IMG/VR virus record: IMGVR_UViG_3300015050_000809
Coordinates: 1-44,165 of that record
Strand: one strand, 5' to 3'
DNA: 44,165 nucleotides
DNA from: a virus
Taxonomy: Duplodnaviria; Caudoviricetes
In this document: positions 1-44,165 of the stretch, piece after piece
Numbering within the stretch: position 1 is the stretch's first letter
Layout of the letters: each line of letters starts with the position of its first letter
The notes under the pieces: generated by a model
What the model was told of the DNA's origin: nothing
The model's input: only the letters and a program-made list of their open reading frames with translations
Database searches by the model: none
Program-made: the position numbers and the translations under genes

Positions 1-123
1 ACGCCAATTTCGCGGCGCAGAATTACAACAACTGGCAGTCGCTCGGCGCGTTCGGCAATTCGACCATGTACGTCGACAAGTTCGACGGTCGGTGGCACCG
101 CGGACAGCGCGGCTTCCGCTACA
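1..123. repeat. Terminal direct repeat copy 1 (assembly circularity overlap)
   Basis: Bases 1-123 are identical to 44043-44165; the repeat lies inside the portal ORF, which reads through the join in frame. Confidence 0.97.
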
Positions 124-1322
124 AGAGCGTGCCGTTTGGCGAGACGTTCTACGGCGAAAATCATCAAGGCAAGGTCGACCGGATCATTCGCTGGTTCAAG
201 CTGACCGCCTATCAGGCGGTGCAGAAGTGGGGCCGCGATGCGTTGCCGGAATGTCTCGTCGCACCGTTGGAGCAAAACAGCCAGTGGCCGTATAATTTCC
301 TGCATTGCGTCCGGCCGCGCGGCGAGGAATACGACCCGGAGGCACTGGACGAGCGCTCGCTGCCGTTCTCATCGCATTACCTGTCGCTTGAAGGCCGATG
401 CCTGATGCAGGCGGAAAAGGGCTACCGCGTCTTCCCGTATGCGGTTTCGCGCTACGATCAGGCGCCCGGCGAGGTGTACGGCCGCGGCCCGGCACAAATC
501 GTGCTGCCGTCGCTCAAGACGCTCAACGCCGAAAAGGTGACGTTCCTCAAGGCTGGCCACCGCGCCGGCGATCCGGTGCTGCTGCTCGCCGATGACGGGC
601 TGGTCGGCATGGACATGCGGCCTGGCGCGATGAACAAGGGCGGCGTCAATGCCGATGGCCGCCCGATGGTGCACACGCTGCCGGTCGGCGACATCCAGAT
701 CACCGAAAAGATGATGGGCGAGGAACGCTCGATCATCGACGACGTGTTTCTCGTGTCGCTATTCAAGGTGCTGTCCGAGCACCCTAACATGACGGCCACG
801 CAGGTCATCGAGCTTGTGAACGAAAAGGGCATGCTTGTCGCGCCGACGCTTGGCCGGCAGCACACAGAATACGTCGGCGGTCTGGCCGAGCGCGAACTGG
901 ACCTGATGACTGAGATGGGTTTCTTCGAGGAACGATTTGGCGGCAATCCGATGCCGCCGCGGCTGCGCGAGGCGATGGGCGCCTACGAGATCACCGATAC
1001 GTCGCCGTTGGCAAAGGCCGCACAGATGGGCGAGGCGGCCGGCTTCAATCGATGGGTCGAAAACCTGACGCAGATCGCGCAGCAGATGCAGGACCCGTCG
1101 TGGCTCGATCCGGTCAATAGCGACACCGCGTCGCGCGATCTCGCCGAGATCTACAGCGTGCGCGAAACTTGGACGGCGACGAGCGAGCAGATGGCGCAGA
1201 AGCGCAAGTCGCGCTCTGACGCGCAGGCGCAGCAGGCGCGCGTCGCAGCGCTCCCGGCCGAGGCTGCAATGGTCAAGGCGCAAGCGGTTCTGGCCAAGAC
1301 CACACCGGCGGGCATGGTCTGA
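1..1322 (+). CDS. Portal (head-tail connector) protein, 3' part; full gene is 43613-44042 joined to 1-1322, about 583 aa
   Basis: Frame continuous across the join (TAC GCC AAT...); PGEVYGRGP and MTATQVIELVNEK motifs typical of T7/BPP-1-type connectors; lies between terminase and capsid genes. Confidence 0.92.
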   Translation, partial: ANFAAQNYNNWQSLGAFGNSTMYVDKFDGRWHRGQRGFRYKSVPFGETFYGENHQGKVDRIIRWFKLTAYQAVQKWGRDALPECLVAPLEQNSQWPYNFLHCVRPRGEEYDPEALDERSLPFSSHYLSLEGRCLMQAEKGYRVFPYAVSRYDQAPGEVYGRGPAQIVLPSLKTLNAEKVTFLKAGHRAGDPVLLLADDGLVGMDMRPGAMNKGGVNADGRPMVHTLPVGDIQITEKMMGEERSIIDDVFLVSLFKVLSEHPNMTATQVIELVNEKGMLVAPTLGRQHTEYVGGLAERELDLMTEMGFFEERFGGNPMPPRLREAMGAYEITDTSPLAKAAQMGEAAGFNRWVENLTQIAQQMQDPSWLDPVNSDTASRDLAEIYSVRETWTATSEQMAQKRKSRSDAQAQQARVAALPAEAAMVKAQAVLAKTTPAGMV

Positions 1323-1324
1323 GC

Positions 1325-1597
1325 ATGACCGAAGCCGAAGCCCTCGCGTATTTTGCTGACTGGAAAACCGCGTATCAGCTTCAATTCGGCGACGGCAAAA
1401 GCCCCGCGCTCGCCGACCTTTCCGAGTTCTGCCACGAGCGGAAGACGACCTTTACCGGCGACCGGGACGAATCCTTGGTCATGGAAGGTCGCCGCCAAGC
1501 AATGTTGCGTATCCGAAACTTCCTCGAACTGACCCCCGAGCAACTGGTGAAGTTGCACACCCGGCCCGCGCAAGGAGCGACAAGCCATGAAGCATAG
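1325..1597 (+). CDS. Bbp19-like small head protein
   Basis: 90 aa right after portal with LADL..FC...TTF and EGRRQ..LRI motifs. Confidence 0.7.
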   Translation: MTEAEALAYFADWKTAYQLQFGDGKSPALADLSEFCHERKTTFTGDRDESLVMEGRRQAMLRIRNFLELTPEQLVKLHTRPAQGATSHEA

Positions 1598-2492
1598 ATT
1601 TTTGAGCCTACCCCTTCCCATGTATGCCCCCGAGGGCGTCGACGGCGGGGGCGGTGATGCGGCCGCCATTGCGGCAGCAGCAGCGGCTGCGGCGGCAGCC
1701 GGCGGCAGCAAGCCTTGGTACGATGGCATCGACGCTGAAACCATCGGCCACTGGGACAACAAAGGCTGGAAGAAGGACGACGCCAAGGAAATTGCGCTCG
1801 CCGCGACGAAGCAGGCGCGCGAGGCCGAGAAGTATTTCGGCGTTCCGGCCGATCAAATCATCAAGATGCCGAAGGCCGACGCAAAGCCGGAAGACATCAA
1901 GGCGTTTCACCAGCGCCTCGGCGCGCCGGCCGATCCGAAGGAATACGATTTTTCGTCCGTCAAGGGCGCTGACGGCAACCCGATGCCGGAAGCCCTGGCC
2001 GAAACGCTGCGCGCTTCTGCGCACGCTCAAGGCCTGACCAAGGCGGCCGCGGCGGCAATCGCCGCCGACGTGCAGAAAAGCCTCGACAGCGCGCGATCAT
2101 CCGAAACGACGATCAACGCCGGCAAGCTGGCCGAAGAAAAGGCCAAGCTGAAAGCCGATTGGGGCCCTAACTTCGACTTCAACCATCTCAAGGCGATGGA
2201 AGGCGCGCGCCGGCTCGGCATCACGCCGGAAGCGGTCAAGGCGCTGGAAGGCCAGATTGGCTACAAGGACGTCATGGAGGCCATGCGCAAGATCGGCGCC
2301 GGCACCAGCGAGGATGCGTTTATCGAGCGCGGCGCCACCGGCGGCACCGTCCATACGCGCGAGGGCGCGGTGGCTCGCAAGTCCGAACTCATGGCCGACA
2401 AAGCCTGGGGCGATCGATACCTCAAGGGCGGCGTGGCCGAGAAGCAGGAAATGGACCGGCTTAACGCCATGATCGATGGCGGTGCACAATGA
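1587..2492 (+). CDS. Putative capsid scaffolding protein
   Basis: Helical Ala/Lys/Glu-rich 301 aa between portal and capsid; LGAP....Y and LKADWG motifs; SD AAGGAG. Confidence 0.7.
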   Translation: MKHRFLSLPLPMYAPEGVDGGGGDAAAIAAAAAAAAAAGGSKPWYDGIDAETIGHWDNKGWKKDDAKEIALAATKQAREAEKYFGVPADQIIKMPKADAKPEDIKAFHQRLGAPADPKEYDFSSVKGADGNPMPEALAETLRASAHAQGLTKAAAAAIAADVQKSLDSARSSETTINAGKLAEEKAKLKADWGPNFDFNHLKAMEGARRLGITPEAVKALEGQIGYKDVMEAMRKIGAGTSEDAFIERGATGGTVHTREGAVARKSELMADKAWGDRYLKGGVAEKQEMDRLNAMIDGGAQ

Positions 2493-2791
2493 GCGTGGCA
2501 GAAGCACCCGCCACCGAACCGACCAAGAAAGCCAACCGTGCGCGCCGCAAGCGCAAGGTCGCCAAGGCGCCCAAGCCAAAGCCCGTTGCTGAATTCGCGG
2601 GACTGACGGTCCACGATTGCTGCAGCGGCTGCAATGCGTCCGGCTGCATCATCAGCGGAAAATCGTACTGCGGGCATCCGTTCAAGGGCGGCTTGCAGGG
2701 CCGTGATATGCAGAATGACCCTGCAATTGCTCGCTTAAACGCAGCAAAGAAGATGCTCGGCAAGGCCAAGATCAAGCTCGACGCGATCTAA
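2489..2791 (+). CDS. Small basic Cys-rich hypothetical protein
   Basis: ATGA overlap with scaffold stop; Lys/Arg-rich N-terminus and DCCSGCNASGC...YCGHP cluster. Confidence 0.7.
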   Translation: MSVAEAPATEPTKKANRARRKRKVAKAPKPKPVAEFAGLTVHDCCSGCNASGCIISGKSYCGHPFKGGLQGRDMQNDPAIARLNAAKKMLGKAKIKLDAI

Positions 2792-2810
2792 CCTACGCGC
2801 CAGCAACTGA

Positions 2811-2844
2811 GTGCGTTGCTGGCGCGAACGTCTCACCGTAATCA
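2811..2844 (+). promoter_or_regulatory. Putative late promoter (GTGCGTTGC motif) for the capsid operon, inside a perfect 12-bp inverted repeat (2796-2826)
   Basis: GTGCGTTGC at 2811-2819, one of six intergenic copies; CGCGCCAGCAAC-N7-GTTGCTGGCGCG. Confidence 0.65.
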
Positions 2845-2863
2845 GAAAACAATACCCGAGCGT

Positions 2864-2968
2864 CCGGCTCCCGAAAGGACAAGGCCGGTTCGGAAGTGAC
2901 GGTCCCCGATGAGGGCAAGACCGAAGGTTTGATGGTCCCCGCCGCGCGCATGCGCATGGGCAAGACCG
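2864..2968 (+). ncRNA. Structured 5' leader of the major capsid gene: three tandem hairpins GGYY-CCC-loop-GGR-CAA-GRCC
   Basis: CCGGCT-CCC-GAAA-GGA-CAA-GGCCGG (2864-2888); CGGTC-CCC-GATGA-GGG-CAA-GACCG (2900-2923); GGTC-CCC-N17-GGG-CAA-GACC (2934-2967). Confidence 0.6.
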
Positions 2969-3005
2969 CAGATGTTCGATCAACCCAAAATTCAGCGGGA
3001 TAGCC

Positions 3006-3941
3006 ATGTCCGAAAATCTTCCGAAACTTTTCACCACCCAATTCTCGACCGTTCTTGCCCTCAAGCTGCAGCAGAAGCAGTCCAAGCTGCGCGGCCGTGT
3101 GCAGGAAGGCTTCCACGTCGGCAAGCAGGCCTCGCCGATCCAGTATGTCGGCGCCATTCAGATGAAGCCGCCGGCTGGCCGCTTCGCTCCGATCGGCCGC
3201 CAGGATGTCGACTTCACGCGCCGCTGGGTTTTCCCGGTCGACCGTGACGCCAACCAGCTCATCGACTCGTTCGACAAGCTCAAGACCGCGCTGGAGCCGA
3301 CGTCGCAGTATTCCGATGTCGCCGCCGCCGCCGTCGCCCGCGAATGGGATGACCGTCTGATCGCTGCCGCCTTCGCGGATGCGAGCATCGGCACCGACGC
3401 CGGCTCACTGTCGACCGAAACCTTCAATACCGGCTCGACCGTCACCGGCGCGGGCTGGCAGATTCCCTCCACCTTCGGCTCTGCCGCGGCATCGGGCCTC
3501 ACTGTCGCCAAGATGATCGAAGCGCGCCGTGCTTTCCGCAAGGCGCAGGTCGACATGGAGATGGAAGACCTGACCTGGGTCACCAACTCGCAGGGCGAAA
3601 GCGATCTGCTCAATCAGGTGCAGGTCACGTCGAACGAGTTCTCGACCAAGCCGGTCCTTGAAGACGGCAAGGTCACTCGGTTCCTGGGCTTCAACATCGT
3701 CTATTCCGAGCGTCTGACTTCATCGTCGAGCGTCCGGCAGAACATCGTGATGGCGAAGTCGGGCCTCTATCTCGGCATCTGGAAGGACACCGAGAACGAC
3801 GTCGACCGCCGCAAGGATCTGAGCGGCCTGCCGTACCAGATCTACACCATGATGTCGTCCGGCGCGACGCGCCTTGAGCCGGGCCGATTGCTGCAAGTTC
3901 TCTGCGCCGATGCCTCGGCCGCAGCCGACGTAACGCCGTAA
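3006..3941 (+). CDS. Major capsid protein
   Basis: 311 aa; F.TQFS..L.LKLQQKQSKLR N-terminus, FLGFNIVYSERL and M..GATRLE C-terminus typical of BPP-1-like capsids; strong codon bias. Confidence 0.9.
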   Translation: MSENLPKLFTTQFSTVLALKLQQKQSKLRGRVQEGFHVGKQASPIQYVGAIQMKPPAGRFAPIGRQDVDFTRRWVFPVDRDANQLIDSFDKLKTALEPTSQYSDVAAAAVAREWDDRLIAAAFADASIGTDAGSLSTETFNTGSTVTGAGWQIPSTFGSAAASGLTVAKMIEARRAFRKAQVDMEMEDLTWVTNSQGESDLLNQVQVTSNEFSTKPVLEDGKVTRFLGFNIVYSERLTSSSSVRQNIVMAKSGLYLGIWKDTENDVDRRKDLSGLPYQIYTMMSSGATRLEPGRLLQVLCADASAAADVTP

Positions 3942-3953
3942 GGAGCGACCAAC

Positions 3954-4487
3954 ATGGCAGTCGATCACGTCAAATCCAGCTTCATCACCAATGCCGATGC
4001 TTCGCCGGCGGTCGCGAATACCGCAGGCGAGGGCGGCCCGGGCGTCCTCAAATCGGTCGAAGGTTCGGCGGTAGCTATCGCCTCGTCCTCGGCTGATGCG
4101 ACCTACCAGCTCGTTCGCATCCCTTCGAACTGCAAGGTCAAGTCCCTTCTGTTCGAAAGCGCGGCACAGGGCGCCGGCAAGTTCGACCTCGGTCTCTACT
4201 ACGCGACCGACGGCGAAGGCGGCAAGCCCACTGCGTTGCTTGCCGCGGCGGCCATCGATCAGGACTTCTTCGCAGCTGTCATTGACTGCGCCTCTGCGGT
4301 GGCCATCACCGAGGCGGTCAATCAGTCCGGCAGCTACACGATCGACGAGCGCACCCAGCCGATCTGGCAGGCCGTTGGCCTCACCAGCGATCCGGGCGGC
4401 TATTTCGACATCGTGGCGACGGTGAAGACGACCGCCGTGACGACCGGCACCGGCCGCCTCGGCGTGCGCTGCACGTACACGGACTAG
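3954..4487 (+). CDS. Putative capsid decoration/cement protein
   Basis: 177 aa beta-rich protein directly after the capsid gene; SD AAGGAG. Confidence 0.6.
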   Translation: MAVDHVKSSFITNADASPAVANTAGEGGPGVLKSVEGSAVAIASSSADATYQLVRIPSNCKVKSLLFESAAQGAGKFDLGLYYATDGEGGKPTALLAAAAIDQDFFAAVIDCASAVAITEAVNQSGSYTIDERTQPIWQAVGLTSDPGGYFDIVATVKTTAVTTGTGRLGVRCTYTD

Positions 4488-4496
4488 AGGTGAACG

Positions 4497-4718
4497 ATGG
4501 CCGACCATTACGTTGCTCTCGCGCGCGGCGTTGAAGGTTCGAAGTATTCGGACTTCACCGTCGGCACATCATCGGCCGCCACCGCCTTGTTCGAGGTTCG
4601 TATCCTCGACGGAGTGACCCCGACGAAAGTCGAGGTCCTCAAGGCGATGGAGGCGTTCGAGCGGTTTTTCGCAAACCAGCAGCAGGTCGTCGCGGCCGGC
4701 TTCGACATCGCGGGGTAG
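4497..4718 (+). CDS. Hypothetical virion-module protein
   Basis: 73 aa, SD GAGGTG, tight packing. Confidence 0.7.
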   Translation: MADHYVALARGVEGSKYSDFTVGTSSAATALFEVRILDGVTPTKVEVLKAMEAFERFFANQQQVVAAGFDIAG

Positions 4719-4721
4719 CCT

Positions 4722-4988
4722 ATGTCCTATTCAGGCCAGCAGACCTTCCGCGCGGCGGTTTTGGCCGCCGAGGGCGTCCGTCAGCAGGCGAAGGCGGCTG
4801 CCTTCGTCGCTTACGGCTACGTCGCGGCGAACCTTGCCACCTATCAGACGGCGATTGCCGATGCCGACGTGGCTTATTTCACGGCGGTCAATACGGCTTA
4901 CAACGCCTTGAATGAGACGACCGGTCTGGCCGGCTTCGGTGGCCCAATCCCCGGCGGCGGCTGGACGCCCATGTTGGCGGTGGCGTAA
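4722..4988 (+). CDS. Hypothetical Ala-rich protein
   Basis: 88 aa, tight packing in the late operon. Confidence 0.65.
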   Translation: MSYSGQQTFRAAVLAAEGVRQQAKAAAFVAYGYVAANLATYQTAIADADVAYFTAVNTAYNALNETTGLAGFGGPIPGGGWTPMLAVA

Positions 4989-4991
4989 CGC

Positions 4992-5288
4992 ATGACCTAC
5001 AACACGCCGGAACGCCTCGTCCAATCCAACATCGGAACGGGCACCACCGCGGCCTTCACGCTGCGCGGCGGCTCGTACTGGATCGAAACGAAGTCGACCG
5101 GCACCGGCACGATCGATCTGCAGCGCCTCGGGCCGGATGGTTCGACTTACACGGCCCGCATCACACAGATCACGGCCACGGCCGGCCAGCAGACAATCTC
5201 TCTGCCGCCTGGCTCATACCGGTGGGTCGTCGCGACGTTCACGGCGAACTACTTGGAAATCTGTCGCATCCCGACTGCGGAGGACTGA
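4992..5288 (+). CDS. Hypothetical virion protein
   Basis: 98 aa Thr/Gly-rich, beta-sandwich-like. Confidence 0.65.
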   Translation: MTYNTPERLVQSNIGTGTTAAFTLRGGSYWIETKSTGTGTIDLQRLGPDGSTYTARITQITATAGQQTISLPPGSYRWVVATFTANYLEICRIPTAED

Positions 5289-5443
5289 TGAACCGCATTC
5301 GCAATTTCGTTCTCAATGTCTTCTACCGCAACAAGAACCGCGCGCTGATGCTGTTGCGGCGTATTGGGCTTTACCGTGGCCCGATTCATCACCGGATGTA
5401 CGCCGATATCGGCCGGCTTGGCGCGACCGGGAAGGATATCTGA
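5288..5443 (+). CDS. Small basic hypothetical protein (51 aa)
   Basis: TGATG overlap with upstream stop, SD GGAGG, fills the gap exactly. Confidence 0.55.
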   Translation: MNRIRNFVLNVFYRNKNRALMLLRRIGLYRGPIHHRMYADIGRLGATGKDI

Positions 5444-5446
5444 GCC

Positions 5447-5875
5447 ATGGCCGCTTACAACAAATTCCACTGCTTTGTCGCTGACGTTTGCAACAAGGTG
5501 CACAATCTTGCGTCAGACACCTGCAAGGTCGTCCTGACGAACAGTGCGCCGGTTGCGAGCAATACCGTCATCGGCAACATCACGCAGGTCGCGAATGGCA
5601 ACGGCTATACGACCGGCGGCACCGCGATTGCGAGCCCGTCATCGTCGCAGACCACCGGCACGCAGACGTTCTCGGGCAATAACGTTACGTTCACTGCTTC
5701 GGGCGGAACGATTGGCCCGTTCCAGTATGCGGCGATCTACAACGACACCGCCGCCTCGGACCAGCTCATCGCTTGGTTCGATTACGGGTCCGCGCTCACC
5801 TTGCAGATCGGCGACACATTTACCGTTGCGTGGAACAGCGGCGCATCGAGCGGCAGCATCTTCACGATGACGTAG
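5447..5875 (+). CDS. Conserved phage virion protein
   Basis: 142 aa; NGYTTGG, FTASGGTIGPFQYA.IYNDT and LIAWFDYGS motifs seen in phage structural proteins. Confidence 0.7.
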   Translation: MAAYNKFHCFVADVCNKVHNLASDTCKVVLTNSAPVASNTVIGNITQVANGNGYTTGGTAIASPSSSQTTGTQTFSGNNVTFTASGGTIGPFQYAAIYNDTAASDQLIAWFDYGSALTLQIGDTFTVAWNSGASSGSIFTMT

Positions 5876-5882
5876 GCCGCGT

Positions 5883-6866
5883 ATGGCCGTCGTCACATGG
5901 AACCCATCCGATAAAGGCGCGGGCATTACGCTCTCGAACGGCGATCTCGACCTCGTAAGCAACGGGGCGTTTTATTCTGTTCGCGCCACACTGTCTCGGT
6001 CGACCGGTAAATTTTACTACGAGCAGACCATCGTTACCGCGAGCACCTCAAACCTCATGCTCGGGTGGATGTCGGGTGCCGCGTCGCTCGCAACGTATAT
6101 CGGGAACAGCGCGATCGGCGCAGCCGTCAATTCGACGACGACGACGACCTACAACAACGGATTCACGGTAGTAAACAACTATTCACTCGCGGCGCCGGTA
6201 CAGGGCGACGTCGTGATGTTTGCGATCGATTATGACGCCGGCAAGGCATGGGTCGGGAAGAACGGTACGTGGTCCGCATCTGGCGATCCGGCCGCGGGCA
6301 CGAATCCGTGGGTGACGTTCACCGCGAATACCGCGCTATTCCCGGCAGGGTGCTCGTTCGACGCATCGCACAAACTGCGGGGCAACTTCGGGGCGTCTGC
6401 CTTTGGCACGTCTCCACCGTCAGGATTCTCGGCGTTCCAACTGACGACCACGACGATGAATACTGTCGCCGGCGCCTATGCCCTCACGGGGATAGCGGCG
6501 TTTCTAGGCCGGCTTTTCATCATGGGCACGGTTACCGGGTCCTATGCTTTGACCGGGATTGCCGCGGCGACGCGCAGGACCATTCGCCTTCTTGCGGCGG
6601 TCGGATCATATGCGCTCACCGGCATTGCGGCCAGGACGGGCCGCGGTGTGCGCCTGGCCGCAGACATTGGTGCCTACGCGATCACTGGCATTGCCGCTCA
6701 GACGCGCCTTACGTGGCGCCTGTTGGCTGCCCCTGGGGCATACACGATTACAGGGATAGCGCTGGCCCTCGCGCGGGCCGCTGTGTCTGCGAGCAAATTT
6801 AAACTGCGGCGAGCCGCCTTCGTCTTGCAGAAATTGCGACAACAGCCCCCAACATTAGGGGATTGA
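5883..6866 (+). CDS. SPRY/concanavalin-like domain virion protein with five G(S/A)YALTGIAA repeats
   Basis: TWNPSDK..ITLSNG, GKFYYE, GDVVMFAIDYDAGKAWVGKNGTW and NFG...F...PSGF are SPRY-like; repeats of about 21 aa follow. Confidence 0.75.
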   Translation: MAVVTWNPSDKGAGITLSNGDLDLVSNGAFYSVRATLSRSTGKFYYEQTIVTASTSNLMLGWMSGAASLATYIGNSAIGAAVNSTTTTTYNNGFTVVNNYSLAAPVQGDVVMFAIDYDAGKAWVGKNGTWSASGDPAAGTNPWVTFTANTALFPAGCSFDASHKLRGNFGASAFGTSPPSGFSAFQLTTTTMNTVAGAYALTGIAAFLGRLFIMGTVTGSYALTGIAAATRRTIRLLAAVGSYALTGIAARTGRGVRLAADIGAYAITGIAAQTRLTWRLLAAPGAYTITGIALALARAAVSASKFKLRRAAFVLQKLRQQPPTLGD

Positions 6867-6869
6867 CGG

Positions 6870-6902
6870 GTGCGTTGCTGCTGACCCGCCTTTCCCTACG
6901 GT
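6870..6902 (+). promoter_or_regulatory. Putative late promoter for the tail operon
   Basis: GTGCGTTGC 6870-6878; TTGCTG-N16-TACGGT. Confidence 0.65.
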
Positions 6903-6941
6903 GATCTGGCATCAACTTGCCGTCGCCCGGAGGGCTGACCC

Positions 6942-8216
6942 GTGCCGTTTCTCGATAGCCTCGACATCGCAAACCGGGCCATTCAGCATACCGGCGGGAC
7001 GCATATTGCGGCCGTCACCGAGGACAGCAAGAACAATTTCGAGACCGCGTTCGCCTACGACAAGGTGAGGCGCGCCGAACTGCGCCGGAACGTGTGGCGG
7101 TTTTCCATTCGAAAGGCAGTCCTGCGCCCGGTCGACACCAGCACAATGTTGATAGTGCCGGCCGCCTATGACGCTACGAAAACCTACCTGCCTGGCGCCA
7201 TCGTCACTGACACGAACGGGCAGTTGTGGACTTCGAACGAGCCCGACAACATCAACAACACGCCGGGCGACACCGATATTTGGGATATGTACTTCGGCCC
7301 GCTCACGGTCTCGCTCTATAGCAGCACGACCTCCTATTCGTCGGGCGAACTTGTCTATAAGCCGGGCACCGTCGCCGGATCGTATGCGGTATATTTGTCG
7401 TTGCAGAACGGCAATTCCGATGTGCCGTCGACTGCCACCGCTTACGACTCCACGGTCACCTATGGCCGCAACCAGGTCGTCAGCAGCGGCGGCTCGCAAT
7501 GGCGAAGCCTGATCGAGGTCAACCTCGGGATCACGCCGGCAGACGGCCCGCTTGCGTTCGATATCGGCGCTACCTATGCCGCCGCGGCAACGGTGACTGG
7601 ATCCGACCACTTCATCTATTCGTCGGTCGGCAGCGGAAACATCGGGCACGACCCGGTGACCGACGGCGGGGTGCATTGGACGAATACAAACGTCGCGAAT
7701 GCTTGGTCCCGCACGCCGACAATCGCCGTCAGTTCGATCAAGTGGCGCGTCCTCGATGCGACGATCAAGGCGATACCGATCATCTATCCGATCGGCAGTG
7801 GCCCGTCGTCCGAGGGCACCACCCGAAATGCGTTCCGGTTGCCAAGCGGCTTTCTCCGTGAGGCGGGGCAAAGTCCGAAGGCTGGGTCTAATTCGAGAAT
7901 GGGCGCGCCTTCTGGCCTTGCCTATAACGATTGGGAGTTTGAGGGCAATTTCATTGTCTCTCAGCAAACCGATCCGATCATCTTTCGGTTTGTCGCGGAT
8001 GTGACAAAGGTCTCGGCTTTCGACGATATGTTCTGCGAGGGCTTGGCATGCCGCATCGCGACGGCGATTTGCGAGCCGCTCACTCAGTCTGGATCGAAGC
8101 TGCAGACAATTGCTTCGGCCTACAAGCTGTTCATGGGCGAGGCGCGCACAGTCAACGCGATTGAGGTTGGGTCGGAAGAATTGCCCGTTGACGACTACAT
8201 TGCATGTAGGGGCTAG
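6942..8216 (+). CDS. Tail tubular protein A-like (adaptor) with inserted carbohydrate-binding-module-like repeats
   Basis: LDIANRA..H.G and ELRRNVWRFSIR at the N-terminus, FDDMFCEGLACRIA..ICEPLT at the C-terminus; middle has four AYD.T.TY..G..V repeats; GTG start. Confidence 0.8.
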   Translation: MPFLDSLDIANRAIQHTGGTHIAAVTEDSKNNFETAFAYDKVRRAELRRNVWRFSIRKAVLRPVDTSTMLIVPAAYDATKTYLPGAIVTDTNGQLWTSNEPDNINNTPGDTDIWDMYFGPLTVSLYSSTTSYSSGELVYKPGTVAGSYAVYLSLQNGNSDVPSTATAYDSTVTYGRNQVVSSGGSQWRSLIEVNLGITPADGPLAFDIGATYAAAATVTGSDHFIYSSVGSGNIGHDPVTDGGVHWTNTNVANAWSRTPTIAVSSIKWRVLDATIKAIPIIYPIGSGPSSEGTTRNAFRLPSGFLREAGQSPKAGSNSRMGAPSGLAYNDWEFEGNFIVSQQTDPIIFRFVADVTKVSAFDDMFCEGLACRIATAICEPLTQSGSKLQTIASAYKLFMGEARTVNAIEVGSEELPVDDYIACRG

Positions 8217-8219
8217 CCA

Positions 8220-11200
8220 GTGGCAGACGCCTCATATGTTCGCAGCAGCTTCTTAGGCGGTGAATGGAGCAAATCCGGTCAAGGCCGGATAGACCGCCCC
8301 GACTACGTTACCGCGATGAACGTCTGCCTGAACGGCATCCCGCTCGACTCTGGCGCGTGGACCCGCCGGCCGGGCACGATCCATGCCGGGACGACACGCG
8401 GCGGTTCGGCTGGCCGCGAGGTTGGGTTCAGCTTCCGGGAGAGCGTCCCGTACAAAATGGAATTTACAGACGGATACTTGCGGTTCCGGGTCGGCACAGA
8501 AATTGTGATGACGAATGACGAGCAAGCCGTCGTCAGCATTTCCACCGCAAGTCCTGCGAAGGTTACGACCGGTGTCCACGGTTGGACATCCGGTTTTTCG
8601 CTGCAATTCAATACGCTCGGCACGCCAGACGCGTTGCTAGAAAACCGGACATTTATCGGCACGGTAACGTCGACGACAGAATTCACATTGACGGACGCCA
8701 TCACTGGCGCCGCGATCGACGGGTCTACGTTGGCCACGTTCACCACGGGAAACGTCACACGCATCAAGGAAATTGTAACGCCTTTCACAGGCGCGATTTG
8801 GCAGGACATTCGCTCCGTACAGACGGAGGAACGCGCGGTTCTTCTATGCGGAACGGTGGCGCCGCAGCTTCTGTCGGTCACTACCGAACCCGAGAATGGC
8901 GTGGACGGGTTCGCAGAGTTCTCACTGGATACCGCGAACTTCATCGACGGCCCATACCTCGATCCGCTCGCCAACGGCGTGCAGGTTACACCATCTGCGA
9001 AAACCGGCGTGGTGCAACTGACGCTGGCGTTCGCGGCGTATGACTCGACGAAGGCCTATTCAGTTAATGACTTCGTTACGTCCTCATCGGTCAACTACAA
9101 GTCACTGGTCGACCAAAACGTCGGCAACACGCCAGCGTCGAGCCCGAGCCAATGGCTGGCCGTTGCGGCTTCGCAAGCTATCGGGCCGAACGGGTTTGTT
9201 GCGACCGATATCGGACGCCATGTCCGACTTTTTTCCGAACCGCCCGAGTGGGTTGTTGGTGGGTCGTACACCGCTGTCACCTCGGTCGTGAAATACAACA
9301 ATGCCTATTACACATGCTTGACCAATAACACGGGCACGCTCGCTAACGCGCCCGGCATTTCCGTCACGAATTGGGGTGTCAATCCGCAGGGGGCTCTTTG
9401 GAGCTGGGGTAAAATAACGGGACTGCTCAATCAGATCAGCCAATCACTCTCCGGTGCGTCGAATATTGGCGACCTGACGCTAAACGGGGGATTGGCCGCT
9501 GCCTTCAATGGAAACATAAATCAAACGTCCGCGTCGTGCGCTTTAGCCCTCAACACACTGTCCGGCTCTGCAACCGTGAACATGGTTGCGTATATTGGGC
9601 GGAGCTTTGCCTCCGCATCTGATCAAAAAATTGCGTCAGTCACAGTGTTTCCCCCGTCGAATAAACAGATGTGCGTTCTGTCGTCGTTGGGCGGTGGTGG
9701 TATTAGGTTTCTTACGCCTCGCCTTGATTTGTACGGCAGTGCGACGTTGCCCGCACATCGCTCAGATGGAACGCTGCTCGGGTCGACACCAATCCCTATT
9801 GACCCGTCCGGTCTTTTCGCGGGTATTTCCCCGGTGACGATCGTGTCGTCAGATACGACGACCGCATGGAAATATGTGTGGGTTTCCTATAACGGAACTT
9901 ATGTAACATCTGCGGCAACAACTTACTTGGAGTTATATTGCGGGCAGTTGCAGATGTTCAACCCGAGCGGCACCGGCAGTAGCGGATCTGCTGTCAACGC
10001 AGAAATCCTCGGCCCAGCGCTGCTCTATACAACCAACGTCACCACTTGGCGCCTAGGAATGTTTGGCGGGACGGTTGGGTGGCCGCGGTGCGGTACGTAT
10101 CATGAGGGCCGTTTGTGGCTATCAGGATCGGTCAGGAACCGCATTGACGGCAGTAAACCGATCGACAGTACAATCAATGTTTTCAATTTCGCGCCGACCG
10201 AAAAGGACGGGACCGTTACAGATGCGAGCGCGATCTCGTACACGTTCCGCGCCAAGGGGGTGAACTCGATCCTTTGGATGGAGTCGGATCAGCAGGGCAT
10301 CTTATGCGGCACGCAGGCCGGCAAATGGCTTGTGCAGGCGTCGGCGAACAACAACGTCCTGACCGTGACAAGCATCCAGGCGCATCCGGTGCCGAGCGAC
10401 GGCTGCGCCAATGTCGAACCGGCGCGAACCGGCCTCACGCTGTCGGTGATCCATCGCTACAAGCACAAAATCATGGAGTATTTTGCCGACGTGTTCTCGG
10501 GCAAGTTTGCATCGCAAAATCTATCGCTGATGGCAAAGCATCTGGCGACACGGGGCATTGAGCGCATCGCGTTTCAAGAAGAATTGACGCCGACGATCTG
10601 GGCGCAGTGCGCAGACAATACGTTGATTGGCGCGTCATATAAGCGCGAAAGCCTTGTCTCGTCGCAAGGGCCGACCTTTATCGGATGGCACAGAACGACG
10701 CTTGGGTCCGGTCGTGATGTGGAGGGGGTATGCGTCGGGCCGTCGTCGGACGGTCTGCTTGATAGCCTTTCGCTTGTGACAAATGACCCTGCCACCGGCA
10801 TTCGCCATGTCGAGGTCATGAGTAATCTTTGGGAGGAAGAATCCGACATATCGGCGTCATGGTTCGTCGACGATGGGGTGGCGCCAACGATAACTCAGAA
10901 CGTCGTGTTCGGCGGCGTGTCGACCATGCGGTGTTCTGGCCTTTGGCATCTGAACGGAAAGACGGTTGCGGTCGTCGCGGGAGGTTTGGACCTCGGCGAT
11001 TATCTGGTGACGGACGGCGCTTGTTCGGTGCCGTATGGCGTGGCCAACGGCCTGTTCACCACTGCATTCGTCGCATCGTTCACGGACGGGATGCCTGTCG
11101 CGGTCGGCTTCACCTATAACTCGGACGGTCAAATTGTGCGGCCGTCGTCGCCGCAGGAGAGTGGCGCGCGTAACGGCCCGGCAATGGGTAAGAAGCGTCG

Positions 11201-11456
11201 CACCGAGCAGTTCTCGGCGCTATTGCAGGACACGCAAGGCATCTCGTTCGGCACCACATTTGCCGCCTTGAAGCCCGCGCTTTTCAAGGCACCGGGCGGA
11301 GCGGCCTATGCAGAAAATGCTCTCTACTCGGGGACGTTCTGGCGCGAACTCCAAGACGACTACAGCTTCGACAGCATGATTTGCTGGCGCGTGTCCCGTC
11401 CATATCCGGCAACAGTGTGCGCGATCAGCGGCTACTTGAGCACGCAGGATAGATAA
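8220..11456 (+). CDS. Tail tubular protein B-like (nozzle/stabilization) with inserted accessory domains
   Basis: SFLGGEWS, N..P..SG..TRRPGT, WPRCG.YHEGRLW, GWHR and SGLWHLNGKTV motifs of T7 gp12/P22 gp10-like proteins. Confidence 0.82.
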   Translation: MADASYVRSSFLGGEWSKSGQGRIDRPDYVTAMNVCLNGIPLDSGAWTRRPGTIHAGTTRGGSAGREVGFSFRESVPYKMEFTDGYLRFRVGTEIVMTNDEQAVVSISTASPAKVTTGVHGWTSGFSLQFNTLGTPDALLENRTFIGTVTSTTEFTLTDAITGAAIDGSTLATFTTGNVTRIKEIVTPFTGAIWQDIRSVQTEERAVLLCGTVAPQLLSVTTEPENGVDGFAEFSLDTANFIDGPYLDPLANGVQVTPSAKTGVVQLTLAFAAYDSTKAYSVNDFVTSSSVNYKSLVDQNVGNTPASSPSQWLAVAASQAIGPNGFVATDIGRHVRLFSEPPEWVVGGSYTAVTSVVKYNNAYYTCLTNNTGTLANAPGISVTNWGVNPQGALWSWGKITGLLNQISQSLSGASNIGDLTLNGGLAAAFNGNINQTSASCALALNTLSGSATVNMVAYIGRSFASASDQKIASVTVFPPSNKQMCVLSSLGGGGIRFLTPRLDLYGSATLPAHRSDGTLLGSTPIPIDPSGLFAGISPVTIVSSDTTTAWKYVWVSYNGTYVTSAATTYLELYCGQLQMFNPSGTGSSGSAVNAEILGPALLYTTNVTTWRLGMFGGTVGWPRCGTYHEGRLWLSGSVRNRIDGSKPIDSTINVFNFAPTEKDGTVTDASAISYTFRAKGVNSILWMESDQQGILCGTQAGKWLVQASANNNVLTVTSIQAHPVPSDGCANVEPARTGLTLSVIHRYKHKIMEYFADVFSGKFASQNLSLMAKHLATRGIERIAFQEELTPTIWAQCADNTLIGASYKRESLVSSQGPTFIGWHRTTLGSGRDVEGVCVGPSSDGLLDSLSLVTNDPATGIRHVEVMSNLWEEESDISASWFVDDGVAPTITQNVVFGGVSTMRCSGLWHLNGKTVAVVAGGLDLGDYLVTDGACSVPYGVANGLFTTAFVASFTDGMPVAVGFTYNSDGQIVRPSSPQESGARNGPAMGKKRRTEQFSALLQDTQGISFGTTFAALKPALFKAPGGAAYAENALYSGTFWRELQDDYSFDSMICWRVSRPYPATVCAISGYLSTQDR

Positions 11457-11972
11457 ATGGCATTCGGATCAGGAACGATCGGAGCGTTTGGCGGCGCGGT
11501 TAGTGACCTTTTCCAGTCGCAGGCCACGGCGAAAGGCTTGCGGCTCAAGGGGCAGGGCAACCGCGTTGAAGCGGACAACTACGATATCGCGGCAGACTTG
11601 GCCGAGAAAAACCTGCAATTCACGCAGCAGTCGACGCAGATCAAAGAGGCCATGGCCGATCGGCAGATTTACATGGGCATGGGAACAACTGAGGCGGGGA
11701 TTGCTGGCGCTGGTTTTCAGAACACCGGCAGCGCGCTCGATCTGATGCGGTCCGGTGCTGCGCAGGGCGCGCTGCAAAAGCAGGTCATGAGCCAGCAAGG
11801 TCTTATCACCGAGGAAGGCTACAAGACGCAAATTCAGTCCTACGGAAAACTTGCCGAATACGCGCGCTATGCCGCCGGCGTGCAGGATGAGATGGCCGAT
11901 GATGCCATTACCGCCGGTAAATGGAGCGCAGGCTTCAAGGCGGCATCCGGCATTGCAAGCCTGTTTCTTTAA
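11457..11972 (+). CDS. Putative internal virion (ejection) protein
   Basis: Gly/Ala/Gln-rich 171 aa with AGAGF..TGSALD motif; follows tail tubular B. Confidence 0.65.
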   Translation: MAFGSGTIGAFGGAVSDLFQSQATAKGLRLKGQGNRVEADNYDIAADLAEKNLQFTQQSTQIKEAMADRQIYMGMGTTEAGIAGAGFQNTGSALDLMRSGAAQGALQKQVMSQQGLITEEGYKTQIQSYGKLAEYARYAAGVQDEMADDAITAGKWSAGFKAASGIASLFL

Positions 11973-11981
11973 GGAAACGAT

Positions 11982-13613
11982 ATGCCGAATATTAAGGTCT
12001 ACGATCCTGAAATTGGCGGACTGCAAGTCGACGAGCGAGGCGTCAACGCGGCGCTCCAGGCCGCGCGCCGTGGCAGTGCCGCATATAACGAGGCTGCCGA
12101 AGCGGTATCAGCGGTCGGCAATATGCAAGGCCGCATGGCCGAGAGCACGATCAAGACCGTCGGGAACGAGGTCGTCGACTATTTGCAGCACCGCGAAGTC
12201 AGTCAGGGCTCGGCGGCGTATGCCGGTCTCAATGACAAGCTGACGCAGCAGTGGAATGAGATTGCAAAAAAGGCTGATCCGAATGACCCGACCGTCGCCC
12301 AGCAATTCCGCGAGACGGTGCTTGAGCCGGAACTTGAGAAATTTGGCCAATCGTTTTTGACCGAAGGCGGGCAGAAGTGGGCCGAGACCCGCGTCGCGTC
12401 GCTACGCAATCATATGTTCGAGAAGACCGCCGCCGACATGGGAACGCTCGCGGCCGGCGCCGTCGCGCAGAACGTCCGGCAAATGTCGAATAGCATGTCG
12501 AATACGGCAATGACGGACCCGTCGTCCGTCCCGCATTTGCTTGAAGGTATCAACAGTTCTGTCGGCGCGATGGTCGATAGCAGCCCGTACCTCAAGGGTG
12601 CGGCCGGCGCGCGGGCGCGTATGGAACTGACCGAGAAAATGCGCGAGGGCATCGTCGAGGCCGGCGCGATCGGTGCAATCCAGAGAGCCGCCGATCCGGA
12701 AGCCGAGGCCAAGAAATGGGGCGAGCGGTATCCGCAATTCATCAGCGGGGACAAGCTCAAGGCGTTGTCAGCGAACGCTCGGCAGCAAATGCGCGCGGAT
12801 CGCGCGGACGAGAACAATACTCGCGTTTTGCAAGAGCGGGAGGCGGCCAAGGCGTCGGACAAACGCGAGACAGAATACCTGCAAAAGCTCTACAGCGATG
12901 ACCCAAAAGAACTGAGCCAGGTTTCCACGAAGGCTGTGGTCAACGACCCGACATTGAGCCGCACGGCCAAGGAACGGATGATCGGCGTCATCAATCGTGA
13001 GTTCAAGCCTGAGACGGCGGCACAGGCGTCGAATACGAACGCCATGGGATACCTTGATCGGCTGCGGCGGCCGGAAGGTGACCCGGATCGCATCGACAGC
13101 CTTGAGCCGCTTTATAAGGCACGCATCGACGGCAAGCTGAACAAGACCGATTTCGAAATGCTGCGCAAGGAATTTGCCGAGGTCCGCACCCCGGAAGGCG
13201 AGCGGCTGACCACGCGCAAGACAGCATTTATGAACGCGGTCAAAAGCTCGATCACTGGATCAAACCCGCTCATGGGCAAGATCGACAAGGACGGTGATCT
13301 GAACAGCTACCGGCTCATGGTCGACCTCGACACCAAGATTGCCGAGTACAAGAAGGCCGGCAAGAACCCCTACGACCTGCTCGACCCGTCGAAGCCGGAC
13401 TACATGGGCCGGCCCGAGGCGCTGCAGCCTTACCAGAAGACGCTGCAGGAATCGATCAGGGGGCAAGCCGCCAAGCTGTCCAGCGGCAGCAAAAACCTGA
13501 CTGGGCCCGGAACTACCATCACCGGCATTGAGGTGACAAACGCGCCGGCCATCTCGCCTCGCAAGCCAGGCGAAAGTCCGGCCGATTACCTCAAGCGCAC
13601 CGGCGGTCGCTAA
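11982..13613 (+). CDS. Putative internal virion (ejection) protein
   Basis: MPNIKVYD start, helical 543 aa, position in the module. Confidence 0.65.
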   Translation: MPNIKVYDPEIGGLQVDERGVNAALQAARRGSAAYNEAAEAVSAVGNMQGRMAESTIKTVGNEVVDYLQHREVSQGSAAYAGLNDKLTQQWNEIAKKADPNDPTVAQQFRETVLEPELEKFGQSFLTEGGQKWAETRVASLRNHMFEKTAADMGTLAAGAVAQNVRQMSNSMSNTAMTDPSSVPHLLEGINSSVGAMVDSSPYLKGAAGARARMELTEKMREGIVEAGAIGAIQRAADPEAEAKKWGERYPQFISGDKLKALSANARQQMRADRADENNTRVLQEREAAKASDKRETEYLQKLYSDDPKELSQVSTKAVVNDPTLSRTAKERMIGVINREFKPETAAQASNTNAMGYLDRLRRPEGDPDRIDSLEPLYKARIDGKLNKTDFEMLRKEFAEVRTPEGERLTTRKTAFMNAVKSSITGSNPLMGKIDKDGDLNSYRLMVDLDTKIAEYKKAGKNPYDLLDPSKPDYMGRPEALQPYQKTLQESIRGQAAKLSSGSKNLTGPGTTITGIEVTNAPAISPRKPGESPADYLKRTGGR

Positions 13614-16600
13614 TGTCAGAAATCGATAATCTGCGCGCGGCCGGGTTCAATGACGAGGAAGTCGGCATGTGGGCGGCCGAGAAGCGCGACACGCTGACGG
13701 CTGCCGGGTTCAAGGACAACGAGATCGATGCCTATCTGGTCGGTGGCGTCACCGTGCCGGACGAGGCGCCGGACGCGCTGGTGCGCCGTGTGGACGAGGG
13801 CGAGGCCGCGCGCGCGCGCGAGGGCGGCCTGATGCAGACCATTCCGCAGTTCTCTCACATGATGGGCACGGCGGAAGGCCGGTCGCGGCTTTGGGATGCC
13901 GTAAAGCAATATCCCGCGCATTTCATGAAGGGCATGGTCGACCAGTTGAAGGTGCCCGGTGACGTCGAGAAAGGCGTCATCGACCTCAACACGCCAGAGG
14001 GGCAGGATCAGGCCATCGGCCTTGGTGCGCTCATCGGCCTCGGGCGGCTGAATAAGCTCTCCACGACGGGCAAAACATCGGGCCTGTCGGTGAACATGGG
14101 CGAACCGGTGGCGCGCATCGAGCGCACGCCGACGGGCGAGATCATCGACGTGCCGGTCGGCACCCTGCCGCGGTCGGCGGATTTTGTGGATACCGCGCGC
14201 ACGATCGGCGGCGACGCTCGCATGCCGGTGCAGGAAAAGCTGCTCGACCTTTACCAGGAGAAGGGTATCCATCCGGCCGAGGTGGCCGCAGACGCCGCGC
14301 GCGACCCGGTGGTGAAGCAAAGCATCCTGTCGAGCGAGAAGGCCGACCTGCCAAACTACCGCACCGCCGAGGCCCCGCCGCCCGAGAAACCGCCCACGCC
14401 GCCACCGAAGACCCCGGAGCCGCCCGAGCCCGGCTCGTTCGAAGCCGCGCAAAAGGCCGTGCTCGACAAAGTAAGCGTCGGCGAGCGCGATGCGCGCCCG
14501 ATGTCGTGGAGCAAGCTTTACACCGAGGCCATCGACGATCTGCACCCGATCCGGGCGGTGAGCGACGATGCCTACCAACTGGCGCGCCTCACGCGCGGCC
14601 AGTTCGGCAAGGCCGAGCATTTCCTTGAGCAGGGGACGTTTGAGTTCAACACGCTCAAGACGAACGGCAAACCTCTCAAGGAAATCCTCGCCCCGGTGCG
14701 CGACGACCTTGAGGGCATGCGTGCCTATCTGACGGCTTCCCGCGCCTTAGAGATCGAGGGCCAAGGCAAGAAGTCCGGCATCGATACGGCAGCCGCCAAA
14801 CAGGTTGTCACCGACGGCGAGGCTAAATACGGCAAGGCGGCGGCCGAGATCGTGGAATTCCAGCAAAAGCAGATCCAGTACCTGCGGGATTCCGGCGTGC
14901 TATCGGACAAGGCGTATGACGCCATGACCGCCGCCAACAAGAACTACGTGCCGTTCTACCGCGTGTTCGGTGCCGAGGAAGGCGGGCCGGGCGGCGCCGG
15001 CAAGGGCTTTGGGCCCGGCAACCCGCTCAAAAAGCTTGAGGGGTCTGACCGCGGCATCGTCGACCCCCTCGAAAGCATCATCAAAAACACATACGCCTAC
15101 GTGTCGATCGCCGAGCGCAACGCCGTCGGCGTCAGGATCATCGAGACGCTGCAGGAACAGGGCCTCAAGGCCGAGGCCAAGCCGCCGGTGCGCGGCCGGG
15201 CCGAAGCCGATATGGTCGACTATCTCAAGCAGAACGGCGTGCCAGATGCTGAGGCGCTGATCGACTTCGTAAAGGCCACGGCTGCCGATGACGGCACAAC
15301 AATCAGCGCGTGGAAGGACGGCAAGCGTATCTCGGTAGAAACCGGCGACGCCGCGCTGGTGCAGGCTTTCCGGGGCCTCGACGAGCAGAGCGTGGGACTG
15401 CTGACCAAGATATTCGCGGTTCCGGCCCGCACCCTCCGGGCCGGCGCGGTGCTGTCGCCAGACTTCATGGCGCGCAACGTGACGCGCGACTTCATGACGG
15501 CGTTCATCAACTCCAAGGGCGTGTTCTCGCCGTTGGACACGATCAAGGGCGCCAAGAGCTACCTGGGCAAGGACGACGTCTATTCGAATTGGGTGAAGTC
15601 GGGCGGTGCGAACGCCACGATGGTCGCGCTCGATCGCCGCTATATGCAGGAGAGCCTATCGAAGCTGACTGCGGAAACCGGCCTCGGTACACGCGCTTGG
15701 AACGTCGTCTCGCACCCGATTGAAAGTACATTGAAGCCGCTACGGATGATGTCCGAACTGCTCGAGAACGCCACCCGCATCGGCGAGTTCAAGAAAGCGC
15801 TGGGCGAGGGCGCCAGCAAGGAAGCGATGCAATCGGCGGCCTATGCCAGCCGCGAGGTGACGCTCGACTTCGCCCGCATCGGCGCCCGCATGCGCGGCTA
15901 CAACATGGTGACGGCTTTCGCCAACGCGCAGATCCAGGGCATGGATCGGATCGGCCGCGCCTTCATCGACCGGCCGGTCAACACCACCGCCAAGGTCGCC
16001 GGCGGCATCGTCCTGCCCTCGGTGCTGTTGTGGTACGCCAACCACGGCGACCAGCGGTATGAGGAATTGCCGGACTGGCAGAAAGACCTGTTCTGGATCG
16101 TGCTCACCGATAAGTGGGAACCGGTCTCGGCGCTCGACGCGCAGAACAAACCGGAGCATCTGCTGCGACAGGGCAAGGGCGGATGGGAGGTCAATAACGG
16201 CCACATCTGGCGCATCCCCAAGCCGTTCGAACTCGGCGTGCTGTTCGGGTCCGGCACCGAGCGCATGCTCTCGGCCACACTCGGCAAGGACAAGGAAGCG
16301 TTCGATGGCTTCTCCAAATCGATGCAGTCCGTGCTGACGCCCAGCTTCGTGCCGACCGCGGTACAGCCGGTGTTCGAGCAATGGGCGAACCGTTCGGCGT
16401 TCACCGATCGTACGCTGATCCCGGCCGACGTGGAGAAGCAGCTCCCCGAATATCAGTACACGCCGTACACCACGGAACTCGCGAAGAAGCTCGGGCAGAT
16501 CGTGTCCGCGTTCCCCGGTCTGCGCGAGGCCTCGGTCGAGCCTGGCGCGGTCGGTGGCCCCGCAGCGCGGGCGCTCAGTTCGCCAATCCTGATCGAGAAC

Positions 16601-17095
16601 TACGTGCGGTCATGGACGGGCGGCCTCGGCATGTACGCCCTGCAGGCGGCGGATATGGCCCTACGCAAGACCGGTGCGCTGCCAGACCCGGTGACGCCAA
16701 CTCCCACGCTGGCCGACATCCCGTTCGTTCGTGCCTTCGCCGTGCGCTACCCATCGGCCGGCACGGAGTCGATACAGAAATTCTACGACGAGCACGAGCG
16801 CGACAAGCGCTATTTCGACACATGGATGGCCAAGGCCAAGGAGGGGGACGCGGACGCCATGGGGCGGATCGAGGCCGCCGGCGGGCCACGCATGTTCCTG
16901 CGGCTTGATGCCATCAAGGAGGTGCTGTCGCAGCACTCCAAGCTTGTGCGCGACGTATACAAAAATTCGGAAATTCCAGCGCCGGAAAAGCGGCAACTCA
17001 TCGACGGCCTCTATTACAGCATGATCGAGATCGGCAAGGGCGGGCGCGATATGCTCAGGCAGTCTAAAGAGGCGCTTGCAAAGCCCACTGAATAA
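13613..17095 (+). CDS. Large ejection protein with LPD38-like C-terminal domain
   Basis: 1160 aa; NYVPFYR, ENATRIGEF, REVTLDFAR.G and RIPKPFELGVLFG motifs. Confidence 0.75.
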   Translation: MSEIDNLRAAGFNDEEVGMWAAEKRDTLTAAGFKDNEIDAYLVGGVTVPDEAPDALVRRVDEGEAARAREGGLMQTIPQFSHMMGTAEGRSRLWDAVKQYPAHFMKGMVDQLKVPGDVEKGVIDLNTPEGQDQAIGLGALIGLGRLNKLSTTGKTSGLSVNMGEPVARIERTPTGEIIDVPVGTLPRSADFVDTARTIGGDARMPVQEKLLDLYQEKGIHPAEVAADAARDPVVKQSILSSEKADLPNYRTAEAPPPEKPPTPPPKTPEPPEPGSFEAAQKAVLDKVSVGERDARPMSWSKLYTEAIDDLHPIRAVSDDAYQLARLTRGQFGKAEHFLEQGTFEFNTLKTNGKPLKEILAPVRDDLEGMRAYLTASRALEIEGQGKKSGIDTAAAKQVVTDGEAKYGKAAAEIVEFQQKQIQYLRDSGVLSDKAYDAMTAANKNYVPFYRVFGAEEGGPGGAGKGFGPGNPLKKLEGSDRGIVDPLESIIKNTYAYVSIAERNAVGVRIIETLQEQGLKAEAKPPVRGRAEADMVDYLKQNGVPDAEALIDFVKATAADDGTTISAWKDGKRISVETGDAALVQAFRGLDEQSVGLLTKIFAVPARTLRAGAVLSPDFMARNVTRDFMTAFINSKGVFSPLDTIKGAKSYLGKDDVYSNWVKSGGANATMVALDRRYMQESLSKLTAETGLGTRAWNVVSHPIESTLKPLRMMSELLENATRIGEFKKALGEGASKEAMQSAAYASREVTLDFARIGARMRGYNMVTAFANAQIQGMDRIGRAFIDRPVNTTAKVAGGIVLPSVLLWYANHGDQRYEELPDWQKDLFWIVLTDKWEPVSALDAQNKPEHLLRQGKGGWEVNNGHIWRIPKPFELGVLFGSGTERMLSATLGKDKEAFDGFSKSMQSVLTPSFVPTAVQPVFEQWANRSAFTDRTLIPADVEKQLPEYQYTPYTTELAKKLGQIVSAFPGLREASVEPGAVGGPAARALSSPILIENYVRSWTGGLGMYALQAADMALRKTGALPDPVTPTPTLADIPFVRAFAVRYPSAGTESIQKFYDEHERDKRYFDTWMAKAKEGDADAMGRIEAAGGPRMFLRLDAIKEVLSQHSKLVRDVYKNSEIPAPEKRQLIDGLYYSMIEIGKGGRDMLRQSKEALAKPTE

Positions 17096-17114
17096 GCAGG
17101 GGCTGGCGGAACTA

Positions 17115-17318
17115 TCAAAGTTCCGGCTGCACTTCGTATTTGTCCAATTCCGTTAATAGGACGTCGAACTTCCCCGCGCACTTTTCACACGTGAATATGT
17201 AATAATAGCCATCGTGCCCGTCGAATTGCGGGATGGCGTTTTCAGTTTTCAGGGGATTGCTTACGCCGCAGTGCGGACAATTTTTCGCGCGGACTGGTGA
17301 AGCCTTTTTGTTTTCCAT
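17115..17318 (-). CDS. AT-rich moron-like Zn-ribbon protein
   Basis: CPHC...CEKC; opposite strand to the late operon; visibly lower GC. Confidence 0.65.
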   Translation of the reverse strand: MENKKASPVRAKNCPHCGVSNPLKTENAIPQFDGHDGYYYIFTCEKCAGKFDVLLTELDKYEVQPEL

Positions 17319-17425
17319 GACCTGCCTTTTCCAACGGATTTTCCAGTTCCCACTTTACGGGTTCGCTCGCAGATGAGCAACCGGGCTACGCTCATCAGGG
17401 TGTGCAAATAGCACTCTCCCGGCGG

Positions 17426-17458
17426 GTGCGTTGCTCGTCAGGGTAGTGCTGGCATGGT
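17426..17458 (+). promoter_or_regulatory. Putative late promoter for the lysis cassette
   Basis: GTGCGTTGC 17426-17434; TTGCTC-N16-CATGGT; ATG 6 nt downstream. Confidence 0.65.
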
Positions 17459-17464
17459 CGGGGC

Positions 17465-18238
17465 ATGCTCTTGCTCACTCCCATAGCCGTGCGGCAAATC
17501 TTTCCACAGGCACCGCAGTCAGTCGTCGACGCCTTTGCGTCGAACGAGGGCCAGCTTCGTCTGCATTCCGCCGGCATCACCGACAATGCCGTGCGGCTGG
17601 CCGTGGCGATGGCTCATTGCCATCATGAGACCGGCGGTTTCACGATCCGCAATCTCACTGAGAACATCAACTATTCCGCCGACCGCATGGCCGTGGTCTG
17701 GCCGAACCGCTTTGCATCCGCAGAAGCCGTGCGCGCCAAGTATGGCACCGCGCCCGGCTGGCAAAAGAAGGCCTTCGACGACATCTACGGCAACCGCATG
17801 GGCAACCGGCCCGGCACCTCTGACGGCTCGGCATTCATCGGCCGGGGCGCGCCGCAGATCACCGGCCGGGATGGCTATCGCGAAGTCGGCAAGCGGGCAG
17901 GGTTGCCGCTTGAGGCGCAGCCAGAGTTGGCCTGCCTGCCCGTGAACCAGCCTGCAATTCTCGCTGCCTTCTGGATGTGGAAGGCGATGGGTCCGCTCGC
18001 GGACGCCGGCGGCATCGACGCCACGGTGCGCCCTTGGAACGGCGGGACCAATGGCCTTGTCGACCGCAAGGCGCAGTATACCCGCATCCTGCCGATCGTG
18101 CGCAAGCTTGTCGACGTTCCGGCGCTGCCGGATGTGCCGTCACCAGCACCGGCCAGGCCGTCTGCACCGGTACAGGTGCCATCGCTCATCGAGATCATCA
18201 TCAAATTTATCATCGCTCTTTTTCGGAGGCCATCATGA
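17465..18238 (+). CDS. Endolysin, glycoside hydrolase family 19
   Basis: HETGG, ENINYS, YGNRMGN and FIGRG..QITGRDGY motifs; Pro linker and hydrophobic C-terminal helix. Confidence 0.88.
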   Translation: MLLLTPIAVRQIFPQAPQSVVDAFASNEGQLRLHSAGITDNAVRLAVAMAHCHHETGGFTIRNLTENINYSADRMAVVWPNRFASAEAVRAKYGTAPGWQKKAFDDIYGNRMGNRPGTSDGSAFIGRGAPQITGRDGYREVGKRAGLPLEAQPELACLPVNQPAILAAFWMWKAMGPLADAGGIDATVRPWNGGTNGLVDRKAQYTRILPIVRKLVDVPALPDVPSPAPARPSAPVQVPSLIEIIIKFIIALFRRPS

Positions 18239-18864
18239 ACTGGCAAGACATCGCGGGCCCGCTCGCATCGATCGGCGCGCCGACGCTCGGCAAGATACTC
18301 GGTGGGCTCATCCCTATTCCGGGCGGCGCCATCCTCGGCGAATGGGCAGGCAATGCCCTTGCTGAGGCATTGAACGTCCCCGCTACGCCGGAAGCTGTCA
18401 GCAAGGCTATTGCTGCTGATCCGGTTGCTGCCGCTCACACTGTTGCAAAGGTCGAGGCTGAAGCGTCCGCGAAGTGGCAGGCGCAGGCTGACATCGCCAA
18501 GGCGCAAGCCGAGGTCGGTAAGGCCCAGGTCGAGCAGGTCAATGAAACGATCCGCGCCGAAGCCTCGAAGCCGGACGGATGGTGGGGCAGTTGGCGCACG
18601 GTGCTGGCCTACGAACTCGCCGTCGAATGTCCGCTTTGGGCCGCGCTGATTATGTATTCGGTCGCGATCGACAAGGCCGGTGTGTCGGACCTCATGATGG
18701 CGTCGGGACTTATCATGACGTGGTGGGGCGCGCGTTTCGGCGTCCTCGGCGTTCATGTCTGGACTGGCTCGAACGAGCGTCAGGTCGCAATGACCGGCGC
18801 CCCCACGGGCGGCGTCGCCGGCGGCATCAGCAATCTGGTCAAAGCCATCACGGGCAAGAAGTAA
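18235..18864 (+). CDS. Putative holin (3TM family-like)
   Basis: ATGA overlap with endolysin; APTLG..LGG..PGG N-terminus, VNETIRAE...WR motif and two hydrophobic segments. Confidence 0.7.
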   Translation: MNWQDIAGPLASIGAPTLGKILGGLIPIPGGAILGEWAGNALAEALNVPATPEAVSKAIAADPVAAAHTVAKVEAEASAKWQAQADIAKAQAEVGKAQVEQVNETIRAEASKPDGWWGSWRTVLAYELAVECPLWAALIMYSVAIDKAGVSDLMMASGLIMTWWGARFGVLGVHVWTGSNERQVAMTGAPTGGVAGGISNLVKAITGKK

Positions 18865-18934
18865 AACAGCGGGCTGAGCAGGCGCTTCCGACGTCTGCCC
18901 AGCCCTAGCCGCCACGATCCGAAGGAGGACCGCT

Positions 18935-19351
18935 TTGGCTGAGAACGATCCAAGCACACAGGAACCCCCTCTGCATATGGGGCGCAAGGGCCGCCGGCCG
19001 ACCAACGACACGATTCTGCTCAATATCTTTGAGCGGCTTGGCACGGTCGAAACCCAGAACAAGCAGATCCTGGCCAACGAGAACCGCGCCGCCGACGGCC
19101 GCCAGAAGATGTATGAAGCTCAAGACGCCATCCGGGGCGACGTTCGTGACGTCAAGCACAAACTAGATGCCGTCACCAGCCGCGTCACGTCGATGGAGCC
19201 GGACGTCACCAAGATGAAGGGTTTCCGCGCGCAGCTTGCAATCGCCGTATTTTTCGTGACGTCCGTGGTGTCAGGCGGCATTCAACTCGGGTGGTACGGT
19301 TTCACGCACGCGACAGAGATAAGGGCGGCGATCAGGGAGTTCCTGAAATGA
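18935..19351 (+). CDS. Coiled-coil protein with C-terminal TM segment (lysis module)
   Basis: SD AAGGAGG before TTG; LAIAVFFVTSVVSGGIQLGWYG. Confidence 0.65.
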   Translation: MAENDPSTQEPPLHMGRKGRRPTNDTILLNIFERLGTVETQNKQILANENRAADGRQKMYEAQDAIRGDVRDVKHKLDAVTSRVTSMEPDVTKMKGFRAQLAIAVFFVTSVVSGGIQLGWYGFTHATEIRAAIREFLK

Positions 19352-19719
19352 TCGGCCGAGTGATCGCGCTGCTCATCATCACCGCGGCGCCGGCCCTCGC
19401 ACAGGACACTGAACGCGAACGGCTCAAGGCATGGTATCGCTCACTGATGCAGCCGGACAACCCCGGCATCTCATGCTGCGGCGAGGCGGACGGATATATT
19501 GCCGATAAGGCAGAAGTGGTTGACGGCCAGGTCTATGCGATCATCACCGACACGCGGCCCGACGAACCGCTTGGCCGCCGGCATATCCCACCGGGAACGC
19601 GCTATCTCGTCCCGCCGCACAAGATCACATGGAAGCATGGCAACCCGACCGGCCATACCGTGATCTTCATTAGCGCGGCCGATCAGGTGCTCTGCTACGT
19701 ACAGAGCGGCGGCGTCTAG
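19348..19719 (+). CDS. Secreted Cys-containing hypothetical protein
   Basis: Signal peptide MIGRVIALLIITAAPALA; SCCGEAD, GNPTGH and VLCY motifs. Confidence 0.7.
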   Translation: MIGRVIALLIITAAPALAQDTERERLKAWYRSLMQPDNPGISCCGEADGYIADKAEVVDGQVYAIITDTRPDEPLGRRHIPPGTRYLVPPHKITWKHGNPTGHTVIFISAADQVLCYVQSGGV

Positions 19720-19732
19720 CGGTCATGTGATG

Positions 19733-19972
19733 TTACCGAGCATAAAGCTCGAACGCATTGTCGTGCAGGATTGAGGCAAAGGGCTCGCCCAGCGGCTCTT
19801 GAGAATTGAAAAAGTCGCTCATCTTCTGTGCTCTTCGATCAGCCACATCCAGCCATTCTTGTGCCCAGTATTGGTTAGACCAGCGGCCTTCTGCCTTGCG
19901 CCATTTCCGTTCCAGCTCTGCGTCAGTTTGCCGAGCTATCAAACGCTTATGCAGTTCAGGATTTTCCGCCAT
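19733..19972 (-). CDS. Hypothetical protein
   Basis: SD GGAGG before ATG 19972 (MAENPELH). Confidence 0.65.
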   Translation of the reverse strand: MAENPELHKRLIARQTDAELERKWRKAEGRWSNQYWAQEWLDVADRRAQKMSDFFNSQEPLGEPFASILHDNAFELYAR

Positions 19973-20207
19973 CTCGGCCTCCATACTGCTGATATGCGCG
20001 AGACGCCCGGTAGAAGTCTTCCGCCACAAGGCCATCGTCGGTGTCCGTCCAAATCGGATCGTCTGGCAGACACTTAAATCGGGAGCCAAGTTCGGCAAAC
20101 GGCTTTAGTGCCGCCCTCAACCGGATAACCTCGGTGACAAGAGCGGCTGTCGTCTCGATGTTAACCGGCACTATGCCGCCCGGTCGGGTCAGTTCCGCGA
20201 TGTCCAT
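19956..20207 (-). CDS. Hypothetical protein
   Basis: 83 aa with RLRAALKPFA motif common in rhizobial phage early ORFs. Confidence 0.65.
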   Translation of the reverse strand: MDIAELTRPGGIVPVNIETTAALVTEVIRLRAALKPFAELGSRFKCLPDDPIWTDTDDGLVAEDFYRASRAYQQYGGRDGGKS

Positions 20208-20219
20208 GGCTTTCCCTAA

Positions 20220-20381
20220 CTACCTAAATGGGTGAATTGTTTTGTAGTTCGGCCAGCGGCCTTCAAGCTTAATCACGCGGCGCTTCGCAATGATCCAGCC
20301 TTGGTCGAAGATGCCAAATTCCCACGGGCCGAGATACCAGAGCGGTTCATCGTAGCCGATATAGACACCTAGTATTTTCAT
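20220..20381 (-). CDS. Hypothetical protein (53 aa)
   Basis: SD GGAGG before ATG. Confidence 0.6.
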   Translation of the reverse strand: MKILGVYIGYDEPLWYLGPWEFGIFDQGWIIAKRRVIKLEGRWPNYKTIHPFR

Positions 20382-20408
20382 TTCAGCCTCCATACGACAC
20401 GTATGCAA

Positions 20409-20669
20409 TTATTCCGCAATCTGCGCCGGCGGCTCCGGCAGCGGCATCCAGCAAATTAATTTGCACGGCCACGGGCCTTCTTCGGGGTCATCGTTCGCAT
20501 CCCACTGCGACCAAATATCAATCCATTTGACGATGCCGACCACAGCCGTCCCCTGAAGGCCGATATCACCATACGCAAGGATGCGCGAACCGTCCTTTGG
20601 AGCCGTCTCCATCGGGCGCCATAGCAGCCGGTCGGCAAGCTCTTTTAGTTCGTCCAATTCAGCCTCCAT
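20409..20669 (-). CDS. DUF551-like protein
   Basis: WRPMETAPKDG...WMPLPEPP; true start may be TTG 20657. Confidence 0.75.
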   Translation of the reverse strand: MEAELDELKELADRLLWRPMETAPKDGSRILAYGDIGLQGTAVVGIVKWIDIWSQWDANDDPEEGPWPCKLICWMPLPEPPAQIAE

Positions 20670-20687
20670 ACTAGCCAAATGGGTGCA

Positions 20688-20894
20688 TCAGCGCGGCAAC
20701 TGCGCCACGAAATCGTTCCAAAGCCCCTTGGACCCGATGAAGCCATCTCGTGACATCAGGTTCAGTTCAAGGCGCTCTATCGTCTCGATAGCCTCCTTGA
20801 TGAGCTTGCCAGAATAATAGTGGCTACGCTCGACGGTCGCCTGACGATGCAGGTCGCGAAGGTCATCGAGAAGCTTCTTGGTGTCTGGGTCCAT
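20688..20894 (-). CDS. Hypothetical protein
   Basis: 68 aa, SD AAGGAG. Confidence 0.7.
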   Translation of the reverse strand: MDPDTKKLLDDLRDLHRQATVERSHYYSGKLIKEAIETIERLELNLMSRDGFIGSKGLWNDFVAQLPR

Positions 20895-20927
20895 TTCAAT
20901 TCTCCTTAAGCGGCGGTATGGGCGAAT

Positions 20928-21200
20928 TTAGCGCGGCTCCCGGCCAGTGTAGTAAGCCGACCCGGTGCCGCTATAAGAGCCGGAACAGTCGCCAATAGGC
21001 TCAGGTGGCTTAGTGCGTCCGGTTGCGGCAATGATGGCATCGCCCATGCTGGCGACAAAGCCATGGCCTCCGCACTCAGTTATCTGCTTGGTCAGGGCCT
21101 CCTGAAATTCCCAGATTGTCAGATGACGCCTTGCCTCGATAAACAGGGCAAAGGCGTTCCTGATATTGGACGAAGCCGCGATTTTTTGATCTTCCGTCAT
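20928..21200 (-). CDS. Hypothetical protein
   Basis: 90 aa, SD AGGAG. Confidence 0.7.
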   Translation of the reverse strand: MTEDQKIAASSNIRNAFALFIEARRHLTIWEFQEALTKQITECGGHGFVASMGDAIIAATGRTKPPEPIGDCSGSYSGTGSAYYTGREPR

Positions 21201-21224
21201 TTCAGACTCCTGTGAGCATTCGCG

Positions 21225-21422
21225 TCATGTCCGATCATTCGGCTTGCTGACGATAAGCGCGAAGGCGCGCAGCACATCAGCAAGCTCGTTGGCCTGTTCC
21301 GGTGTGAAGCGCATGTTTGAGCCGCAATCGTCTGTGTCCAAATATAGATTGATGCTGCCGTGATCGTCGCTGACGTGAGCCACCTGACGGCTAAGCAGTC
21401 CCTTAATTTCTCTCGTTATCAT
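21225..21422 (-). CDS. Hypothetical protein
   Basis: MITREIKG..., 65 aa, purine-rich RBS. Confidence 0.6.
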   Translation of the reverse strand: MITREIKGLLSRQVAHVSDDHGSINLYLDTDDCGSNMRFTPEQANELADVLRAFALIVSKPNDRT

Positions 21423-21436
21423 TCGCCCATACCCCT

Positions 21437-21613
21437 CTAATGGCGTGTGCCATCGATGACGACCTTGCAAACCTGATCGTCAGGAAGAAGGTCAACGACT
21501 TGGCCGCCAAATCTCGATACCGTGTAAGTCTTGTCGGCTGCGGAGATAACTTCGACGCTCTCGTAACCGCCGAAGTATCTTGTCGTCACAACTGATCCTG
21601 CTTTGAGCATCAT
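21437..21613 (-). CDS. Hypothetical protein (58 aa, not in the ORF track)
   Basis: MMLKAGSVVTTRYFGGYESVEV...GTRH fills the gap exactly. Confidence 0.6.
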   Translation of the reverse strand: MMLKAGSVVTTRYFGGYESVEVISAADKTYTVSRFGGQVVDLLPDDQVCKVVIDGTRH

Positions 21614-21625
21614 CGGATACCACCC

Positions 21626-21949
21626 CTATCCGTTGACCACTTCGGGGAAGTCCTGGTGGTGCGTGTAGTGTTGGAGCCTCAGTCGCTTTTCGCGTGATCG
21701 TCTGTGAACGTCCGCGCCGTTGAAGTCGCCAAGCTCGGCCATCAAGTCCATGACGCAATGAACGTCGCCAAGCTCTTTGACGAGCATCGCGCGGTTGTCC
21801 GGCCCGTTGGGGTCGTCGGGATGATACGAGCGGTAGCCGTGGCGCAGAATCTTGCCGATGATTTGGACGGCCTCGCCGCATTCTTCGGCTAGGATGGCCA
21901 ACCGCTCGGCTTCTGCCGGCGTCAGTCCGTTGAAGTGTCGGTTGCTCAT
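21626..21949 (-). CDS. MazG-like nucleotide pyrophosphohydrolase
   Basis: LAEECGEAVQ..GK..RHG and ELGDV acidic motifs. Confidence 0.75.
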   Translation of the reverse strand: MSNRHFNGLTPAEAERLAILAEECGEAVQIIGKILRHGYRSYHPDDPNGPDNRAMLVKELGDVHCVMDLMAELGDFNGADVHRRSREKRLRLQHYTHHQDFPEVVNG

Positions 21950-21965
21950 AATTCCATACCTCTCC

Positions 21966-22241
21966 TTATTGAACATCGCCAAGGCCGAGGATTACCCATC
22001 CCGCCTCGACGCCAAACCGTCCACCGGTCATGACGTAGGTGATGCGCTTCCTGAGTTCTTGGAAGCCAAAGCGCGCTCCAGGAGGGCTGACGTATCGCTG
22101 GTGCTCGTGGTCAAACTTTTGAAGAACCAGAATGTCACCCTTCTGGTATCCACGATCGTCAAACCGTGCCTCGAATGTCTTTTCTCCCGATGCAATCGCG
22201 TCGAAGTAATTGCACCAGCATTTCAATCTATGTTCGACCAA
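21966..22241 (-). CDS. ASCH/DUF3850 domain protein
   Basis: H.LK....YFDAI.SGEKTFE.R.DDRGYQ.GD.L.L. Confidence 0.85.
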   Translation of the reverse strand: MVEHRLKCWCNYFDAIASGEKTFEARFDDRGYQKGDILVLQKFDHEHQRYVSPPGARFGFQELRKRITYVMTGGRFGVEAGWVILGLGDVQ

Positions 22242-22285
22242 GATTCTCTCCTGTTGTCGTGAGCATTCGGCCCATTAAGGCGAAT

Positions 22286-22585
22286 TTAACGGCAGATCGG
22301 CACGCGCTTGCGCCAAACGTCCTTTTGAGACTCGGACAATTCTGACCACGCTGCGAAGCGGTTGGAGTGGATGGTCGGATGGTTGTCGGCGTCGTGTTCA
22401 TAGGCGAGCCGCGCGCCAGCATCAGCGTCATCAGCCTGTATGATTGGCGCTGTCGCGCGACGACCGTCAGCAATCGCCTGCGCGATGTCATGGATAAACG
22501 CATCGAAGTCATCGAAATGCTCTAGGCCAGCGCGCTCACCGAGTGCCTTGGCGTCGTCCATATCGCGTTTCGTTACCAGTTCCAT
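22286..22585 (-). CDS. Hypothetical protein
   Basis: 99 aa, SD AAGGAG; WSELSESQK..W motif. Confidence 0.7.
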   Translation of the reverse strand: MELVTKRDMDDAKALGERAGLEHFDDFDAFIHDIAQAIADGRRATAPIIQADDADAGARLAYEHDADNHPTIHSNRFAAWSELSESQKDVWRKRVPICR

Positions 22586-22596
22586 CGAAATTCTCC

Positions 22597-22827
22597 TTAA
22601 CCGTTCTTGACCGCACGTACCGTCTCGATCCGCACCTTTTCGATACTGACGCCCTGCTTGCGAATATCAGCCCACGTCTGCCGGACGCCATCGTGACGTG
22701 GCCAATTATCGACAACGGCATCCTTGACCTGGTTGGCCTGCGCCCGTGCGGACCACGTCATGATGTAGGGGGTGCGACCGTTGTGGTTGATCGCAACAAA
22801 GCCGGGCGTCGTCACTTTTGCAGCCAT
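22597..22827 (-). CDS. Hypothetical protein
   Basis: MAAKVTTPGFVAI, SD AAGGAG. Confidence 0.7.
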   Translation of the reverse strand: MAAKVTTPGFVAINHNGRTPYIMTWSARAQANQVKDAVVDNWPRHDGVRQTWADIRKQGVSIEKVRIETVRAVKNG

Positions 22828-22858
22828 TCGATTTCTCCTTATGCATGATGACCGCGAA

Positions 22859-23035
22859 TTATCGCGCCTCGATCTCATCGCGGATGCTTTTGATCGTGCG
22901 CTCGATGCTCGGTAGCCAGTCGGCAGCGCGGGCCATGTGTTCTTCATTTCCCGAAGCGCGAGTCATGCAGGCAAGCGCGTGAACGCTCAGTAGTTGCTCT
23001 ATGGCGACTTTCGCGAGGGTTGATACGGTCTCCAT
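22859..23035 (-). CDS. Hypothetical protein (58 aa, not in the ORF track)
   Basis: METVSTLAKVAIEQ...IEAR, SD AAGGAG. Confidence 0.65.
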   Translation of the reverse strand: METVSTLAKVAIEQLLSVHALACMTRASGNEEHMARAADWLPSIERTIKSIRDEIEAR

Positions 23036-23063
23036 TCGATTGCTCCTTCATGACGTCCGCGAA

Positions 23064-23216
23064 TTATGTTTTTCCGGGCTCTTTATCCTTCAGGCATTTG
23101 TCGATGGCACTTGCCAGAGCGTAGGTGTTTCTGAACTCCGGGTGCTTGAGGCCGGTGTTGGGTATCTGGTTGAGCGCAAATAATGCGGCTCGCAAAAGCC
23201 TTTCGGTTTCATTCAT
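23064..23216 (-). CDS. Hypothetical protein (50 aa, not in the ORF track)
   Basis: MNETERLLRAALFALNQIPN; ATGA overlap with the MTase stop. Confidence 0.6.
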   Translation of the reverse strand: MNETERLLRAALFALNQIPNTGLKHPEFRNTYALASAIDKCLKDKEPGKT

Positions 23217-23737
23217 AGAAGCGTTCCCTTTCTTTCTGCGACACAGATCGTATCGTTGTGGCCGCCGCCATGATTGACGAGGGCGACCTCGATCATTTCG
23301 TAGCCTCGCCCTTTGCCCATGCCGGCTGACTGCCAGCCGAACGAGAGGACGATCCCGCCGGGGGCGATAATCTCGTCCAGCGCATCGCGGACCCTCTTGT
23401 ACAGCCTGCCGTTTTGGGTTTCTTCCATCCCGACTTTCAGGCCCACAGCCTTATAACACTCGGAGATTTGCCTCGGTGAATAAGGCGGGTCAAAAATCCC
23501 GAGGTCGGCAATCACGCCGTCAGCCTTCAGTTTCTCAAGATAGGCCCCAGCGTCCATGTGATGCTGCGCCGAAGTCTGCGGGTTGAGGTCGTTCGTATGG
23601 GTGAACCACGTTTTATTGCGAGCAAACGGGTCTACGCTGACGGTGGCGCTAGCCAGGTAGCGCTGCACAAACGCTCCGATGGGGGCGACTGTGAACGTCT
23701 CCGAGTTCGGCATCGCAAATACGCGGGTCATCTTCAT
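23213..23737 (-). CDS. Small adenine-specific DNA methyltransferase
   Basis: VDPFA SAM-binding motif and FDPPYS catalytic motif. Confidence 0.8.
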   Translation of the reverse strand: MKMTRVFAMPNSETFTVAPIGAFVQRYLASATVSVDPFARNKTWFTHTNDLNPQTSAQHHMDAGAYLEKLKADGVIADLGIFDPPYSPRQISECYKAVGLKVGMEETQNGRLYKRVRDALDEIIAPGGIVLSFGWQSAGMGKGRGYEMIEVALVNHGGGHNDTICVAERKGTLL

Positions 23738-23775
23738 TGTCGGTTTCCAAATTCGCCCATATTGGCAGTCACCGC

Positions 23776-23976
23776 TTATCTAGCGTCTCGCAGCGCCAGG
23801 TACGCCTCGACCGCCGGTCGAAAGCGGGCACCCTTTGGCCACGTCGCCTTGTCCTTTTGCGTCTTAGTATCGGCGTCGAGGTCTGCGATAACCTGCTCAT
23901 AGTCAGGCCGGGTGATCGTGATTTCCTCGTCGTAGATGAACATGCCCGTTGACCCGATTTGCTCTTTTTTAACCAT
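23776..23976 (-). CDS. Hypothetical protein
   Basis: SD AGGAGG before ATG 23976. Confidence 0.7.
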   Translation of the reverse strand: MVKKEQIGSTGMFIYDEEITITRPDYEQVIADLDADTKTQKDKATWPKGARFRPAVEAYLALRDAR

Positions 23977-23988
23977 TTCACCCTCCTG

Positions 23989-24057
23989 TAAGTCCTTGAT
24001 TTTGGCTGATTCAACGCAAATCAATAAAGTGTTGGACCAAGCAATATCAATGGGTTA
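23989..24057. other. Candidate att site: TGATT-N7-AATCA core flanked by two IHF consensus boxes
   Basis: WATCAANNNNTTR matches at 23989-24001 (minus) and 24045-24057 (plus); core 24007-24023; AT-rich, immediately 3' of the integrase. Confidence 0.55.
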
Positions 24058-24993
24058 CTTGCCAACCTTTTGAAGTGTTTGTTTTGGCTGTTCTCGTGGC
24101 GTTCTTTGCATGAAATGGACGGCCGCCAGAGCGCGCTCGGTTTTGTCAGCCAGCCGCGAATATCGCGCGACCATCGGCTCCGAAAGGCCGACCATGTCGC
24201 AGATGTTCATGACGCTGGCGCCGGCCTTGCGGAGGCGCACGATCGCAGTCGCACGCAGCCCGTGAAGCACCAGGCCGGCCGCCTTCAGCTCGGCCAGCGC
24301 CTCGTTATTGTCGCGCTCGTGGTTCCAGTGCCATGACAGCAGTTCGCGGGTGTAGGGCCTGCCGTTCGGCTTCAGGACATAGGGGCCTGGCTTCTTCTCC
24401 CATCCCTTCATGGCCTCGATCAGATCAGGGGTGAACGGAACCCACAGGCGAACCCCCGTCTTTTTCTGGATCACATTGATGCCGGGGTGGCCGTGGTTGA
24501 CCTCGATGTCGCTCGGGCACATGCGGACGACGTCGCTGCCGCGCTGGCCGGTGTTGACTGCAAGGGTGATGACGCGCGCCAGATCAGGCCGGGCATACTT
24601 TTCGGCCAGTTGCACCTGATCGTCAGTCCAAGGCTCATGCCCGCCATCGCTCTTGACCACTTCGGTTCCGGTCATGAACGGATATGGAACGCGGTCACGC
24701 ACCAATGCCCATCGCTCCACCGAGCAAAGCGCCGTTCGCGCGATCGTCTGCTTACCCGGCGTCTCTGCGAGTTGGTCCAAGAATATCTGCACCAAGGCAG
24801 GGCGGATTGTCTGGACGTTGTAGGCGCCGAGCGCGCCTTCCCGCTGTGCCAGATCAAGAACGCTGAGATAGTTGCGTTTGGTCGAGGGCGCCAAACTCGT
24901 GTACGAATCTGATTTTTTATAGGCGCTAATAACTGCCGCGAAGCTTCCCGGCATGACTAGCGCAGTTCGGCTCCTAGTTTTCATGGATAGCAT
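24055..24993 (-). CDS. int: Tyrosine recombinase/integrase
   Basis: TGQR.SD, QKKTG, HGLR and MVARY catalytic motifs; 312 aa with no evident N-terminal arm-binding domain. Confidence 0.92.
   Translation of the reverse strand: MLSMKTRSRTALVMPGSFAAVISAYKKSDSYTSLAPSTKRNYLSVLDLAQREGALGAYNVQTIRPALVQIFLDQLAETPGKQTIARTALCSVERWALVRDRVPYPFMTGTEVVKSDGGHEPWTDDQVQLAEKYARPDLARVITLAVNTGQRGSDVVRMCPSDIEVNHGHPGINVIQKKTGVRLWVPFTPDLIEAMKGWEKKPGPYVLKPNGRPYTRELLSWHWNHERDNNEALAELKAAGLVLHGLRATAIVRLRKAGASVMNICDMVGLSEPMVARYSRLADKTERALAAVHFMQRTPREQPKQTLQKVGK
24090..24104. promoter_or_regulatory. Alphaproteobacterial LexA (SOS) box inside the integrase 3' end
   Basis: GTTC-TCGTGGC-GTTC, exact GTTC-N7-GTTC. Confidence 0.5.
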
Positions 24994-25231
24994 GGCGCAT
25001 CCTTTCTGCTGTGTTGTCCTGGGGGACTATACCCTCGTCGCCTTCCATCAGGCGGTCCACCTCAGACCATTTCCACATGCGTTTGCCCCCGCGCGGGCGG
25101 GCTGGCGGCAGGATTCCCTGCCGTACCCAGGTATCGAGCGTCGTCTCGCTGATGCACAGATGACGGCAGAGCGTCGGTGCATCTTGCCATGGGGGCGGGT
25201 AGGGCAATGTTTTCATGTTCAGTTGCACCAT
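24974..25231 (-). CDS. Excisionase / AlpA-like HTH
   Basis: LCRHLCISETTLDTWVRQGILP...KRMWKWSEV; overlaps the integrase start. Confidence 0.8.
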   Translation of the reverse strand: MVQLNMKTLPYPPPWQDAPTLCRHLCISETTLDTWVRQGILPPARPRGGKRMWKWSEVDRLMEGDEGIVPQDNTAERMRHAIHEN

Positions 25232-25232
25232 A

Positions 25233-25394
25233 TTAACGCGAATATCCCCACGTCACCGTGGCGGTAATTCCAAGGGCGCATAGCCAATAGAAGCTATCGA
25301 CCCATCCGCCGTGGACGCCCCAGCGCAGCACGTTCGCCGCGTAAAGGCCCATGATGACGTAGTTGAATATCTTGGGGTCCAAGAGGATGCTCAC
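25233..25394 (-). CDS. Small membrane protein (53 aa, not in the ORF track)
   Basis: GTG start overlapping the MTase stop; two hydrophobic segments (IFNYVIMGLYAANVL, FYWLCALGITATVTW). Confidence 0.6.
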   Translation of the reverse strand: MSILLDPKIFNYVIMGLYAANVLRWGVHGGWVDSFYWLCALGITATVTWGYSR

Positions 25395-26050
25395 AGCATG
25401 GCCTCCTGCTTGGCTGGCTTAGGACGCTCAATGAACATATCCGGCGCGTCTAGCGCTGCCTGGATGCGGCGGCAGGCGATGTCGAAGTACGTTTCATTCA
25501 ACTCTATGCCGGTGAATGAGCGTCCGAGCTTCGCAGCGGCAACGCCAGTTGTTCCGGAACCCATGAACGGGTCCAAAATGGTCCGTGCCGTGCCAATCTC
25601 GCGGAGAGTGAACATCATCACCGCAAGAGGTTTTTGAGTCGGGTGGCCTACGCGCTCGGGATTTGTCGAACTGATAGAGCAATTAATCTGCCGGGAATTT
25701 TGGTCAAGATTGGTCCAAGCAAGCTCAATGCTACCCATGCTCGGGGGAGCATCCGGCTTGAACCAAGACAGCCAACCGCGCGACGGCTCTAGCCCGTAAT
25801 AGTTACCGCCCCACACGACCTGCTTTCCGCCGTAACCCAAGATGCGGGGCAAATCGGCTACCACGTTATCATCCCACGCTTCTGCTTTGTGACCGGCTCG
25901 ACGTTGCCATTTGGTGGGTTGTCCTGCGAAGCCAATCCCATACGGAGGGTCCGTAACCACGGCGTCGAACTTTCCCAGCGTTGGCAAAATTTCGCGACAA
26001 TCCCCCAAGTAGAGGGTGACACCTTCGGCTATGGTTTCAATTCGGCTCAA
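25391..26050 (-). CDS. N6A/N4C DNA methyltransferase, beta class
   Basis: TDPPYG before HPTQKP and ILDPFMGSGTT; probable TTG start 26050. Confidence 0.9.
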   Translation of the reverse strand: MSRIETIAEGVTLYLGDCREILPTLGKFDAVVTDPPYGIGFAGQPTKWQRRAGHKAEAWDDNVVADLPRILGYGGKQVVWGGNYYGLEPSRGWLSWFKPDAPPSMGSIELAWTNLDQNSRQINCSISSTNPERVGHPTQKPLAVMMFTLREIGTARTILDPFMGSGTTGVAAAKLGRSFTGIELNETYFDIACRRIQAALDAPDMFIERPKPAKQEAML

Positions 26051-26124
26051 TGTTTTCGCCTTAATGAGAGATATGCGAACGGTGAAGCATGGGGCATTTG
26101 CGCCCCACACCCCACCGGAGAACC

Positions 26125-26415
26125 TCACGACTCTGCGAAGGCGATGATGTCCTGAGGGACAGACCGTTTTGCAGCGTTCGTGATCTGCAATTGAGTTTTT
26201 ACAGTTCGTAGAATTTCGCGAGCTTGGGTCGCAACCGCGTCGGCACGATTGGCCTGGATGTTGTTTGAGCGAACGTCGAGCAGCGTCTCCCAAAGAACGT
26301 CACGCAAGACTGACGCCTTCAGAGGGCCGATAACGGTGACGCTCGCCTTCTGCGTTCGTTTCGCGACGGCGGCTTTGCGTTTTGTTGAGGGTGCCGTTTT
26401 GGCTACGGATTTCAT
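26125..26415 (-). CDS. Hypothetical protein
   Basis: SD AGGAG before ATG 26415; helical C-terminus. Confidence 0.6.
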   Translation of the reverse strand: MKSVAKTAPSTKRKAAVAKRTQKASVTVIGPLKASVLRDVLWETLLDVRSNNIQANRADAVATQAREILRTVKTQLQITNAAKRSVPQDIIAFAES

Positions 26416-26854
26416 AGTCTGTGCTCCTGCTTTTGATTTCCCGGTTAAGGTCCACCGCCAACATGGCGGCATCTGCAAATGGGCCATACAACCGCTTGGA
26501 CCTATATTTGCGGTCGTATCCCTTCTTCCAACGCTTGTACTCAGGTTGCCGGCAGTACTCGACGTGCCGGGGCATTCGCTTCTTGCGTTCCACGCGAGCC
26601 TTCGCAGGGTCGTATGTGGCAAGGAAGTACGCAGCTTTCTTTGCCTTGATCGAGGCAAGGTTTTTGGAGCGATAAGCGGCGTCATAATCACGTTTCTCGG
26701 CTACCCGCTGCGCTTTGGGCTTGTACGGTTTGCGCCGCGCCTTGCCCGCACACTTGCGACCACAGAAAATTCTCAGACCAGACGCACGGGCGCGATTAAC
26801 TGCGCCGTTGGGCTTCTCGGTTTTCTTCCTGCAATGGGCGCAAATAATTTTCAT
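26300..26854 (-). CDS. Basic Zn-finger protein
   Basis: CAHC...FCGRKC followed by Lys/Arg/Tyr-rich helix. Confidence 0.7.
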   Translation of the reverse strand: MKIICAHCRKKTEKPNGAVNRARASGLRIFCGRKCAGKARRKPYKPKAQRVAEKRDYDAAYRSKNLASIKAKKAAYFLATYDPAKARVERKKRMPRHVEYCRQPEYKRWKKGYDRKYRSKRLYGPFADAAMLAVDLNREIKSRSTDYEIRSQNGTLNKTQSRRRETNAEGERHRYRPSEGVSLA

Positions 26855-26867
26855 GTTCGTTCTTGGC

Positions 26868-27062
26868 TTATATGCTCACGCTTTTTTCGGCATCGGCTTT
26901 CTCGCACTCAATACAGCGAGCGCGTTTCGGCACACCCTGGCTGGCTTTGCGATGCTGCTCGTGGCCACACTCAAGCGTCAACTTGATCGACTTCGGGATG
27001 TAGCCGGTGTAGCGGCAGGCCCCGACGTATTCGAAATTGGCGATGGGCTTAAGCATGGTCAT
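26868..27062 (-). CDS. Small Zn-ribbon-like protein
   Basis: LECGH...CIEC. Confidence 0.6.
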   Translation of the reverse strand: MTMLKPIANFEYVGACRYTGYIPKSIKLTLECGHEQHRKASQGVPKRARCIECEKADAEKSVSI

Positions 27063-27088
27063 CTCTGTGTTTGGTGACTGGCTGAATG

Positions 27089-27286
27089 CTAACGAGCCTT
27101 GCTGATCGTATTGGTGATCGCCACGCCTTTGACCTCGATGGTCTCAACCAGCGCATAGACGCCAATCTTGACCTTCTGGCCCATCTCAGCGGTGTCTTCG
27201 GCGGCGCTGTATGCGCTCATGTAGTCAGGACCGGTGCCGCCATCTTCAAACTTGATGAAAATCTGCTTCGGAAACTTGTTCGCCAT
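27089..27286 (-). CDS. Hypothetical protein
   Basis: 65 aa, SD AGGAG. Confidence 0.7.
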   Translation of the reverse strand: MANKFPKQIFIKFEDGGTGPDYMSAYSAAEDTAEMGQKVKIGVYALVETIEVKGVAITNTISKAR

Positions 27287-27324
27287 TTTACTTCTCCTGT
27301 TTGTGGTTCAGTGGATATCGGGCG

Positions 27325-27552
27325 TTAGCGATGAGTGGCGGCTGTCATTGGTGCATGCTCACCAGGCCCGTGACGCCCGCGCCCGCATCTGTTGCCCTTT
27401 GGATGCACAGCCTTTCGATCTTCCAGACTGTTTTTCGCGCGCCAGACGATGCCAGCGACTGTGCTGCGGGTCAGTCCGTAGCGATCTGCGACAAGCTGGT
27501 AGGACATACGCTTCACATCAGACAGAATTGCATTGCGCGTCTTTTCCAACAT
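27325..27552 (-). CDS. Small HTH protein (GcrA N-terminus-like)
   Basis: SYQLVADRYGLTRSTVAGIVWR. Confidence 0.6.
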   Translation of the reverse strand: MLEKTRNAILSDVKRMSYQLVADRYGLTRSTVAGIVWRAKNSLEDRKAVHPKGNRCGRGRHGPGEHAPMTAATHR

Positions 27553-27833
27553 TTTCAGGCTCCCATATCAGTCGTAACAATTGTCGCGGCGCGGCTGGGG
27601 TCCCAGCATTTCGATATTGGCGAACGCAATTCGCCTCACTTATGACCAGGCGGCTTAGGCCCGCCTGTCGTGCCACCTGTGTTCGTTCTTCTGTCATGTC
27701 CGGGCCAAGAGCTTGCGCGCTCTCTCAGCGGCCATCTTCTGCCTTTGATCGGGCGACGGCCTGCCAGCCTTCTTCAGTGTAATCTTCCGCATCTTCGGCG
27801 CTTTCTTCATGTTCGTTCTTGTCCCGTGTCCGG

Positions 27834-28880
27834 TTACGCCGGCTGCTTCAGAAACTCGACTGCCTTCATGACGTCGTTCTTGAGCGCGGCGAATGATCCG
27901 TCTTCCGGCCATTCGATTGCGTCGCGCGTGGCCTTGTCTTCGTTCCAAGCCTTGCCGAGCTGCGCGGCGCTGGTGGCGCTGTCGATCGTGGTGCGCCACT
28001 TCGCGCAATAGTCGGCGGCTGAAAGTGTGGCCGACCCGTCCGCGGGGGGATTAACGGACGGATCGGCCGGGCGCACGGCATCCGTGGGGACGGCGGGCCG
28101 CGGCGAGGGGGAGAGAATTTCAGCGGTGCTCGGTGCCGGCGACTTCTCGCGCGCGGCAATCGGGCTGAACTCGGCATCAATGATGAGGCCCTTGTCGGGC
28201 GAGATATGCGCGCCCTGGCCCTGTTCCTCGAACGCCTCATCCATGCGGGCCGCCATCTGCATGACGTTGAGCGGCATCGAGCGCGCCAGCCGCCGCTTTG
28301 CCGACTTCTCGGCCATTGCAGGGAAGCCAATTGCGGTATCATTCCACGGGCTATCCGACCGTTTCGCGCCGGGCGACTTCGCCTTGATTGCCATGATGTC
28401 GTCGATGCCGAGCACCGATACGATCGGCGGCCGGTCCTTGGCGGCGGCCACTGCCCACGCGGCGATGATGCGCCGGCCGGGATCTCCCAGCTTCTTCTTG
28501 TGCCGGACGAATCCTTTATCGCCTTCCTCGAAATCGAACTCGTCGCCCTCGCGCACCACGCCGCCGGTGACGGTCAGACCTGAGCGCGCGGCGAGGGTAT
28601 TGTAGCCCTTGTAGCCGATGACGAGCTGGGCCTTGCCCTTGAACGGGATCAGGTAGCCTTGGCCGGTCACGCCGTCGACCTCGATGCCGAGACAGGCGGC
28701 CGACATTGCCGCGTTGAAAATGCTCTGCCGGTCACAGTCCAGGAGCATCGGCAGGCGCTCCACGGAGATCATGACGGTGCGCATCAAGCGCTCGACCGGC
28801 ATGGTGTTGCCAAGCACCTCGGCAAATCGGGGGGCGAGCGGCTTCAACTGGTTTTCGAGAACGACAAGCGCTTGAGACAT
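27834..28880 (-). CDS. recT: RecT-family single-strand annealing protein
   Basis: LG.E...GQGYLIPFKGKAQLVIGYKG, VVREGDEF and SPW....MAEKS..RRL. Confidence 0.9.
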   Translation of the reverse strand: MSQALVVLENQLKPLAPRFAEVLGNTMPVERLMRTVMISVERLPMLLDCDRQSIFNAAMSAACLGIEVDGVTGQGYLIPFKGKAQLVIGYKGYNTLAARSGLTVTGGVVREGDEFDFEEGDKGFVRHKKKLGDPGRRIIAAWAVAAAKDRPPIVSVLGIDDIMAIKAKSPGAKRSDSPWNDTAIGFPAMAEKSAKRRLARSMPLNVMQMAARMDEAFEEQGQGAHISPDKGLIIDAEFSPIAAREKSPAPSTAEILSPSPRPAVPTDAVRPADPSVNPPADGSATLSAADYCAKWRTTIDSATSAAQLGKAWNEDKATRDAIEWPEDGSFAALKNDVMKAVEFLKQPA

Positions 28881-29800
28881 TAACAGGCCCTCATGATGTC
28901 AGGATTGAGCGTTTCGCGCGGACCGACATCGGCAAAGTCCGGCACATATACGGACATGCGCTTCACGCCGGTCTTCGACGTCGAGCACTTCACCTTGACG
29001 CCCTCGGGCAACAGAACTTCCTCGTTGTCCTTGGCCAGAGCGATCAGTTGGCCGCGCAGCTTCTCGGCGGCATTGCCGTGCGCCGTCGCCTCGGCCTTGT
29101 GGAACTTGAACATCGCGACAAGTTCGGCCAGCGAGTGGCCGTTGATTGCGTCGGTCAGGTCCAGCACGTTGCCGACGACGGTCGGGAACAGGCGGTTGAG
29201 CAGCGGCACCTCGATCGGCAGGCCAAAGGGGTCCGGTTCTTTGCTCTCCTTGACCGAGAGAAAGAAGGCATCGGCCTCGTCCGTCATCTTCTCCCAGAGA
29301 TCAGGCAGCGGCGCGCGCTCAAAATAGTGCTGCTCGCCCGCGACCCATGCCGCGATGACGCCCCAGGTGTAGGGCTTGCCGTCCGGGTCCCCGACGAGCA
29401 TCTGCTGTTGCAGTTGGATCTCATGCTGGCGCGGCGGGGCCTTGCCGCCCTGCCAATCGCTCATCCATGTGCGGTAGTCGAACACGCACTTGGTTTCGAG
29501 GGCGCCGGGGCCGCGGTCGGGGCAGATGATCTGAGCGTCGCGGGTGCAGCCCAGAAGGCCGCGGCGCATGTAGTCGTCGCCTGCGTTCGGCTGGACTTCC
29601 AGTTTCAGATCTTCGGCGCACTGCTCAAGGACGAGGGGTTGAAGCTTCTTGCCCCAATTCATGCGCTCGTCGGCCGGCGAGTCGATGTCGACGCCGTTCG
29701 CAAAGTGCTGCCACAGCATCCAGCGGGTATAGTATGGCGACACGCCAAACAGCGCGGCAGTCTGGGTCGCGCTGATCGTGGCCTTGGTCGGATCAGGCAC
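28880..29800 (-). CDS. YqaJ-like viral recombinase exonuclease
   Basis: ISAT..AA.FGVSPY.T...LW, M.WGK.L, TRD...LETK and QLQQQM. Confidence 0.85.
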   Translation of the reverse strand: MPDPTKATISATQTAALFGVSPYYTRWMLWQHFANGVDIDSPADERMNWGKKLQPLVLEQCAEDLKLEVQPNAGDDYMRRGLLGCTRDAQIICPDRGPGALETKCVFDYRTWMSDWQGGKAPPRQHEIQLQQQMLVGDPDGKPYTWGVIAAWVAGEQHYFERAPLPDLWEKMTDEADAFFLSVKESKEPDPFGLPIEVPLLNRLFPTVVGNVLDLTDAINGHSLAELVAMFKFHKAEATAHGNAAEKLRGQLIALAKDNEEVLLPEGVKVKCSTSKTGVKRMSVYVPDFADVGPRETLNPDIMRAC

Positions 29801-29984
29801 CGGCGACCACCATCGAATTGTCGTGGCGGTCGATGACCGCGATCATGTCGCGGTACAGGGCCAGCAGCTTGCGATAGCCGGCCTTGCGGGGGCACTCCCG
29901 CTGCAGCTTCGCCATGGCCGTTTCGATGCGCTCGACGCGGGCCACGTAGTTGTCTCGCTGGGAAATGATGACGGATTTGAGCAT
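29793..29984 (-). CDS. Hypothetical protein
   Basis: 63 aa, overlaps the YqaJ start. Confidence 0.6.
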   Translation of the reverse strand: MLKSVIISQRDNYVARVERIETAMAKLQRECPRKAGYRKLLALYRDMIAVIDRHDNSMVVAGA

Positions 29985-30007
29985 CGGATAACCCCTGTTA
30001 ATGCGAA

Positions 30008-30424
30008 TTACGCGGCGATCTTTGCGCGCTCGCGCTCAACGACTTCCTCGCTAAACGTCTCCGCGATGTCGCAAAGTTCTTCGAGCGTCTTTACAAACAC
30101 CCATTTCAGTTGGTAGTGGCCCCAAGAGGAACTGTGGCTCTTTCCATCAGCCGAGAAGTCGCGCGGTATTGGCCTCGCCAGTTGCGCGAGGAAGCCGACG
30201 CTGTCCCGATTGCCAAACTCCATCGCGACCTCATCGGCGTCCGCCCCTTCATCGGTCCACGCCTTAAGCCATGGCAGCGCGGCCAGGACCTGGGTGCATT
30301 CGTGGAGTTCGTCGTTTATGAAGTCCGTAAAGCTTTCCGGCGCGTCGGCAGCAATGCCGCCCGTCCAAATCAGAGTTTCGATACGGACGTTTGCCTCGTG
30401 CATTCTTTCAGCCAGCGTGTTCAT
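30008..30424 (-). CDS. Hypothetical protein
   Basis: 138 aa, SD AAGGAG. Confidence 0.75.
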   Translation of the reverse strand: MNTLAERMHEANVRIETLIWTGGIAADAPESFTDFINDELHECTQVLAALPWLKAWTDEGADADEVAMEFGNRDSVGFLAQLARPIPRDFSADGKSHSSSWGHYQLKWVFVKTLEELCDIAETFSEEVVERERAKIAA

Positions 30425-30445
30425 CGGTCGGCTCCTTAATGCGTG

Positions 30446-30787
30446 TTATGTGCGAATATCGTTGAGGGCCTTCGCCGCGCTGCGGAAATCGTCCGCGTAC
30501 AAAGGTTCTTCCCGAGTGCGCGTTGCGAAATGGCTCGACACGAACAATTCGCCAGTGCCGCCGCGATCAAGCCCATCTAGTGCCGAAGGGCGTCCGGCTT
30601 CGCCGTTGATCGGTTCAGCAATCTTGGCGAATGGTCGGATGGCGGCTTCCAGTGCCGCGATGTAGTCAGACAAGAACACGTCATCCCGGTTGGCCTGAAT
30701 TACGGCCAGCCTTTTCTCGATCATGTGCCTTGCGGGATTGGCTCGCGCGTGGAGCCGTTCGATTGCGCCTTTGAGGCCCTTAGTCAT
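30446..30787 (-). CDS. Hypothetical protein
   Basis: SD GGAGG before ATG 30787; LEAAIRPFA motif. Confidence 0.65.
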   Translation of the reverse strand: MTKGLKGAIERLHARANPARHMIEKRLAVIQANRDDVFLSDYIAALEAAIRPFAKIAEPINGEAGRPSALDGLDRGGTGELFVSSHFATRTREEPLYADDFRSAAKALNDIRT

Positions 30788-30956
30788 GGTGAACGTCCTC
30801 CACCCGCTCAATTGGCGGCTCGGTGAATTTGCATTTGCAGGCAACGCCGTCCCAACTATCGGGGCCACCCTTGCGCCAGCCGCACGCTTGGCAGAACGGA
30901 CGTAATGGCTGCGGGTTAGGATTGTCGCCAGCAATGACGGTGAAAAATCGCGGCAT
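30780..30956 (-). CDS. Small Zn-binding protein (58 aa, not in the ORF track)
   Basis: MPRFFTVIAG...FCQACGWRKGG.DSWDG.ACKC. Confidence 0.6.
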   Translation of the reverse strand: MPRFFTVIAGDNPNPQPLRPFCQACGWRKGGPDSWDGVACKCKFTEPPIERVEDVHHD

Positions 30957-30967
30957 GATCGGTCCTG

Positions 30968-31117
30968 TTACGGTTCGCGCTCGATGGACTGCATTTCTTC
31001 AATCGCCTGCCGTGCCGTAAGGCCGCGCGAAATCATCGCGCGCAACGTGTCCTTACGGGAGACGCCGTAGAATTGGTGCCAGTACAAATCCCACATGGCT
31101 TCGCGGTAGTTCGGCAT
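30968..31117 (-). CDS. Hypothetical protein (49 aa, not in the ORF track)
   Basis: MPNYREAMWDLYWHQFYG, SD AGGAG. Confidence 0.6.
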   Translation of the reverse strand: MPNYREAMWDLYWHQFYGVSRKDTLRAMISRGLTARQAIEEMQSIEREP

Positions 31118-31154
31118 CGGCTGCTCCTGACGTTCGGTCATCTGGCGTTACTGC

Positions 31155-31592
31155 TTATGCGGCGTTCGCGCCGCGCTTCCGTTTGATGCTGAACGGGCCT
31201 TTGCCCGCCATTTCATCCGCGAGCTTGCAGGCGTCATCACCCCATCGCGCGATCTGGGCAGCGTCGAACTCTTGGCGCAGCGCGGCGTCGGTGCAGTCGC
31301 CGGTCTCGGTCGTCAGGCGAATGATGGCCAAAGCCATGCTTCTGATAGTTTGGGAGCGGTGTTCGTCAGAATACTTAGCCCACTTCTCCCTGAGATCGAC
31401 GAGGGCCTTCTCGAACGTCTTGCCACGAACAGAGATGCTGCCTTTTGTGCTGCACATCCCGTACGGGTACAGGACGGCGTACACAGAGTCGGTGGCGTAA
31501 CCATCGCAATCAACGTGCAGGCTTGCGTAGGCATTCGCCCCCGCCTCGTTCTTAATCGAGGCCAATTCCTTAGAGATTTCTGCTGGTGTCAC
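31155..31592 (-). CDS. Hypothetical protein
   Basis: SD GGGGAG before GTG 31592. Confidence 0.7.
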   Translation of the reverse strand: MTPAEISKELASIKNEAGANAYASLHVDCDGYATDSVYAVLYPYGMCSTKGSISVRGKTFEKALVDLREKWAKYSDEHRSQTIRSMALAIIRLTTETGDCTDAALRQEFDAAQIARWGDDACKLADEMAGKGPFSIKRKRGANAA

Positions 31593-31634
31593 GTCGGTCT
31601 CCCCGTTTTGTGTTTGGTCATCAGCCAAATGCTC

Positions 31635-31742
31635 TTACGAGCCGAAGTGGCGGTGCGGCAGAGCTTTGGTTTCGCGGTAGTGGTGCACGGCGAGGCCGAG
31701 CAAAACCGAAGTGATGATCGTGATGAATGTGAGCGCGATCAT
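31635..31742 (-). CDS. Small membrane protein (35 aa)
   Basis: MIALTFITIITSVLLGLAV; ATGA coupling. Confidence 0.55.
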   Translation of the reverse strand: MIALTFITIITSVLLGLAVHHYRETKALPHRHFGS

Positions 31743-31864
31743 TGTGTCTCGCTTTCGATTGCAGCCACTGCGGCGAGAGCAACCGCGAGCAATGCGGCGG
31801 CACATACCGCCGACCACGCGAGCCAGTCGCCATTGCTCAGGCTCTGATAAAAATCTTGCGTCAT
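31739..31864 (-). CDS. Small membrane protein (41 aa, not in the ORF track)
   Basis: WLAWSAVCAAALLAVALAAVAA; ATGA overlaps at both ends. Confidence 0.55.
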   Translation of the reverse strand: MTQDFYQSLSNGDWLAWSAVCAAALLAVALAAVAAIESETQ

Positions 31865-32358
31865 TGGCGTGCCGCCAATCGCGTTGTCGGATCGACAAAA
31901 ACGAACCCGCGCACGTTGCGGTCATGGATGTAGGAGAGGCCGCGGCCACCGTTGTAATCGCGCACAGTCCAGATCGGACCTGAGACGTGGGAGATCAACT
32001 GCATGACGTGACCGCGGCGAACTGCGGCCATGCCTGGCGCTGCGGCCGCACGCCGGAATTTACGAGCCCAATTCCATGCGAGGTCGAGGCTCTTGTCGTC
32101 GATGCCGAGATATTTACGCAGACCGCAGCCGCAGTATCGGCGCGGGCAGCCGGCGGGGCGCCCGCCAATGAGAATGCGATTGCCGCTGGCGTCGACCACC
32201 GTGCGCGCGGGCAGCCGGCGGGGCGCAGCGACACGATCCGTGCAGCCTTGCTGGTTACAGGTGATGATGCCGCGTTCGGTCCCGTGCGCGATCCCGGATG
32301 AGAACAGCAGCACGACGCCGGCGGTGGCGGCGATCAGTGAGGGGCGGGGGGCGCTCAA
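31861..32358 (-). CDS. Secreted CHAP/NlpC-P60-like putative cell-wall hydrolase
   Basis: Signal peptide; RPAGCPRRYCGCG, LAWNW, APGMAAVRRGHV and DYNGG give a Cys...His...Asn arrangement. Confidence 0.6.
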   Translation of the reverse strand: MSAPRPSLIAATAGVVLLFSSGIAHGTERGIITCNQQGCTDRVAAPRRLPARTVVDASGNRILIGGRPAGCPRRYCGCGLRKYLGIDDKSLDLAWNWARKFRRAAAAPGMAAVRRGHVMQLISHVSGPIWTVRDYNGGRGLSYIHDRNVRGFVFVDPTTRLAARQ

Positions 32359-32630
32359 GCCGCCACCGGCTGCGGCAAGAGGACGTAGCCGAGCGACAGC
32401 CAGCCATCGATAATGCGCTCGGGGTGGGTGAACTCGGAGTTGCCGTCGAGGCGCTCAGCGGCCTCCATGCGGGCGCTGATGGCGTTCTGAACGACGTCGC
32501 GCGTGGCGCCAGTGATGCGGTAGGCGGTGCGGCCGGGCGTGGCTGGATCGGCCTGCCACTCGATATGCGCGGTGGCGCGGCGAACGGACTCTTGCCCGCG
32601 GAGAATGTCGGCGATTGCGGTGTGCAGCAT
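32355..32630 (-). CDS. Hypothetical protein, first gene of the leftward operon
   Basis: 91 aa, SD GGAGG. Confidence 0.7.
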   Translation of the reverse strand: MLHTAIADILRGQESVRRATAHIEWQADPATPGRTAYRITGATRDVVQNAISARMEAAERLDGNSEFTHPERIIDGWLSLGYVLLPQPVAA

Positions 32631-32653
32631 AGGTCCTCCAAATCGTTGGAGAG

Positions 32654-32706
32654 ACCTTAGTTCGCATCGTGCGAATTAGTCAACAGTAGTGCGCGCCGTG
32701 CGAACA
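32654..32706 (-). promoter_or_regulatory. PL-like promoter with two operators
   Basis: Minus-strand TTGACT-N18-TAAGGT; operators AGTTCGCATCGTGCGAATT (32659-32677) and AGTGCGCGCCGTGCGAACA (32688-32706). Confidence 0.8.
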
Positions 32707-32707
32707 G

Positions 32708-32887
32708 TTATTTTTGGCGACCCCGTTCGTTGACGAGATTGACCATGCGCTGCGCGGTTCTCCGCTGACGTCGAGCGAGCCTGCGCGCCGACCACCATTC
32801 CAAGGCGGATGGCGACCACCCGCAACAGGCGCAGCCGACGAGGAACCCCAACCAGAACAGTGCGATTGCGCCCCATATTGATTGCAT
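32708..32887 (-). CDS. Small membrane protein downstream of the repressor (59 aa, not in the ORF track)
   Basis: MQSIWGAIALFWLGFLVGCACCGW followed by an Arg-rich tail. Confidence 0.55.
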   Translation of the reverse strand: MQSIWGAIALFWLGFLVGCACCGWSPSALEWWSARRLARRQRRTAQRMVNLVNERGRQK

Positions 32888-32898
32888 GGGGCGCCGGC

Positions 32899-33165
32899 CT
32901 ACGCCGCCTCGACCAAGATTTTATAGACTTTGGCGGGCATTTCTTCCGCGTTTTCGCCGAAGAAAAGGTAGTCGAGCGGGATCTTGAACCTGGCGCGAAT
33001 GAGGCAGGCGCCTTCAAACGTCAGTTCGCGGCTACCCTTTTCCCAGGGGTTATACGTGTTCTTTTCCACACCGATCGCCTTGGCGAATTCGGTCTGTTTT
33101 TTGTACCCGAGCGCAAGCCTTAAGGCTCTGAGGCGGGGTCCAATGGTGTCTGGCCGGTCAATCAT
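32899..33165 (-). CDS. CI-like XRE-family repressor (HTH only)
   Basis: RLRALRLALG..QTEFAKAIGVEKNTYNPWEKG; divergent from Cro; 88 aa. Confidence 0.85.
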   Translation of the reverse strand: MIDRPDTIGPRLRALRLALGYKKQTEFAKAIGVEKNTYNPWEKGSRELTFEGACLIRARFKIPLDYLFFGENAEEMPAKVYKILVEAA

Positions 33166-33199
33166 CCCTGAAATTTGAGCATTTTTAGGGGAGACTGTC

Positions 33200-33249
33200 G
33201 TTTCGCGGCTTGCGAACGCTTGACTAGTTCGCACGGCGCGAACTATTGT
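33200..33249 (+). promoter_or_regulatory. PR-like promoter with two operators
   Basis: TTGACT(33220)-N18-TATTGT; operators GTTTCGCGGCTTGCGAACG (33200-33218) and AGTTCGCACGGCGCGAACT (33226-33244). Confidence 0.8.
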
Positions 33250-33256
33250 CGCCGGC

Positions 33257-33496
33257 ATGGCACACACTTGGGGCTCAATCATCGACGCACTCGGCGGCAC
33301 CGGAAAGGTCGCCGCCTCGCTTGTTTTGGCAGACAACACGGTCAGCGGCTGGCGCGAGCGGGGCATTCCGTCGGCGCACTGGGTCGCGTTGTGTCGTCTC
33401 GCGGCTTCTGAAGGCCAAAAGCAGATCACGCTGGAAGTCTTGGCGGCCTTGGTCGCTCGTGACCCGGCGGCGCTTGCTGCTGAGGCCACGGCATGA
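33257..33496 (+). CDS. Cro-like HTH protein
   Basis: IIDALGGTGKVA..L......VSGWRERGIP..HW. Confidence 0.8.
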   Translation: MAHTWGSIIDALGGTGKVAASLVLADNTVSGWRERGIPSAHWVALCRLAASEGQKQITLEVLAALVARDPAALAAEATA

Positions 33497-33782
33497 AAAC
33501 GGCGCGTCGGAAATTCGACAATCACGGAAGCCCCCCACATTTGCACGCGGGCAATTCAACAGATGCCCTTGCGGGTACGCTAGACCGCTTCCAAACGGCA
33601 GTTCCAGCGTTAAATTTGCATAGCTCCGAGCGCATGTGTGACGCAGAGCACCGACTGCTTCCGCGCCATGTGGTATTAGCGCGCCATTCCAATCAGCCGT
33701 TAACCATGTTTCGCCGCCGCGCTTCTGCGCGCGCGGCTTCGAGTCGTTTTTCCAGTTTTGTAATGAGTACAGGGGCTGCGTC

Positions 33783-34040
33783 ATGGAAGGATCATTCGGC
33801 AATCCGCGGGTTGTCGCACGAGAAATCGACGGACATTTTCGGCAAGGCACGGACAGAATTGTCAAAACCGTTGTCGGTGCTGTGTGCAAAGCGATCTGGC
33901 CGGAGAAGCCGGAAATCGAAGTCGCCATCATCTGCGGCTGCGATCCGCGAAGTGCGCGCCGCTACATGTCTGGCGAATTGCCAATCCCGGCCAAGCTTCT
34001 CATCGCTATCAACGTCAAACTCGGCGAGCGCTTCGAATGA
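33783..34040 (+). CDS. CII-position HTH protein
   Basis: WPEKPEIEVAIICGCDPRSARRYMSGE..IP. Confidence 0.6.
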   Translation: MEGSFGNPRVVAREIDGHFRQGTDRIVKTVVGAVCKAIWPEKPEIEVAIICGCDPRSARRYMSGELPIPAKLLIAINVKLGERFE

Positions 34041-34049
34041 GGCCTTCGC

Positions 34050-34544
34050 ATGAAGACGATGGTCTATTTCATCCGTCACGACGCGACGATTAAGATTGGC
34101 TACACCGCCGATCTAACTTCCAGGCTCGCCGGCATTCGGAGAGATGGAAAACGCGGGGCCGAGTTCATTGCCGCAGTGTTCGGGAACAGGACGCTTGAGC
34201 GGGCGCTTCATAGCAAATTGAAGCGGCACGCTCTGGGTGGTGAATGGTTCCGAGACTGTCGTGATGTTCAAGCCGCGATCCAGAACACCTTGAACAATTT
34301 CGAAGCGGCGGACACTGACCTCCCGCTGAGGCGAAATGCATCCGTGATGGCGGAAATTGCCCGGCTCTTATGGCCCATGAAAACCGCTGCCGAACTGGCT
34401 GCTTTGGTTGGGTGCACAGAGCGTGCGGCAGAGCGATGGCTTTGCGGCGATAGAGATTGGTCTGGCGACGCCGTTTCAGCGCTGCTGGCGGAAATTCTCA
34501 AACGACATGGAATGCGGAACGCGCGTGTCATAGCGCGCGAATAA
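34050..34544 (+). CDS. GIY-YIG (T5orf172-like) domain fused to an HTH
   Basis: VYFI...IKIGYT...RL...LERALH.....GEWF, then WPMKTAAELAALVGCTERAAERWL.G. Confidence 0.75.
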   Translation: MKTMVYFIRHDATIKIGYTADLTSRLAGIRRDGKRGAEFIAAVFGNRTLERALHSKLKRHALGGEWFRDCRDVQAAIQNTLNNFEAADTDLPLRRNASVMAEIARLLWPMKTAAELAALVGCTERAAERWLCGDRDWSGDAVSALLAEILKRHGMRNARVIARE

Positions 34545-34636
34545 GCCTGATTTTACTGCGTTTTTGTAACCGTGCGTGCGACCCGCTCAATGGCGACAAG
34601 GTCAGTGGGGTAATTTTCACACAAACGGAGGCAATA

Positions 34637-35152
34637 ATGGCAGCCAAAAACGGTGCAGCCCAAGCGCTTGGGAATCTCGAACAGTTCACCCTTCAGACCG
34701 ACAAGCTCGTCGATGATGTGCGCGACTTGGTGCTCACCGAGTTCAAGCACATGCCGAAGCCGTGGCAGCAGATGAACGAAGACGAGCAGACCCGCATCAT
34801 CAACCGCGCGGCGGACATCGGTGACAGCCTAGTGCGCAAGGCGGTCGATCTCGTCGCGGCGCGTGGCCTTCCGTCACTGCCGATCGAAGTCGGCAAGATC
34901 ACCATCGACGGCGCCGAGTGCAAGGGTTCCTTCGAGTGCTACGCGGACGACGACGCGCTCCTTCGCATCCGTCATCTGCAGGGATCCCGCGCGATGTTTG
35001 TGCTCGCGTCGCCCGATGCCTTCAACGGCAAGACGGACAAGCCCGAGCCCGAAGTCGTCGGCGATCTTTCGATGCCCAAGAGCCAGACGAGTGCCATCCT
35101 CGACGCGATGGACGCGGACGGCCACACCGCAAACGGCGCCGCCGCAAACTGA
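34637..35152 (+). CDS. Conserved phage protein resembling the N-terminal part of phage FtsK-gamma fusion proteins
   Basis: RDLVL.E.K.MPKPWQQMNEDEQ..II; SD GGAGG. Confidence 0.6.
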   Translation: MAAKNGAAQALGNLEQFTLQTDKLVDDVRDLVLTEFKHMPKPWQQMNEDEQTRIINRAADIGDSLVRKAVDLVAARGLPSLPIEVGKITIDGAECKGSFECYADDDALLRIRHLQGSRAMFVLASPDAFNGKTDKPEPEVVGDLSMPKSQTSAILDAMDADGHTANGAAAN

Positions 35153-35598
35153 TGCGCTGGACCGAGAAGCAACTCACCGAACACTTGGAGCGCACCGGAA
35201 ACCCCGGTGCTGCTCTACGTGTCGACGTGTCCAATCCGCCCTTCAAGCCTAGCAACCAGGTTGCGCGGTTCGCTCTCGGCCGGCTCAAGACCGGCGACAT
35301 GAACAAGACCGAGACCGCCTATGACACGCACCTTTGGGCGCTGCGCCACGCCGGCGAGATCCAATGGCATAAATTCGAGGCGGTGAAGCTGCGGCTTGCC
35401 GATAACACCTTTTACACCGTCGACTTTTTCGTGCTCGCCGGCGACGGCGTTCTCGAGGCTCATGAGGTCAAGGGCTTTTGGCAGGACGACGCCCGCGTGA
35501 AGATCAAGGTCGCGGCCAGCCTCTATCCGTTCCGATTCCTTGCGTTCACGCCCAAGCCGAAAAAAGACGGTGGCGGATGGAAGCGGGAGGAATTCTGA
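35152..35598 (+). CDS. DUF1064-like PD-(D/E)XK nuclease
   Basis: MNKTE..Y, FYTVDF and HEVKGFW.DDARVKIKVAA. Confidence 0.8.
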   Translation: MRWTEKQLTEHLERTGNPGAALRVDVSNPPFKPSNQVARFALGRLKTGDMNKTETAYDTHLWALRHAGEIQWHKFEAVKLRLADNTFYTVDFFVLAGDGVLEAHEVKGFWQDDARVKIKVAASLYPFRFLAFTPKPKKDGGGWKREEF

Positions 35599-36179
35599 TG
35601 CTCGTTGCGGGCGCCAAATCTCACGTCGTTTCGCATCAGTGGATTCGCGAAGCTGCCGAGCATTACGTCGAGCCGGAATGGTGCTCGCGGCGGCTCTTTG
35701 AGGTCGAGCAGTTCACGGGAACGATTCAGGATCCATCTTGTGGCTTTGGTCGTGTGGTTGATGCTGCCCGGGCCGCTGGCCACGCCGTTTTCGGCACGGA
35801 TCTGGTCGATCGCGGCTTCGACGGGATGCTGCCGCCGTCCGACTTTTTCGAGCAACGGACCAAGGTCGACAACATCGTCAGCAACCCTCCGTTCAAGCTT
35901 TTCAAGCGGTACGCGCTCCATGCGCTGTCGCTGACGTCAGGGAAGGTCGCCCTGATCTGGCTCACCCGTACACTCGCGGCCGCGCGCTGGCTCGAGGGGA
36001 CGCCGCTCGCCGCGGTTTACTACCTCACCCCGCGCCCCTCGATGCCTCCTGGCCACGTCATCACCGCCGGCCATAAGCCCGGTGGTGGCAAGCAGGATTT
36101 CTGCTGGCTGGTTTTCGACCATGCGCATCAAGGCGCGCCAGTCATGAAGTGGTTGCGGCGCGACGGGGGTGCCAAATAA
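35598..36179 (+). CDS. Adenine DNA methyltransferase (gamma-type motif order)
   Basis: DPSCGFG then VSNPPF. Confidence 0.85.
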   Translation: MLVAGAKSHVVSHQWIREAAEHYVEPEWCSRRLFEVEQFTGTIQDPSCGFGRVVDAARAAGHAVFGTDLVDRGFDGMLPPSDFFEQRTKVDNIVSNPPFKLFKRYALHALSLTSGKVALIWLTRTLAAARWLEGTPLAAVYYLTPRPSMPPGHVITAGHKPGGGKQDFCWLVFDHAHQGAPVMKWLRRDGGAK

Positions 36180-36886
36180 TGGGCGTCTTTGCTGTCGATC
36201 GGGGCGTATTTGATCACCCATTTTTTGCCGCCGAGCCGTATTCGGAACGAGAGGCATGGATATGGCTCGTCGGCTGCGCCGTATGGAAGACGTCGCGGGT
36301 GCGCGTAAAGGACACCATGTTTTCTCTCGAGCGCGGGCAATGCGCATTCTCGCTTCGGTTCATGGCCGAGAAATGGAAGTGGTCGAAGGACAAGGTGGCT
36401 CGCTTCCTCAAACGCCTGAAAACCGAGACGATGATTGAGACGCAGGCGAGACGCGACGCAACGATCATAACGATCTGTAATTACAACGAATATCAGCTAA
36501 CGCCAGGTCATAAGCGCGACGCAGATCAAGACACCAAATGCGACGCAGGCGAGACGCAGGCGAGACGCAGGCGAGACAAAGAAGAAGAACTTAATAAAAG
36601 AAAGGGCGAAGACGCGCCTAAGCAGGCGCCCTTGTTCGCTCCTGATCCGCCGACTGACGAGGCGGAATATTTCACGCGCGGGAAAAAGGTGCTCGGGCCA
36701 GACGCGGGTGGCCTTCTCGTTCGCCTCTTAAACTCCAAAAAGAAAAACGTGGCCCTCGCGCGCGCAGCGATCGAGCAGGCGTCCACCAAGGGCGACCCTC
36801 GCGAATACATCGGCCGGATACTCGCCGGCCCCGCGGCCGCGAATGAGCGCCACGGCATCAACGACCCATTGGCAGGAATTCAGTGA
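36179..36886 (+). CDS. Replication initiator protein (lambda O-like role)
   Basis: DHP.F....S.REAWIWL, LERGQ...S.R.MA.KW.WS..KV.RFL..L and ITICNYNEYQ; internal iterons. Confidence 0.8.
   Translation: MGVFAVDRGVFDHPFFAAEPYSEREAWIWLVGCAVWKTSRVRVKDTMFSLERGQCAFSLRFMAEKWKWSKDKVARFLKRLKTETMIETQARRDATIITICNYNEYQLTPGHKRDADQDTKCDAGETQARRRRDKEEELNKRKGEDAPKQAPLFAPDPPTDEAEYFTRGKKVLGPDAGGLLVRLLNSKKKNVALARAAIEQASTKGDPREYIGRILAGPAAANERHGINDPLAGIQ
36437..36606 (+). repeat. Iteron-like 11-bp repeats (GACGCAGGCGA) and A-rich tract; probable replication origin
   Basis: One copy at about 36439, three tandem copies at 36542-36574, followed by AAAGAAGAAGAACTTAATAAAAGAAA. Confidence 0.7.
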
Positions 36887-37710
36887 TGCTCGACAAAACA
36901 TACGCAAACCCGCGCCACGAGGAAGCCGGCTATTACGCGCTGGCGGACCTGCCGCAGCGTGCCTCGGTCGCGGAAATCGCGATGAGCACCGGTTGGTGGG
37001 AACTTGACCAGATTTTCAAGCTGTACCCCGGTCAGTTCGTCGTCGTCACCGGCATTCCAGGGCACGGAAAATCGACGCTGCTGCTGAATATCATCTGCAA
37101 TCTGTGGCGCGACCGCGTGAAGTCGTTCCTCTATGTCCCCGAGAACGAAAGCCATATCCGCGAAAAACTGGCGTTGATGTGGAACAACACGGCGCTGGAA
37201 TTCGATGTTTTCAGCGAGATCGGCTGCTTCGTCCAGTGTTCGGTCCCTGACACGTTCGACCAAATCCCGCACACGCTTGACTGGCTGCTCAACAAAGCCG
37301 CGACGGCCGTTGTGCGGGATGGCGTCAAGATTTTGCTCATCGATCCTTGGAATGAGATCGAGCACGCGAAGCCGCCAACCATGGCGATGACCGATTACAT
37401 CCGCCAGTGCATCATGTGGATCAAGCAGTTCTGCCGCATGTACAGCGTCACCGTCATCATGGTGGCACATCCGACCAAGGCCGGCGTCGTCGACGGCAAG
37501 ATCCCCACGCTGTCGGACATCGAAGGCTCGATGAGCTGGTACAACAAATGCGACAACGGCCTGATCGTCGTTCGCGATCCGAGCAGCAATTCCTGCCAGG
37601 TCATCAGCGCCAAGGTGCGCGAGATCGGCGCCGGCAAGCGCGGCCGCTGCTTTTTTCAAGTCGACCCACAGACAGGACGATTCACTCCGGAAATGGGAGC
37701 TGTGACGTGA
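36886..37710 (+). CDS. SF4 (DnaB/T7 gp4/Twinkle-like) helicase domain without primase
   Basis: TGIPGHGKST Walker A, LLIDPWN, VAHPTK and DIEGS..WYNKCDNG. Confidence 0.85.
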   Translation: MLDKTYANPRHEEAGYYALADLPQRASVAEIAMSTGWWELDQIFKLYPGQFVVVTGIPGHGKSTLLLNIICNLWRDRVKSFLYVPENESHIREKLALMWNNTALEFDVFSEIGCFVQCSVPDTFDQIPHTLDWLLNKAATAVVRDGVKILLIDPWNEIEHAKPPTMAMTDYIRQCIMWIKQFCRMYSVTVIMVAHPTKAGVVDGKIPTLSDIEGSMSWYNKCDNGLIVVRDPSSNSCQVISAKVREIGAGKRGRCFFQVDPQTGRFTPEMGAVT

Positions 37711-37841
37711 CACACCCGCTCGACAAAAACTGGGAGCCGATCGGCAGCGCATGGCTGCGGGCACTGGAAAAGATGGTGCCGAAGCCTGAGCAGCCAGTCG
37801 AAAAGCCAGCCGCGACCGAGACGAAGGAGAAGGCAGCATGA
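37707..37841 (+). CDS. Hypothetical protein (44 aa)
   Basis: GTGA and ATGA overlaps at both ends. Confidence 0.5.
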   Translation: MTHPLDKNWEPIGSAWLRALEKMVPKPEQPVEKPAATETKEKAA

Positions 37842-38254
37842 CGGAATACGGTTTGAGCCACGGCCAGTATCTCAAGGCCCGCCGCATCAGGGCGCACAAG
37901 CCCGGGACGTCCATCAAATACATCGCGCACCACGTCGGCGCCACCGAACGGCAGGTACGCGACGCGCTCGACCTGCAAGCCGAACGCCGGTTGGCGAATG
38001 CGCCGCGCGCAAAGAAGGCTCAGCGACCGAAGCCGGCAGAGAAGGCATCGACTTACCAGAAATGCGGGCACCGCAAGGAAGCCGGCATCCCTGAGACGCC
38101 GCGCATGGTGGTGCCGCATGACGTGCTGGCCGAGCGTGAACAGCGCCTGTCCCTCTCGCCGCAGTCGCTCACCGCGGCATTGCTGGGCGATCCGCCGCCC
38201 GGCCATCGCCAGTATCTCGACAACCTGGCTGCGGCCGCTCGGCGGCGCGCATGA
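37838..38254 (+). CDS. HTH-containing hypothetical protein
   Basis: SIKYIAHHVGATERQVRDAL; C-terminal SLTAALLGDPPPG. Confidence 0.65.
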   Translation: MTEYGLSHGQYLKARRIRAHKPGTSIKYIAHHVGATERQVRDALDLQAERRLANAPRAKKAQRPKPAEKASTYQKCGHRKEAGIPETPRMVVPHDVLAEREQRLSLSPQSLTAALLGDPPPGHRQYLDNLAAAARRRA

Positions 38255-38487
38255 GCCTGCCGACCGTCTCAGACCATGCGCTAATTCGCTATCTTGAGCG
38301 GGTGAAGGGCTTTGACGTTGAGGCCGTGCGCCGGCACATCGCCGAGATCTGCAAGGGCGTAAAGATTGCCCGTTGTGTCCGGGCCGAGCAGGCGGATTTT
38401 ATCATCGCTGACGGGGTAGTGGTGACCGTCAAGCCGCATGGCGCAATCAACCGCCGCAAGGTGCCGCGCGGCCGGGGCGACGAATGA
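38251..38487 (+). CDS. Small conserved phage protein (possible RelE-like fold)
   Basis: VSDHALIRYLER...DGVVVTV. Confidence 0.6.
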   Translation: MSLPTVSDHALIRYLERVKGFDVEAVRRHIAEICKGVKIARCVRAEQADFIIADGVVVTVKPHGAINRRKVPRGRGDE

Positions 38488-39005
38488 GCGAGCGCCGCAT
38501 TGCCGAATTCAGCGACTATGACTCGATGATCGAGGCCATGAGGCAGCGCCTCGTCGAGATCAACATCACGCACACGACGTTCGAGCGCTTGGCGGGCTGG
38601 CCGGCCGGGCTGTGTGGCAAGGTATTCGGCGACGCGCAGGTAAAAAAGCTTGGCCCTCGGACCCTGGCCGAAGCCTTCGAAGTTCTTGCCATCAAAGCGG
38701 TCATTGTTGAGGACGCCGAGGCAGCCGCACGAATGGCCGATCGGTGGGAAGAACGCGTGCGCGCCGACTACAATGCTGTGCGCACAGCATCCGTTGGAAA
38801 AACCACGATAAACCGCATGCTCCCGGTCATTTCGACAGAAATGCAAAAGCGCAGCCGCGAGACCTATTCGAGCAAGAAGAACGCACCGATGCGCCGGCGC
38901 GTCGCGCGCACAGCAGCTCGAGCCCGGTGGAAGTCTAAGCGCAAGGTCAGGAAGGCCAAACCCGCCAAATTACCCCATCCCACAGTTCAGCCCAGCATCG
39001 TTTAA
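38484..39005 (+). CDS. XRE-like HTH protein with basic tail; candidate late regulator
   Basis: ITHTTFERLAGWPAGLCGKVF; last gene of the middle operon. Confidence 0.6.
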   Translation: MSERRIAEFSDYDSMIEAMRQRLVEINITHTTFERLAGWPAGLCGKVFGDAQVKKLGPRTLAEAFEVLAIKAVIVEDAEAAARMADRWEERVRADYNAVRTASVGKTTINRMLPVISTEMQKRSRETYSSKKNAPMRRRVARTAARARWKSKRKVRKAKPAKLPHPTVQPSIV

Positions 39006-39041
39006 CGCACCAGCGGCCTTCCTATTGGCTCGAAAACCTGA

Positions 39042-39076
39042 GTGCGTTGCAGATTGCGTCGAATAGACCGCATTTC
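39042..39076 (+). promoter_or_regulatory. Putative late promoter motif
   Basis: GTGCGTTGC 39042-39050 with an inverted AACGCAC at 39004-39010. Confidence 0.55.
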
Positions 39077-39083
39077 ATGGGCT

Positions 39084-39695
39084 ATGGCGCCATACGTTCC
39101 GAAGCTGTCAAAGGCATCAGCACTGCGCGAAGTGGCGCAACGCTATGCCCGCAAGGCGCGCCGCGGCGCCGGCCACAAGCCACGCACACAAGCCGCCATT
39201 CGTTGCGCTGAACTCACACGGCTATTCGATGACAAGTTCGGGCCCATGGTGCTGCCGGACAACGATGACGGCTATCAGGCCGCGCGCGTCATGGTGCATC
39301 ACATCGGACGACTGAGGCACGGCGACCGCCGCATGGCGTCATGGCTCAATGCCTGTGCCGGTTTCCTGTCGATGGCCGACCGGGAACGGCTCATATCCGA
39401 GGTCGAGGAATGCCCGCTCAAATGGACGGCCGACAAGCTCGCGTGGAAGTTCAAGGTCACCGCCGAGCAGCGCGCCAGGCTCAAGCTCACCACGATCGGC
39501 GCCATCGATCTCCCCAAGGCCGAGCGTATCAAGCGCCGCACAGCCATCAAGAACGCCAGACGCCAGGCCCAGCGTCACGAGCAGGGCGCAATGAGCAGGG
39601 CCGAATACAGGCAAACCGTGCAATCAGCCAAGCCGTGGACAGAGCAGGGTGTCAGCCGGGCAACATGGTATCGCAACCGCCCCATTGAGACGTGA
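39084..39695 (+). CDS. Protein resembling the C-terminal DNA-binding half of plasmid Rep proteins
   Basis: ADKLA....VT.EQR.RL.L.TI, a long basic helix, SRAEY and terminal KPW...GVSRATWYR. Confidence 0.65.
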   Translation: MAPYVPKLSKASALREVAQRYARKARRGAGHKPRTQAAIRCAELTRLFDDKFGPMVLPDNDDGYQAARVMVHHIGRLRHGDRRMASWLNACAGFLSMADRERLISEVEECPLKWTADKLAWKFKVTAEQRARLKLTTIGAIDLPKAERIKRRTAIKNARRQAQRHEQGAMSRAEYRQTVQSAKPWTEQGVSRATWYRNRPIET

Positions 39696-39754
39696 GACGC
39701 GGTTCGCCCCCAGCATATCTATCTCTATATTGCTGGGCGCGAACCCAGTCTCAC
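39692..39754. repeat. 63-bp imperfect inverted repeat overlapping the Rep-like gene stop
   Basis: GTGAGAC-gc-GGTTCGC-c-CCCAGCA...TGCTGGG-c-GCGAACC-ca-GTCTCAC with AT-rich centre. Confidence 0.85.
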
Positions 39755-40278
39755 ATATGCCAAGCCGTCGCATGACCTACGCCATCACGTCGCACAGACT
39801 ATGACAGCCTGACGCATCAACAGGCCGAACAGCGAAGCACCACATCGAAAGTCCCCTTGCCAGTCCATCAGCCACGGACAGACGGGCATTCAAGCAATGG
39901 GACAGAACACCGGATTGCTGGCACATGCTTGGTAACGATAGGTCCGATCCGGTCCTATTATCGCGATCGAGCAGGCAAACACTCTCAGTCAAAGTGTTAC
40001 GCGTAGAACAGACTGCAATGATATCAATAGTTTAGCTCAATATTCGCAGTCATGGGTGATGAACGGCGCTGCACCTGGCGATGATCGAGCGCGCGAAACA
40101 CCCCACTAAACGTTGATATTCTTTTCCAGGCCGAGGGGGGTGGGGGGAAAATTTCACACCGATCACTAAAAATGGGTATTCCCCTCATTTCGCGGTCCTT
40201 TTTTAAACGTCTCGGGTATTCAGTCCTATAGTTATGGGGGTCTGAAAATTCCGGGCCGGTTTTTTTGGAATTCGGCTG

Positions 40279-40311
40279 GTGCGTTGCTGCTGAAAATAAC
40301 GACGTTACGAA
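40279..40311 (+). promoter_or_regulatory. Putative late promoter for the terminase genes
   Basis: GTGCGTTGC 40279-40287; TTGCTG-N16-TACGAA; ATG 7 nt downstream. Confidence 0.65.
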
Positions 40312-40318
40312 TTGCAGC

Positions 40319-40882
40319 ATGACGGACGCCATTCCGCTTTTGCCGCCGATTGCTGATCTGCCCGAGCCTGTTCAGGCGTTGCGCAACGAGCGCGAGCGGG
40401 CGTTTGTGTGGCACTACATGCTCAACGGCGCGAACGGGTCGAAGGCTGCGAAGGCTGCCGGCTATTCGGACGTGAAGGAGGGGGCGAAGGTGCGTGCGCA
40501 CGCGCTTTTGCAGCGCGGTGACGTTCAGGAGGCGCTACGCGCCTTGTGCACGAAGTATCTGTTCTCGCTGGCGCCAAAGGCGCTGTTCCGGCTTTCGACG
40601 CTGCTGGGGAGCGAGAACGAGCGGGTGGCGCTCAAGGCTGTCGACATGACGTTGGCGCGCACCGGGTTTGCCGAGCGCACAGCGCTGGACGTGAATGTCG
40701 GCGGGCAGGTGACGGTCAGCCACAAGGATGCGGCAGTGGAGGACCTGCGCAGGCTTAAGGCGCTGGGCGTGCCGCGCGCCGAGCTTGAGCGCACGTTCGG
40801 GTTTTCGGGGTTGACGCGATACGAGAAACTGCTGGCGGCCGAGGATGCGAAGCTGATTGAGCACGAGCCGGTCGGCGAATGA
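40319..40882 (+). CDS. terS: Terminase small subunit
   Basis: L..RERAFV..Y..NG.NG.KAAK.AGYS......A..LL; precedes terL with ATGA overlap. Confidence 0.8.
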   Translation: MTDAIPLLPPIADLPEPVQALRNERERAFVWHYMLNGANGSKAAKAAGYSDVKEGAKVRAHALLQRGDVQEALRALCTKYLFSLAPKALFRLSTLLGSENERVALKAVDMTLARTGFAERTALDVNVGGQVTVSHKDAAVEDLRRLKALGVPRAELERTFGFSGLTRYEKLLAAEDAKLIEHEPVGE

Positions 40883-42405
40883 CCCCCGACCTTGAGGAAG
40901 GCCCCGACCCGAACGACGTTCGGCGCCACGCCAAGAAGATGCTCACAAACATCGAGTACCGGCAGAAATACTGCCGCCTCGATTTCTACCGTCCGAACCG
41001 CAAGCAACTCGCGTTCCACAATCTGCTTTCGCCTGAGATCATGCTTCGGGCTGGAAATCAGCAGGGAAAGACCCAGGCCGGCGCCGCGCAGATGGCGATG
41101 GATGCCATTTCGCTTTACCCGGGATGGTACGAGGGCAGGCGGTTTGTCGTGCCGCCAAAGATCGAGCGCCCCTATCAGTTCATCGGCTGGGCCGGCTGCA
41201 CCACATCGGGCAAGACCCGCGACGGCGCGCAGGTGAAACTGCTCGGCGACATCCGGCAGCAGGGCGGGCTCGGCACCGGGTTGATCCCGCTCGACAACAT
41301 CGTTGGCCGACCGACCATGGCGCGCGGCATTTCCGACTTCGTCGATACGGTCAGCCTGCGCCGCGAAGTTGGCGGCAGCGCCGTGATCCGGTTCAAGACC
41401 TTCGAAATGGGCCGCGAGGCGTGGCAGGGCGAGCCGGTCGACCTTGTATGGGGCGACGAGGATCCCAGCGACTTCGAGGTCTATGGCGAGTGCCAGGCGC
41501 GGTTGACCACGACCAGCGGCAAGATCATCTGGACGATGAGCCCGATGCTCGGCCTGTCGCCGGTGCGCAAGCACTTCAAGGAGCGCAAGCCCGGGACATC
41601 TGAAATCCTGATGACGATCGACGACGCCGCGGTCTCGAACGGCGGGCACATCCCGGACGAGGAAATCGCCATGATCGTCGCCCGCTACGGCGACAAGGCG
41701 TCGACCCGCGCCTATGGCGGCGACATGCAGGGCGAGGGTTCGGTGTTCGAAACGCCTGTCGAGAAGATCAAACACAACCTCGACCCGGCTACGTTCCCGC
41801 CGTACTGGCGCTGGCTGTGGGGCCTCGACTTCCGGCACAGCGGTTCAGGATCGAGCGGGCACCCTTTTGCCGCAGTGCTCGGCGCATGGGATCGCGACAA
41901 CGATACGGTCTACATCGTCCACGCCGTGCGAATGATGGGGCAGGCGACCACTCACGTTGCGGCGATCAAGGAAAACCCGATGTGGGATGCGCCGGTGGCG
42001 TGGCCGCACGACGGTGGCCGCAGCGCGGGCATCATCACCGGCGAGACGGTAGCTGCGACCTACAAGAAGCTTGGGCTCAATACACGGCCAAAACACGCGA
42101 CGTTCCCCGACGGCGGGTACAATTTCGAGGCCGGTATCACCGAGATTGACGAGCGGCTGGCGTCCGGCCGGCTCAAGATCGCAGCGCATTTGGCTGAGGC
42201 GTTCGACGAATACCAAGGCTATCACCGCATAAACGGCCTCGTGCACAAGGTCGACGACGATATTTGGAGCGCGATCCGCGTGCTTTGCATGGACCTGCGC
42301 TTCGCAAAGGGCGTCGAGGAATTCGCGCGTTTCAAACGATCGGCTAGCGGCACCCAGGTCGCTGCCGGCACGGATTTCGACGTCTTCACCGGCGCGGCGA
42401 ACTAA
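40879..42405 (+). CDS. terL: Terminase large subunit (P22-like)
   Basis: AGNQQGKT Walker A, REAWQG, VWGDED, T.SP..G, GLDF, AWPHDG and DDD..SA.R nuclease motifs. Confidence 0.92.
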   Translation: MTPDLEEGPDPNDVRRHAKKMLTNIEYRQKYCRLDFYRPNRKQLAFHNLLSPEIMLRAGNQQGKTQAGAAQMAMDAISLYPGWYEGRRFVVPPKIERPYQFIGWAGCTTSGKTRDGAQVKLLGDIRQQGGLGTGLIPLDNIVGRPTMARGISDFVDTVSLRREVGGSAVIRFKTFEMGREAWQGEPVDLVWGDEDPSDFEVYGECQARLTTTSGKIIWTMSPMLGLSPVRKHFKERKPGTSEILMTIDDAAVSNGGHIPDEEIAMIVARYGDKASTRAYGGDMQGEGSVFETPVEKIKHNLDPATFPPYWRWLWGLDFRHSGSGSSGHPFAAVLGAWDRDNDTVYIVHAVRMMGQATTHVAAIKENPMWDAPVAWPHDGGRSAGIITGETVAATYKKLGLNTRPKHATFPDGGYNFEAGITEIDERLASGRLKIAAHLAEAFDEYQGYHRINGLVHKVDDDIWSAIRVLCMDLRFAKGVEEFARFKRSASGTQVAAGTDFDVFTGAAN

Positions 42406-42410
42406 TCGCG

Positions 42411-42444
42411 GTGCGTTGCTGCTGTTTTTGAGGGGCCGCATGGT
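42411..42444 (+). promoter_or_regulatory. Putative late promoter for the portal operon
   Basis: GTGCGTTGC 42411-42419; TTGCTG-N17-CATGGT. Confidence 0.65.
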
Positions 42445-42474
42445 CGCACAGCCCTCGACACCAGCGGAGCACCA

Positions 42475-42663
42475 ATGCTGCCGAAGACAAGTAGCACCCT
42501 TTCGCCCGCGGCTGGCGATCTCGGCCTTGGCGACATGCTCGGTCAGCAGGTCATGGACGAGACCGAGGAAGCCCGGAAAAAGCGGATGGCGCAGATGCGC
42601 GACCGGAGCGACGGCGGCTCGCTCGCGGCGCTTTCGCTGTTCGGCGGAGGCCTCGGTGGGTGA
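42475..42663 (+). CDS. Small pre-portal protein
   Basis: 62 aa, SD GGAG; DLGLGD.L.QQV..ETEE.RKKR. Confidence 0.65.
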   Translation: MLPKTSSTLSPAAGDLGLGDMLGQQVMDETEEARKKRMAQMRDRSDGGSLAALSLFGGGLGG

Positions 42664-43132
42664 ACTCGAAATTCTGAACGTACACAAGCTGTCGAAGGAA
42701 TTCCGCGTCATGTGGCAGGGCCGCGCGCTTGCGGCGGCAACCGGCACGACCGCGGCCGTGCTGCTATCGGTGCTGGCGCACAACTACGACGATGCCATGC
42801 CCGTGATGCTGCGCGTCGTGAAGCCGATCACATGGGATGCCGAAAACCAGACGGTCAAGGCGCCGTTCCTGTCGAGCGCCGGCAAGGTCGCAAAGTCCGG
42901 TGCCATCGTCGCCGACGTGGTGCAGGCAAACGGAAAAATCGTCAAAGGCGCCGTGCTGTACCTCAACGAGACCGAATTGCGCGACGACTTCCGGCGCCTG
43001 GCAGACCGCCTGAAACTCAGCGACGCCGACCGCACGGAAATGTTCATGGCTGTGCAGCGATGGGTCGTTGCCGATACCCGCCTTGATCCAAATTTTGACC
43101 CGAAGGATCCCGATGCAAAGCGGCTCAACTAG
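42656..43132 (+). CDS. Conserved hypothetical protein
   Basis: SD GGAGG before GTG 42656; normal codon bias. Confidence 0.65.
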   Translation: MGELEILNVHKLSKEFRVMWQGRALAAATGTTAAVLLSVLAHNYDDAMPVMLRVVKPITWDAENQTVKAPFLSSAGKVAKSGAIVADVVQANGKIVKGAVLYLNETELRDDFRRLADRLKLSDADRTEMFMAVQRWVVADTRLDPNFDPKDPDAKRLN

Positions 43133-43616
43133 TCCGGCGCGCCGAGCCGCTAAGATTGAGGCGAAGCGTAGGCATTACGCCCGCCATCGAGAAAGGCTTG
43201 TCGAAGAAAAGCGCCAAATCAGGAAGAACAACCCTGAGAAAAATCGAAGCGCTAAGCGAAGATATTACGCTCGCAATCGAGGCGCAGTGATCGAAAAAGT
43301 GCGCCTTTATTACGCAGCCAATCCCGACAAACGGAAGTGCTCGGCAGAGAAAATTCACGAACGTAATCTGCGACGCAAGTACGGACTGACCGTCGCGGAC
43401 TACAATGCGATGTTTCAACGGCAGGAAGGCAAATGTCTTATCTGCTCAAAGCATCAGTCTGACTTAAAGCGACGGCTTTACGTTGACCACGATCATTCGA
43501 CTGGCGCGGTTCGAGGGTTGCTTTGCAGACGATGCAACAGCCTTTTAGGATTCGCCTGTGACGAAATACCAACACTCCAGCGAGCTATTTCATATTTGGA
43601 GCGGAGCGCATTATGA
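43113..43616 (+). CDS. Endonuclease VII-family (His-Me) endonuclease, probably homing
   Basis: KYGLT..DY..M...Q.GKC.IC...VDHDH.TG.VRGLLC..CN..LG; lower GC than neighbours. Confidence 0.88.
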   Translation: MQSGSTSPARRAAKIEAKRRHYARHRERLVEEKRQIRKNNPEKNRSAKRRYYARNRGAVIEKVRLYYAANPDKRKCSAEKIHERNLRRKYGLTVADYNAMFQRQEGKCLICSKHQSDLKRRLYVDHDHSTGAVRGLLCRRCNSLLGFACDEIPTLQRAISYLERSAL

Positions 43617-44165
43617 GCACCGCAACTGATCTTGCGACATACGACAAGGCGGCCGATCCTATTCGCAAGAACAGGATGATCTCCGATCGCGAGGCCGCGA
43701 TCGTTGACGACATCCTGCGCGAGTTCGGGCAGTACCAGATTTGGCGGTCGCAATATGCGTCACAGTGCGAGGAAGTCGCGCAACTGATCCTGCCGACGTC
43801 GAGCAACACGTTTTTCTTCCAGAATTTCAACTGGCCCGGCGCCAAGAAGACGCAGCAGCAGGTCGATGCGACCGGCGCGCTGGCGCTGCACCGGTTCTGC
43901 GCGATCGCGGATTCACTGGTGACGCCGCGCAACATGCAGTGGCATGGATTGCAAGGCGACGACTACGTGATGAAGGATCGGGCGTCGCGTCTGTGGTTCG
44001 AGCAGACCACAAAGGAAATATTCAAGCTTCGCTATGCGTCATACGCCAATTTCGCGGCGCAGAATTACAACAACTGGCAGTCGCTCGGCGCGTTCGGCAA
44101 TTCGACCATGTACGTCGACAAGTTCGACGGTCGGTGGCACCGCGGACAGCGCGGCTTCCGCTACA
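43613..44165 (+). CDS. Portal protein, 5' part (continues at position 124)
   Basis: ATG overlapping the endonuclease stop; EEVAQLILP, DATGALA...F.....SLVTP...W; open to the window end. Confidence 0.9.
   Translation, partial: MSTATDLATYDKAADPIRKNRMISDREAAIVDDILREFGQYQIWRSQYASQCEEVAQLILPTSSNTFFFQNFNWPGAKKTQQQVDATGALALHRFCAIADSLVTPRNMQWHGLQGDDYVMKDRASRLWFEQTTKEIFKLRYASYANFAAQNYNNWQSLGAFGNSTMYVDKFDGRWHRGQRGFRY
44043..44165. repeat. Terminal direct repeat copy 2
   Basis: Identical to 1-123. Confidence 0.97.

Follow-up and report, generated by a model that had tools for sequence, protein, structure and literature searches.

Junction sites with unique, collinear 7-bp centres divide the early operon of a tailed phage and its relatives into slots and may act as crossover points for gene exchange

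Precise swaps at gene borders that keep gene order are a long-standing question, usually answered by illegitimate recombination together with selection, or by relaxed homologous recombination. The window, meaning the whole 44,165-nucleotide stretch of caudoviricete DNA analysed here (IMG/VR record IMGVR_UViG_3300015050_000809), raises this question in its leftward early operon, where short inverted-repeat sites stand at gene junctions. An earlier note had read these sites as an integron-like cassette array downstream of the integrase. What are the sites, how far do they extend, and are genes exchanged at them?

The analysis confirmed the sites and extended the array beyond its first description. 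All 14 strings listed in the earlier note were found in place. In leave-one-out scoring, 12 of them stand out, with 0 to 32 unlisted positions of approximately 44,100 scoring equally high, whereas 1627 and 1103 positions score as well as or better than 21217 and 22268, respectively. Correction of the register (21217 to 21210 and 22268 to 22257) yields centres that recur in other phages; the original centres at these two positions match no retained site of other genomes. A scan matrix built from the 12 good sites gave 13 matches at 7-bp spacing in 19700-24000 and five in the held-out stretch 24000-32700, where dinucleotide shuffles gave a mean of 0.84 and 0 of 300 reached five. No match at this spacing was observed in the late genes (1-19700) or the right arm (32700-44165), and other spacings gave 0 to 3 matches per region, except for four at 11 bp in the late region. 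Both the proposed enrichment over shuffled controls and the fixed 7-bp spacer were thus borne out. In total, the array from 19715 to 31638 comprises 26 sites of 11+7+11 bp and flanks the integrase, with 14 sites on its downstream side, to which the array had been thought limited, and 12 upstream (25215 to 31610). At two junctions within 22859-23737 there is no shared site; a degenerate copy of site 22831 lies at one of the two. The features are collected in Table 1.

Table 1. Junction sites, cargo genes and integration module of the window; G numbers denote other phage genomes
Feature	Coordinates	Strand	Evidence or remark
Junction site, last of array; centre 19726-19732	19715..19743	-	Centre common to 9 other genomes
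Junction site	19975..20003	-	Centre common to 7 others
Junction site	20209..20237	-	Common to 3 others; run X2 contig piece begins at centre base 20220
Junction site	20384..20412	-	Common to 4 others; contig joints at 20402
Junction site	20660..20688	-	Common to 2 others; piece 20670-20917
Junction site	20899..20927	-	30/31 bases same in G001, unrelated genes either side; loose end at 20910
Junction site (register corrected from 21217)	21210..21238	-	Centre recurs in other phages; loose end at 21228
Junction site	21421..21449	-	Common to G001
Junction site	21609..21637	-	Common to 2 others; piece 21619-21966
Junction site	21948..21976	-	Common to 2 others; pieces end at 21966
Junction site (register corrected from 22268)	22257..22285	-	Centre recurs in other phages
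Junction site	22590..22618	-	Common to 2 others; joint 22613-22841
Junction site	22831..22859	-	Common to 2 others
Degenerate direct-repeat copy of site 22831, outside the 26	23036..23064	-	Alignment: centre differs at one base; contig match 23049-23072
Junction site closing excisionase-integrase slot	23751..23779	-	Common to G001 and G006
Junction site opening excisionase-integrase slot	25215..25243	-	Common to G001 and G006; pieces end at 25233
Junction site	26054..26082	-	Site scan and cross-genome comparison
Junction site	26853..26881	-	Common to G006; piece ends at 26865
Junction site	27067..27095	-	Common to G006
Junction site	27307..27335	-	Common to G006 and G007
Junction site	27557..27585	-	Common to 3 others
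Junction site	27679..27707	-	Common to 3 others
Junction site after recT	27809..27837	-	Common to G001
Junction site	29980..30008	-	Common to G006; joints at 30009 and 30012
Junction site	30429..30457	-	Common to G001 and G006
Junction site	31130..31158	-	Common to G001 and G006
Junction site, first of array found	31610..31638	-	Common to G001 and G006
Cargo: 16 small co-oriented ORFs, most without family	19733..23976	-	Sequence and family searches
MazG-like pyrophosphohydrolase (cargo)	21626-21949	-	
DUF3850/ASCH protein (cargo)	21966-22241	-	
DNA methyltransferase (cargo)	23213-23737	-	
A+T-rich stretch past integrase, IHF-like boxes, likely attP	23977..24054	-	By inference; one box conserved in G006
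Tyrosine integrase, 312 aa, sole PF00589 gene of genome, inside a slot	24055..24993	-	
Excisionase-like HTH gene	24974..25216	-	Start within arm of site 25215
Cargo upstream of integrase: N6/N4 methyltransferase (25391-26050) and small ORFs	25391..27810	-	
RecT and YqaJ exonuclease genes, in-slot	27834..29800	-	78-85% identical to G001
Cargo ORFs, first slots of early leftward operon	29793..31592	-	

The majority of slots are 122-339 bp long and hold one ORF each, that is, single promoterless ORF cassettes. Within the sites, neither terminators nor promoters are in excess (two promoter-like matches against 5.2 expected), and PADLOC gave no match for any of the 23 cargo proteins tried. The A+T-rich stretch past the integrase is likely attP, its boxes resembling the IHF consensus. 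The integrase itself also behaves as cargo, since two distant families (19% identical) occupy the same slot, one in G000 and G006 and the other in G001. With sites lying on both its sides as well, a role as the obvious driver, one of two options in the earlier note, is not supported.

Comparison between phages revealed that the centres form an ordered set. Five phages carry identical window centres in unchanged order (17 in G001, 15 in G006, eight in G007, and six each in G008 and G009). Without any arm model, G001 and G006 still share 17 and 15 collinear centres against a shuffled maximum of 10, while G007, G008 and G009 (10, 11 and 9) are not clearly over this null. A second, overlapping set of centres ties in eight further phages; altogether 43 addresses were retained across 14 genomes, and the overall site counts below refer to 173 sites. 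The site-bearing phages are 38-52 kb in size and probably alphaproteobacterial. The slots between the centres mostly hold unrelated content, tblastx similarity being absent between phages in 14/16, 11/13 and 7/7 of them. In 377 same-address pairs, identity is 1.0 across the seven centre columns; it falls to 0.76 immediately before the centre and to 0.45 immediately behind it, where pairs of different addresses give 0.69 and 0.37, respectively. The exact match has a median run of 10 bp, extends rightward by 0 bases in 172/320 pairs and reaches 20 bp in 13/320. No protein family or repressor common to the members was found; all members except G001 and G007 came from an integrase query, so the absence of a shared protein is judged on a biased set.

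The inverted half-sites flank an asymmetric 7-bp centre, in agreement with the recombinase-type geometry first proposed and with the simple-site layout of tyrosine recombinases (asymmetric overlap of 6-8 bp). All 26 centres in the window are distinct, and no reverse-complement pair of centres occurs within any of the 14 genomes. The arms are highly degenerate and were selected by the matrix, which makes their statistics partly circular. Their core is C-S-N-W-N-A, inverted on the opposite side, with both cores complete in 55/173 sites; a matrix-free rescue of sites gave a muddy excess (27 found, 11.6 expected by chance). C is present at arm position 6 in 92/112 arms with a terminal stop triplet (control 30/89) and in 46/61 other arms, and G at the mirror position in 59/76 arms without a ribosome-binding word. 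The caveat that the motif partly overlaps stop and ribosome-binding signals is correct in that the arms double as both, but the arm core holds without those words.

Boundaries of shared cassettes often coincide with the edges of the centres. A 611-bp cassette of G011 and G015 (95% identical) begins four bases ahead of one centre and ends with the final base of the following one, and in the independent sequencing runs X1 and X2, which are contigs of a single study, the pieces 20670-20917 and 21619-21966 extend from centre to centre. Among the boundaries listed for these runs, 11/48 lie within one base of a centre edge, compared with 1.7% of positions. Such cassettes agree with the prediction that gain and loss breakpoints fall in the 7-bp spacer, but most BLAST ends are off-site: 8/44 whole-phage ends lie inside a site in both genomes, and 5/100 starts fall at sites in a coarser comparison. 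Joins between unlike centres were found in G001-G006, in G011-G016 and in a contig join (20402-20922), and both the slot and the arms of one ORF differ between G014 and G016; strict centre matching does not explain either observation.

Collectively, unique centres that recur in fixed order with differing genes between them suggest that the sites are fixed addresses. Centres that are distinct within a genome and match between genomes point to homology-dependent exchange, not the homology-tolerant mechanism thought necessary earlier. On this sequence evidence, the sites probably act as crossover points for gene exchange between phages, carried out by a putative tyrosine recombinase that is probably not the adjacent integrase. 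Gene exchange at the sites, as originally supposed, accords with the collinear centres, the mostly unrelated slot contents and the cassettes ending at centre edges. The 26 sites split the leftward early operon into slots with unique 7-bp centres; in the proposed mechanism, each arm would bind one recombinase monomer on double-stranded DNA, and strands would be cut at both edges of the centre. Exchange would be restricted to identical centres, with the consequence that sites of the same genome would seldom recombine and the array would not collapse. Two crossovers, between co-infecting phages or between a phage and a prophage, could then replace one slot or several adjoining slots. The arms would move along with the gene, serving as its stop codon and ribosome-binding site, so that the operon would express the incoming gene. 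More rarely, unlike centres may recombine, which would delete a slot, transfer a gene between slots or give rise to new addresses. The putative enzyme would be supplied in trans by the host or by a co-resident element. Reactions of the lambda-integrase type combine a 7-bp overlap with a need for homology.

An integron-like array, in which a homology-tolerant recombinase inserts circular single-gene cassettes and reshuffles them within a genome, appears very unlikely. Single promoterless ORFs with tight site boundaries, the gene between the near-duplicate sites 22831 and 23036, the unlike-centre joins and the ORF found in two slots are consistent with it, and the integron simple site likewise has a 7-bp overlap geometry. 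However, the centre order is constant across phages and the centres move with neither neighbouring gene, which speaks against the shuffling first envisaged. The arms form no attC-like hairpin, their complementarity within a site (4.40 of 11) being no better than in random pairs (4.24 ± 0.12), and the integron crossover core words GTTRRRY and RYYYAAC occur in none and three of the 173 sites, respectively, and in none of the 26 in the window, confirming that the sites are not attC. The window integrase matches no IntI model and that of G001 scores 32 bits against a cut-off of 265. No backward joint was observed among the rows listed for two contig sets, a weak point because contigs lose rare forms. 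The sites are not dif either, as was also maintained from the start: dif has an 11-6-11 layout with an ATAA-N6-TTAT inner motif, which occurs in 0/173 sites, and the conserved centre here is 7 bp. A shufflon, consisting of invertible segments between identical crossover sites, was likewise rejected, all ORFs being co-oriented and 26/26 centres distinct. It is scarcely probable that the sites are merely operators of a transcription factor, either CtrA or a stoperator-like phage repressor. They are restricted to one operon, and the 7-bp distance and W-N-A inner ends of their two half-sites recall the CtrA box (TTAA-N7-TTAA; PMC9437464), with one full TTAA half in 76/173. CtrA binding had been raised earlier as a possible refutation, but the full box is present in 0/26 window sites and 2/173 overall, the members share no repressor, and operators leave unexplained both the invariant centre between variable arms and the end of homology at the centre edge.

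The same addressed exchange might instead be performed by the phages' own integrases on core-type sites lacking arm sites, both families reading one loose half-site. We consider this unlikely, even though 14/15 member records carry a single PF00589 gene (the G006 integrase falls below threshold), the window integrase is short, hhalign gives a weak full-length alignment of the two families (probability 28.7%), and most group-B phages have two perfect half-site consensus words, inverted and 2 bp apart, past the integrase. The low identity of the families speaks against it, as do the post-integrase stretches, which have no consistent address-like site. The address set is also missing from a named Bradyrhizobium phage whose group-B integrase is 49% identical, and an excess of 7-bp sites was found at only 15/165 integrase-flanking loci of at least 6 kb, with 4 and 6 in controls. 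A further explanation, that the sites are short linkers for RecT/Red-type annealing or for a nuclease plus ligase, the palindrome being a cut mark or a by-product of stop and ribosome-binding signals, is rather improbable. The recT and yqaJ genes lie inside the array, phage mosaicism has long been proposed to involve conserved boundary sequences (PMC3029335), and mosaicism of temperate phages is driven by Rad52-like recombinases (PMC3945230). The exact shared runs, however, are below the quoted 23-27 bp pairing segment of Red-beta, conservation ends sharply at 7, and the arm core is retained where stop and ribosome-binding words are absent. PF03837, the only annealase family covered by the search, was found in just 1/10 further members.

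Our literature search found no description of such a site system. Five known systems show partial likeness. Engineered cassette exchange (RMCE) with heterospecific lox/FRT sites (PMC3553980) also uses inverted half-sites and an asymmetric spacer, two different spacers flanking a swappable segment; the phage sites are natural, have very degenerate arms and a 7-bp centre, and amount to 26 addresses within a single genome, with 43 retained over 14. The dif (pdif) modules of Acinetobacter plasmids (PMC6449649) likewise place accessory genes between short recombinase-type sites, with XerC/XerD encoded elsewhere, but the phage sites are 11-7-11 without a dif-like inner motif, and their cassettes are co-oriented in one operon with ordered addresses common to several genomes. 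Integrons and phage-borne attC clusters (PMC9892861) share single promoterless ORFs between sites, the stop codon often in-site, and differ in hairpin, core words, IntI and order, the phage centre staying while genes change. PeSL cassettes of T4-type phages (PMC2839356) are repeated intergenic elements with modular shuffling of non-essential genes; they comprise a promoter and a stem-loop, unlike the phage sites, each of which has a unique centre. Boundary (linker) sequences (PMC3029335) are short and conserved at gene borders, with gene order kept while modules change; those were proposed to act via homologous recombination, whereas here the shared stretch measures exactly 7 bp and lies within a dyad.

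With borders set by defined sequences and a sharp rule, matching 7-bp centres, the question of precise gene swaps can be put to a two-plasmid assay. If the proposal is true, the enzyme and its many orthogonal sites could serve as a genome-engineering tool, and the array would represent a natural multiplex cassette-exchange system that sets which phages can trade genes. Tentatively, and with slightly less than even confidence, we suggest that the 7-bp addressing code is community-wide among temperate phages with unrelated virion modules. Dozens of orthogonal crossover sites, served by a putative host or helper tyrosine recombinase, would make the whole early arm, recombination and integration modules included, a set of plug-in slots; drift of single centre bases would sort the phages into exchange groups, and programmed site-specific exchange may be a general source of phage mosaicism.

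Analysis of the early operon showed 29-bp elements at its gene junctions, each composed of two inverted 11-bp arms around a 7-bp centre. An earlier note had described 14 of these sites between 19715 and 23751 as an integron-like cassette array downstream of the integrase. All 14 of its strings were found in place, and leave-one-out scoring retained 12 of them; those at 21217 and 22268 proved out of register, with true starts at 21210 and 22257. The restriction to the downstream side did not hold, as a matrix built from the 12 good sites added five matches at 7-bp spacing in a held-out stretch upstream of the integrase, where shuffles averaged 0.84 matches and none of 300 reached five. With the same matrix and spacing, no match was observed in the 19.7-kb late region and the 11.5-kb right arm, two regions whose junctions, with their ordinary stop codons and ribosome-binding sites, provided the control. 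Comparative data gave 26 sites in the window, from 19715 to 31638, nearly all at a stop-start junction and all 26 with distinct centres. The observation of junction sites is confirmed and extended, and the interpretation placed on them was partly right. A perfect TTAA-N7-TTAA (CtrA-type) box at 22275–22289 overlaps the site at 22257 and corresponds to the supposed site at 22268. Within 22831–23064, the gene at 22859–23035 has site 22831 on one side and a degenerate direct repeat of that site on the other, an arrangement that a circular cassette inserted by a single crossover would be expected to leave.

With direct terminal repeats at its ends, the 44,165-bp window represents a complete phage record. 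The closest named relatives of its integrase are from Azospirillum, Komagataeibacter, Paracoccus and Rhizobium phages (~26–31% identity), and integrase and DNA matches alone suggest a host in the Alphaproteobacteria. Searches with helicase relatives (80 loci) and with RecT in species genomes (two loci) yielded no member phage and no host genome. Two close phage relatives, L108 and P0005, come from assemblies labelled Salinibacterium and Patescibacteria and are probably mis-binned contigs.

Main features of the window
Feature	Position	Remarks
Podovirus-type head genes		
Lysis module	ends 19719	
Early operon	~32630 to 19733	leftward
Protein with signal-peptide-like start	31861–32358	just upstream of the first site; in G006 58%, in G007 53%
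Repressor and Cro-like genes	near 33000	
Replication and terminase genes	right of repressor region	
Short tandem repeats	36514–36570	within replication-initiator gene; likely origin iterons

Comparison between phages showed that the centres keep their order while most of the genes in the slots between them differ, so that they likely act as addresses. G001, found by a RecT search (further members came from integrase-centred searches), has no genes in common with the window beyond recT/yqaJ, a portion of the replication module and a handful of small genes, and its integrase belongs to another family (no match in sequence search; 19% by profile). The early arm of the window has 70 site-like positions; the 7-bp centres of 16 of them recur unchanged and fully collinear in G001, and one more matches off the diagonal; a seventeenth shared centre emerged from a later automatic multi-genome comparison. 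The slots between the common centres lack tblastx similarity in 14 of 16 cases. Across 333 loci, five other phages contain chains of 5–17 window centres, and a second centre set formed chains of 8–16 in nine loci representing eight distinct phages (group B), while letter-shuffled centre sets (n = 200) never gave a chain longer than three. The second set was derived from the same phages, so that its chain lengths are not independent and its evidence is the pairwise matrix. The two sets overlap distally: the centres of 19715, 19975 and 20209 are identical in both, and a single base separates the centre of 20384 from the corresponding one in the other set. When the arm model was omitted, G001 (17) and G006 (15) decisively exceeded the null maximum of 10, whereas the matches of G007–G009 were not decisive against it. 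Chains of at least five appeared in 41 pairs at a centre length of 7 bp, in five at 8 bp and in none at 9 bp; the many chains at 5 and 6 bp reflect only the higher match frequency of short words and were set aside as evidence.

The addresses were taken from the automatic comparison, from which 21 entries were removed by hand as overlapping registers, as matches to IHF/attP or excisionase-coding sequence, or as likely chance matches, together with all of G018, a near-copy of the group-B phage G015, leaving 173 sites with 43 centres. Arm-matrix retraining drifted to noise by round three, which was excluded from the counts, and chains in A+T-rich loci were rejected as spurious. The full two-arm consensus pattern had no match in viral contigs; two single-site patterns matched seven and eight loci, with G007 the sole member besides G001, and the address set is absent from two named Bradyrhizobium phages. 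In the early arm of G008, two centres are each present twice, in the same order and ~1.1 kb apart, suggesting duplication or an added slot block. Six loci (L188, L190, L154, L239, L237 and L315) have excess 7-bp sites with no clear partner among the loci examined and possibly represent further address groups; L315 contains three window centres.

Where phages share an address within unrelated flanks, identity is complete over the seven centre columns by construction but does not extend past them: it is 0.76 in the column before the centre and 0.45 in the column after it, compared with 0.69 and 0.37 between different addresses. Exact shared runs at the same address have a median of 10 bp. The arms share a loose inverted core, C-S-N-W-N-A, and show no complementarity beyond chance; they are therefore read as two predicted protein half-sites on double-stranded DNA rather than a hairpin. 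The caveat that the motif overlaps ribosome-binding and stop signals is correct for the arms, but the core C and G are retained in arms free of such signals, in counts that are partly circular because the matrix selected the sites. Rfam gave no match, nor did PADLOC for the 23 cargo proteins submitted.

Shared cassettes often have their boundaries at the edge of a centre. A 611-bp cassette, 95% identical between group-B phages G011 and G015, starts four bases before one centre and ends on the last base of the next. Two public sequencing runs of one study, X1 and X2, contain relatives of the window cassettes rather than the window phage itself (6–7% of words present). There, 20670–20917 and 21619–21966 match from centre to centre and differ outside, other pieces begin or end at 20220, 25233 and 26865, and joints replace the content between sites 22590/22831, 26054/26853 and 29980/30429. 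Among the matches listed for 19700–31650, 11 of 48 boundaries fall no more than one base from a centre edge, as do 1.7% of all positions, and 29 of 48 are in or next to a site, as are 9.8% of positions; short site-only matches inflate this second count. Of 44 whole-phage BLAST ends, eight fall within a site in both genomes and most lie elsewhere, many of these concerning the excisionase-integrase module; a separate, coarser count of BLAST breakpoints was uninformative, its six apparent ends in a site being an excisionase-coding match. Some joins bring together two centres that differ. One ORF that is 91% identical over its whole length lies in another slot, between other arms, in G014 than in G016. 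The BLAST ends elsewhere, the unlike-centre joins and this moved ORF count against a strict matching rule.

Beside these observed sites, their order, slot contents and boundaries, we infer the class, chemistry and source of an enzyme. Most likely, a predicted tyrosine recombinase binds both arms; it would cut the two strands 7 bases apart, at the edges of the centre, and would complete exchange only between identical centres. Such homology-dependent overlap is the lambda-type overlap rule. Occasional recombination of centres that do not match would explain why addresses are lost, why genes move and how the near-duplicate site around gene 22859–23035 arose.

The phages' own integrases could supply this enzyme, and PF00589 genes occur once per member record in 14 of 15 records (the G006 integrase is below threshold). 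Slot 25215–23751 carries the excisionase-integrase module, which belongs to the same family in the window and G006 and to a different one in G001. A protein family common to all members was not found, RecT is patchy among them, and only 15 of 165 integrase-flanking loci have an excess of sites. Together these points favour an enzyme supplied in trans. Stretches after the integrase contain no address-like consensus site. In G011–G016, the presumed attP that follows most group-B integrases contains two perfect half-site consensus words, inverted and 2 bp apart. Downstream of attP, a small gene (window 23776–23961; 7163–7364 in L003, the G001 locus) is kept in the same slot with both integrase families (46–59% identity); by eye it looks like the N-terminal portion of the excisionase-like genes of group B. 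In slot 26054–25215 the window has an N6/N4 methyltransferase gene (25391–26050), whereas G001 has an unrelated gene (L003 4665–5441) whose product, by eye, looks like a C5 cytosine methyltransferase; individual slots may thus favour a particular function. Other RecT-bearing phages without the address system carry what we take to be a canonical-looking dif-like 11-6-11 site (L009 2481; L011 and L012 2229).

In the literature searched, with most subscription papers outside its scope, no description of such sites was found, and the parts consulted of a 2026 prophage review (PMC13492144) and of the phiCbK paper (PMC3556154) contain nothing alike; as far as searched, the proposed system is new relative to print. 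In tests for integrons (PMC9892861), pdif modules (PMC6449649), PeSLs (PMC2839356) and CtrA boxes (PMC9437464), the sites did not match. The shared runs at sites are shorter than the 23–27 bp quoted for Red-beta pairing in the part consulted of PMC3945230. The proposed exchange works like engineered cassette exchange with heterospecific sites, as outlined in part of PMC3553980. In the phages, the array would be safe from deletions between its own sites because no centre is repeated, and a pair of crossovers between two genomes would replace a slot, or a run of slots, in register. A gene that enters in this way would carry its arms, stop codon and ribosome-binding site with it. These sites give concrete form to the boundary-sequence idea for phage mosaicism, as set out in the part consulted of PMC3029335.
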